Both the position numbers and the translations under genes were made by a program. A DNA stretch of 64,000 bases from Macrostomum hystrix (Eukaryota; Animalia; Platyhelminthes). This document shows positions 1 to 64,000 of the stretch, piece by piece. Below the pieces are notes generated by a model. It was not told the DNA's origin and searched no databases. It was given only the letters and a program-made list of their open reading frames with translations. Each line of letters opens with the position of its first letter. The first letter of the stretch is position 1. Where the stretch lies: the NCBI GenBank assembly GCA_950097015.1, contig CATNEN010000001.1:25792001-25856000 (forward strand), written 5' to 3'.

Positions 1-386
1 GAAAGTGCTTCCTGACTGGACACCACAGGAACTGAAGAAAATTGCCAAGGTGTATAATAAGCAAACATCGTCCATTTATTATCTGGACCTAGAGTTACCA
101 GAAAACCGCTCAAGGAGCCATTCGGAGACCTCGGAAAGTACTTGTACAACTGAAGTGAGCTCGAAGCAAAGTCGAAAATTTTCCTTCACTTGCCTGAAAA
201 ACCCAGACAATATTTTGCCAGCTCTCACACTGTTGTCAATGATTCTTGCTGTGCCAGTTGGCCTTTCGATTCACCGACTGGAGCCCAGCGGCCTGACTGT
301 CGAGCTTATCAGCCTACCGGGTGAATTGCTGATCAACATGCTCAACCTGATGGTTTTTCCGTTGCTTTTCTCCTCACTAGTGTCCG
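1..386 (+). CDS. SLC1A: Divergent SLC1A-family transporter copy 1, exon 1 (N-terminus, TM1-TM2; ATG lies just before the window)
   Basis: LPGELLINMLNLMVFPLLFSSLVSG matches the SLC1 TM2 motif (FPGELLMRMLxMLILPLIISSLITG); donor G|GTTCGT at 386/387, phase 1; start inferred from copy 2. Symbol is family-level only. Confidence 0.9.
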
Positions 387-694
387 GTTCGTGCTTGCTC
401 GTGCTTTTCTGTTTGATAATTTTTACTTTTAGCTCAGAACGTAAGTGAGCAAGCAGTCGAACAACAGTAGGGTTTGGGAGTGGGAGAAAGCTTCTACTGG
501 GAAGTGGGGGTTTTGCAGCCAATTATAAATGAGCAGGGTTGGAGGTAAGAGAAGACACTCTCTGAGGAGAGGGGTTGTTGCAGCCAATCATAAAGCATCC
601 GGGAGTTAGGAGCTCAATATTGCGATCTTAAAACGCTGTAAAAAGTGCCTAAAAGTGTCTAAAATTGACCTCTCACTTTAAATTAAAACGCCAG

Positions 695-914
695 GGTTGT
701 CTAATCCGAAAATGAAATCTATAAACCGGATTTGCGTCTTTATAATGGTATATTTCTTCTTTTCGTGCTTGGCTGCTGTGTTAGTTGGCATGATTCTAAC
801 GGTCATTATTCAGCCAGGAAACAATTACTTAAAGAAAGAACCCGCGGCCAGCGGCTACAGGACCCGTGAAAGCAAAAGCAGCGAAGTGCTAGAAACTATG
901 CTGGACCTAATTCG
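695..914 (+). CDS. SLC1A: SLC1A-like copy 1, exon 2 (TM3 and start of extracellular loop)
   Basis: CCAG|GG acceptor, GMILTVIIQPG...MLDLIR, donor CG|GTGCGT; phases join exons 1 and 3 in frame. Confidence 0.9.
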
Positions 915-1007
915 GTGCGTTTCGAATTTTCTGATTAAAATTTGATGTTAAGAATATATTCTAAATCATATCGAACCATCGTAAAATTCTCGCTGGACGA
1001 GAATAAA

Positions 1008-4000
1008 ATAGCAATCCATTGTTATTTCCCTTGATACCTTCTGCATGGAGCAGATTAGCAATCCAAATCCATTGATACCTTCTGCATGGAGTAGATTAGC
1101 AATCCAAATCCCTTGATACATTCTGCATGGAGTAGATTAGCAATCCAAATCCCTTGATACCTTCTGCATGGAGTAGATTAGCAATCCAAATCCCTTGATA
1201 CATTCTGCATGGAGTAGATTAGCAATCCAAATCCCTTGATACCTTCTGCATGGAGTAGATTAGCAATCCAAATCCATTGATACATTCTGCATGGAGTAGA
1301 TTAGCAATCCAAATCCATTGATACCTTCTGCATGGAGTAGATTAGCAATCCAAATCCATTGATACATTCTGCATGGAGTAGATTAGCAATCCAAATCCAT
1401 TGATACCTTCTGCATGGAGTAGATTAGCAATCCAAATCCATTGATGCTTTCTGCATGGAGTAGACTAGCAATCCAAATCACTTGATACCTTCTGCATGGA
1501 GTAGATTAGCAATCCAAATCCATTGATACATTCTGCATGGAGTAGATTAGCAATCCAAATCACTTGATACCTTCTGCATGGAGCAGATTAGCAATCCAAT
1601 TCCATTGATGCTTTCTGCATGGAGTAGATTAGCAATCCAAATCCATTGATACCTTCTGCATGGAGTAGATTAGCAATCCAAATCCATTGATGCTTTCTGC
1701 ATGGAGTAGATTAGCAATCCAAATCCATTGATACCTTCTGCATGGAGTAGATTAGCAATCCAAATCCATTGATACCTTCTGCATGGAGTAGACTAGCAAT
1801 CCAAATCACTTGATACCTTCTGCATGGAGTAGATTAGCAATCCAAATCCATTGATGCTTTCTGCATAGAGTAGATTAGCAATCCAAATCACTTGATACCT
1901 TCTGCATGGAGTAGATTAGCAATCCAAATCCATTGATACCTTCTGCATGGAGTAGATTAGCAATCCAAATCTATTGATACCTTCTGCATGGAGTAGACTA
2001 GCAATCCAAATCACTTGATACCTTCTGCATGGAGTAGATTAGCAATCCAAATCACTTGATACCTTCTGCATGGAGTAGATTAGCAATCCAAATCCATGGA
2101 TGCTTTCTGCATGGAGTAGATTAGCAATCCAAATCCATTGATGCTTTCTGCATGGAGTAGATTAGCAATCCAAATCCATTGATGCTTTCTGCATGGAGTA
2201 GACTAGCAATCCAAATCACTTGATACCTTCTGCATGGAGTAGATTAGCAATCCAAATCCATTGATACATTCTGCATGGAGTAGATTAGCAATCCAAATCA
2301 CTTGATACCTTCTGCATGGAGTAGAGTAGCAATCCAAATCCATTGATGCTTTCTGCATGGAGTAGATTAGCAATCCAAATCCATTCATACCTTCTGCATG
2401 GAGTAGATTAGCAATCCAAATCCATTGATGCTTTCTGCACGGAGTAGATTAGCAATCCAAATCACTTGATACCTTCTGCATGGAGTAGATTAGCAATCCA
2501 AATCCATTGATGCTTTCTGCATGGAGTAGATTAGCAATCCAAATCACTTGATACCTTCTGCATGGAGTAGATTAGCAATCCAAATCCATTGATACCTTCT
2601 GCATGGAGTAGATTAGCAATCCAAATTACTTGATACCTTCTGCATGGAGTAGATTAGCAATCCAAATCCATTGATACCTTCTGCATGGAGTAGATTAGCA
2701 ATCCAAATCACTTGATACCTTCTGCATGGAGTAGATTAGCAATCCAAATCACTTGATACCTTCTGCATGGAGTAGATTAGCAATCCAAATCCATTGATAC
2801 CTTCTGCATGGAGTAGATTAGCAATCCAAATCCATTGATGCTTTCTGCATGGAGTAGATTAGCAATCCAAATCACTTGATACCTTCTGCATGGAGTAGAT
2901 TAGCAATCCAAATCACTTGATACCTTCTGCATGGAGTAGATTAGCAATCCAAATCACTTGATACCTTCTGCATGGAGTAGATTAGCAATCCAAATCACTT
3001 GATACCTTCTGCATGGAGTAGATTTGCAATCCAAATCCATTGATGCTTTCTGCATGGAGTAGATTTGCAATCCAAATCCATTGATACCTTCTGCATGGAG
3101 TAGATTAGCAATCCAAATCCATTGATACCTTCTGCACGGAGTAGATTAGCAATCCAAATCACTTGATACCTTCTGCATGGAGTAGATTAGCAATCCAAAT
3201 CCATTGATACCTTCTGCATGGAGTAGATTAGCAATCCAAATCCATTGATACTTTCTGCATGGAGTAGACTAGCAATCCAAATCACTTGATACCTTCTGCA
3301 TGGAGTAGATTTGCAATCCAAATCCATTGATGCTTTCTGCATGGAGTAGATTTGCAATCCAAATCCATTGATACCTTCTGCATGGAGTAGATTAGCAATC
3401 CAAATCCATTGATACCTTCTGCACGGAGTAGATTAGCAATCCAAATCACTTGATACCTTCTGCATGGAGTAGATTAGCAATCCAAATCCATTGATACCTT
3501 CTGCATGGAGTAGATTAGCAATCCAAATGCATTGATACTTTCTGCATGGAGTAGATTAGCAATCCAAATCACTTGATACCTTCTGCATGGAGTAGATTAG
3601 CAATCCAAATCCATTGATGCTTTCTGCATGGAGTAGATTAGCAATCCAAATCACTTGATACCTTCTGCATGGAGTAGATTAGCAATCCAAATCCATTGAT
3701 GCTTTCTGCATGGAGTAGATTAGCAATCCAAATCCATTGATACCTTCTGCATGGAGTAGATTAGCAATCCAAATCCATTGATACATTCTGCATGGAGTAG
3801 ACTAGCAATCCAAATCACTTGATACCTTCTGCATGGAGTAGATTAGCAATCCAAATCCATTGATGCTTTCTGCATGGAGTAGATTAGCAATCCAAATTAC
3901 TTGATACCTTCTGCATGGAGTAGATTAGCAATCCAAATCCATTGATACCTTCTGCATGGAGTAGATTAGCAATCCAAATCACTTGATACCTTCTGCATGG

Positions 4001-5256
4001 AGTAGATTTGCAATCCAAATCCATTGATGCTTTCTGCATGGAGTAGATTTGCAATCCAAATCCATTGATACCTTCTGCATGGAGTAGATTAGCAATCCAA
4101 ATCCATTGATACCTTCTGCACGGAGTAGATTAGCAATCCAAATCACTTGATACCTTCTGCATGGAGTAGATTAGCAATCCAAATCCATTGATACCTTCTG
4201 CATGGAGTAGATTAGCAATCCAAATGCATTGATACTTTCTGCATGGAGTAGATTAGCAATCCAAATCACTTGATACCTTCTGCATGGAGTAGATTAGCAA
4301 TCCAAATCCATTGATGCTTTCTGCATGGAGTAGATTAGCAATCCAAATCACTTGATACCTTCTGCATGGAGTAGATTAGCAATCCAAATCCATTGATGCT
4401 TTCTGCATGGAGTAGATTAGCAATCCAAATCCATTGATACCTTCTGCATGGAGTAGATTAGCAATCCAAATCCATTGATACATTCTGCATGGAGTAGACT
4501 AGCAATCCAAATCACTTGATACCTTCTGCATGGAGTAGATTAGCAATCCAAATCCATTGATGCTTTCTGCATGGAGTAGATTAGCAATCCAAATTACTTG
4601 ATACCTTCTGCATGGAGTAGATTAGCAATCCAAATCCATTGATACCTTCTGCATGGAGTAGATTAGCAATCCAAATCACTTGATACCTTCTGCATGGAGT
4701 AGATTAGCAATCCAAATCACTTGATACCTTCTGCATGGAGTAGATTAGCAATCCAAATCACTTGATACCTTCTGCATGGAGTAGATTAGCAATCCAAATC
4801 CATTGATACCTTCTGCATGGAGTAGATTAGCAATCCAAATCCATTGATGCTTTCTGCATGGAGTAGATTAGCAATCCAAATCACTTGATACCTTCTGCAT
4901 GGAGTAGATTAGCAATCCAAATCACTTGATACCTTCTGCATGGAGTAGATTAGCAATCCAAATCACTTGATACCTTCTGCATGGAGTAGATTAGCAATCC
5001 AAATCACTTGATACCTTCTGCATGGAGTAGATTTGCAATCCAAATCCATTGATGCTTTCTGCATGGAGTAGATTTGCAATCCAAATCCATTGATACCTTC
5101 TGCATGGAGTAGATTAGCAATCCAAATCCATTGATACCTTCTGCATGGAGTAGATTAGCAATCCAAATCCATTGATGCTTTCTGCATGGAGTAGATTAGC
5201 AATCCAAATCCATTGATGCTTTCTGCATGGAGCAGATTAGCAATCCAAATCCCTGG
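1008..5256. repeat. 41-bp minisatellite (AGCAATCCAAATCCATTGATACCTTCTGCATGGAGTAGATT), about 100 copies, intron 2
   Basis: Direct reading; CTGCATGG at 1041 and 1082 gives period 41. Confidence 0.97.
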
Positions 5257-5291
5257 GTGCTTACAATACAGAGTAATCTAATAATAAATAA

Positions 5292-6657
5292 GTCTTCGAT
5301 AAAGTGTCAGAATTTTGTCAGAGCCACAGGCTAGAAATCAATATGCAAAAAACTAAGGTTATTAGCTGTTGCCCTGACCCATCAAAGACGGCTAACAAAC
5401 TATTTCTGCAGGGACAACTGTTAGATAGCGTCAAAGAATGGAAATTTCTTGGCTTTCACATCAATGCTAAAGGAACCGTGGATTCCCATGCCACAGAGAT
5501 TAACAAAAAATGTGGATACCCTATTCGTCTCTTAAGGAAATTAGCCAGCCATGGGGCGGTCAGATACAACCAGCTCATGCTGTACTGCACGGCAATGATA
5601 GAAAGCATAGCTCTGTACGCCTCTGAGGCCTGGGGGGCTTTTGTCTCGTGGAACCTGGGTCCTTGGGACCGCTGTCTTTTTGAAAGAGTAAACGTCAGGT
5701 GCTGTAAAGCCATACTACAAGCCAGCCAAAATACGGATGGCAACGGGGCCCGCTCGGAGTTAGGCAGATTGCCTTTATTATACAACATCCAGAAAAGAAG
5801 CATTTCGTACTGGGCCTCCATAACAAGCCGGCCGGACTCCATAATTTCCAAGTTATTGGCGGACCAAACATACAGTGATGTTGGAATCAAAGCAAAGACC
5901 AACAATGACGTTATGCTGAACTGCAGAGGCATTAGTCCTGCAAAAGCAATTGGAAACCACAGGAAAAATTTCGTTTCTCAGTTTGATACCCATTGGAGAC
6001 AAAGGACACAGAACTCAAGCAAACTAAGTCACTTCTATTACTCCTATTACTTATATTATTACTTATATTACTTACTTATTACTTCTATTACTTAAGTCAC
6101 TAACATTGCGAACTGCGTGACCGAAAATTCCGTATGTAAATAGATTATGTAGGAAGTGCAAAACAGAAGTTGAAAACGAGGTCCACTTCCTTTTTAAGTG
6201 CACTTGGAATAAGTATAGCGCAGCACGTTCGAAATTTGAGACGGAAGTTTCTGGGAAAACCCCCAATTTCATATCCTTAACAGCAGAAGAAAAATCTAAC
6301 TACATAATGGCTCAAGACGATAGGGAAACCGCTGAAGCTTTAGCAAAATACGGTACATCATAGAAATATCTAAAATAAGGGAACAGCTGCCCTGAGACTA
6401 CGAGATCTTACTAGCATTCAACAATAGATATTTCATATTTTGTTTTATCCCTGCCGTCCCTTGTGTTTTTACTGCTCTTATTTTTAATACCTTTGCTTTC
6501 CCTTCCCAGCTCGATATTTGATTCCTACTAAACTTCGCTTTTTATGTTGCTTTTCGTTGTTCATTTAAATGTGTTGTTAAAAAATATATATTAAAAAAAA
6601 TCAGCACCCATACACCCAAAAATCAGCACTCGTAGATGGCGTGCGCGTTTTAATAAT
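5292..6657 (+). mobile_element. 5'-truncated non-LTR retrotransposon (CR1/L2-group-like ORF2 C-terminus)
   Basis: ORF 5304-6095 has RT-thumb motifs (LEINMQKTKVI, WKFLGFHI, LYASEAWG, RSELGRLPL); CCHC-type RLCRKCKTEVENEVHFLFKC near 6142-6201; (TAA)n tail; 12-bp TSD AATAATAAATAA at 5280-5291 and 6658-6669; single-copy empty site at 62516-62527. Confidence 0.9.
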
Positions 6658-6723
6658 AATAATAAATAAACTTACAGCTTATATTATCATTTGATTCTCA
6701 CTGCATGAGGTGCCACATTTCAG

Positions 6724-6851
6724 AAACATTTTCCCAGATGGCTTACTTCAAGCAGCATTTCGCAAAAATAAATTTACTGTAAAATACAGCAATGACACCA
6801 ATGGCTTAGTGCAGATCGAGAATAATTATGTTGAAGGGATGAACTTGCTGG
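6724..6851 (+). CDS. SLC1A: SLC1A-like copy 1, exon 3 (TM4a/b, glycosylated loop)
   Basis: TTTCAG|A; RNIFPDGLLQAAF...NDT...EGMNLL matches RNMFPxNLVQACF...GMNVLG; donor G|GTAAGT. Confidence 0.9.
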
Positions 6852-6927
6852 GTAAGTTTTAAGTATCCTTATATGCTCAGTTTAATAATTGGCCTGTCAC
6901 TAAGCCGCAACCCAACCCCAATTTCAG

Positions 6928-7054
6928 CTTGCGTCAGTTTCTCAATTTTCTTCGGTTCGGTGATAAAACGCTTGTCAAATCACACGGGAGACCTGATTGA
7001 CCTGATGGTTGCCATAAACGACACTTGCTGCATGATGGTGCGGGTCATAACTTG
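6928..7054 (+). CDS. SLC1A: SLC1A-like copy 1, exon 4 (TM4c-TM5)
   Basis: TTTCAG|CT; ACVSFSIFFGSVI...MMVRVITW; donor TG|GTGAGT. Confidence 0.88.
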
Positions 7055-7090
7055 GTGAGTCCTCGGTGCAATCTCATGACCAAAAAAGCA

Positions 7091-8686
7091 ACTGACCCAA
7101 TCTCTAACTGACCCATCTCTAACTGACCCAATCTATAACTGACACAATCTCTAACTGACCCAATCTCTATCTGACCCAATCTCTATCTGACCCAATCTCT
7201 AACTGACCCAATCTCTATCTGAACCAATCTATAACTGACCCAATCTCTATCTGACCCAATCTCTATCTGACCCAATCTATAACTGACCCAATCTCTATCT
7301 GAACCAATCTCTAACTGACCCAATCTCTATCTGAACCAATCTATAACTGACCCAATCTCTATCTGAACCAATCTATAACTGACCCAATCTCTATCTGAAC
7401 CAATCTATAACTGACCCAATCTCTATCTGACCCAATCTCTATCTGACCCAATCTATAACTGACCCAATCTCTATCTGAACCAATCTATAACTGACCCAAT
7501 CTCTATCTGACCCAATCTCTATCTGACCCAATCTATAACTGACCCAATCTCTATCTGAACCAATCTCTAACTGACCCAATCTCTATCTGACCCAATCTCT
7601 ATCTGACCCAATCTCTAACTGACCCAATCTCTATCTGACCCAATCTCTAACTGACCCAATCTCTAACTGACCCATCTCTAACTGACCCATCTCTAACTGA
7701 CCCAATCTCTAACTGACCCATCTCTAACTGACCCATCTCTAACTGACCCATCTCTAACTGACCCATCTCTAACTGACCCAATCTCTAATTGACCCATTCT
7801 ATAACTGACCCAATCTCTATCAGACCCAATCTCTATCTGACCCAATCTCTAACTGACCCAATCTCTATCTGACCCAATCTCTAACTGACCCAATCTCTAA
7901 CTGACCCATCTCTAACTGACCCATCTCTAACTGACCCAATCTCTAACTGACCCATCTCTAACTGACCCATCTCTAACTGACCCATCTCTATCTGACCCAT
8001 CTCTAACTGACCCATCTCTATCTGACCCAATCTCTATCTGACCCAATCTCTAACTGACCCATCTCTAACTGACCCATCTCTAACTGACCCAATCTCTAAC
8101 TGACCCATCTCTAACTGACCCATCTCTAACTGACCCATCTCTATCTGACCCATCTCTAACTGACCCAATCTCTATCTGACCCAATCTCTAACTGACCCAA
8201 TCTCTATCTGACCCAATCTCTAACTGACCCAATCTCTAACTGACCCATCTCTAACTGACCCATCTCTAACTGACCCAATCTCTAACTGACCCATCTCTAA
8301 CTGACCCATCTCTAACTGACCCATCTCTATCTGACCCATCTCTAACTGACCCATCTCTAACTGACCCATCTCTAACTGACCCATCTCTATCTGACCCATC
8401 TCTAACTGACCCATCTCTATCTGACCCATCTCTATCTGACCCATCTCTAACTGACCCAATCTCTATCTGACCCAATCTCTAACTGACCCAATCTCTATCT
8501 GACCCAATCTCTAACTGACCCATCTCTAACTGACCCATCTCTAACTGACCCATCTCTAACTGACCCATCTCTATCTGACCCATCTCTAACTGACCCATCT
8601 CTAACTGACCCATCTCTATCTGACCCATCTCTATCTGACCCATCTCTAACTGACTCAATCTCTATCTGACCCAATCTCTAACTGAT
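7091..8686. repeat. 15/16-bp minisatellite ACTGACCC(A)ATCTCTA, intron 4
   Basis: Direct reading; about 100 copies. Confidence 0.96.
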
Positions 8687-8826
8687 ACATAACTAACCCA
8701 AACCACAACTGACGAAAGCGTATGAGTCGTGGAAAAAATCAATTTCAAACTTATCTCATTTCAATGCAACGTTTTCAAGGGTTGCCATTTAAACTTCCAT
8801 CTAACCTCTCACCCCACTAAACCAAG

Positions 8827-9270
8827 GTACACACCGGTTGGGGTGTTCTCGTTACTGATGAAAACTACATTGGATATGGAGGAATTGAGCAAGAAACCAT
8901 CTACGAAAAAGATATTTCAAGAACTTGGCTACTTCTTACTGACTGTGTTAATTGGCTTTGTATTGCAAACCTGCCTTCAGGCATTGTCTTACCTGGTTCT
9001 GGTTAACAGGAGTCCGATCAACATTTTTCTGGGCACCTTCCAGGCTTGTGTGACGTCTTTTGGCACCGCATCCTCAGCTGCCACCCTGCCGATCACTTTC
9101 CATTGCACTGAGGACAAGCTGGGCATTGATAAGAGAATCACTAAAATTGTGCTGCCCATTGGTACAACAGTAAACATGAACGCAGCTGCGCTGTACATCG
9201 CTGCGGCTGGTATTTTCGTGGCGCAGGTTTATGACATCAGACTTACCCCTGTTCGGATAATAGCCGCCAG
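8827..9270 (+). CDS. SLC1A: SLC1A-like copy 1, exon 5 (TM5 end, TM6, HP1, TM7)
   Basis: WYTPVGVFSLL, HP1 motif GTASSAATLPITFHC, GIDKRITKIVLPIGTTVNMN; AAG|G acceptor, AG|GTGAGA donor. Confidence 0.93.
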
Positions 9271-9281
9271 GTGAGAAGTAC

Positions 9282-9448
9282 TGTGTTACCTGCTAGACTA
9301 AAGTGTCACCTGCTGGGCTGGAGTGTCACCTGTTACGAGACTAAAGTGTCCCTCGTAGACTAAAGTGTCACCTGTTAGACGAGGGTGTCACCTGCTTGAC
9401 TTGAGTATCACCTGTTAGACTGGATTACCACCTGTTAGACTGAAGTGA
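9282..9448. repeat. Degenerate ~19-20-bp tandem repeat GTGTCACCTGTTAGACT, intron 5
   Basis: About 8 imperfect copies; same repeat begins at 63962 in copy 2. Confidence 0.8.
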
Positions 9449-9528
9449 CAATATCAATGCAAACATTGTTTAAAGACTCATCTCTTACTCAGTTCAACCC
9501 AGCAAAATATCGCTATATCAATCCGCAG

Positions 9529-9675
9529 CTCTCTAGCAATGATTGCTTCTGTTAGCACGCCTGGCGTACCTGGTGGCGCTCTATATACAATAGGAATTGT
9601 GGCCTCTGCTTTCGGCTTGCCGGCTAAAGAATTTTTTTGGATTTGGAAATGGATTTGGCCATTTGATAGGATAAT
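9529..9675 (+). CDS. SLC1A: SLC1A-like copy 1, exon 6 (HP2, TM8a); not in the ORF track
   Basis: CCGCAG|C; SSLAMIASVSTPGVPGGALYTIGIVASAFGLPAKEFFWIWKWIWPFDRI; donor AT|GTGAGA; in frame with neighbours. Confidence 0.85.
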
Positions 9676-10062
9676 GTGAGAGTCGCATTTCTCTTTAATT
9701 AAACTTTCTACGTAAGTAGCTCGTAGAAAGGCAGACGGGCTTCCTGTGCTTCAACGCTGTAGTATTAATGAATAAGCTAAGAATATTAAATAATAAAGTT
9801 TGACCAGCCAATATCCAAGTTCCTCCTTATCGTAGTACCCCTATGTACCCTAGCTCTAACGCATAGACAATCTATGCAATGTAGCATTTATTTTCTAACT
9901 CGTGGATCTCAGCGAATCTGAATGGATTAAGTCTCATTCTAACTGGTAGGTATCTGTCTTGCAGTGTTAGTAACAAGCGGTCACTACAATCACGTACCTC
10001 AAAAGCTGACTGACGAGTAAATAATACCGTGTCTGCACAAATTATAACCCCCAAAATTGCAG

Positions 10063-10205
10063 AGATAGATTCGGCACAGTCGTCAATGTCATGGGCGATG
10101 TCTTTTGTGCCGCGATTCTGCAGCACATTTGCACATTGGATGAAGAGAGCCCCTCGGAGATTCCGAACAGCGACATGGCTGAGGAGTTAAAAGAAATTGA
10201 CGAAG
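10063..10205 (+). CDS. SLC1A: SLC1A-like copy 1, exon 7 (TM8b)
   Basis: TTGCAG|A; IDRFGTVVNVMGDVFCAAILQH matches DRxRTxxNVxGD; donor G|GTAAGT. Confidence 0.88.
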
Positions 10206-10436
10206 GTAAGTTAACAAAAAAGAATACTTTTTAAATAAGAGTACTAGTTAACAGCTTCTTGCAAATCGTTTGTAGTCTTTGGATCTTTTATAAGATCAAA
10301 CTGTACATCTGTCTCATCTAGCTATTCGTCTGTCTGAGTATTTAAGCAATTCTTATTTTAATACATCAGAAACATTCTGATGAATACATAAAATGAACCC
10401 GATGCTTTCATGTAACCCCTGCTATTACATTTTCAG

Positions 10437-10474
10437 ATCCCACTGGTCAATCACCACGCGGCAATGGCATTTAA
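10437..10474 (+). CDS. SLC1A: SLC1A-like copy 1, probable last exon (DPTGQSPRGNGI*)
   Basis: TTTTCAG|AT acceptor in phase 1, TAA at 10472-10474; total spliced CDS 1662 nt using the copy-2 start. Confidence 0.6.
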
Positions 10475-11223
10475 AGTCACCAAAACAGAGATAATACTGT
10501 GGTTTTTGCGAAAATGTCTGTACTTTTTAATACGTATGTTTGCCGCTTTCTTTTAATTCTCAGTGAAATACACAAAATGCTCGAGCACAAAGCATTATCG
10601 ACACATTTTCTTGCTTGTCGTCAATATTCTTATCATAATATGACAATTATAAATATTTGCATTCAATTTTCAAGAAAAAAACTAAATACCTATTAGTATT
10701 ATATGCCCCAAACTTGAATTTAACAAGGTAGCATGTTTGCGCAACACTCTACCTACAACTTAACCGAGGAGCATTGAAGCGCATGCACTAAAATATACTT
10801 ACATGATTTTCTTTAAAAATTATTGCGTTTTTAATGTAGTACGAACGATGGGGTGCCACCGATGGGGTGGCGTGCACTCGCGAGATGTACACGCCGCATG
10901 AACACTAGCAACTAGCTTGCAGAGAGTTGTGCGGACTTCACAAGGCCTCACTGTGAGATATTCAACACTATCTATAGCCATTATATACTCGTAATTTTAC
11001 TAGGACTGACGATTAGCAAACTCCAAATTATATTTAGTGCCTTCGCTTAAAAGTTACGTAATTTAGTTAGACATTTTAACAAAAGCTGCACGTAAAATCA
11101 AATAATGGAATGTTCATGACAAAAATTGGCACTAAAAAACTTAGACAACGAATTTCATATTGTTGAACAGTGGAAAATAAAAATTAATTTTACTTTTGCC
11201 ACTGACAAGAGTTATTGAGCTTC

Positions 11224-12304
11224 TGTAGTGTAAGCTTGTTTGTCCTTCTATCTCCCCGTCTCCCCGTCCTTCTATTATTATTCAGTCCTTATTGTGTATT
11301 TTGAGACGTGTGTTTTTTTAGCTAAAAATTACCCACGCCAAGCCGGGCCGGACCAGCCGGGGAACGGACACCTGGGCTACAGTCCCGGCCAATCAGCGAA
11401 CGACCCCGCCTCACTACCTGTCGGCCCTCGGCAAGAAGCTACCCCGGGGCTCAGAACGGCGGTCGCAAGTCTACTGTGATTTGTCGCCTTGGCTCAATTG
11501 GCTAATTTGGGGTTAAAATAACTATAAAAGGAAGCGTGTTTTTGCAGTGACTTTTATCGTTCTCTGCAATTCGCCTCACACTGTGAGAAGCACGTGCAAG
11601 CTAGTCCACTTTGTTTTGTCTCTCCCCGCCCGACCACGCTACGCTTGTTCAGTTAGGTAGCTTTCGGCGCTACGCGTCTTGAGAGTGCGCCGCTGACAAG
11701 GGTGGTCTAGATAGGCGCTTGTTGTCGAAGTCAGTACGTGCTCTCTTCGGAGACTCCGCCGTCAGGCAGAAGGAGTGCCAACCGATAGGATCTGTCGGGG
11801 CAGCGCTGAAAGCAGAGACAACCGGAGCCTCTCGGGAAGAGTAGGGCGCGGATGTAGGCCAGTTTAAGTAAAAATTGTTATATCCAAATTGTTAGACCAG
11901 ACTTGCTTCTCACTGTGAGCACGCTATAATTTATTTCCGTGTGAACATCCTTATTCTGTCAGTATAACTTTTAAGTCAAGTAAACGATATTCAAAGTAAT
12001 TCCTATTCGTATCTGGAATCTTAGTCACAGCCGATTAACTCACTCCTAATCAAATTATTCGAGTCTTCGCGTTCATACTGTGTTATTCTTTTTCATTGGG
12101 AGTTTCGCCGGGCCGGAGGACGACACACGGGTCTCATCGCTTATCTATTCCGCTTCGCTCGCTACCACAGTCTCTAACGCTATTTAATTCCAGATTTCCC
12201 TGCTGCTATTGAACCGATTGGTAGGACACCGACCCCGGTGAATAGTGAATAGTCGCTAGCTTTAAATACCTCACGCTCCAGCTAGGACATTCATTTTTAT
12301 TACA
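11224..12304 (+). mobile_element. Probable solo LTR
   Basis: GC-richer ~1.08-kb block in AT-rich DNA, TGTA...TACA ends, TATAAAA at 11523-11529, flanks CTTC/CTTG (3 of 4 match as TSD); no coding region. Confidence 0.5.
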
Positions 12305-13499
12305 CTTGCGTGTCGTGTCTCCTAAAATGTTACGAAAACAATGAAGGAAAACTGCAGTCACATGAGTGTTTAGCTCTGCTTTTCAGAGCTAGAGCAACTG
12401 AAAATAAATTTAAAACAAATGTGGCTTAGAATCATTTTCAAGCCTGTTTCATAACCAGACGTTTTCAAATAAATAAATAATGTAGCACTTCTGGTTGAGT
12501 GGTGGATATTAAGTTCAAACAAAGTTTCTTGATGCATGCGTTCCTGGTTGTTCGGTTTTGTAAACATCTTCCTGTAGGCTTTCTGTTAATATTACATTTA
12601 TTTCATTAAAAAAGTCCACTTTTAGCTATACGTTATCCGCTTTTCCAGCCTAATTATACAGCCTGCAGATATTTGAGTAGCAGACTTTTATTACAACATT
12701 TACTATATAAAATATGCAATTAAAAAATTAACTGACTGACAATGATGTTTCGATCTCTTTCTGTTTGTCAAGCAGGCCCTGACGAATTGTTGACAGCTGT
12801 AGCATGATGGCATCCTGTCGCGAAGTCGGCGAGTCCTTCACCAGTCCCGGATGACATTTGGGGTCATGGCGTCCGTGGATCGATACGGCCCAGGAATGGG
12901 AGGAAGAAGTTCGGCGAGCGTTCGCTGGGGAGCGAGTGCGTGTGGGACAAAGAAACAGCTGCCCCTGTGTTAGCAATTTCCCAGCGTTTCTCCCTCTCTC
13001 CCCATTCTGCCCCATTGTGCGCGCTGCTTGAATTTAAATACACTGGAAGCGAGAGGCAGAGCTTCGCTGCCGCTTTTCATGTGACTCCGGAGTCCACACA
13101 GAAACGGGCCTCTGGCCCGTGGAGCGTTTATCTCTCTGTTGCTGTGGCAGAAGGTAACAGGAAGACAAAACTTTCCTGTTATAATGGGCCTCAGGGCAGT
13201 GGCTTTTTTATCTTGATTTAGGTATGCTTTCTATGAAGTACACAAACTTTCTGTTAATTCTGTGCTTTCCTGTGTCATTAAATACACACTTTTGTCATCA
13301 GCTGTTAGGCTTTTGAAATTTCGAACAGTACCTGCCACTTTCTCTATGAATTTATTTCTAATTGGAACATAAACAGACCAATCGCATCTAAAGAGAATAT
13401 GAGTTTCGCTCTCTACCTCGAATAAGTTTATACATTTCTAATTAGTTTTATAATTTTAAAGTGAATTTCTGATATCTAACTGGCATTTCGTCTCTGAAG

Positions 13500-13826
13500 G
13501 TGCCAGGAGGCCTTCTTAAACCAAGCCAGTCTGCCGGATTTCATAGCCAAGAATGACGCCCTGCGCGAGAACCTATTTATGATGATCGTGTGCATCACGC
13601 TGCGAATTCCGCTATTCGTTGTTGGCAAGTCTGGCAGTTCCAAATCTCTGGCCAAGACCATTGTTAAGAGCAACATGCTTGGCAATGATTCTAAGCACGA
13701 GCTTTACCAAGCACTACCGGGAACTCACATGCTCAGCTTCCAGTGCTCGCCTTGGAGCACATCCGACAGCATCATCAAGACATTCGCCCAGTGCTCAAGA
13801 CTGCAGGAGGAGAAGGACCTCAGCAA
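13500..13826 (+). pseudogene. RNF213: RNF213 (mysterin)-like exon A: AAA+ Walker A region
   Basis: IAKNDALRENLFMMIVCITLRIPLFVVGKSGSSKSLAKTIV...SFQCSPWST matches RNF213 IAKNLALKENVFMMVVCIELKIPLFLVGKPGSSKSLAKTIV...SFQCSPHST; AG/GT boundaries. Confidence 0.92.
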
Positions 13827-13844
13827 GTGAGTGATTAGACTCGA

Positions 13845-14122
13845 GGCTTCTAAGAATATGGGGAAATAAGGTTTCTAAGAATATGGGGAAATAAGGTTTC
13901 TAAGAATATGGGGAACTAAGGTTTCTAAGAATATGGGGAACTAAGGTTTCTAAGAATATGGGGAACTAAGGTTTCTAAGAATATGGGAACTAAGGTTTCT
14001 AAGAATATGGGAAACTAAGGTTTCTAAGAATATGGGGAACTAAGGTTTCTAAGAATATGGGAAAATAAGGTTTCTTAGAATATAGAGGAGCTAAGGTTTC
14101 TAAGAATATAGGGGAAATAATT
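13845..14122. repeat. 25-bp minisatellite AGGTTTCTAAGAATATGGGGAA(A/C)TA, about 11 copies
   Basis: Direct reading. Confidence 0.92.
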
Positions 14123-14584
14123 TTCCTATTTATATGGGGAAAACTTTCTAAGAAAAGAGCAATAAAAAAACATAAGAAGTGAATCTTTTTAAGAAAATAG
14201 GAATATTGTTTATAAAAGTCTATAGGAAACGAATTGGGGGATGAAGCCAATGTCAAGCACACCGGTTAACGCGTTTGCCTCTCGCACCAAGGTCCCTGAG
14301 CTCGATTTCGTGGCGAGGTCACATGCATTTTGCATATAATTTACGCCATTGAGGGCCAACCTCCAAGGCACACAGTGAAGTGTACACTGCCTGTGTACAC
14401 TGCTGATGACGAGAAAGTCAGTGCAGATGTACACTTGTGTGCTCAGGAGTGCTCAGAAGTCAGAAAAATGAGCAGAATTGCCTCCTCACTGGCTGCGGGT
14501 CTACTATCGCTAACTATGATTATAGTTGCCTATAGTTACCATAGGAAACTGCAATTTATGATTAATATTACCCTCCTCAATCAG

Positions 14585-14915
14585 GTTTGTCTGTGTCATC
14601 ATTCTGGACCAAATCGGCCTAGCCGAGGACAGTCCCAGCATGCCGCTGAAGACGCTGCGTCCGCTGCTGGAGGACGGCTTCATCGACGGGGACAATCTCA
14701 CTCCCGATCAGAAGTTGCGCAAGAAGATTGGCTTCATTGACATCTCCAACTGGGCATTGGATCCCGCCAAGATGAACCGGGGTCTCTATGTGCAACGAGA
14801 CGTGCCCAACGAAGAAGAGCTGATTAAAACAGCCAAGGGTATCTGCGGCGGTCGAGACAATTGCGTCAGCCATTTGTTGGAACCGCTGGCCAAATTTCAT
14901 CTGGCAATTTATGAG
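14585..14915 (+). pseudogene. RNF213: RNF213-like exon B: Walker B, sensor 1, arginine finger
   Basis: VIILDQIGLAEDSPSMPLKTLRPLLEDG...ISNWALDPAKMNRG matches VVVLDEVGLAEDSPKMPLKTLHPLLEDG...ISNWALDPAKMNRG; joins exon A in phase 2. Confidence 0.92.
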
Positions 14916-14990
14916 GTTGGTTGCTTACAATTATGTTGCGTTTTTCAATACATATCTGCAATTTTATAAGATCTAGCCAGGTAAAATTTA

Positions 14991-16130
14991 GCTCGCACCG
15001 GCGGGACACAGCGCCTGTGAGGTATGAGTCAGTCCAGGCCCACGGTAAAACGACGATTTTACCGTCGCTTTGTTTAAATAATTATCTATGAATAAATAAA
15101 CAAAAATGAGCTTCATCAAGCTTCACGAGCTTCAACCCCGTGAAATTCACTGCTTCACCGACGGTTCGTAAATCAACTCGGTCTCTGGTTTCGGCTACTG
15201 CATTATGTCCGGAGGGAAAACTGTGGCGACCTTGTCCCAGCACACCGGTATAAACTCTACCGTTCTCCAGAACGAAGTTCTCGCCATCAGCTCCTGCGCC
15301 CTGGAGCTGATCAATCAAAATGTCCACGGAGCAGAAATTGTCCTCCACTCGGACCTTGGATCCATGCCCTTGGACGCACGCACACCTGCTCGCGCACAGT
15401 CCTCGACTGCGTCGCGCAACACAATCGCTTAGGGACCCACGACAAGGTGTTCCTAAGTTGGATTCCAGGGCACTCTGGCCACCCTGGTAACGAATTGGCC
15501 GACAGCCTCGCCAAGGCCCCCTCGCCCCGTGCCTGCGGTCTCCACCCCTACCGCCGTCGTCACCACTCGGATTAACCATTGGTTGGCCTCAAAAGCACAA
15601 AGACAGGTGGATCAATACCGCCGATTGTCGGCAGTCTCGCGCTGCTGTTCCTTGTCCCTCCACTGCCCTTCGCAAAGCCCTGCTTGGACTTAACCGCAGG
15701 GACATCAGGGCAGTCCCCATGGCCCTCTTTGGCCACGGCTGTTTCGCCAGGCACCGCTTCATGCAAGGCAAAATCCGCAGTGAGGAGAGCCCTTTCTGCC
15801 TCTCCTACGTTGAGGATGCAGAGCATTTTATTTGCGACTGCCCCGCCTTCACTCAGGACAGGCTCACCTATCTCGGCCCAAACCCGGATCTCTCCGACGT
15901 TTTCAGGCCTGATAACATCTGCCAGCTCGTCCGTTACCTAAGGGCCACCGGGCAAGCGACTCTCCACCTCCTGGACTCTCCGGAGGAGGACCGCGCTGCG
16001 GACGCCGGCATCACGGATCCCCCTGCGCGACACCGCAGCTTTAGTTGCCTGTGGTCGTCAGGAGCTAGCGGAATGGGCGGCAACGCCTCCCCGCTGCATC
16101 CGAAGGATGACTTCTGCAGCTAAGTCAAGT
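14991..16130 (+). mobile_element. 5'-truncated, decayed RNase H-containing non-LTR retrotransposon (I/R1/LOA-like group)
   Basis: RNase H motifs FTDGS, STVLQNEVLAI, VLHSD, WIPGHSGHPGNELADSLAK; zinc-knuckle remnant EDAEHFICDCPAF; (AAGTC)n tail; 13-bp TSD CAGGTAAAATTTA at 14978-14990 and 16131-16143; stops and frameshifts. Confidence 0.9.
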
Positions 16131-16380
16131 CAGGTAAAATTTAACGTTATAAATCAGTAGAAACTGATCAGTAATCAGTTAAGTCAGTAATCAACTGATG
16201 AATTAAAATTTCAATTTTTTGCAGAATTGTCTTTTTCCCCGAGAGTCTTAATGCATTTTTCGATACATATCGGCTTAAAATTAACTTTCAGGATTGACTG
16301 TCAAATTGTCAAATTTTCTAAGTGAAATTTTCTAATCAATTTTAACAAATATTTTAATAAACGTGCTTATCTTTCTCCAG

Positions 16381-17051
16381 GCCTGCACAAAGATCTGCAA
16401 GGACATCAACCGCATTAAGATTAGCATGGAACGCGGCGAGACAGTGGTCTTAATTAACATGGACTCACTCTACGAGTCTTTGTACGACGTGATGAATCAA
16501 TACTACGAGATCTGCGGCGAAGATCGCTTTGTAGACTTGGGCCTCGGCACCCATCGTCTAAAGTGCAAAGTGCACAGGAATTTCCGCATTGTAGTCATCG
16601 TCGAACGGGACACTGTCATGAACAAATTTCCCATTCCACTAATCAATCGAGTGGATAAGCATAGACTGTCCTGCGAGTAGTTGCTAAGGGAATACGACTG
16701 AAATCTGTGCTCAAAACTGTTGGATTGGGCTAAAAGCTTCCTACCCTCTTCTGGTAGCAGATTGCAGCAATCTTCAATCACCACTGCCAGGCTTTTGAAC
16801 ACAGTATTTGTCGGCTATCACGAAGATCCCTACTGTTGGAATATTCCCAGCTGGCCAATGCGGAGCGAGTGCGGCCTGTTCAATTGGCTCTGCTGGCCGC
16901 TTGTACACCAGAGAGTCTGGTGCGATTGGACCAGACACCGTTGGAGTCTCAGAAGGAGGACCTGAGCCGGCTGTATCATCGTGACGATTAACACTCCGAC
17001 ATTGAAGCACTCTTGAAGTGTCGCGCCTACGGTGAAAAGAAGTTTGTCCAG
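16381..17051 (+). pseudogene. RNF213: RNF213-like exon C (later AAA module), with stops and frameshifts
   Basis: INRIKISMERGETVVLINMDSLYESLYDVMNQYY...VDLGLGTHRLKCKVHRNFRIVVI...FPIPLINR is diagnostic; TAG at 16678-16680 and a further TGA; VFVGYHED and CTPESLVRL lie in different frames; 3' end approximate. Confidence 0.9.
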
Positions 17052-17261
17052 GTGAGAGAGAGAAGCAAAATAACCAATTCATCGATTCTTTATCAGCGAT
17101 TCTGATATTGATCGCGGCTAGACTGCTTTCACCATAGTCATTTATCGATTGAGATACTGTTGGTTTTAGGATTCTTGAGATCTCAGTTAAATTATGTTTT
17201 TTCTAAATAAATATCAGTTATAAGTTCGCTTTATAACTTTGCCGATGGTGAGGAGCAGATT

Positions 17262-17375
17262 TACACACCCTGCGTACCTGTGTACACCCCTGTGTACCTG
17301 TGTACACACCTGTGTACTTTTATCCACACCCTATGTACCTGTGTACACACCCTGTGTACCTGTGTACACACCTGC
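17262..17375. repeat. ~20-bp repeat TGTACACACCCTGTGTACC
   Basis: About 5 degenerate copies. Confidence 0.8.
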
Positions 17376-17825
17376 GATTGTTTCCTTAGTGTACCTTAGA
17401 GTACCGATAATGCCATTCTTCTGAGCCATAAAGTGTGTAATGAGCATGTTTCGGGCGTACTGCTATTCAGTCCACGGACAGGGGAAACCGCATACACCCT
17501 TAACAGTAGAAACACCACGGGGTATTTCAAATATCCGTATTTTTCTCATTTCTGTATCAACCAGTCGCCATGAAAATCCTGTTAACGGTTACAATTTTCC
17601 GCTCTATCCGATGCGACAACTTCCAGAATCACAAAACTATTCTCGTCGCAGTGTTTGGTGGCAAAATCCACCAATACGAGCGCGTAAGCATAGTTATTTT
17701 TCTGCTCACAAAATTTCATGATGTAGCTCTAGCTAGCTTTGTCGGCTATTATTATTTATTATTAAAATATTAAAACAATATGGATTCTCCATAGAGGTTA
17801 ATGCTGAGCAATGTTAGTTGTCCTT

Positions 17826-17872
17826 GACCTTCAAGTCATTAGTCCGATGCTCTAACCACTAAGCTAATGAGC
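17826..17872 (-). other. tRNA-derived fragment (tRNA-Ile-like 5' half; SINE head or pseudo-tRNA)
   Basis: Minus strand GCTCATTAGCTTAGTGGTTAGAGCATCGGACTAATGACTTGAAGGTC has an A box and a CTAATGA anticodon-loop-like segment; no T arm or B box follows. Confidence 0.55.
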
Positions 17873-17958
17873 GGAACTACTGTTAAGTAGTATGATCCAT
17901 GTGTAGCGGTTCTAATCCGATAATTTCACTGCGTACTCAATTAAATACTATTTTTCAG

Positions 17959-18238
17959 GCCCTATTTGAGACATTCTGCGAACAGCTCAACGACCGCAAG
18001 CGTGATCTCAATCAAACTCGAACCCGGGCCCACTGGCTAGCCCGACTGTCCAATTGTCAGGGCGTGGTGCAGTCCATGCTAGACCAATACGCGCCGAGTT
18101 CTGCGAATCAAGCAGACACTCACCGAGCGTCGTGGGATCGAATCCAGTGCGTGGCATTTTTCCTGCGTCACGTGTCGATTCCATTAGACTCGGAGGAGCT
18201 GTTTGACGAGTCGCTGATCAAACCCATCCAGCTGTGGG
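17959..18238 (+). pseudogene. RNF213: RNF213-like exon D (E3 module, upstream of the RING position)
   Basis: HWLARLSN...RASWDRIQCVAFFLRHV resembles RNF213 WLQLVKNL...RTQWSRIFSTALFVEHV; TTTCAG| and |GTGAGT. Confidence 0.7.
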
Positions 18239-18558
18239 GTGAGTATACTTTTATTGATTTTTGCCTATAAAAAGCGAAAATAAATATTTAAAAAAATCTA
18301 CTTCAAAGATGCTAAAACGCGAAAAAATCTCTTTTCGAATTGAAAGATCCATTAAAGTTTTGGAAGATTTTTTTAATACGAGTAAAGCCAACGAATCTGT
18401 TCGCACGAACATGGGGTCATGGGGTAAGTGAAAAAATATATTGTCTAAGTACCAAAATTAACGAAATAATAAAAGAAACAATTAATATTACCATCAAACT
18501 AGTAAAAAACTTACAAAAACTGTTAACGCTAATTGACGAGAAGTCATTATTAGAAGTA

Positions 18559-18666
18559 TGTTCGCTACATAATTTACGGATGTTCGCTACATAATTTACG
18601 GATGTTCGCTACATAGTTAGCGGATGTTCGCTACATAATTTACGGATGTTCGCTACATAGTTCGCT
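18559..18666. repeat. 22-bp repeat TGTTCGCTACATAATTTACGGA, about 5 copies
   Basis: Direct reading. Confidence 0.88.
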
Positions 18667-18760
18667 TCCTGACGGACGCCGCGTCTCGTCTGTGCTTCGG
18701 CAATCCGAGGCAGAGCCCGGAGCCTAAGCTGTGCGCGCATCTTCTGAACTCGGTTACTCG
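18661..18760 (+). pseudogene. RNF213: RNF213-like exon E (E3 module, downstream of the RING position)
   Basis: RFLTDAASRLCFGNPRQSPEPKLCAHLL resembles FFIDLVSTICFKDNAPPEKEVIESLL; donor |GTAAGC; 5' boundary uncertain because it abuts a repeat. Confidence 0.6.
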
Positions 18761-18777
18761 GTAAGCACTCCGTCTGT

Positions 18778-19376
18778 AGCAGTGACGAGTCTATGGAACA
18801 GTAGCTAGTCTATAGAACAGTAGCTAGTCTATAGAACAGTAGCTAGTCTATGGAGCAGTGACTAGTCTATAGAACAGTAGCTAGTCTATAGAACAGTAGC
18901 TAGTCTATGGAACAGTAGCTAGTCTATGGAACAGTAGCTAGTCTATAGAACAGTGACGAGTCTATAGAACAGTAGCTAGTCTATAGAACAGTGACGAGTC
19001 TATAGAACAGTAGCTAGTCTATAGAACAGTAGCTAGTCTATGGAACAGTAGCTATTCTATAGAACAGTGACGAGTCTATAGAACAGTAGCTAGTCTATAG
19101 AACAGTAGCTAGTCTATAGAACAGTAGCTAGTCTTTGGAACAGTGACTAGTCTATAGAACAGTGACTAGTCTATAGAACAGTAGCTAGTCTATAGAACAG
19201 TAGCTAGTCTATGGAACAGTAGCTAGTCTATAGAACAGTAGCTAGTCTATAGAACAGTAGCTAGTCTATAGAACAGTAGCTAGTCTATGGAACAGTAGCT
19301 AGTCTATAGAACAGTAGCTAGTCTATGGAACAGTGACTAGTCTATAGAACAGTAGCTAGTCTATGGAACAGTAGCT
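18778..19376. repeat. 19-bp minisatellite CTATAGAACAGTAGCTAGT, about 31 copies
   Basis: Direct reading. Confidence 0.95.
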
Positions 19377-19439
19377 TCAGGTTTCCTGAACCTTCAGGCC
19401 CACTTAACTTTCAGGCTCCCTTAAGTTTCAGGCTCCGTT

Positions 19440-20420
19440 GGCTGCGAAGAGCGGCTGGCCAGGCGTCCGCAGGCGAGCATCAGTGCCGGCGACGGGAAAA
19501 ATGCTGACCTCGGCGCCCGTGTCGACCAGGAAGCGCCGGCCCGTCTGGACATCGGGGATGAGCAGCAGGCTGCTGTTACCGGCCGCCGAGCTGATCACTG
19601 ATCAATGAGCAGGCGGAGGCGGCGGCTGCTCTGCAGCGGGATGCGGCACGGAGGCTGCGAACGGCTGCGACCGGCTCGCCCACAGCTTATCGCCTCTTGC
19701 GCTGCGGCCCGCGGGTCGCTGAAGTCCACAGTGGCCATCATCATCCTGACGTCGGCGGGCAGCTGCTGGCGGAAAAGTTCCTCGAACAGGAGGCACGGGG
19801 GGATGGTCACCTAGCAGAGCGAGCATTTCGTCCATGAGCTCTGAGGGACGCTTGTCGCCGAGGCCGGACATTCCGAGGAGGTGGCTGGCCCGCTGCTGTC
19901 AAGTGAGGCCAAACGTGCCGAGCAGGCGGTCCTTCAGGCTCTGGTACTTGTCCTCCTCCGGCGGACGCTCCAGCACATCGAGTAGTCGCTCGGCTGTGAT
20001 CTGGTCGAGAGCAGCGACTACGTGCGTGTACTTGGTGTTGTCCTCTGTGATTCGCCGCAGAGTGAACTGGGCTTCGGCCTGAATAAACCAGGCCCGGGGC
20101 TGCGAGGCCCAAAACGTGGGCAGTTTGAGTGCAACGGCTGACTCAGTCATTCCTCAGCACGGCTGGGGTAGTCGGGCTCACGAATTTAGTGTCTCGCAAA
20201 TGAAATGCATTGCGCGAGAAAGGGTAAATTTATTTATTAGTCAAACAGATCTTAAATAGCGCTTCGGAGCGTGGGGAGGTGCGCGAAAGGTGGCGAGAGT
20301 CCGTAACCCCCCGGCTTAGCGAGCCGGTGGGTTGGGTGCACCCACCCCCCCAGCCAGGCGGCCCGGCGTTTGAGTGCATATGCACCCAGAGTCGCGCCGC
20401 GTGCAGACCTGGCCGCCACA
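19440..20420 (-). mobile_element. Decayed Ty3/Gypsy LTR retrotransposon remnant (LTR, gag, protease start)
   Basis: gag MTESAVALKLPTFWASQPRAWFIQAEAQF...GLGDKRPSELMDEML; aspartic protease GRRFLVDTGAEVSIFP at about 19495-19550; LTR-like segment begins TGTGGCGG at 20420 with TATTTAA and AATAAA; in-frame stops; pol and second LTR absent. Confidence 0.85.
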
Positions 20421-21284
20421 ATATATAATTTATTGGGACATACCTTCAATTTCTGACGAAATATCAGGGAATTGTATGAATCCACATATTTGAACACTGG
20501 TATGAAAAAAATCATTTGTTTTCTGACCAAAAATATAATAACTTTCTTGAATAATCTAACATCTTTTGATTCAACTGGGATTCTAGTGTTTCTTAGAAGA
20601 AGGCCTGGGATTTCTAAGAAATCAACAATACTTAATTTGATTTGATTATCAGGGAATGAACTAAAATAGATAATTTAATCATCCATCCTACTATACTAAA
20701 TGTCTAAGATCTGTCTGTCCATCTGAAACGCTCTAGCGAATGAATGGCTAGACCAATTTTTTTCCTGTTTTCACCAAAAAGTGCCAACTCATCCAAGGAT
20801 TAGACTGATCAAATTTCATCATTCTGTCTCAATGCCAAGGGTATTAAATATTCGAAAAACATGATTTTTTCAAAGGTCAAACCATCTTGGCCTATTGAGA
20901 ATTTTACTCACTGCCACTGAATTAGAATTGCGTCGTCAAATTGCGCAACAACCCCTAGCTGATTGAATTTGAAGCCTGCACTCTGGCGACAAATTGGAAA
21001 TAAATGTACACAACCAACCGCGAGACTGAGTGTACTCTATTTTCTCACTTCATTGTACAAAGCCAGAACTTTGAGAATTCATTTTATAAGGCTGATTTTT
21101 GCACCCACTAACCAACAGTCGGAATAGCCGATGTGTAGGCACTAGGAATAGGTTAGGCTAGGCTAGGGTTCGATTCTGAACTGCGTCAAATCATTTAGAC
21201 AAATTTTCTGCCAGTAGTGATTGAAGATTATTTTAATTTATTTTTTTCATTTCGTTAATAAAATATCATAAATCATAGCACACC

Positions 21285-22810
21285 AGAGTTTGAATCATGG
21301 CTGAACAAGAGTTTGAATCATGGCTAAACCAGAGTTTGAATCATGGCAAAACCAGAGTTTGAATCATGGCTAAACCAGCGTTTGAATCATGGCTAAACCA
21401 GAGTTTGAATCATGGCTAAACTAGAGTTTGAATCATGGCTAAAACAGAGTTTAAATCATGGCAAAACCAGAGCTTGAATCATGGCAAAACCAGCGTTTGA
21501 ATCATGGCTAAACCAGAGCTTGAATCATGGCTAAACCAGAGCTTGAATCATGGCTAAACCAGAGCTTGAATCATGGCAAAATCAGAGCTTGAATCATGGC
21601 TTAACCAGAGTTTGAATCATGGCTAAACTGGAGTCTGAATCATGGCTAAACCAGAGTCTGAATCATGGCTAAACCAGAGTCTGAATCATGGCTTAACCAG
21701 AGTTTGAATCATGGCTAAACCAGAGTCTGAATCATGGCTAAACCAGAGTCTGAATCATGGCTAAAATAGAGTCTGAATCATGGCTAAACCAGAGTCTGAA
21801 TCATGGCTAAACCAGAGTCTGAATCATGGCTAAACTAGAGTCCGAATCATGGCTAAACCAGAGTCTGAATCATGGCTAAACTAGAGTCTGAATCATGGCT
21901 AAACCAGAGTCTGAATCATGGCTTAACCAGAGTTTGAATCATGGCTAAACCAGAGTCTGAATCATGGCTAAACCAGAGTTTGAATCATGGCAAAAACAGC
22001 GTCTGAATCATGGCTAAACCAGAGCTTGAATCATGGCTAAACCAGAGTTTGAATCATGGCTGAACCAGCGTTTGAATCATGGCTAAACCAGAGTTTGAAT
22101 GAAGGCTAAACCCGAGTTTGAATCATGGCAAAACTAGAGTTTGAATCATGGCAAAACCAGAGTTTGAATCATGGCTAAACCAGAGTTTGAATCATGGCAA
22201 AAACAGCGTCTGAATCATGGCTAAACCAGAGCTTGAATCATGGCTAAACCAGAGTTTGAATCATGGCTGAACCAGCGTTTGAATCATGGCTAAACCAGAG
22301 TTTGAATGAAGGCTAAACCCGAGTTTGAATCATGGCAAAAACAGAGTTTGAATCATGGCAAAACCAGAGTTTGAATCATGGCTAAACCAGAGTTTGAATC
22401 ATGGCTAAACCAGCGTTTGAATCATGGCTAAACCAGAGTTTGAATCATGGCAAAACCAGAGTTTGAATCATGGCTAAAGCAGAGTTTGAATCATGGCTGA
22501 ACCAGCGTTTGAATCATGGCTAAACCAGAGTTTGAATGAAGGCTAAACCCGAGTTTGAATCATGGCAAAACCAGAGTTTGAATCATGGCTAAACCAGAGT
22601 TTGAATCATGGCTAAACCAGAGTCTGAATCATGGCTAAAAACCAGCGTTTGAATCATGGCTAAACTAGCGTTTGAATCATGGCTAAAGCAGAGCTTGAAT
22701 CATAGCCAACCAGAGTTTGAATCATAGCAAAACGAGAGTTTGAATCATAGCCCACCAGGGTTTAAAACAGGGCGAAATCTGAGTTTGAATCTTGGCTTAC
22801 CCAGCGTTTG
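21285..22810. repeat. Satellite A, 23 bp (GAATCATGGCTAAACCAGAGTTT), unit 1
   Basis: Period 23 (GAATC at 21361 and 21384). Further arrays at about 25075-27712, 29977-31947, 35817-37563, 39828-42465, 44730-46700, 50570-51430, 53262-54979. Confidence 0.96.
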
Positions 22811-22819
22811 AAAAATCAA

Positions 22820-24404
22820 CGTCAACTGGGGAGTCATCATCAAAATGGGGATCATGGTAAACTGTGGGATAATCGTCAACTGGGGGATCATGGTAAACTT
22901 GGGGATCATTGTCAACTGGGAGATCATCATCAACGGGGGGATCATTGTCAACTGGGGGATCATTGTCAACGGGCGGGATCATTGTCAACTGGGGAATCAT
23001 TGTCAACTGGGGGATCATTGTCAACTGGGGGATCATTGTCAACTGGGTGATCATCATCAACTGGGGGATCATTGTCAACTGGGGGAACATTGTCAACTGG
23101 AGGAACATTGTTAACTGGGGATCATCATCAATGGGGAGTCATCATCAACTGGGGGATCATTGTGAACTGGGGGATCTTTGTTAACTGGGGGATCATTGTG
23201 AACTGGGGGATCATTGTCAACTGGGGGATCATTGTCAACTGGGGGATCATTTTCAACTGGGGGATCATCATCAACTGGGGGATCATCATCAACTGGGGGA
23301 TCATTGTGAACTGGGGGATCATTGTCAACTGGGGGATCATTGTCAACTGTGGGATCATTGTCAACGGGCGGGATCATTGTCAATTGGGGGAACATTGTCA
23401 ACTGGACGAACATTGTTAACTGGGGATCATCATCAATGGGGAGTCATCATCAACTGGGGGATCATTGTGAACTGGAGGATCTTTGTCAACTGGGGGATCA
23501 TTGTCAACTGGGGGATCATTGTCAACTGGGGGATCATTGTCAACTGGGAGATCATCATCAACGGGGGGATCATCATCAAATGGGGGATCATTGTCAACTG
23601 TGGGATCATTGTCAACTGGGGGATCATTGTCAACTGGGAGATCATTGTCAACTGGGGGATTATTGTCAACTGGGGGTTCATTGTCAACTGGGGGATCATT
23701 GTCAACTGGGGGATCATCATCAACTGGGGGATCATCATCAACTGGGGGATCATTGTGAACTGGGGGATCATTGTCAACTGGGGGATCATTGTCAACTGTG
23801 GGATCATTGTCAACGGGCGGGATCATTGTCAACTGGGGGATCATTGTCAACTGGGGGATCATTGTCAACTGGGGGATCATTGTCAACTGGGGGATCATCA
23901 TCAACTGGGGGATCATTGTCAACTGGGGGAACATTGTCAACTGGGGGTTCATTGTCAACTGGGGGATCATTGTCAACTGGGGAATCATTGTCGACTGGGG
24001 GATCATTGTCAACTGGAAGATCATTGTCAACTGGGGGATCATTGTCAACTGGGGGTTCATTGTCAACTGGGGGTTCATTGTCAACTGTGGGATCATTGTC
24101 AACGGACGGGATCATTGTCAACTGGGGGATCATTGTCAACTGGGGGATCATTGTCAACTGAGGAATCATTGTCGACTGGGGGATCATTGTCAACTGGGGG
24201 ATCATTGTCAACTGTGGGATCATCATCAACTGGGGGATCATTGTCAACTGGGGGATCATTGTCAACTGGGGAATCATTGTCAACTGGAAAATCATTGTCA
24301 ACTGGGTGATCATTGTCAACTGGGGAATCATTGTCAACTAGGGGATCATCATCAACTGGGGTATTATTGGCAACTGGGTGATCATTGTCAGCTGGGGGAT
24401 CATT
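22820..24404. repeat. Satellite B, 18 bp (ACTGGGGGATCATTGTCA), unit 1
   Basis: Period 18. Further arrays at about 27722-29306, 31957-34079, 37573-39157, 42475-44059, 46710-48832, 51433-52566, 54989-56424. Confidence 0.96.
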
Positions 24405-24477
24405 ACAGCTGCTAAAAGGTATATACTGGACGAATTAAAAATATTTCTGCTCCCCGAAGGGGGGCAAAACTTGCTAG

Positions 24478-27400
24478 TCCACTATACTAAAAATGAAATG
24501 CTTGCTTGCTTGCTTGCTTGCTTGTAATTGATTTTCTCCCGAGCGGCTCAACCGATTTTCACCATTTCTTCACCAAAAGATGCCAAATATGGGGACAATT
24601 TTACACGTAATTTTATTAAGCTTAACTTTATTGCTAAAGGGATTAAATATTCGAAAAACATGATTTTTTCAAAGGTCAAACCATCTTGGCCTATTGAGAA
24701 TTTCACTGACAGCCACTGAATTAGAATTGCGTCGTCAAATTGCGCAACAACCCCTAGCTGATTGAATTTGAAGCCTGCACTCTGGAGACAAATTGGAAAT
24801 AAATGTACACAACCAACCGCGAGACTGAGTGTACTCTATTTTCTTACTTCATTGTACAAAGCCAGAACTTTGAGAATTCATTTTATAAGGCAGATTTTTG
24901 CACCCACTAACCAACAGTCGGAATAGCCGATGTGTAGGCACTAGGAATAGGTTAGGCTAGGCTAGGGTTCGATTCTGCACTGCGTCAAATCATTTAGACT
25001 AATTTTCAGCCAGTAGTGATTGAAGATTATTTTAATTTATTTTTTCATTTCGTAAATAAAATATCATAAATCATAGTAAACCTGAATTTGAATCATGGCA
25101 AAAATAGAGCTTGAATCATGGCTAAACCAGCGTCTGAATCATGGCTAAACCAGAGCTTGAATCATGGCTAAACTGGAGTCTGAATCATGGCTAAACCAGA
25201 GTCTGAATCATGGCTAAACCAGCGTCTGAATCATGGCTAAACCAGAGTCTGAATCATGGCTAAACCAGAGTCTGAATCATGGCTAAACCAGAGTCTGAAT
25301 CATGGCTTAACCAGAGTTTGAATCATGGCTACACTGGAGTCTGAATCATGGCTAAACCAGAGTCTGAATCATGGCTAAACCAGAGTCTGAATCATGGCTT
25401 AACCAGAGTTTGAATCATGGCTAAACCAGAGTCTGAATCATGGCTAAACCAGAGTCTGAATCATGGCTAAAATAGAGTCTGAATCATGGCTAAACCAGAG
25501 TCTGAATCATGGCTAAACCAGAGTCTGAATCATGGCTAAACTAGAGTCTGAATCATGGCTAAACCAGAGTCTGAATCATGGCTAAACTAGAGTCTGAATC
25601 ATGGCTAAACCAGAGTTTGAATCATGGCAAAAACAGCGTCTGAATCATGGCTAAACCAGAGCTTGAATCATGGCTAAACCAGAGTTTGAATCATGGCTGA
25701 ACCAGCGTTTGAATCATGGCTAAACCAGAGTTTGAATGAAGGCTAAACCCGAGTTTGAATCATGGCAAAACCAGAGTTTGAATCATGGCAAAACCAGAGT
25801 TTGAATCATGGCTAAACCAGAGTTTGAATCATGGCTAAACCAGCGTTTGAATCATGGCTAAACCAGAGTTTGAATCATGGCTAAACTAGAGTTTGAATCA
25901 TGGCTAAACCAGAGTTTGAATCATGGCAAAAACAGCGTCTGAATCATGGCTAAACCAGAGCTTGAATCATGGCTAAACCAGAGTTTGAATCATGGCTGAA
26001 CCAGCGTTTGAATCATGGCTAAACCAGAGTTTGAATGAAGGCTAAACCCGAGTTTGAATCATGGCAAAACCAGAGTTTGAATCATGGCAAAACCAGAGTT
26101 TGAATCATGGCAAAACCAGAGTTTGAATCATGGCTAAAGCAGAGTTTGAATCATGGCTGAACCAGCGTTTGAATCATGGCTAAACCAGAGTTTGAATGAA
26201 GGCTAAACCCGAGTTTGAATCATGGCAAAACCAGAGTTTGAATCATGGCAAAACCAGAGTTTGAATCATGGCTAAACCAGCGTTTGAATCATGGCTAAAC
26301 CAGAGTTTGAATCATGGCTAAACTAGAGTTTGAATCATGGCTAAAACAGAGTTTAAATCATGGCAAAACCAGAGCTTGAATCATGGCAAAACCAGCGTTT
26401 GAATCATGGCTAAACCAGAGCTTGAATCATGGCTAAACCAGAGCTTGAATCATGGCTAAACCAGAGCTTGAATCATGGCAAAATCAGAGCTTGAATCATG
26501 GCTTAACCAGAGTTTGAATCATGGCTAAACTGGAGTCTGAATCATGGCTAAACCAGAGTCTGAATCATGGCTAAACCAGAGTCTGAATCATGGCTTAACC
26601 AGAGTTTGAATCATGGCTAAACCAGAGTCTGAATCATGGCTAAACCAGAGTCTGAATCATGGCTAAAATAGAGTCTGAATCATGGCTAAACCAGAGTCTG
26701 AATCATGGCTAAACCAGAGTCTGAATCATGGCTAAACTAGAGTCTGAATCATGGCTAAACCAGAGTCTGAATCATGGCTAAACTAGAGTCTGAATCATGG
26801 CTAAACCAGAGTCTGAATCATGGCTTAACCAGAGTTTGAATCATGGCTAAACCAGAGTCTGAATCATGGCTAAACCAGAGTTTGAATCATGGCAAAAACA
26901 GCGTCTGAATCATGGCTAAACCAGAGCTTGAATCATGGCTAAACCAGAGTTTGAATCATGGCTGAACCAGCGTTTGAATCATGGCTAAACCAGAGTTTGA
27001 ATGAAGGCTAAACCCGAGTTTGAATCATGGCAAAACTAGAGTTTGAATCATGGCAAAACCAGAGTTTGAATCATGGCTAAACCAGAGTTTGAATCATGGC
27101 AAAAACAGCGTCTGAATCATGGCTAAACCAGAGCTTGAATCATGGCTAAACCAGAGTTTGAATCATGGCTGAACCAGCGTTTGAATCATGGCTAAACCAG
27201 AGTTTGAATGAAGGCTAAACCCGAGTTTGAATCATGGCAAAAACAGAGTTTGAATCATGGCAAAACCAGAGTTTGAATCATGGCTAAACCAGAGTTTGAA
27301 TCATGGCTAAACCAGCGTTTGAATCATGGCTAAACCAGAGTTTGAATCATGGCAAAACCAGAGTTTGAATCATGGCTAAAGCAGAGTTTGAATCATGGCT

Positions 27401-29379
27401 GAACCAGCGTTTGAATCATGGCTAAACCAGAGTTTGAATGAAGGCTAAACCCGAGTTTGAATCATGGCAAAACCAGAGTTTGAATCATGGCTAAACCAGA
27501 GTTTGAATCATGGCTAAACCAGAGTCTGAATCATGGCTAAAAACCAGCGTTTGAATCATGGCTAAACTAGCGTTTGAATCATGGCTAAAGCAGAGCTTGA
27601 ATCATAGCCAACCAGAGTTTGAATCATAGCAAAACGAGAGTTTGAATCATAGCCCACCAGGGTTTAAAACAGGGCGAAATCTGAGTTTGAATCTTGGCTT
27701 ACCCAGCGTTTGAAAAATCAACGTCAACTGGGGAGTCATCATCAAAATGGGGATCATGGTAAACTGTGGGATAATCGTCAACTGGGGGATCATGGTAAAC
27801 TTGGGGATCATTGTCAACTGGGAGATCATCATCAACGGGGGGATCATTGTCAACTGGGGGATCATTGTCAACGGGCGGGATCATTGTCAACTGGGGAATC
27901 ATTGTCAACTGGGGGATCATTGTCAACTGGGGGATCATTGTCAACTGGGTGATCATCATCAACTGGGGGATCATTGTCAACTGGGGGAACATTGTCAACT
28001 GGAGGAACATTGTTAACTGGGGATCATCATCAATGGGGAGTCATCATCAACTGGGGGATCATTGTGAACTGGGGGATCTTTGTTAACTGGGGGATCATTG
28101 TGAACTGGGGGATCATTGTCAACTGGGGGATCATTGTCAACTGGGGGATCATTTTCAACTGGGGGATCATCATCAACTGGGGGATCATCATCAACTGGGG
28201 GATCATTGTGAACTGGGGGATCATTGTCAACTGGGGGATCATTGTCAACTGTGGGATCATTGTCAACGGGCGGGATCATTGTCAATTGGGGGAACATTGT
28301 CAACTGGACGAACATTGTTAACTGGGGATCATCATCAATGGGGAGTCATCATCAACTGGGGGATCATTGTGAACTGGAGGATCTTTGTCAACTGGGGGAT
28401 CATTGTCAACTGGGGGATCATTGTCAACTGGGGGATCATTGTCAACTGGGAGATCATCATCAACGGGGGGATCATCATCAAATGGGGGATCATTGTCAAC
28501 TGTGGGATCATTGTCAACTGGGGGATCATTGTCAACTGGGAGATCATTGTCAACTGGGGGATTATTGTCAACTGGGGGTTCATTGTCAACTGGGGGATCA
28601 TTGTCAACTGGGGGATCATCATCAACTGGGGGATCATCATCAACTGGGGGATCATTGTGAACTGGGGGATCATTGTCAACTGGGGGATCATTGTCAACTG
28701 TGGGATCATTGTCAACGGGCGGGATCATTGTCAACTGGGGGATCATTGTCAACTGGGGGATCATTGTCAACTGGGGGATCATTGTCAACTGGGGGATCAT
28801 CATCAACTGGGGGATCATTGTCAACTGGGGGAACATTGTCAACTGGGGGTTCATTGTCAACTGGGGGATCATTGTCAACTGGGGAATCATTGTCGACTGG
28901 GGGATCATTGTCAACTGGAAGATCATTGTCAACTGGGGGATCATTGTCAACTGGGGGTTCATTGTCAACTGGGGGTTCATTGTCAACTGTGGGATCATTG
29001 TCAACGGACGGGATCATTGTCAACTGGGGGATCATTGTCAACTGGGGGATCATTGTCAACTGAGGAATCATTGTCGACTGGGGGATCATTGTCAACTGGG
29101 GGATCATTGTCAACTGTGGGATCATCATCAACTGGGGGATCATTGTCAACTGGGGGATCATTGTCAACTGGGGAATCATTGTCAACTGGAAAATCATTGT
29201 CAACTGGGTGATCATTGTCAACTGGGGAATCATTGTCAACTAGGGGATCATCATCAACTGGGGTATTATTGGCAACTGGGTGATCATTGTCAGCTGGGGG
29301 ATCATTACAGCTGCTAAAAGGTATATACTGGACGAATTAAAAATATTTCTGCTCCCCGAAGGGGGGCAAAACTTGCTAG
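24478..29379 (+). mobile_element. Helitron unit 2 (type-B head with (TGCT)n)
   Basis: TCCACTATAC start; GGCTCAACCGATTTT core motif; hairpin plus CTAG end. Confidence 0.9.
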
Positions 29380-32300
29380 TCCACTATACTAAAAATGAAA
29401 TGCTTGCTTGCTTGCTTGCTTGCTTGTAATTGATTTTCTCCCGAGCGGCTCAACCGATTTTCACCATTTCTTCACCAAAAGATGCCAAATATGGGGACAA
29501 TTTTACACGTAATTTTATTAAGCTTAACTTTATTGCTAAAGGGATTAAATATTCGAAAAACATGATTTTTTCAAAGGTCAAACCATCTTGGCCTATTGAG
29601 AATTTCACTGACAGCCACTGAATTAGAATTGCGTCGTCAAATTGCGCAACAACCCCTAGCTGATTGAATTTGAAGCCTGCACTCTGGAGACAAATTGGAA
29701 ATAAATGTACACAACCAACCGCGAGACTGAGTGTACTCTATTTTCTTACTTCATTGTACAAAGCCAGAACTTTGAGAATTCATTTTATAAGGCAGATTTT
29801 TGCACCCACTAACCAACAGTCGGAATAGCCGATGTGTAGGCACTAGGAATAGGTTAGGCTAGGCTAGGGTTCGATTCTGCACTGCGTCAAATCATTTAGA
29901 CTAATTTTCAGCCAGTAGTGATTGAAGATTATTTTAATTTATTTTTTCATTTCGTAAATAAAATATCATAAATCATAGTAAACCTGAATTTGAATCATGG
30001 CAAAAATAGAGCTTGAATCATGGCTAAACCAGCGTCTGAATCATGGCTAAACCAGAGCTTGAATCATGGCTAAACTGGAGTCTGAATCATGGCTAAACCA
30101 GAGTCTGAATCATGGCTAAACCAGCGTCTGAATCATGGCTAAACCAGAGTCTGAATCATGGCTAAACCAGAGTCTGAATCATGGCTAAACCAGAGTCTGA
30201 ATCATGGCTTAACCAGAGTTTGAATCATGGCTACACTGGAGTCTGAATCATGGCTAAACCAGAGTCTGAATCATGGCTAAACCAGAGTCTGAATCATGGC
30301 TTAACCAGAGTTTGAATCATGGCTAAACCAGAGTCTGAATCATGGCTAAACCAGAGTCTGAATCATGGCTAAAATAGAGTCTGAATCATGGCTAAACCAG
30401 AGTCTGAATCATGGCTAAACCAGAGTCTGAATCATGGCTAAACTAGAGTCTGAATCATGGCTAAACCAGAGTCTGAATCATGGCTAAACTAGAGTCTGAA
30501 TCATGGCTAAACCAGAGTTTGAATCATGGCAAAAACAGCGTCTGAATCATGGCTAAACCAGAGCTTGAATCATGGCTAAACCAGAGTTTGAATCATGGCT
30601 GAACCAGCGTTTGAATCATGGCTAAACCAGAGTTTGAATGAAGGCTAAACCCGAGTTTGAATCATGGCAAAACCAGAGTTTGAATCATGGCAAAACCAGA
30701 GTTTGAATCATGGCTAAACCAGAGTTTGAATCATGGCTAAACCAGCGTTTGAATCATGGCTAAACCAGAGTTTGAATCATGGCTAAACTAGAGTTTGAAT
30801 CATGGCTAAACCAGAGTTTGAATCATGGCAAAAACAGCGTCTGAATCATGGCTAAACCAGAGCTTGAATCATGGCTAAACCAGAGTTTGAATCATGGCTG
30901 AACCAGCGTTTGAATCATGGCTAAACCAGAGTTTGAATGAAGGCTAAACCCGAGTTTGAATCATGGCAAAACCAGAGTTTGAATCATGGCAAAACCAGAG
31001 TTTGAATCATGGCTAAACCAGAGTTTGAATCATGGCTAAACCAGCGTTTGAATCATGGCTAAACCAGAGTTTGAATCATGGCTAAACTAGAGTTTGAATC
31101 ATGGCTAAAACAGAGTTTAAATCATGGCAAAACCAGAGCTTGAATCATGGCAAAACCAGCGTTTGAATCATGGCTAAACCAGAGCTTGAATCATGGCTAA
31201 ACCAGAGCTTGAATCATGGCAAAATCAGAGCTTGAATCATGGCTAAACCAGAGTTTAAATCATGGCTAAACCAGAGTCTGAATCATGGCTAAACCAGCGT
31301 CTGAATCATGGCTAAAGCAGAGTTTGAATCATGGCTAAACTAGAGTCTGAATCATGGCTAAACCAGAGTCTGAATCATGGCTAAACCAGAGTCTGAATCA
31401 TGGCTAAACTGGAGTCTGAATCATGGCTAAACCAGAGTCTGAATCATGGCTAAAGCAGAGTTTGAATCATGGCTAAACCAGAGTCTGAATCATGGCTAAA
31501 CCAGAGTTTGAATCATGGCTAAAGCAGAGTTTGAATCATGGCTAAACCAGAGTCTGAATCATGGCTAAACCAGAGTCTGAATCATGGCTAAACCAGAGTC
31601 TGAATCATGGCTAAACCAGAGTCTGAATCATGGCTAAACTGGAGTCTGAATCATGGCTAAAGCAGAGTTTGAATCATGGCTAAACCAGAGTCTGAATCAT
31701 GGCTAAACCAGAGTTTGAATCATGGCTAAACCAGAGTTTGAATCATGGCTAAACCAGAGTCTGAATCATGGCTAAAAACCAGCGTTTGAATCATGGCTAA
31801 ACTAGCGTTTGAATCATGGCTAAAGCAGAGCTTGAATCATAGCCAACCAGAGTTTGAATCATGGCAAAACGAGAGTTTGAATCATAGCCCACCAGGGTTT
31901 AAAACAGGGCGAAATCTGAGTTTGAATCTTGGCTTACCCAGCGTTTGAAAAATCAACGTCAACTGGGGAGTCATCATCAAAATGGGGATCATGGTAAACT
32001 GTGGGATAATCGTCAACTGGGGGATCATGGTAAACTTGGGGATCATTGTCAACTGGGTGATCATCATCAACTGGGGATCATCATCAACTGGGGGATCATC
32101 ATCAACTGGGGGTTCATTGTCAACTGTAGGATCATTGTCAACCGGCGGGATCATTGTCAACTGGGGGATCATTGTCAACTGGGGGATCATTGTCAACTGG
32201 GGGGTAATGGTCAACTAGGGGATAATTGTCAACTGGGGAATCATCATCAAATGGGGGATCATGGTCAACTTGGGGATCATTGTCAACTGGATGATCATCA

Positions 32301-34152
32301 TAAACTGGGGGATCATTGTCAATTGGGGGAACATTGTCAACTGGACGAACATTGTTAACTGGGGATCATCATCAATGGGGAGTCATCATCAACTGGGGGA
32401 TCATTGTGAACTGGAGGATCTTTGTCAACTGGGGGATCATTGTCAACTGGGGGATCATTGTCAACTGGGGGATCATTGTCAACTGGGAGATCATCATCAA
32501 CGGGGGGATCATCATCAAATGGGGGATCATTGTCAACTGTGGGATCATTGTCAACTGGGGGATCATTGTCAACTGGGAGATCATTGTCAACTGGGGGATT
32601 ATTGTCAACTGGGGGTTCATTGTCAACTGGGGGATCATTGTCAACTGGGGGATCATCATCAACTGGGAGATCATCATCAACGGGGGGATCATTGTCAACT
32701 GGGGGATCATTGTCAACGGGCGGGATCATTGTCAACTGGGGAATCATTGTCAACTGGGGGATCATTGTCAACTGGGGGATCATTGTCAACTGGGTGATCA
32801 TCATCAACTGGGGGATCATTGTCAACTGGGGGAACATTGTCAACTGGAGGCACATTGTTAACTGGGGATCATCATCAATGGGGAGTCATCATCAACTGGG
32901 GGATCATTGTGAACTGGGGGATCTTTGTTAACTGGGGGATCATTGTGAACTGGGGGATCATTGTCAACTGGGGGATTATTGTCAACTGGGGGTTCATTGT
33001 CAACTGGGGGATCATTGTCAACTGGGGGATCATCATCAACTGGGAGATCATCATCAATGGGGGGATCATTGTCAACTGGGGGATCATTGTCAACGGGCGG
33101 GATCATTGTCAACTGGGGAATCATTGTCAACTGGGGGATCATTGTCAACTGGGGGATCATTGTCAACTGGGTGATCATCATCAACTGGGGGATCATTGTC
33201 AACTGGGGGAACATTGTCAACTGGAGGAACATTGTTAACTGGGGATCATCATCAATGGGGAGTCATCATCAACTGGGGGATCATTGTGAACTGGGGGATC
33301 TTTGTTAACTGGGGGATCATTGTGAACTGGGGGATCATTGTCAACTGGGGGATCATTGTCAACTGGGGGATCATTTTCAACTGGGGGATCATCATCAACT
33401 GGGGGATCATCATCAACTGGGGGATCATTGTGAACTGGGGGATCATTGTCAACTGGGGGATCATTGTCAACTGTGGGATCATTGTCAACGGGCGGGATCA
33501 TTGTCAACTGGGGGATCATTGTCAACTGGGGGATCATTGTCAACTGGGGGATCATTGTCAACTGGGGGATCATCATCAACTGGGGGATCATTGTCAACTG
33601 GGGGAACATTGTCAACTGGGGGTTCATTGTCAACTGGGGGATCATTGTCAACTGGGGAATCATTGTCGACTGGGGGATCATTGTCAACTGGAAGATCATT
33701 GTCAACTGGGGGATCATTGTCAACTGGGGGTTCATTGTCAACTGGGGGTTCATTGTCAACTGTGGGATCATTGTCAACGGACGGGATCATTGTCAACTGG
33801 GGGATCATTGTCAACTGGGGGATCATTGTCAACTGAGGAATCATTGTCGACTGGGGGATCATTGTCAACTGGGGGATCATTGTCAACTGTGGGATCATCA
33901 TCAACTGGGGGATCATTGTCAACTGGGGGATCATTGTCAACTGGGGAATCATTGTCAACTGGAAAATCATTGTCAACTGGGTGATCATTGTCAACTGGGG
34001 AATCATTGTCAACTAGGGGATCATCATCAACTGGGGTATTATTGGCAACTGGGTGATCATTGTCAGCTGGGGGATCATTACAGCTGCTAAAAGGTATATA
34101 CTGGACGAATTAAAAATATTTCTGCTCCCCGAAGGGGGGCAAAACTTGCTAG
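29380..34152 (+). mobile_element. Helitron unit 3 (type B)
   Basis: Same termini as unit 2. Confidence 0.9.
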
Positions 34153-37100
34153 TCCTACTATACTAAATGTCTAAGATCTGTCTGTCCATCTGAAACGCTC
34201 TAGCGAATGAATGGCTAGACCAATTTTTTTCCTGTTTTCACCAAAAAGTGCCAACTCATCCAAGGATTAGACTGATCAAATTTCATCATTCTGTCTCAAT
34301 TCCAAGGGTATTAAATATTCGAAAAACGAGTTTTTCTATTGCTTTCAATAGGAGGCCAAACAAGGTTAAATTAGAATAGGGCCGGACACTGTCAGTTTTA
34401 TTAGATTGCATCGGTGCTTTTTCTCGCCCGCGCGTGCATTGGTATAGCACTGAACAGGGCCCGATACTCTCAATTGAATAGGATTGCGTCACTGCTTTTC
34501 GACCCCTACGTACGTTTATAAATTTGTCTCTTGGCTGATCGAGTGATTTGATTTGAATACGCAAAACGTACATAGCAGATTTCATGATTGGGCTTTTATG
34601 ATGCTCAATGCTAGCGAGACCTCTCCTCCTCCTTTCTATCCATAAAACTGCAGCCTTTCTATTGTCAAACCTTGTCTCGACTTCGATCATTGTGCCGCTT
34701 TCTTTTCATCTAGCTCCGAAGTAAAGTACTTTAATGCTTTTGTAGAATGCAGGTAGAATTTCAGCATCGGTTTTGTTACTGCTTCTTTTTCTTCTAATCT
34801 TCTAAACATCAGCAGTTAAAAACGTAAGTTCCTATTTATTAGTACTTTTTGGGCATTTTTGGTTCGAGTATAAATAGTAAGCGATTTTGGTTAGCTACTG
34901 TCGAAGCAGATATTTGTTAGCTTTATTATTCCTGTACTCCCTTTCAGAAAATAGTATAAGTTTTTTCGAGTATCGGGAATTCGATAATAAAACTAAGGAA
35001 ATATTTTTGTGCATAGCTGCAGGCGATATCACAATTGAGAACTGCAAGAAAAAAATATTGAGCGCAGCTAAGAGCGTAAATTATTTCAAATTTTTTAGCA
35101 TTGTTTTAAGCGTTATTCGATCAAAAAAATAGCTCATTTAATAATAATAATTATAAAACTTTTTTCGACGAACACTGATCGAAACCGTTTTCTAAAGTGC
35201 TCAACGATTTTCTAAATGTGTCCAACGATTTTCTAAATGTGTTTAACAGTTTTCTAAATGTATCTACCGGGCCACATGTAACAGGAGATATTTGTTGCCT
35301 TCTGGGCTGAGTAAAATGATGGACACATCGTTTCTATGCTATTTGGGGGCAATGGTTTCCTGTCAAAGAAAAAGGGCAAACATTTCTTGCTGCGAGTTTG
35401 GTAGCCTGCAAGTAGCCTCCATTCTGGTATTATGGAGGTTCTCTTCTGTTTGGAGAACATTAGTTCTCTGCTGCTGGGGGAATTAGTTCTCTGCTGCTGG
35501 GGGAATTAGTTCTCTGCTGCTGGGGGAATTAGTTCTCTGCTGCTGGGGGAATTAGTTCTCTGCTGCTGGGGGAATTAGTTCTCTGCTGCTGGGGGAATTA
35601 GTTCTCTGCTGCTGGGGGAATTAGTTCTCTGCTGCTGGGGGAATAAGTTCTCTGCTGCTGGGGGAATTAGTTCTCTGCTGCTGGGGGAATTAGTTCTCTG
35701 CTGCTGGGGGAATTAGTTCTCTGCTGCTGGGGGAATTAGTTCTCTGCTGCTCGGGAAATTAGTTCTCTGCTGCTGGGGAAATTAGTTCTCTGCTGCTGGA
35801 GGGGAATTAGTTCTCATGGCAAAACCAGCGTTTGAATCATGGCTAAACCAGAGTCTGAATCATGGCAGAGTCTGAATCAAGGCTAAACCAGAGTCTGAAT
35901 CATGGCTAAACCAGAGTCTGAATCATGGCTAAATTTAAGTTTGAATCTAATCTAATCTAAGTCTAAACCAGAGTTTGAATGATGGCTAAACCAGAGCTTG
36001 AATCATAGCTAACCAGCGTTTGAATCATGGCTAAACCAGAGTTTGAATCATGGCTAAACCAGCGTCTGAATCATGGCTAAAGCAGAGTATGAATCATGGC
36101 TAAAGCAGAGTTTGAATCATGGCTAAACCAGAGTTTGAATCATGGCTAAAGCAGAGTCTGAATCATGGCTTAACCAGAGTTTGAATCATGGCTAAACCAG
36201 AGTCTGAATCATGGCTTAACCAGAGTTTGAATCATGGCTAAACCAGAGTCTGAATCATGGCAAAACCAGCGTCTGAATCATGGCTAAAGCAGAGTTTGAA
36301 TCATGGCTAAACCAGAGTCTGAATCATGGCTTAACCAGAGTTTGAATCATGGCTAAACCAGAGTTTGAATCATGGCTAAACCAGAGTCTGAATCATGGCT
36401 TAACCAGAGTTTGAATCATGGCTAAACCAGAGTCTGAATCATGGCTAAACCAGAGTTTGAATCATGGCTAAACCAGAGTCTGAATCATGGCTAAACCAGA
36501 GTCTGAATCATGGCTAAAATAGAGTCTGAATCATGGCTAAACCAGAGTCTGAATCATGGCTAAACCAGAGTCTGAATCATGGCTAAACTAGAGTCCGAAT
36601 CATGGCTAAACCAGAGTCTGAATCATGGCTAAACTAGAGTCTGAATCATGGCTAAACCAGAGTCTGAATCATGGCTTAACCAGAGTTTGAATCATGGCTA
36701 AACCAGAGTCTGAATCATGGCTAAACCAGAGTTTGAATCATGGCAAAAACAGCGTCTGAATCATGGCTAAACCAGAGCTTGAATCATGGCTAAACCAGAG
36801 TTTGAATCATGGCTGAACCAGCGTTTGAATCATGGCTAAACCAGAGTTTGAATGAAGGCTAAACCCGAGTTTGAATCATGGCAAAACTAGAGTTTGAATC
36901 ATGGCAAAACCAGAGTTTGAATCATGGCTAAACCAGAGTTTGAATCATGGCAAAAACAGCGTCTGAATCATGGCTAAACCAGAGCTTGAATCATGGCTAA
37001 ACCAGAGTTTGAATCATGGCTGAACCAGCGTTTGAATCATGGCTAAACCAGAGTTTGAATGAAGGCTAAACCCGAGTTTGAATCATGGCAAAAACAGAGT

Positions 37101-39230
37101 TTGAATCATGGCAAAACCAGAGTTTGAATCATGGCTAAACCAGAGTTTGAATCATGGCTAAACCAGCGTTTGAATCATGGCTAAACCAGAGTTTGAATCA
37201 TGGCAAAACCAGAGTTTGAATCATGGCTAAAGCAGAGTTTGAATCATGGCTGAACCAGCGTTTGAATCATGGCTAAACCAGAGTTTGAATGAAGGCTAAA
37301 CCCGAGTTTGAATCATGGCAAAACCAGAGTTTGAATCATGGCTAAACCAGAGTTTGAATCATGGCTAAACCAGAGTCTGAATCATGGCTAAAAACCAGCG
37401 TTTGAATCATGGCTAAACTAGCGTTTGAATCATGGCTAAAGCAGAGCTTGAATCATAGCCAACCAGAGTTTGAATCATAGCAAAACGAGAGTTTGAATCA
37501 TAGCCCACCAGGGTTTAAAACAGGGCGAAATCTGAGTTTGAATCTTGGCTTACCCAGCGTTTGAAAAATCAACGTCAACTGGGGAGTCATCATCAAAATG
37601 GGGATCATGGTAAACTGTGGGATAATCGTCAACTGGGGGATCATGGTAAACTTGGGGATCATTGTCAACTGGGAGATCATCATCAACGGGGGGATCATTG
37701 TCAACTGGGGGATCATTGTCAACGGGCGGGATCATTGTCAACTGGGGAATCATTGTCAACTGGGGGATCATTGTCAACTGGGGGATCATTGTCAACTGGG
37801 TGATCATCATCAACTGGGGGATCATTGTCAACTGGGGGAACATTGTCAACTGGAGGAACATTGTTAACTGGGGATCATCATCAATGGGGAGTCATCATCA
37901 ACTGGGGGATCATTGTGAACTGGGGGATCTTTGTTAACTGGGGGATCATTGTGAACTGGGGGATCATTGTCAACTGGGGGATCATTGTCAACTGGGGGAT
38001 CATTTTCAACTGGGGGATCATCATCAACTGGGGGATCATCATCAACTGGGGGATCATTGTGAACTGGGGGATCATTGTCAACTGGGGGATCATTGTCAAC
38101 TGTGGGATCATTGTCAACGGGCGGGATCATTGTCAATTGGGGGAACATTGTCAACTGGACGAACATTGTTAACTGGGGATCATCATCAATGGGGAGTCAT
38201 CATCAACTGGGGGATCATTGTGAACTGGAGGATCTTTGTCAACTGGGGGATCATTGTCAACTGGGGGATCATTGTCAACTGGGGGATCATTGTCAACTGG
38301 GAGATCATCATCAACGGGGGGATCATCATCAAATGGGGGATCATTGTCAACTGTGGGATCATTGTCAACTGGGGGATCATTGTCAACTGGGAGATCATTG
38401 TCAACTGGGGGATTATTGTCAACTGGGGGTTCATTGTCAACTGGGGGATCATTGTCAACTGGGGGATCATCATCAACTGGGGGATCATCATCAACTGGGG
38501 GATCATTGTGAACTGGGGGATCATTGTCAACTGGGGGATCATTGTCAACTGTGGGATCATTGTCAACGGGCGGGATCATTGTCAACTGGGGGATCATTGT
38601 CAACTGGGGGATCATTGTCAACTGGGGGATCATTGTCAACTGGGGGATCATCATCAACTGGGGGATCATTGTCAACTGGGGGAACATTGTCAACTGGGGG
38701 TTCATTGTCAACTGGGGGATCATTGTCAACTGGGGAATCATTGTCGACTGGGGGATCATTGTCAACTGGAAGATCATTGTCAACTGGGGGATCATTGTCA
38801 ACTGGGGGTTCATTGTCAACTGGGGGTTCATTGTCAACTGTGGGATCATTGTCAACGGACGGGATCATTGTCAACTGGGGGATCATTGTCAACTGGGGGA
38901 TCATTGTCAACTGAGGAATCATTGTCGACTGGGGGATCATTGTCAACTGGGGGATCATTGTCAACTGTGGGATCATCATCAACTGGGGGATCATTGTCAA
39001 CTGGGGGATCATTGTCAACTGGGGAATCATTGTCAACTGGAAAATCATTGTCAACTGGGTGATCATTGTCAACTGGGGAATCATTGTCAACTAGGGGATC
39101 ATCATCAACTGGGGTATTATTGGCAACTGGGTGATCATTGTCAGCTGGGGGATCATTACAGCTGCTAAAAGGTATATACTGGACGAATTAAAAATATTTC
39201 TGCTCCCCGAAGGGGGGCAAAACTTGCTAG
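34153..39230 (+). mobile_element. Helitron unit 4 (type A, with ~1.1-kb unique cargo and third satellite)
   Basis: TCCTACTATAC start; hairpin plus CTAG end. Confidence 0.9.
35460..35816. repeat. Satellite C, 23 bp (TTAGTTCTCTGCTGCTGGGGGAA), about 15 copies
   Basis: Direct reading; found only in type-A units 4 and 7. Confidence 0.95.
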
Positions 39231-42200
39231 TCCACTATACTAAAAATGAAATGCTTGCTTGCTTGCTTGCTTGCTTGTAATTGATTTTCTCCCGAGCGGC
39301 TCAACCGATTTTCACCATTTCTTCACCAAAAGATGCCAAATATGGGGACAATTTTACACGTAATTTTATTAAGCTTAACTTTATTGCTAAAGGGATTAAA
39401 TATTCGAAAAACATGATTTTTTCAAAGGTCAAACCATCTTGGCCTATTGAGAATTTCACTGACAGCCACTGAATTAGAATTGCGTCGTCAAATTGCGCAA
39501 CAACCCCTAGCTGATTGAATTTGAAGCCTGCACTCTGGAGACAAATTGGAAATAAATGTACACAACCAACCGCGAGACTGAGTGTACTCTATTTTCTTAC
39601 TTCATTGTACAAAGCCAGAACTTTGAGAATTCATTTTATAAGGCAGATTTTTGCACCCACTAACCAACAGTCGGAATAGCCGATGTGTAGGCACTAGGAA
39701 TAGGTTAGGCTAGGCTAGGGTTCGATTCTGCACTGCGTCAAATCATTTAGACTAATTTTCAGCCAGTAGTGATTGAAGATTATTTTAATTTATTTTTTCA
39801 TTTCGTAAATAAAATATCATAAATCATAGTAAACCTGAATTTGAATCATGGCAAAAATAGAGCTTGAATCATGGCTAAACCAGCGTCTGAATCATGGCTA
39901 AACCAGAGCTTGAATCATGGCTAAACTGGAGTCTGAATCATGGCTAAACCAGAGTCTGAATCATGGCTAAACCAGCGTCTGAATCATGGCTAAACCAGAG
40001 TCTGAATCATGGCTAAACCAGAGTCTGAATCATGGCTAAACCAGAGTCTGAATCATGGCTTAACCAGAGTTTGAATCATGGCTACACTGGAGTCTGAATC
40101 ATGGCTAAACCAGAGTCTGAATCATGGCTAAACCAGAGTCTGAATCATGGCTTAACCAGAGTTTGAATCATGGCTAAACCAGAGTCTGAATCATGGCTAA
40201 ACCAGAGTCTGAATCATGGCTAAAATAGAGTCTGAATCATGGCTAAACCAGAGTCTGAATCATGGCTAAACCAGAGTCTGAATCATGGCTAAACTAGAGT
40301 CTGAATCATGGCTAAACCAGAGTCTGAATCATGGCTAAACTAGAGTCTGAATCATGGCTAAACCAGAGTTTGAATCATGGCAAAAACAGCGTCTGAATCA
40401 TGGCTAAACCAGAGCTTGAATCATGGCTAAACCAGAGTTTGAATCATGGCTGAACCAGCGTTTGAATCATGGCTAAACCAGAGTTTGAATGAAGGCTAAA
40501 CCCGAGTTTGAATCATGGCAAAACCAGAGTTTGAATCATGGCAAAACCAGAGTTTGAATCATGGCTAAACCAGAGTTTGAATCATGGCTAAACCAGCGTT
40601 TGAATCATGGCTAAACCAGAGTTTGAATCATGGCTAAACTAGAGTTTGAATCATGGCTAAACCAGAGTTTGAATCATGGCAAAAACAGCGTCTGAATCAT
40701 GGCTAAACCAGAGCTTGAATCATGGCTAAACCAGAGTTTGAATCATGGCTGAACCAGCGTTTGAATCATGGCTAAACCAGAGTTTGAATGAAGGCTAAAC
40801 CCGAGTTTGAATCATGGCAAAACCAGAGTTTGAATCATGGCAAAACCAGAGTTTGAATCATGGCAAAACCAGAGTTTGAATCATGGCTAAAGCAGAGTTT
40901 GAATCATGGCTGAACCAGCGTTTGAATCATGGCTAAACCAGAGTTTGAATGAAGGCTAAACCCGAGTTTGAATCATGGCAAAACCAGAGTTTGAATCATG
41001 GCAAAACCAGAGTTTGAATCATGGCTAAACCAGCGTTTGAATCATGGCTAAACCAGAGTTTGAATCATGGCTAAACTAGAGTTTGAATCATGGCTAAAAC
41101 AGAGTTTAAATCATGGCAAAACCAGAGCTTGAATCATGGCAAAACCAGCGTTTGAATCATGGCTAAACCAGAGCTTGAATCATGGCTAAACCAGAGCTTG
41201 AATCATGGCTAAACCAGAGCTTGAATCATGGCAAAATCAGAGCTTGAATCATGGCTTAACCAGAGTTTGAATCATGGCTAAACTGGAGTCTGAATCATGG
41301 CTAAACCAGAGTCTGAATCATGGCTAAACCAGAGTCTGAATCATGGCTTAACCAGAGTTTGAATCATGGCTAAACCAGAGTCTGAATCATGGCTAAACCA
41401 GAGTCTGAATCATGGCTAAAATAGAGTCTGAATCATGGCTAAACCAGAGTCTGAATCATGGCTAAACCAGAGTCTGAATCATGGCTAAACTAGAGTCTGA
41501 ATCATGGCTAAACCAGAGTCTGAATCATGGCTAAACTAGAGTCTGAATCATGGCTAAACCAGAGTCTGAATCATGGCTTAACCAGAGTTTGAATCATGGC
41601 TAAACCAGAGTCTGAATCATGGCTAAACCAGAGTTTGAATCATGGCAAAAACAGCGTCTGAATCATGGCTAAACCAGAGCTTGAATCATGGCTAAACCAG
41701 AGTTTGAATCATGGCTGAACCAGCGTTTGAATCATGGCTAAACCAGAGTTTGAATGAAGGCTAAACCCGAGTTTGAATCATGGCAAAACTAGAGTTTGAA
41801 TCATGGCAAAACCAGAGTTTGAATCATGGCTAAACCAGAGTTTGAATCATGGCAAAAACAGCGTCTGAATCATGGCTAAACCAGAGCTTGAATCATGGCT
41901 AAACCAGAGTTTGAATCATGGCTGAACCAGCGTTTGAATCATGGCTAAACCAGAGTTTGAATGAAGGCTAAACCCGAGTTTGAATCATGGCAAAAACAGA
42001 GTTTGAATCATGGCAAAACCAGAGTTTGAATCATGGCTAAACCAGAGTTTGAATCATGGCTAAACCAGCGTTTGAATCATGGCTAAACCAGAGTTTGAAT
42101 CATGGCAAAACCAGAGTTTGAATCATGGCTAAAGCAGAGTTTGAATCATGGCTGAACCAGCGTTTGAATCATGGCTAAACCAGAGTTTGAATGAAGGCTA

Positions 42201-44132
42201 AACCCGAGTTTGAATCATGGCAAAACCAGAGTTTGAATCATGGCTAAACCAGAGTTTGAATCATGGCTAAACCAGAGTCTGAATCATGGCTAAAAACCAG
42301 CGTTTGAATCATGGCTAAACTAGCGTTTGAATCATGGCTAAAGCAGAGCTTGAATCATAGCCAACCAGAGTTTGAATCATAGCAAAACGAGAGTTTGAAT
42401 CATAGCCCACCAGGGTTTAAAACAGGGCGAAATCTGAGTTTGAATCTTGGCTTACCCAGCGTTTGAAAAATCAACGTCAACTGGGGAGTCATCATCAAAA
42501 TGGGGATCATGGTAAACTGTGGGATAATCGTCAACTGGGGGATCATGGTAAACTTGGGGATCATTGTCAACTGGGAGATCATCATCAACGGGGGGATCAT
42601 TGTCAACTGGGGGATCATTGTCAACGGGCGGGATCATTGTCAACTGGGGAATCATTGTCAACTGGGGGATCATTGTCAACTGGGGGATCATTGTCAACTG
42701 GGTGATCATCATCAACTGGGGGATCATTGTCAACTGGGGGAACATTGTCAACTGGAGGAACATTGTTAACTGGGGATCATCATCAATGGGGAGTCATCAT
42801 CAACTGGGGGATCATTGTGAACTGGGGGATCTTTGTTAACTGGGGGATCATTGTGAACTGGGGGATCATTGTCAACTGGGGGATCATTGTCAACTGGGGG
42901 ATCATTTTCAACTGGGGGATCATCATCAACTGGGGGATCATCATCAACTGGGGGATCATTGTGAACTGGGGGATCATTGTCAACTGGGGGATCATTGTCA
43001 ACTGTGGGATCATTGTCAACGGGCGGGATCATTGTCAATTGGGGGAACATTGTCAACTGGACGAACATTGTTAACTGGGGATCATCATCAATGGGGAGTC
43101 ATCATCAACTGGGGGATCATTGTGAACTGGAGGATCTTTGTCAACTGGGGGATCATTGTCAACTGGGGGATCATTGTCAACTGGGGGATCATTGTCAACT
43201 GGGAGATCATCATCAACGGGGGGATCATCATCAAATGGGGGATCATTGTCAACTGTGGGATCATTGTCAACTGGGGGATCATTGTCAACTGGGAGATCAT
43301 TGTCAACTGGGGGATTATTGTCAACTGGGGGTTCATTGTCAACTGGGGGATCATTGTCAACTGGGGGATCATCATCAACTGGGGGATCATCATCAACTGG
43401 GGGATCATTGTGAACTGGGGGATCATTGTCAACTGGGGGATCATTGTCAACTGTGGGATCATTGTCAACGGGCGGGATCATTGTCAACTGGGGGATCATT
43501 GTCAACTGGGGGATCATTGTCAACTGGGGGATCATTGTCAACTGGGGGATCATCATCAACTGGGGGATCATTGTCAACTGGGGGAACATTGTCAACTGGG
43601 GGTTCATTGTCAACTGGGGGATCATTGTCAACTGGGGAATCATTGTCGACTGGGGGATCATTGTCAACTGGAAGATCATTGTCAACTGGGGGATCATTGT
43701 CAACTGGGGGTTCATTGTCAACTGGGGGTTCATTGTCAACTGTGGGATCATTGTCAACGGACGGGATCATTGTCAACTGGGGGATCATTGTCAACTGGGG
43801 GATCATTGTCAACTGAGGAATCATTGTCGACTGGGGGATCATTGTCAACTGGGGGATCATTGTCAACTGTGGGATCATCATCAACTGGGGGATCATTGTC
43901 AACTGGGGGATCATTGTCAACTGGGGAATCATTGTCAACTGGAAAATCATTGTCAACTGGGTGATCATTGTCAACTGGGGAATCATTGTCAACTAGGGGA
44001 TCATCATCAACTGGGGTATTATTGGCAACTGGGTGATCATTGTCAGCTGGGGGATCATTACAGCTGCTAAAAGGTATATACTGGACGAATTAAAAATATT
44101 TCTGCTCCCCGAAGGGGGGCAAAACTTGCTAG
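39231..44132 (+). mobile_element. Helitron unit 5 (copy of unit 2, +14,753)
   Basis: Identical ORF-track pattern at constant offset. Confidence 0.9.
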
Positions 44133-47100
44133 TCCACTATACTAAAAATGAAATGCTTGCTTGCTTGCTTGCTTGCTTGTAATTGATTTTCTCCCGAGCG
44201 GCTCAACCGATTTTCACCATTTCTTCACCAAAAGATGCCAAATATGGGGACAATTTTACACGTAATTTTATTAAGCTTAACTTTATTGCTAAAGGGATTA
44301 AATATTCGAAAAACATGATTTTTTCAAAGGTCAAACCATCTTGGCCTATTGAGAATTTCACTGACAGCCACTGAATTAGAATTGCGTCGTCAAATTGCGC
44401 AACAACCCCTAGCTGATTGAATTTGAAGCCTGCACTCTGGAGACAAATTGGAAATAAATGTACACAACCAACCGCGAGACTGAGTGTACTCTATTTTCTT
44501 ACTTCATTGTACAAAGCCAGAACTTTGAGAATTCATTTTATAAGGCAGATTTTTGCACCCACTAACCAACAGTCGGAATAGCCGATGTGTAGGCACTAGG
44601 AATAGGTTAGGCTAGGCTAGGGTTCGATTCTGCACTGCGTCAAATCATTTAGACTAATTTTCAGCCAGTAGTGATTGAAGATTATTTTAATTTATTTTTT
44701 CATTTCGTAAATAAAATATCATAAATCATAGTAAACCTGAATTTGAATCATGGCAAAAATAGAGCTTGAATCATGGCTAAACCAGCGTCTGAATCATGGC
44801 TAAACCAGAGCTTGAATCATGGCTAAACTGGAGTCTGAATCATGGCTAAACCAGAGTCTGAATCATGGCTAAACCAGCGTCTGAATCATGGCTAAACCAG
44901 AGTCTGAATCATGGCTAAACCAGAGTCTGAATCATGGCTAAACCAGAGTCTGAATCATGGCTTAACCAGAGTTTGAATCATGGCTACACTGGAGTCTGAA
45001 TCATGGCTAAACCAGAGTCTGAATCATGGCTAAACCAGAGTCTGAATCATGGCTTAACCAGAGTTTGAATCATGGCTAAACCAGAGTCTGAATCATGGCT
45101 AAACCAGAGTCTGAATCATGGCTAAAATAGAGTCTGAATCATGGCTAAACCAGAGTCTGAATCATGGCTAAACCAGAGTCTGAATCATGGCTAAACTAGA
45201 GTCTGAATCATGGCTAAACCAGAGTCTGAATCATGGCTAAACTAGAGTCTGAATCATGGCTAAACCAGAGTTTGAATCATGGCAAAAACAGCGTCTGAAT
45301 CATGGCTAAACCAGAGCTTGAATCATGGCTAAACCAGAGTTTGAATCATGGCTGAACCAGCGTTTGAATCATGGCTAAACCAGAGTTTGAATGAAGGCTA
45401 AACCCGAGTTTGAATCATGGCAAAACCAGAGTTTGAATCATGGCAAAACCAGAGTTTGAATCATGGCTAAACCAGAGTTTGAATCATGGCTAAACCAGCG
45501 TTTGAATCATGGCTAAACCAGAGTTTGAATCATGGCTAAACTAGAGTTTGAATCATGGCTAAACCAGAGTTTGAATCATGGCAAAAACAGCGTCTGAATC
45601 ATGGCTAAACCAGAGCTTGAATCATGGCTAAACCAGAGTTTGAATCATGGCTGAACCAGCGTTTGAATCATGGCTAAACCAGAGTTTGAATGAAGGCTAA
45701 ACCCGAGTTTGAATCATGGCAAAACCAGAGTTTGAATCATGGCAAAACCAGAGTTTGAATCATGGCTAAACCAGAGTTTGAATCATGGCTAAACCAGCGT
45801 TTGAATCATGGCTAAACCAGAGTTTGAATCATGGCTAAACTAGAGTTTGAATCATGGCTAAAACAGAGTTTAAATCATGGCAAAACCAGAGCTTGAATCA
45901 TGGCAAAACCAGCGTTTGAATCATGGCTAAACCAGAGCTTGAATCATGGCTAAACCAGAGCTTGAATCATGGCAAAATCAGAGCTTGAATCATGGCTAAA
46001 CCAGAGTTTAAATCATGGCTAAACCAGAGTCTGAATCATGGCTAAACCAGCGTCTGAATCATGGCTAAAGCAGAGTTTGAATCATGGCTAAACTAGAGTC
46101 TGAATCATGGCTAAACCAGAGTCTGAATCATGGCTAAACCAGAGTCTGAATCATGGCTAAACTGGAGTCTGAATCATGGCTAAACCAGAGTCTGAATCAT
46201 GGCTAAAGCAGAGTTTGAATCATGGCTAAACCAGAGTCTGAATCATGGCTAAACCAGAGTTTGAATCATGGCTAAAGCAGAGTTTGAATCATGGCTAAAC
46301 CAGAGTCTGAATCATGGCTAAACCAGAGTCTGAATCATGGCTAAACCAGAGTCTGAATCATGGCTAAACCAGAGTCTGAATCATGGCTAAACTGGAGTCT
46401 GAATCATGGCTAAAGCAGAGTTTGAATCATGGCTAAACCAGAGTCTGAATCATGGCTAAACCAGAGTTTGAATCATGGCTAAACCAGAGTTTGAATCATG
46501 GCTAAACCAGAGTCTGAATCATGGCTAAAAACCAGCGTTTGAATCATGGCTAAACTAGCGTTTGAATCATGGCTAAAGCAGAGCTTGAATCATAGCCAAC
46601 CAGAGTTTGAATCATGGCAAAACGAGAGTTTGAATCATAGCCCACCAGGGTTTAAAACAGGGCGAAATCTGAGTTTGAATCTTGGCTTACCCAGCGTTTG
46701 AAAAATCAACGTCAACTGGGGAGTCATCATCAAAATGGGGATCATGGTAAACTGTGGGATAATCGTCAACTGGGGGATCATGGTAAACTTGGGGATCATT
46801 GTCAACTGGGTGATCATCATCAACTGGGGATCATCATCAACTGGGGGATCATCATCAACTGGGGGTTCATTGTCAACTGTAGGATCATTGTCAACCGGCG
46901 GGATCATTGTCAACTGGGGGATCATTGTCAACTGGGGGATCATTGTCAACTGGGGGGTAATGGTCAACTAGGGGATAATTGTCAACTGGGGAATCATCAT
47001 CAAATGGGGGATCATGGTCAACTTGGGGATCATTGTCAACTGGATGATCATCATAAACTGGGGGATCATTGTCAATTGGGGGAACATTGTCAACTGGACG

Positions 47101-48905
47101 AACATTGTTAACTGGGGATCATCATCAATGGGGAGTCATCATCAACTGGGGGATCATTGTGAACTGGAGGATCTTTGTCAACTGGGGGATCATTGTCAAC
47201 TGGGGGATCATTGTCAACTGGGGGATCATTGTCAACTGGGAGATCATCATCAACGGGGGGATCATCATCAAATGGGGGATCATTGTCAACTGTGGGATCA
47301 TTGTCAACTGGGGGATCATTGTCAACTGGGAGATCATTGTCAACTGGGGGATTATTGTCAACTGGGGGTTCATTGTCAACTGGGGGATCATTGTCAACTG
47401 GGGGATCATCATCAACTGGGAGATCATCATCAACGGGGGGATCATTGTCAACTGGGGGATCATTGTCAACGGGCGGGATCATTGTCAACTGGGGAATCAT
47501 TGTCAACTGGGGGATCATTGTCAACTGGGGGATCATTGTCAACTGGGTGATCATCATCAACTGGGGGATCATTGTCAACTGGGGGAACATTGTCAACTGG
47601 AGGCACATTGTTAACTGGGGATCATCATCAATGGGGAGTCATCATCAACTGGGGGATCATTGTGAACTGGGGGATCTTTGTTAACTGGGGGATCATTGTG
47701 AACTGGGGGATCATTGTCAACTGGGGGATTATTGTCAACTGGGGGTTCATTGTCAACTGGGGGATCATTGTCAACTGGGGGATCATCATCAACTGGGAGA
47801 TCATCATCAATGGGGGGATCATTGTCAACTGGGGGATCATTGTCAACGGGCGGGATCATTGTCAACTGGGGAATCATTGTCAACTGGGGGATCATTGTCA
47901 ACTGGGGGATCATTGTCAACTGGGTGATCATCATCAACTGGGGGATCATTGTCAACTGGGGGAACATTGTCAACTGGAGGAACATTGTTAACTGGGGATC
48001 ATCATCAATGGGGAGTCATCATCAACTGGGGGATCATTGTGAACTGGGGGATCTTTGTTAACTGGGGGATCATTGTGAACTGGGGGATCATTGTCAACTG
48101 GGGGATCATTGTCAACTGGGGGATCATTTTCAACTGGGGGATCATCATCAACTGGGGGATCATCATCAACTGGGGGATCATTGTGAACTGGGGGATCATT
48201 GTCAACTGGGGGATCATTGTCAACTGTGGGATCATTGTCAACGGGCGGGATCATTGTCAACTGGGGGATCATTGTCAACTGGGGGATCATTGTCAACTGG
48301 GGGATCATTGTCAACTGGGGGATCATCATCAACTGGGGGATCATTGTCAACTGGGGGAACATTGTCAACTGGGGGTTCATTGTCAACTGGGGGATCATTG
48401 TCAACTGGGGAATCATTGTCGACTGGGGGATCATTGTCAACTGGAAGATCATTGTCAACTGGGGGATCATTGTCAACTGGGGGTTCATTGTCAACTGGGG
48501 GTTCATTGTCAACTGTGGGATCATTGTCAACGGACGGGATCATTGTCAACTGGGGGATCATTGTCAACTGGGGGATCATTGTCAACTGAGGAATCATTGT
48601 CGACTGGGGGATCATTGTCAACTGGGGGATCATTGTCAACTGTGGGATCATCATCAACTGGGGGATCATTGTCAACTGGGGGATCATTGTCAACTGGGGA
48701 ATCATTGTCAACTGGAAAATCATTGTCAACTGGGTGATCATTGTCAACTGGGGAATCATTGTCAACTAGGGGATCATCATCAACTGGGGTATTATTGGCA
48801 ACTGGGTGATCATTGTCAGCTGGGGGATCATTACAGCTGCTAAAAGGTATATACTGGACGAATTAAAAATATTTCTGCTCCCCGAAGGGGGGCAAAACTT
48901 GCTAG
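44133..48905 (+). mobile_element. Helitron unit 6 (copy of unit 3, +14,753)
   Basis: Identical ORF-track pattern at constant offset. Confidence 0.9.
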
Positions 48906-51900
48906 TCCTACTATACTAAATGTCTAAGATCTGTCTGTCCATCTGAAACGCTCTAGCGAATGAATGGCTAGACCAATTTTTTTCCTGTTTTCACCAAAAA
49001 GTGCCAACTCATCCAAGGATTAGACTGATCAAATTTCATCATTCTGTCTCAATTCCAAGGGTATTAAATATTCGAAAAACGAGTTTTTCTATTGCTTTCA
49101 ATAGGAGGCCAAACAAGGTTAAATTAGAATAGGGCCGGACACTGTCAGTTTTATTAGATTGCATCGGTGCTTTTTCTCGCCCGCGCGTGCATTGGTATAG
49201 CACTGAACAGGGCCCGATACTCTCAATTGAATAGGATTGCGTCACTGCTTTTCGACCCCTACGTACGTTTATAAATTTGTCTCTTGGCTGATCGAGTGAT
49301 TTGATTTGAATACGCAAAACGTACATAGCAGATTTCATGATTGGGCTTTTATGATGCTCAATGCTAGCGAGACCTCTCCTCCTCCTTTCTATCCATAAAA
49401 CTGCAGCCTTTCTATTGTCAAACCTTGTCTCGACTTCGATCATTGTGCCGCTTTCTTTTCATCTAGCTCCGAAGTAAAGTACTTTAATGCTTTTGTAGAA
49501 TGCAGGTAGAATTTCAGCATCGGTTTTGTTACTGCTTCTTTTTCTTCTAATCTTCTAAACATCAGCAGTTAAAAACGTAAGTTCCTATTTATTAGTACTT
49601 TTTGGGCATTTTTGGTTCGAGTATAAATAGTAAGCGATTTTGGTTAGCTACTGTCGAAGCAGATATTTGTTAGCTTTATTATTCCTGTACTCCCTTTCAG
49701 AAAATAGTATAAGTTTTTTCGAGTATCGGGAATTCGATAATAAAACTAAGGAAATATTTTTGTGCATAGCTGCAGGCGATATCACAATTGAGAACTGCAA
49801 GAAAAAAATATTGAGCGCAGCTAAGAGCGTAAATTATTTCAAATTTTTTAGCATTGTTTTAAGCGTTATTCGATCAAAAAAATAGCTCATTTAATAATAA
49901 TAATTATAAAACTTTTTTCGACGAACACTGATCGAAACCGTTTTCTAAAGTGCTCAACGATTTTCTAAATGTGTCCAACGATTTTCTAAATGTGTTTAAC
50001 AGTTTTCTAAATGTATCTACCGGGCCACATGTAACAGGAGATATTTGTTGCCTTCTGGGCTGAGTAAAATGATGGACACATCGTTTCTATGCTATTTGGG
50101 GGCAATGGTTTCCTGTCAAAGAAAAAGGGCAAACATTTCTTGCTGCGAGTTTGGTAGCCTGCAAGTAGCCTCCATTCTGGTATTATGGAGGTTCTCTTCT
50201 GTTTGGAGAACATTAGTTCTCTGCTGCTGGGGGAATTAGTTCTCTGCTGCTGGGGGAATTAGTTCTCTGCTGCTGGGGGAATTAGTTCTCTGCTGCTGGG
50301 GGAATTAGTTCTCTGCTGCTGGGGGAATTAGTTCTCTGCTGCTGGGGGAATTAGTTCTCTGCTGCTGGGGGAATTAGTTCTCTGCTGCTGGGGGAATAAG
50401 TTCTCTGCTGCTGGGGGAATTAGTTCTCTGCTGCTGGGGGAATTAGTTCTCTGCTGCTGGGGGAATTAGTTCTCTGCTGCTGGGGGAATTAGTTCTCTGC
50501 TGCTCGGGAAATTAGTTCTCTGCTGCTGGGGAAATTAGTTCTCTGCTGCTGGAGGGGAATTAGTTCTCATGGCAAAACCAGCGTTTGAATCATGGCTAAA
50601 CCAGAGTCTGAATCATGGCAGAGTCTGAATCAAGGCTAAACCAGAGTCTGAATCATGGCTAAACCAGAGTCTGAATCATGGCTAAATTTAAGTTTGAATC
50701 TAATCTAATCTAAGTCTAAACCAGAGTTTGAATGATGGCTAAACCAGAGCTTGAATCATAGCTAACCAGCGTTTGAATCATGGCTAAACCAGAGTTTGAA
50801 TCATGGCTAAACCAGCGTCTGAATCATGGCTAAAGCAGAGTATGAATCATGGCTAAAGCAGAGTTTGAATCATGGCTAAACCAGAGTTTGAATCATGGCT
50901 AAAGCAGAGTCTGAATCATGGCTTAACCAGAGTTTGAATCATGGCTAAACCAGAGTCTGAATCATGGCTTAACCAGAGTTTGAATCATGGCTAAACCAGA
51001 GTCTGAATCATGGCAAAACCAGCGTCTGAATCATGGCTAAAGCAGAGTTTGAATCATGGCTAAACCAGAGTCTGAATCATGGCTTAACCAGAGTTTGAAT
51101 CATGGCTAAACCAGAGTTTGAATCATGGCTAAACCAGAGTCTGAATCATGGCTTAACCAGAGTTTGAATCATGGCTAAACCAGAGTTTGAATGATGGCTA
51201 AACCAGAGCTTGAATCATAGCTAACCAGCGTTTGAATCATGGCTAAACCAGAGTTTGAATCATGGCTAAACCAGCGTCTGAATCATGGCTAAAGCAGAGT
51301 ATGAATCATGGCTAAAGCAGAGTTTGAATCATGGCTAAAGCAGAGTTTGAATCATGGCTAAAGCAGAGTTTGAATCATGGCTAAACCAGAGTTTGAATCA
51401 TGGCTAAAGCAGAGTCTGAATCATGGCTTCAGAATCATGGGGTTCATTGTCAACTGGGGGTTCATTGTCAACTGGGGGTTCATTGTCAACTGTGGGATCA
51501 TTGTCAACGGGCGGGATCATTGTCAACTGAGGGATCATTGTCAACTGGGGGATCGTTGTCAACTGGGGTTCATTGTCAACTGGGGGATCATTGTCAAGTG
51601 GGGGATCATTGTCAACTGGGGGATCATTGTCAACGGGCGGGATCATTGTCAACTGGGGAATCATTGTCAACTGGGGGATCATTGTCAACTGGGGGATCAT
51701 TGTCAACTGGGTGATCATCATCAACTGGGGGATCATTGTCAACTGGGGGAACATTGTCAACTGAAGGAACATTGTTAACTGGGGATCATCATCAATGGGG
51801 AGTCATCATCAACTGGGGGATCATTGTGAACTGGGGGATCTTTGTTAACTGGGGGATCATTGTGAACTGGGGGATCATTGTCAACTGGGGGATCATTGTC

Positions 51901-52660
51901 AACTGGGGGATCATTTTCAACTGGGGGATCATCATCAACTGGGGGATCATCATCAACTGGGGGATCATTGTGAACTGGGGGATCATTGTCAACTGGGGGA
52001 TCATTGTCAACTGGGGGATCATTGTCAACGGGCGGGATCATTGTCAACTGGGGGATCATTGTCAACTGGGGGATCATTGTCAACTGGGGGATCATCATCA
52101 ACTGGGGGATCATTGTCAACTGGGGGAACATTGTCAACTGGAGGAACATTGTTAACTGGGGATCATCATCAATGGGGAGTCATCATCAACTGGGGGATCA
52201 TTGTGAACTGGGGGATCTTTGTTAACTTGGGGATCATTGTCAACTGGGGGATCATTGTCAACTGGGGGATCATTGTCAACTGCATGGGGGATCATTTTCA
52301 ACTGGGGGATCATCATCAACTGGGGGATCATCATCAACTGGGGGATCATTGTGAACTGGGGATCTTTGTCAACTGGGGGATCATTGTCAACTGTGGGATC
52401 ATTGTCAACTGGGGGATCATTGTCAACTGGGGGATCATTGTCAACTGGGGGATCATTGTCAACTGGGGGTTCATTGTCAACTGGGGGTTCATTGTCAACT
52501 GGGGGATCATTGTCAACTGGGGGATAATTGTCAACTAGGGGATAATCATCAACTAGGGGATCATTGTTGCTATAAAAGTCTGTAAATTCAGCTGCTAAAA
52601 AGTATATACTAGACGAATTAAAAGTATTTCTGCTCCCCGAAGGGGGGCAAAACTTGCTAG
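48906..52660 (+). mobile_element. Helitron unit 7 (type A)
   Basis: Head and cargo as unit 4; different satellite junction and 3' end variant. Confidence 0.9.
50213..50569. repeat. Satellite C, second array
   Basis: Copy of 35460-35816 at +14,753. Confidence 0.95.
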
Positions 52661-55600
52661 TCCACTATACTAAAAATGAAATGGTTGGTTGCTTGGTTGC
52701 TTGTAATTGATTTTCTTCCGAACGGCTCAACCGATTTTCACCATTTCTTCACCAAAAGATGCCAAATATGGGGACAATTTTACACGTATTTTTATTAAGC
52801 TTAACTTTATTGCCAAGGGGATTAAATATTCGAAAAACATGTTTTTTGACCATTTCAAAGGTCAAACTATCTTGGCCTATTGAGAATTTCATTCACTGAC
52901 TGCCACTGAATTAGAATTGCATCGTCAAATTGCGCAACAACCCCTAGCTGATTGAATTTGAAGCCTGCACTCTGGAGACAAATTTGAAATAAATTTACAC
53001 AACCAACTGCGAGACTGAGTGTACTCTATTTTCTTACTTCATTGTACAAAGCCAGAACTTTGAAAATTCATTTTATAAGGCTGATTTTTCACCCACTAAC
53101 CAACAGTCGGAATAGCCGATGTGTAGGCACTGGGAATAAGTTAGGCTAGGCTAGGGTTCGATTCTGCACTGCGTCAAATCATTTAGACGAATTTTTAGCC
53201 AGTAGTGATTGAAGATTATTTTAGTTTATTTTTTTCATTTCGTAAATAAAATATCATAAATCATAGCAAACCAGAGTTTGAATCAGTGCAACAATACAGT
53301 TTGAATCATGGCTAAACCAGAGTCTGAATCATGGCTAAACCAGAGTTTGAATCATGGCTAAACCAGAGTCTGAATCATGGCTAAACCAGAGTCTGAATCA
53401 TGGCTAAACCAGAGTCTGAATCATGGCTAAACCATAGTCTGAATCATGGCTAAACCAGAGTTTGAATCATGGCTAAACCAGAGTTTGAATCATGGCTAAA
53501 CCATAGTCTGAATCATGGCTAAACAAGAGTTTGAATCATGGCTAAACCAGCGTCTGAATCATGGCTAAACCAGAGTCTGAATCATGGCTAAACCAACGTT
53601 TGAATCATGGCTAAACCAGAGTTTGAATCATGGCTAAACCAGAGTCTGAATCATGGCTAAACCAGAGTCTGAATCATGGCTAAACCAGAGTTTGAATCAT
53701 GGCTAAACCAGAGTCTGAATCATGGCTAAACCAGAGTCTGAATCATGGCTAAACCAGAGTCTGAATCATGGCTAAACCAGAGTCTGAATCATGGCTAAAC
53801 CATAGTCTGAATCATGGCTAAACCAGAGTTTGAATCATGGCTAAACCAGAGTTTGAATCATGGCTAAACCAGAGTTTGAATCATGGCTAAACCATAGTCT
53901 GAATCATGGCTAAACAAGAGTTTGAATCATGGCTAAACCAGCGTCTGAATCATGGCTAAACCAGCGTCTGAATCATGGCTAAACCAGAGTCTGAATCATG
54001 GCTAAACCAACGTTTGAATCATGGCTAAACCAGAGTTTGAATCATGGCTAAACCAGAGTCTGAATCATGGCTAAACCAGAGTTTGAATCATGGCTAAACC
54101 AGCGTCTGAATCATGGCTAAACCAGAGTCTGAATCATGGCTAAACCAGAGTCTGAATCATGGCTAAACCAGCGTCTGAATCATGGCTAAACCAGCGTCTG
54201 AATCATGGCTAAACCAGAGTTTGAATCATGGCTAAACCAGAGTTTGAATATTGGCTACACCAGAGTTTGAATCATGGCTAAACCAGCGTCTGAATCATGG
54301 CTAAACCAGAGTTTGAATCATGGCTAAACCAGAGACTAAATCATGGCTAAACCATCATCATCAGCATGGCTAAACTAGAGTTTGAATCATGGCTAAACCA
54401 TCATCATCAGCATGGCTAAACTAGAGTTTGAATCATGGCTAAACCAGAGTTTGAATATTGGCTACACCAGAGTTTGAATCATGGCTAAACCAGAGTCTGA
54501 ATCATGGCTAAACTAGAGTTTGAATCATGGCTAAACCATCATTATCAGCATGGCTAAACTAGAGTTTGAATCATGGCTAAACCAGAGTTTGAATATTGGC
54601 TACACCAGAGTTTGAATCATGGCTAAACCAGAGTCTGAATCATGGCTAAACCAGAGTTTGAATCATGGCTAAACCAGAGTTTGAATCATGGCTAAACCAG
54701 ACTTTGAATCATAGCCAACCAGAGTTTGAATCTTGGCTAAACCAGAGTTTGAATCATGGCAAAAACCGAGTTTCAATCATGGCTAACCCAGCGTTTGAAT
54801 CATGGCTAAACCAGAGTTTGAATCATAGCCAACCAGAGTTTGAATCTTGGCTAAACCAGAGTTTGAATCAAAGCCAACCAGAGTCTGAATCATGGCAAAA
54901 CGAGAGTTTGAATCATAGCCCACCAGGGTTTAAAACATGGCGAAACCTGAGTTTGAATCTTGGCTAACCCAGCGTTTGAAAAATCAACGTCAACTGGGGA
55001 GTCATCATCAAAATAGGGATCATGGTGAACTGGGGGATCATGGTAAACTGGGGGATAATTGTCGACTGGGGGATCATTGTCAACTGGGGGATCATTGTCA
55101 ACTGGGGGATCATTGTCAACTGGGGGATCATTGTCAACTGGGGGATCATTGTCAAATGGGGGATCATTGTCAACTGGGGGATCTTTGTCAACTGGGGGTT
55201 CATTGTCAACTGGGGGTTCATTGTCAACTGGGGGATCATTGTCAACTGGGGGATCATTGTGAACTGAGAGATCAGTGTCAACTGGGGGGTAATGGTCAAC
55301 TGGGGGATAATTGTCAACTGGGGAATCATCATCAACTGGGGATCATCATCAACTGGGGGATCATTGAGAACTGGGGGATCTTTGTCAACTGGGGGATCAT
55401 TGTGAACTGGGGGATCTTTGTCAACTGGGGGATCATTGTATACTGTGGGATCATTGTCAACTGGGGGATCATTGTCAACTGGGGGATCATTGTCAACTGG
55501 GGGATCGTTGTCAACTGGGGGTTCATTGTCAACTGGGGGATCATTGTCAACTGGGGGATCATTGTCAACTGGGGGATCATCATCAACTGGGGGATCATTG

Positions 55601-56518
55601 TCAACTGGGGGAACATTGTCAACTGGAGGAACATTGTTAACTAGGGATCATCATCAATGGGGAGACTTCATCAACTGGGGGATCATTGTGAACTGGGGGA
55701 TCTTTGTTAACTGGGGGATCATTGTCAACTGGGGGATCATTCTCAACTGGGGGATCATTGTCAACTGGGGGATCATTTTCAACTGGGGGATCATCATCAA
55801 CTGAGGGATCATTGTCAACTGGGGGATCGTTGTCAACTGGGGGATCATTGTCAACTGGGGGATCATTGTCAACTGGGTGATCATCATCAACTGGGGGATC
55901 ATTGTCAACTGGGGGAACATTGTCAAATGGAGGAACATTGTTAACTGGGGATCATCATCAATTAGGAGACTTCATCAACTGGGGGATCATTGTGAACTGG
56001 GGGATCTTTGTTAACTGGGGGATCATTGTCAACTGGGGGATCATTGTCAACTGGGGGATCATTGTCAACTGGGGGATCATCATCAACTGGGTGATCTTTG
56101 TCAACTGGGGGATCATTGTCAACTGTGGGATCATTGTCAACTGGGGGATCATTGTCAACTGGGGGATCATTTTCAACTGGGGGATCATCATCAACTGGGG
56201 GATCATCATCAACTGGGTGATCATTGGGAACTGGGGGATCTTTGTCAACTGTGGGATCATTGTCAACTGTGGGATCATTGTCAACTGGGGGATCATTGTC
56301 AAATGGGGGATCATTGTCAACTGGGGGATCGTTGTCAACTGGGGGTTCATTGTCAACTGGGGGTTCATTGTCAACTGGGGGATCATTGTCAACTGGGGGA
56401 TCATTGTCAACTGGGGGTTTATTGTAGCTTTAAAAAGCTGTAAATTCAGCTGCTAAAAAGTATATACTAGACGAATTAAAAGTATTTCTGCTCCCCGAAG
56501 GGGGGCAAAACTTGCTAG
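52661..56518 (+). mobile_element. Helitron unit 8 (diverged type B)
   Basis: TCCACTATAC start, TGGTTGGTTGCTT microsatellite variant, CTAG|T end. Confidence 0.9.
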
Positions 56519-56717
56519 TTTTAATCTAAAATTGATTGCCAGCAACGCTTCGGTTTATTCAAGAGATTTTAAATCTAACAAATCTTCGACTTTCCTCTAA
56601 ACTCGGATGAGATCATTTTTCGTTGCTATCTATGAGTTACATATCATTTTAAAAGTATATTTTTACTCGTAAGAAAATTTACTGACTTTCTGTCCCGCTT
56701 AAACGCATATCGTACAG

Positions 56718-56930
56718 GTGCATCCCAACTCAATTCGAGCGACTCGATCCCAGCCTTGAGCAGGACCTGCTCAACGAACTCGGCACAAATCTGGGCACCG
56801 TGACCAGCCTAGTTGAGGGCACCCTGCTCACCGTCATAAAATTCCTGTGCATCATTCAGCCGGATGCTCCGTCTAGTCCGGAGCTCGGCGGCTTCGTCAC
56901 CGACGTGCTGCAAATGCCAGAAAGCGCGCT
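56718..56930 (+). pseudogene. RNF213: RNF213-like exon F (C-terminal domain), 3'-truncated
   Basis: TACAG|G acceptor; ...LLTVIKFLCIIQPDAPSSPELGGFVTDVLQM resembles RNF213 VEVTLGFLSTAGGDPNMQLNVYTQDILQM; no clear donor, frame closes at about 56946. Confidence 0.55.
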
Positions 56931-57209
56931 GTGGTTTCTCGGCTGATGGGCAGTGGTTTGTATTGGTCGACAGCTTGTTGTGGGTTGGCCATCCATTGCT
57001 TTCTAGCCAGCTTATTTTGTTCCCTTGTCCCTTCGCTTGTTCCCTTTTATAGCCAACTTGCAGCATTTTAGTATATAAGACTAGCATCCGCGCCCCCAAA
57101 AAATTAACCCGCAGCTTCACAGAGCCACCTTGCAGCAAACTTGCAGCAAACTTGCAGCATTTCGTTCACAACACTTGCATCCGCGCCCCTAAAAATGGTT
57201 TACCCGCAG

Positions 57210-57344
57210 CTCTACAGTCACCTTGGTGGCCATGGGAGCCACTAGTGTGCCCGGCGCTAGACTAATCACCTTGGTAACCGTGCTGATTTCAGTCGACCTA
57301 CCGCCTAATGACATCTCTCTCATCTTGGCCGTCGATTGGCTGCT
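57210..57344 (+). pseudogene. SLC1A: Orphan exon of a conventional EAAT-type SLC1 gene (HP2-TM8a)
   Basis: CCGCAG|C; STVTLVAMGATSVPGARLITLVTVLISVDLPPNDISLILAVDWLL matches canonical HP2/TM8a; donor |GTAAGC; 135 nt; no upstream exons present. Confidence 0.88.
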
Positions 57345-57738
57345 GTAAGCTTAAATCATAAGCGGAAGAGTGAGAAAAGCGTTAAAAAGGACTTTTATGC
57401 CTATCTTGTGATAATTTTAGTATTGTCCACATGTCATTAACTGTATAAAAACCACGTGGGTAATTTAAGTACCCACCGTTTTTTTCTTTACCTCTAATTA
57501 TATTCAATGAATTGCCATAAAAAACAGATACAGTGTCAAACTTTCCCTAAGCTTTCCAAAAAATAATTATATTTCTTGGGTCCTAAAACTTCAAGGAAAC
57601 GTAGTTTCCTGTCCTTCAACTCCTTGAGATAATTGTTCATGCGCCTGCTGTTGGTTCGCTATGCTTACTGCCCCTTGGTGCTTGCATCTCTGCTCTTGGT
57701 GCTTGGTCCTGCTCTTAGCATCAACAATGGGAGATTAT

Positions 57739-59896
57739 TCATATGGTACAAGAGGTAAACAATAAGCAAAATCACGAGTGGCGTAGCCACGAGTGATCTT
57801 TGCTTATTGTTTACCGATTGTACCATATGACTAAGCTTATTGTTACTGTGGTTTGGCATACTCGGCTTGAAGCATTATTTAACGCTGAAGCATTGTTTAA
57901 CGCCGATTGTTTAATGCCGATTGTTTAACGATGCCTCATCGAATCAGAAACGTTCTAGACTTCACTGAGTGTGTATTGTCTATGGCTACAACTGTGCCAT
58001 ATGGAGTGAAAAGCAGTAGAGGAATACATAGGTTGGACTCTGCTAAGCTGTGCCATAGACTATTGGAGCGAAAAGGAGTAGAGAAATGCAAAGGGTTTGC
58101 GTTTAACTACAAGTTATAAGTTTCACTGTCTGCACTGATTCCAAAAATGCATCTAATACATTGGAAAAACTTGCCGACCGACTCTTTTAACGGAGTATCT
58201 GCTAGCGAAATGGATTTTCTTTCAATGCTGAGTGCAACGGACCACTCGGAGGACGCTGATCTACTGGAATTTGTCAACTTCTTAGAAGATCCCGCCCGTG
58301 AAGATCAGTCGGTGCTGGACATATCATTACCGGATCTACCTGGTGACGCACCACTGTCGGTTGACGATCTCGATCGCATTGAAATCGATTCGCTACCCAA
58401 GACTACGCGAGAACAGATGTTCCAACATGGAAAAGCATTTGTGGAGTTTCTACGAAGACAAACTGAAGTGTCCCCTGAGACGATTTCGCAGACCATGCTG
58501 AATGAGTTTCTACGTTTCTACTACTTTTCGTTAAAGAAAGCTGACGGAGGAAGGTACGCACCTGCGTCCTTGGTTTGCATCCGTGCCGGCATTCAGCGCT
58601 ACTTTTGCATCGTTCTTAAGCGTTCTGTGGATATCATTTCTGGAGGAGACTTTGCTGCCGCTAATAGAATGCTACGCGTCAAAGTACGCGAATACAATGG
58701 ATCTGGTGCTGTCAGAAGACAATATCCGCCAATTGAGGAAGGAGACCTAGAGCGATTGCGGAAATACTTTGATAGAAGCACAGCAGAACGTGTTCAGGAT
58801 GAAGTGCTCTTCACATTACTCTATACATTAGGTGAGCGCGGCCAAGAACATCTTAAATATCTCAAGAAGAAGGGCACCTTGGTAGAAGGAATAGATGCTG
58901 ATAGCCAACCATATCTGAGCCTGCCAGATCTGCCAACGAAGAATCAATCGACTGATCCAACGCGTGCTAAGAACAACTCAGCAAAGCAAGCTCGCCTCTA
59001 TGGACAGCAGCGAGATCTTGTCGTCGACTACTTAAAGCTGCTACCGGAGAACACAAAATATTCATCCTTCTTTCCACGCCCACTGGCAAACGATGGAAGC
59101 GGTAACCTTCGTTTTTCAAGTAACCAGGTTAGAGGCATTAATTGGCTAGCTAACTTCATGCGTCACCTGAGCGAGATCTGCCAGTTGTCAAAAATGTACA
59201 CTAATCATTGTATCCGGGTCACGCGTATTTCGGATTTGCATGAATGTGGACACAAGCTGGACGAAATCATGACTATTACTGGGCAGAGGGCCAAGTCGAC
59301 TGTCCGGCGTTACTTGTCGAGAAGACGCGATCGGTCCATTAAACAAGTTTCGATTGCTGTAAGTAAAGCGCTGGAGCGACCACTAGCAACTACAAGTAAC
59401 TTGAATACCGATGTCAAGCCGTTATGCGACGGAGCTGCCGAAGGTGCTGACGATGTTGTAGCGCCAATGATGGTAATCGAGTCTAGCGTCGGAGCCTCTG
59501 CCACTAGTGCTGAGGCGGCGGAGCCGGGGATTGTGCATATGACAGCCAACGACAGCGAGAAAAAAACAACAGTCGTCCTAAATTTCAACGGAAAATTCGA
59601 AAACTGCAGCTTCCAAATCAAAGGGACGTAAGTCGCCAAGTTTCGTCATTTCAATATAGGGAATAAACTATATCGAGGTCCCATAACAATGTGAACGGAA
59701 TAGTAATATTTATTGCTTGTATTTTAAAACACGTTATTAGTTTTGTTAATGCGAAATGTTGTTTTGATTTGTTTTAATTCCAAAATATAACTCAATATAG
59801 CTAACCAATAGTCTATGGTTAAATCTGCGAAACATCGTTAAACAATCAACTTCTCTGTGAAACGTTGTTAGTATGCTAAACCATAGCAACAATAAG
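57739..59896 (+). mobile_element. Crypton-like tyrosine-recombinase DNA transposon
   Basis: Single YR ORF; 92-nt hairpin 57739-57830; 27-bp imperfect inverted repeats 57836-57862 and 59870-59896; 15-bp perfect inverted repeats 57919-57933 and 59833-59847; lies in an intron; exact ends inferred. Confidence 0.75.
58147..59631 (+). CDS. Crypton-type tyrosine recombinase (DUF3504; related to KCTD1/ZMYM/QRICH1 Crypton domains), 494 aa
   Basis: FLRFYYFSLKKADGGRYAPASL binding domain; catalytic R (GERGQE), K (TKN), HxxR (YTNHCIR), TGQ, Y (VRRY); C-terminal FENCSFQI; intronless and uninterrupted; real start could be ATG at 58210. Confidence 0.88.
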   Translation: MHLIHWKNLPTDSFNGVSASEMDFLSMLSATDHSEDADLLEFVNFLEDPAREDQSVLDISLPDLPGDAPLSVDDLDRIEIDSLPKTTREQMFQHGKAFVEFLRRQTEVSPETISQTMLNEFLRFYYFSLKKADGGRYAPASLVCIRAGIQRYFCIVLKRSVDIISGGDFAAANRMLRVKVREYNGSGAVRRQYPPIEEGDLERLRKYFDRSTAERVQDEVLFTLLYTLGERGQEHLKYLKKKGTLVEGIDADSQPYLSLPDLPTKNQSTDPTRAKNNSAKQARLYGQQRDLVVDYLKLLPENTKYSSFFPRPLANDGSGNLRFSSNQVRGINWLANFMRHLSEICQLSKMYTNHCIRVTRISDLHECGHKLDEIMTITGQRAKSTVRRYLSRRRDRSIKQVSIAVSKALERPLATTSNLNTDVKPLCDGAAEGADDVVAPMMVIESSVGASATSAEAAEPGIVHMTANDSEKKTTVVLNFNGKFENCSFQIKGT

Positions 59897-59919
59897 ACAC
59901 CTCTAAACAAACAATGCAA

Positions 59920-60124
59920 AGATTGCATTCGTACTTCTATTAATGTACTCGCCGACGCAGTTGGAGCCTGCATGGTGGCCCACTTGTGCAGCGAACAGGT
60001 GAAAGAGGACACCAACCCGATAAACTATTCGACCGACGCCGCAATCTTCAATGCCACTGCTTCCGAAATTGAAGCTCCACCGTTAGATAATGACGATAGC
60101 ACAACTTTAAACACCATTCGATGA
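59920..60124 (+). pseudogene. SLC1A: Last exon (TM8b and C-tail) of the decayed conventional EAAT-type gene
   Basis: DCIRTSINVLADAVGACMVAHLC vs canonical DRIRTSINVLGDAxGAGIVxHL; expected acceptor TGCAG reads TGCAA; R->C and G->A at conserved sites. Confidence 0.82.
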
Positions 60125-60492
60125 CATTTTTATTTGATACGTATGGATAAACTTGCTACTGAATATACCTTTTTCTTTAAAATACCAATGCATGTGGCTA
60201 CAATTGAAATGCTGCTGCATCTTCTGTGTAGTTTCAAAACTTAATTTACATTTTTTAATTGAAATCTAAAATTTAAATTCAAATGAAATAGTGTATGACG
60301 GGATGTCACATGTAAAATAACGAAATAACGAGTCGGCCCGCGAAACTTGTCTATGGTAATATAGAAGCATTCCGAGAGACGCGTCTATCTTTCTCAAGTA
60401 GAGACGGCCATAGTACGAGCGTACTCGTGCTCCTGTGTAGCGAATCTGCTCTGTTAAAATTGCTTGCACCAGATCTTGACACAGACTTCAAG

Positions 60493-60907
60493 ATGAGACG
60501 ATTCCAAGAAATCAAAGAAGAGAAAGTGCTTCCTGACTGGACACCACAGGAACTGAAGAAAATTGCCAAGGTGTATAATAAGCAAACATCGTCCATTTAT
60601 TATCTGGACCTAGAGTTACCAGAAAACCGCTCAAGGAGCCATTCGGAGACCTCGGAAAGTACTTGTACAACTGAAGTGAGCTCGAAGCAAAATCGAAAAT
60701 TTTCCTTCACTTGCCTGAAAAACCCAGACAATATTTTGCCAGCTCTCACACTGTTGTCAATGATTCTTGCTGTGCCAGTTGGCCTTTCGATTCACCGACT
60801 GGAGCCCAGCGAACTGACTGTCGAGCTTATCAGCCTACCGGGTGAATTGCTGATCAACATGCTCAACCTGATGGTTTTTCCGTTGCTTTTCTCCTCACTA
60901 GTGTCCG
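60493..60907 (+). CDS. SLC1A: Divergent SLC1A-like copy 2, exon 1
   Basis: First in-frame ATG (MRRFQEIKEE); near-identical to 1-386 at offset 60521; donor G|GTTCGT. Confidence 0.88.
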
Positions 60908-61024
60908 GTTCGTGCTTGCTCGTGCTTTTCTGTTTGATCATTTTTACTTTTAGCTCAGAACGTAAGTGAGCAAGCAGTCGAACAACAGTAGGGTTTGGGA
61001 GTGGGAGAAAGCTTCTACTAGGAA

Positions 61025-61440
61025 GTGGGGGTTTTGCAGCCAATTATAAATGAGCAGGGTTAGAGGTAAGAGGAGACACTCCACTCAGGACAGGGGTTGT
61101 TGCAGCCAATTATAAATTAGCAGGGTTAGAGGTAAGAGGAGACACTCCCTGAGGACAAGGGTTTTTGCAGCCAATTATAAATGAGCAGGGTTAGAGGTAA
61201 GAGGAGACACTCCCTGAGGCCAGGGGTTGTTGCAGCCAATTATAAATGAGCAGGATTAGAGGTAAGAGGAGACACTCCCTGAGGACAGGGGTTGTTGCAG
61301 CCAATTATAAATAAGCAGGATTAGAGGTGAGAGAAGACACTCCCTGAGGCCAGGGGTTGTTGCAGCCAATTATAAATGAGCTGGGCTAGAGGTGAGAGAA
61401 GACACTCCCTGAGGCCAGGGGTTGTTGCAGCCAATCATAA
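61025..61440. repeat. 65-bp minisatellite in intron 1 of copy 2, about 6-7 copies (about 1.5-2 in copy 1 at 505-592)
   Basis: GCAGCCAATT at 61167 and 61232 gives period 65. Confidence 0.92.
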
Positions 61441-61544
61441 AGCATCCGGGAGTTAGGAGCTCAATATTGCAACCTTAAAACGCCGTAAAAAATGCCAAAA
61501 TAAGTGTCCAAAAATTGACCTCTCACATTAAATTAAAACGCCAG

Positions 61545-61764
61545 GGTTCTCTAATCCGAAGATAAAATCTATAAGCCGGATTTGCGTCTTCATAATGGTA
61601 TATTTCTTCTTCTTGTGCTTGGCTGCTGTGTCAATCGGCATCATTCTAACGGTCATTATTCAGCCAGGCAACTATTACTTAAAAAAAGAACTCACGGCCA
61701 GAGGCTACGTGACCAATGAAAGCCAAAGCAGCGAAGTGCTTGAACATATGCTGGACCTAATACG
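61545..61764 (+). CDS. SLC1A: SLC1A-like copy 2, exon 2
   Basis: Same boundaries and phase as copy 1 exon 2; open frame. Confidence 0.9.
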
Positions 61765-61858
61765 GTGCGTTTCGAATTGTCTAATTAAAATTTGATGTTA
61801 AGAATATATTCTAAATCATATCGAACCATCCTTTGATTCTCGCTGGACTAGAATAAAA

Positions 61859-62495
61859 TAGCAATCCAAATCCCTTGATACCTTCTGTATGGAGTAGATT
61901 AGCAATCCAAATCCATTGATACCTTTTGCATGGAGTAGATTAGCAATCCAAATCCCTTGATACATTCTGCATGGAGTAGATTAGCAATTCAAATCCCTTG
62001 ATACCATCTGCATGGAGTAGATTAGCAATCCAAATCCCTTGATACATTCTGCATGGAGCAGATTAGCAATCCAAATCCCTTGATACATTCTGCATGGAGT
62101 AGATTAGCAATCCAAATCCCTTGATACCTTCTGCATGGAGTAGATTAGCAATCCAAATCCCTTGATACATTCTGCATGGAGCAGATTAGCAATCCAAATC
62201 CCTTGATACATTCTGCATGGAGTAGATTAGCAATCCAAATCCATTGGTACATTCTGCATGGAGCAGATTAGCAATCCAAATCCCTTGATACATTCTGCAT
62301 GGAGCAGATTAGCAATCCAAATCCCTTGATACATTCTGCATGGAGCAGATTAGCAATCCAAATCCCTTGATACCTTCTGCATGGAGTAGATTAGCAATCC
62401 AAATCCCTTGATATCTTCTGCATGGAGTAGATTAGCAATCCAAATCCCTTGGTGCTTACTGCATGGAGTAGATTAGCAATCCAAATCCCTTGGTG
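61859..62495. repeat. 41-bp minisatellite, about 15 copies, intron 2 of copy 2
   Basis: Same monomer family as 1008-5256. Confidence 0.95.
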
Positions 62496-62581
62496 CTTAC
62501 AATACAGAGTCGACCAATAATAAATAAACTTACAGCTTATATTATCATTTGATTCTCACTGCATGAAGTGCCACATTTCAG

Positions 62582-62709
62582 AAACATTTTCCCAGATGAC
62601 TTACTTCAAGCAGCATTTCGCAAAAATAACTTTACTGTAAAATACAGCAATGACACAAATGGCTTAGTGCAGATCGAGAATAATTATGTTGAAGGGATGA
62701 ACTTGCTGG
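62582..62709 (+). CDS. SLC1A: SLC1A-like copy 2, exon 3
   Basis: RNIFPDDLLQAAFRKNNFTVKYSNDT...EGMNLL; AG/GT intact. Confidence 0.9.
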
Positions 62710-62785
62710 GTAAGTTTTAAGTATCCTGATATGCTCAGTTTAATAATTGGCCTGTCACTAAGCCGCAACCCAACCCCAATTTCAG

Positions 62786-62912
62786 CTTGCGTCAGTTTCT
62801 CAATTTTCTTCGGTTCGGCAATAAAACGCTTGTCAAATCACACGGGAGACCTGATTGACCTGATGGTTGCCATCAACGACACTTGCTGCATGATGGTGCG
62901 GGTCATAACTTG
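62786..62912 (+). CDS. SLC1A: SLC1A-like copy 2, exon 4
   Basis: ACVSFSIFFGSAI...VITW; AG/GT intact. Confidence 0.88.
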
Positions 62913-62948
62913 GTGAGTCCTTGGTGCAATCTCATGACCAAAAAAGCA

Positions 62949-63366
62949 ACTGACCCAATCTCTAACTGACCCAATCTCTAACTGACCCATCTCTAACTGA
63001 CCCAATCTATAACTGACCCATTCTATAACTGACCCATCTCTAACTGACCCAATCTATAACTGACCCATTCTCTAACTGACCCAATCTCTAACTGACACAA
63101 TCTCTAACTGACCCATTCTATAACTGACCCATCTCTAACTGACCCAATCTATAACTGACCCATTCTCTAACTGACCCAATCTCTAACTGACCCAATCTCT
63201 AACTGACCCATTCTATAACTGACCCATCTCTAACTGACCCATTCTCTATCTGACCCAATCTCTAACTGACCCAATCTCTATCTGACCCAATCTCTAACTG
63301 ACCCATTCTCTATCTGACCCAATCTCTAACTGACCCAATCTCTATCTGACCCAATCTCTAACTGAT
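62949..63366. repeat. 15/16-bp minisatellite, about 26 copies, intron 4 of copy 2
   Basis: Same monomer family as 7091-8686. Confidence 0.95.
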
Positions 63367-63506
63367 ACATAACTAACCCAAACCACAACTGACGTAAGCG
63401 TATGAGCCGTGGAAAAAATCCATTTCAAACTTATCTTATTTCAATGCAACGTTTTCAAGGGTTGCCATTTAAACTTCCATCTAGCCTCTCACCTCACTAA
63501 ACCAAG

Positions 63507-63950
63507 GTACACACCGGTTGGGGTGTTCTCGTTACTGATTAAAACTACATTGGAAATGAATAAATGGAGCGATGTACCATATGCTAAAGAGATGTTTCAA
63601 CAACTTGGCTACTTCTTACTGACTGTGTTAACTGGCTTTGTATTGCAAACATGCCTTCAGGCATTGTCCTACCTGGTTCTGGTTAAGAGGAGTCCGATCA
63701 AAATTTTTCTGGGCACCTTCCAGGCTTGTGTGACGGCTTTTGGCACCGCATCCTCAGCTGCCACCCTGCCGATCACTTTCCATTGCACGGAGGACAAGCT
63801 GGGCATTGATAAGAGAATCACTAAAATTGTGCTGCCCATTGGTACAGCAGTAAACATGAACGCAGCTGCGATGTACATGGCTGCGTTTGGTGTTTTCATG
63901 GCGCAGGTTTATGACATCAGACTTACCCCTGTTCAGATAATAGCCACCAG
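63507..63950 (+). CDS. SLC1A: SLC1A-like copy 2, exon 5 (gene runs off the window)
   Basis: HP1 GTASSAATLP, TM7 AVNMNAAAMYM; AG/GT intact. Confidence 0.93.
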
Positions 63951-64000
63951 GTGAGAAGTACTGTGTCACCTGCTAGACTTGAGTGTCACCTGTTAGACCA

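What the first reader, a model, noticed from the sequence alone, without database searches (positions are those of the whole stretch)
8858..8923. Hypervariable extracellular loop: SLC1 paralogues diverge almost only by amino-acid changes
Seen (hand count): copy 1 MKTTLDMEELSKKPSTKKIFQE (8858-8923) vs copy 2 IKTTLEMNKWSDVPYAKEMFQQ (63538-63603) differ at 12 of 22 residues, with no synonymous change in the other 10 codons. Across exon 5 I count 24 amino-acid-changing codons and 3 purely synonymous ones, while the 98 intronic bases upstream differ at only 4 positions. HP1 (GTASSAATLPITFHC) is untouched. Known: the TM5-TM6 connection is extracellular in SLC1 topology, and SLC1 genes are normally strongly conserved. 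Inference: diversifying selection as in pathogen receptors, chemoreceptors or recognition proteins, i.e. an expanding SLC1-derived family with a recognition role. Best candidate for an undescribed system here.
Basis: partly seen in the sequence, partly recalled or inferred. Interest (0 to 1): 0.82.

Follow-up and report, generated by a model that had tools for sequence, protein, structure and literature searches.

The report
Fast-evolving outer loop, flatworm SLC1 family
Two neighbouring copies of an unusual glutamate-transporter-like gene really do differ mainly by amino-acid changes in one outward-facing loop, and this loop is one of four fast-changing outer segments in a young family of at least eight such genes, probably shaped by selection for diversity together with copying between the genes.

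Summary

The genes belong to a lineage-specific SLC1-derived family with NMNAA in place of NMDGT. It has 8 loci plus 1 fragment on three chromosomes of a non-human animal, which earlier scan notes call a Macrostomum flatworm. The scan met this family before on other DNA (s1-342714).

Introns and most coding sequence of the tandem copies are 96-99% alike. Four outward-facing segments diverge at about 6 times the intron rate between copies 1 and 2.

- **Pooled segments:** omega is 1.65-1.89 (p 0.0003-0.0055).
- **This loop alone:** omega is 1.3-1.7 and not significant; it reaches about 6-7 (p 0.03-0.06) in the five best-aligned copies.
- **Gene-wide:** dN/dS is about 1, yet there are no stops or frameshifts in any exon.
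- **Genealogy:** site patterns in the loop conflict with those of its flanks, so patchy gene conversion is also at work.

Diversifying selection is partly supported. A recognition role and expression are untested.

The parts
8858..8923 (+). Hypervariable TM5-TM6 linker of copy 1 (exon 5, codons 11-32)
   Evidence: By alignment to EAAT1 chain 5llm_A and to EAAT2, it runs from the extracellular end of TM5 to the start of TM6.
63538..63603 (+). The same linker in copy 2
1..386 (+). Copy 1 exon 1 (N-terminal tail, TM1-TM2). The start Met lies 33 bases upstream of the window.
   Evidence: donor g|gttcgt read by eye.
695..914 (+). Copy 1 exon 2 (TM3 and the start of the TM3-TM4 outer loop). The second half is hypervariable.
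6724..6851 (+). Copy 1 exon 3 (TM3-TM4 outer loop with an N-D-T sequon). It is hypervariable across the family.
6928..7054 (+). Copy 1 exon 4 (TM4), conserved.
8827..9270 (+). Copy 1 exon 5 (end of TM5, linker, TM6, HP1, TM7 with NMNAA).
   Evidence: Pfam SDF 114.5 bits against a cut-off of 27.9.
9529..9675 (+). Copy 1 exon 6 (HP2, HP2-TM8 loop, top of TM8). The second half is the most divergent segment.
10063..10205 (+). Copy 1 exon 7 (TM8 with DRFGTVVN, C-terminal tail). It either uses a donor at 10206 or reads through to the stop at 10232-10234.
60493..60907 (+). Copy 2 exon 1, from its Met.
61545..61764 (+). Copy 2 exon 2.
62582..62709 (+). Copy 2 exon 3.
62786..62912 (+). Copy 2 exon 4.
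63507..63950 (+). Copy 2 exon 5. Exons 6 and 7 lie beyond the window, in L044.
7090..8685 (+). 16-bp satellite in intron 4. It lies at the same place in all 8 exon-5 paralogues on three chromosomes, which marks the family as young.

Best explanation
The patch encodes the lengthened outward-facing linker between TM5 and TM6 of a lineage-specific, recently multiplied SLC1-fold gene family. The copies are kept as open, spliceable genes. Most of each gene, introns included, is repeatedly made alike between neighbouring copies by gene conversion or unequal exchange. Four segments on the outer face stay different or become different faster than neutral sequence: the start and the middle of the TM3-TM4 loop, the TM5-TM6 linker, and HP2b with the HP2-TM8 loop and the top of TM8. 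The most likely cause is selection for different outer faces or gate regions among the copies, meaning different ligands, substrates or partners. Short conversion patches also shuffle loop variants between copies. Shown here: the family, the mosaic of identity, the excess divergence of the four segments, the intact reading frames, and omega about 1 in the core against above 1 in the pooled segments. Inferred: that selection rather than drift keeps the segments different, that the segments face outward (by alignment to solved transporters), and any function. The protein keeps the residues aligned to the amino- and carboxyl-group contacts (the D and N of TM8, and HP1). It lacks the D and T of NMDGT and the TM8 arginine. 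If it carries anything, it probably carries a non-acidic amino acid without the usual sodium coupling.
For: Family: 8 exon-5 copies at 76-100% identity and 1 fragment on contigs C1, C3 and C11. All 8 exon-5 copies share the intron-4 satellite. Mosaic between copies 1 and 2: exons 1, 3, 4 and 7 differ at 0-2.3% and introns at 0.4-8.1%, but exon 2 differs at 11.8%, exon 5 at 7.2% and exon 6 at 19.0%. Intron yardstick: copies 1 and 2 differ at 33 of 1048 intron bases, and replacement divergence in the four segments is 6.2 times that. Nei-Gojobori omega of the segments exceeds 1 in 26 of 28 pairs, though the pairs are not independent. Codon likelihood with a separate tree for each segment gives pooled omega 1.65-1.89, p 0.0003-0.0055, under four codon-frequency models. 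Without copies 1 and 2 it gives 1.8-2.1, p 0.0001-0.003. M1a against M2a gives 2dl 40.0 for the segments alone (37% of sites at omega 4.0), 23.6 for the core alone and 60.5 for all 11 partitions. My M0 values agree with IQ-TREE (e5 loop 1.565 against 1.56). Loop-specific: with C3a as third sequence, 9 changes are private to copy 2, 6 to copy 1 and 1 to C3a. Among same-amino-acid codons in the loop, silent differences number 0, 0, 1, 0 and 0 in five pairs. Genes are maintained: 0 stops where about 9.4 (core) plus 17.0 (segments) would be expected under neutrality, and 11 of 11 exon indels are in frame against 3 of 19 in intron flanks. All splice sites are kept. Control: canonical paralogues L001 and L002 in the same exon have omega 0.065.
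Against: For this loop alone omega is not significantly above 1 in the full set (p 0.18-0.5; p 0.054 with gene-wide frequencies). With the five well-aligned copies the pooled segments give 1.3-1.5 with p 0.08-0.27, so the pooled signal leans on the three most divergent copies, whose loops contain indels. I drew the segment borders after seeing the alignment, which biases omega upward. Silent divergence is also raised in the segments: for copies 1 and 2 it is 0.146 against 0.029 in the core, mainly in exon 2 and the second half of exon 6. That fits older or imported patches as well as selection. No loop site reaches posterior 0.8. Many codons differ at two bases (13 of 35 in the segments), and multi-base mutations can mimic selection. 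The site models are my own code with branch lengths fixed from M0, and recombination within partitions was not modelled. Expression was not shown: two protein searches were blank.
Confidence: 0.5

Rival explanations
1. Unconstrained loops plus patchy gene conversion, without positive selection. The outer loops are free to vary (omega 1) and are simply older than the rest of each gene, which was recently overwritten by neighbouring copies. Alternatively, loop patches were imported from other family members.
For: Silent divergence in the segments is about 5 times that of the core for copies 1 and 2 (7 differences over 47.8 sites against 8 over 279.3). Exon 2 has dS 0.19 with omega 0.59. In the loop copy 1 is nearest to C3a (8 of 66) and not to copy 2 (16 of 66), while the 141 intron bases next to it are 6 of 141 to copy 2 and 16 of 139 to C3a. 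Triplet patterns differ between loop and flanks (Fisher p 0.0005; second half of exon 6, p 0.000014). Copy 1 shares M, E and E states with C11b, while copies 2 and 3 share VPY with C11a. Pairwise Nei-Gojobori omega is only 1.1-1.9, and the five-copy subset is not significant. Earlier notes describe gene conversion as common in this genome (unchecked).
Against: Pooled omega is above 1 under all four frequency models and also without copies 1 and 2. M2a is preferred even when each segment has its own tree. In the e5 loop itself silent differences are almost absent (1 over 34.3 sites summed across five pairs). C3a has 1 private change against 6 and 9 in copies 1 and 2, which is not what an old star-like patch would give.
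Confidence: 0.3
2. Local mutational artefact. Multi-base mutations, small indels followed by compensating indels, or error-prone repair near the intronic satellites raise the apparent replacement rate in these short segments.
For: Codons with 2 or 3 changed bases are common in the segments (15 of 35 for copies 1 and 2) and rare in the core (4 of 24). Of the 11 in-frame exon indels, 8 lie in the four segments. Satellites sit 140 bases upstream of exon 5 and within intron 5.
Against: The intron bases between the satellite and the loop are little changed (6 of 141). All 11 exon indels are in frame, which points to selection on the product. The same four segments vary in copies on three chromosomes.
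Confidence: 0.1
3. A decaying pseudogene family. With gene-wide dN/dS near 1, the copies would simply be dying.
For: Core omega is 0.9-1.0 and never differs from 1. Copy 0 has a 1223-base insertion with a 9-base target duplication inside exon 5. The C3b copy keeps only 24 codons of exon 5. No public protein resembles exon 1 or exon 5 within the length limits.
Against: There are 0 stop codons against about 9.4 expected in the core alone (Poisson P 0.00008). All 11 exon indels are in frame against 3 of 19 in intron flanks. Every acceptor and donor is kept in every copy. About a quarter of core sites fall in a class with omega about 0.
Confidence: 0.05

Closest known systems
SLC1 / EAAT-ASCT transporters (Pfam PF00375, sodium:dicarboxylate symporter family)
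   Same: Exon-by-exon matches span model positions about 1-365. The exons align to solved EAAT1, EAAT2, EAAT3 and ASCT2 chains. The HP1 serine-rich motif is present, as are the D and N of TM8 that align to EAAT3 D444 and N451 (residue numbers recalled).
   Different: NMDGT is NMNAA. The TM8 arginine is glycine (DRFGTVVN). The TM5-TM6 linker is 6 residues longer than in EAAT1. The family evolves at omega about 1 or more, against 0.065 for canonical paralogues in the same genome.
ASCT1/ASCT2 (SLC1A4/5) as retrovirus receptors
   Same: These are SLC1 proteins whose outer surface is used by viral envelope proteins (passages and Table 1 of PMC9967133). This is the known case of an SLC1 outer face in a host-pathogen contest. 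Like ASCTs, this family lacks the TM8 arginine.
   Different: In mammals it concerns single, otherwise conserved working transporters. That their variable region lies in the TM3-TM4 loop is recalled, not seen in a call. Here a whole family of young paralogues varies in four segments and has lost sodium-site residues. No pathogen link is known.
Concerted evolution with islands of divergence in duplicated genes
   Same: Introns and most exon sequence are homogenised between neighbours, while short segments stay different at both silent and replacement sites.
   Different: That this pattern arises when selection opposes conversion at chosen sites is established theory that I recall, not a result of a call. 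Here it is seen for an SLC1-fold family. Earlier notes report similar mosaics for other gene families of this genome (unchecked).

Membership tests
SLC1 / SDF family (PF00375) | Significant match to the family profile | tested here: met
   Exon 5 scores 114.5 bits against a cut-off of 27.9. Exon-wise matches were found in the genome search.
SLC1 / SDF family (PF00375) | Serine-rich HP1 motif | tested here: met
   GTASSAATLPITF aligns to GTSSSSATLPITF of EAAT1. It is nearly invariant in the 8 copies.
SLC1 / SDF family (PF00375) | NMDGT motif of TM7 (sodium and substrate site) | tested here: not met
   NMNAA in 6 of 8 copies; NKNAA in C11a and NLNAA in C3c.
SLC1 / SDF family (PF00375) | TM8 D-x-x-R-T-x-x-N substrate contacts | tested here: inconclusive
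   D, T and N are present and the R is replaced by G (DRFGTVVN). The alignment across the exon 6/7 junction was made by eye.
SLC1 / SDF family (PF00375) | Whole fold of 8 TM helices and 2 hairpins in one chain | not tested
Only single exons were searched.
Gene family under diversifying (positive) selection | dN/dS significantly above 1 at a set of sites, robust to recombination | tested here: inconclusive
   Pooled segments give 1.65-1.89, p 0.0003-0.0055, and M2a is preferred. The loop alone is not significant, the five-copy subset is not significant, the borders were drawn post hoc, and there was no formal breakpoint screen.
Gene family under diversifying (positive) selection | Genes functional (open, spliced, expressed) | tested here: inconclusive
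Open frames, in-frame indels and kept splice sites are shown. Expression was not testable here (blank).
Concerted evolution by gene conversion | Neighbouring paralogues more alike than their age, introns included, with discordant patches | tested here: met
   Exon 7 and its flanks show 0 differences in 144 + 120 + 120 bases between copies 1 and 2, while the second half of exon 6 shows 27 of 96. Triplet tests give p 0.0005 and 0.000014. The PHI-type test on 77 informative sites was not significant (p 0.93).

The most novel reading that the evidence does not exclude
A transporter fold turned into a variable cell-surface protein family. These SLC1-fold proteins would no longer work as sodium-coupled carriers. 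They would serve as a diversified set of outward-facing sensors or recognition molecules for amino-acid-like ligands, symbionts, pathogens or mating partners. Their outer loops and gate would be kept different by selection while gene conversion keeps the scaffold uniform, as in immune or chemoreceptor families.
Probability: 0.15. Interest if true: 0.85.

Novelty: new variant of a known kind. Interest (0 to 1): 0.55.

Why it matters
SLC1 transporters are textbook examples of strongly conserved carriers. A young family with this fold that evolves at or above the neutral rate would be an unusual case of a transporter scaffold being re-used. It has also lost the sodium-site and arginine residues, and it concentrates its changes on the outer face and the extracellular gate. 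It gives a testable natural series of variants around the HP2 gate and the TM5-TM8 contact. Which substrates, if any, do the copies carry, and do they need sodium? It is also a compact example of how gene conversion and selection together build constant and variable parts within a gene family.

Tried and rejected
1. A first M1a/M2a run with one tree per exon (2dl 104) was set aside. Silent rates differ within exons, which inflates the test. It was replaced by 11 partitions with their own trees.

2. A grid model with separate silent and replacement rates per site was wrong at first because of slow convergence. After correction it favoured sites with replacement above silent rate (2dl 31.9). It put 80% prior weight on that class, so the site posteriors were uninformative and I do not use them.

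3. A PHI-type recombination test on 5 copies was not significant (p 0.93, with 47% of site pairs incompatible). The triplet tests were more telling.

4. Protein searches with exon 5 and exon 1 found nothing. They see only proteins of 0.55-1.75 times the query length, so full-length models are out of reach.

5. The representative search gave only distant SLC1 proteins. The atlas returned only generic SDF clusters.

6. Papers. Searches (listings and abstract starts only) showed no report of this family or of a fast-evolving SLC1 family. This is not proof of absence. No supplementary files were consulted.

7. I considered uncollapsed haplotypes and rejected the idea. The copies lie in tandem on one contig with different satellite lengths.

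8. The contig is not human. By exon 5, the named best matches are to a mollusc, a fish, arachnids and flatworms, and the ten best are 35-48% identical.

Full report
**Observation.**
- 12 of 22 residues and 16 of 66 bases differ.
- All 10 codons with the same amino acid are identical in DNA.
- In exon 5, 24 codons change the amino acid and 3 differ only silently, out of 147 codons.
- 4 of 98 (6 of 141) upstream intron bases differ.
- HP1 is identical in both copies.

**What the genes are.** The window (G000 contig C1, 25,792,001-25,856,000) holds one complete gene and the first five exons of a tandem copy. The complete gene has seven exons from 1 to about 10,205, and its Met lies 33 bases before the window. 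The second copy starts at 60,493. About 35 kb of satellite arrays and transposon remnants lie between them.
- Each exon on its own matches the SLC1/SDF family. Exon 5 scores 114.5 bits in Pfam. Exons 2, 5 and 6 align to solved EAAT1, EAAT2 and EAAT3 chains.
- I did not build, search or fold the joined spliced protein.
- The contig is not human. By exon 5, the named best public matches are to a mollusc, a fish, arachnids and flatworms, and the ten best are 35-48% identical.
- Earlier scan notes call the genome a Macrostomum flatworm. This fits a M. lignano protein that resembles another SLC1 gene of this genome, but I did not prove it.

**The family.** A genome search with exon 5 finds 13 matches at E of 1e-10 or better. 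Eight of them, at 76-100% identity, form a subfamily; the other five are canonical NMDGT paralogues.
- The subfamily has four tandem copies on C1 (c0 to c3), two on C3 and two on C11, plus a truncated duplicate on C3.
- The copies carry NMNAA (NKNAA and NLNAA in one copy each) instead of NMDGT. They carry DRFGTVVN where canonical transporters have an arginine.
- All 8 exon-5 copies share the same 16-bp satellite in intron 4, and their intron flanks are 85-97% alike. The family is therefore young.
- The scan met this family before at the C11 locus (s1-342714).

**Mosaic divergence.** Between copies 1 and 2:

| Segment | Base differences |
|---|---|
| Exons 1, 3, 4, 7 | 0-2.3% |
| Introns | 0.4-8.1% |
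| Exon 2 | 11.8% |
| Exon 5 | 7.2% |
| Exon 6 | 19.0% |

- The 100 and 120 intron bases either side of exon 6 differ at only 2 and 5 positions.
- By alignment these are the start and middle of the TM3-TM4 loop (which carries N-x-T sequons), the TM5-TM6 linker, and HP2b with the HP2-TM8 loop and the top of TM8.
- The patch begins at the residue aligned to GLT-1 G297. PMC3116888 (passages read) places G297 at the extracellular end of TM5, close to I463 at the top of TM8.
- By my offset arithmetic, I463 falls at about residue 34 of exon 6, within its variable second half. The two variable segments may therefore form one surface patch. This is inference.

**Selection tests.** The main results are these.
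- **Gene-wide:** Nei-Gojobori dS is 0.061 and dN 0.063 for copies 1 and 2. Exon 5 alone gives 4.0 silent against 28.0 replacement changes (omega 2.3).
- **Intron yardstick:** copies 1 and 2 differ at 33 of 1048 intron bases. Against this, replacement divergence in the four segments is 6.2-fold and silent divergence 5.5-fold.
- **Pooled segments:** codon likelihood with a separate tree for each segment gives omega 1.65-1.89 (p 0.0003-0.0055) under four codon-frequency models. Without copies 1 and 2 it gives 1.8-2.1. With the five well-aligned copies it gives only 1.3-1.5 (p 0.08-0.27).
1.3-1.7 (p 0.18-0.5) in the full set, and about 6-7 (p 0.026-0.059) in the five-copy set.
- **The core:** 0.9-1.0, never different from 1.
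- **Site models with per-partition trees:** these prefer a class with omega about 4. 2dl is 40.0 for the segments, 23.6 for the core and 60.5 for all partitions.
- **Individual sites:** The flagged sites lie in TM7 after NMNAA, before HP1, in HP2b and in the HP2-TM8 loop.
- **Cross-check:** my M0 values match IQ-TREE.
- **Caveats:** the code is my own, branch lengths were fixed from M0, the segment borders were drawn after seeing the data, there are many two-base codon changes, and there was no formal breakpoint screen.

**Genealogy.** In the loop copy 1 is nearest to the C3 copy (8 of 66 bases), not to copy 2 (16 of 66). The adjoining intron shows the opposite, with 6 of 141 against 16 of 139.
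- Triplet patterns differ between the loop and its flanks (p 0.0005). The same holds for the second half of exon 6 (p 0.000014).
- Part of this is unequal rate. With C3a as third sequence, 9 changes are private to copy 2, 6 to copy 1 and 1 to C3a.
- Part is real conflict. Copy 1 shares states with C11b, and copies 2 and 3 share states with C11a.
- Silent differences among same-amino-acid codons are raised in exon 2 and the second half of exon 6. In the e5 loop they are 0, 0, 1, 0 and 0 in five pairs.
- Accelerated replacement and patchy conversion are therefore both at work, and their shares cannot be fixed with eight sequences.

**Are the genes alive?** The evidence favours maintained genes.
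- No exon of any copy has a stop, where about 9.4 (core) and 17.0 (segments) would be expected under neutrality.
- 11 of 11 exon indels are in frame, against 3 of 19 in intron flanks.
- All splice sites are kept.
- Copy 0 is interrupted by a 1223-base insertion with a 9-base target duplication, and C3b is truncated.
- The canonical paralogues L001 and L002 give omega 0.065 in the same exon, so the method does detect constraint where it exists.
- Expression could not be tested. Searches with exon 5 and exon 1 were blank, but those searches are length-limited.

**Comparison and novelty.**
- The fold is SLC1, but a defining motif was tested and not met. I therefore file the family as a divergent SLC1-derived family, not as a working EAAT or ASCT.
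- The nearest known parallel for a contested SLC1 outer face is ASCT1/ASCT2 as retrovirus receptors (PMC9967133, passages and a table).
- Homogenised scaffolds with divergent islands are a known outcome of conversion plus selection; this is recalled theory.
- Three literature searches (listings only) showed no report of such an SLC1 family.

**Verdict.** The reading of diversifying selection is partly supported, and a recognition role remains open.

Noticed in passing
window 57049-57602 and 59887-60125: Remnants of the last exons (HP2/TM8 with a canonical AVDW motif) of a different, canonical SLC1 gene lie just upstream of copy 2. They are 90-94% identical in DNA to the 3' end of the C11 gene in L003. 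The same remnant precedes copy 1 (L033) and the C11 copies (L041, L043), so the duplicated unit carried a neighbour's tail with it.
   Followed up: partly
window 58147-59631: A 494-aa open frame with no Pfam match sits in a roughly 2.2-kb insertion that splits the remnant upstream of copy 2. It is absent upstream of copy 1 (L033 is continuous there). It is probably a mobile element.
   Followed up: partly
window 21271-56425: Large arrays of alternating 23-bp and 18-bp satellites are organised in higher-order blocks. 21271-36677 and 36023-51429 are 99.6% identical over 15.4 kb. They fill most of the space between the two genes.
   Followed up: no
window 1027-5252 and 61859-62492: A 41-bp satellite inside intron 2 has 103 units in copy 1 and 15.5 units in copy 2.
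   Followed up: no
window 9173-9199 and 10063-10090: NMDGT is replaced by NMNAA, and the TM8 arginine by glycine (DRFGTVVN), in all C1 copies. C11a has NKNAA and C3c has NLNAA.
   Followed up: partly
L032 5147-6369 (G000 C1 about 25,777,147-25,778,369): Copy 0 has a 1223-base insertion inside exon 5, flanked by a 9-base direct duplication. It is most likely a recent transposon hit that disables this copy.
   Followed up: partly
L019 (G000 C37:1,755,559-1,756,953): A single open frame of 592 aa matches almost the whole SDF model (positions 8-386) without introns. It may be a retrocopy or a differently built SLC1 gene.
   Followed up: no
window 5304-6095 and about 15000-20200: Several long open frames on both strands look like retroelement remnants. 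The one scanned (5304-6092) has no Pfam match.
   Followed up: no
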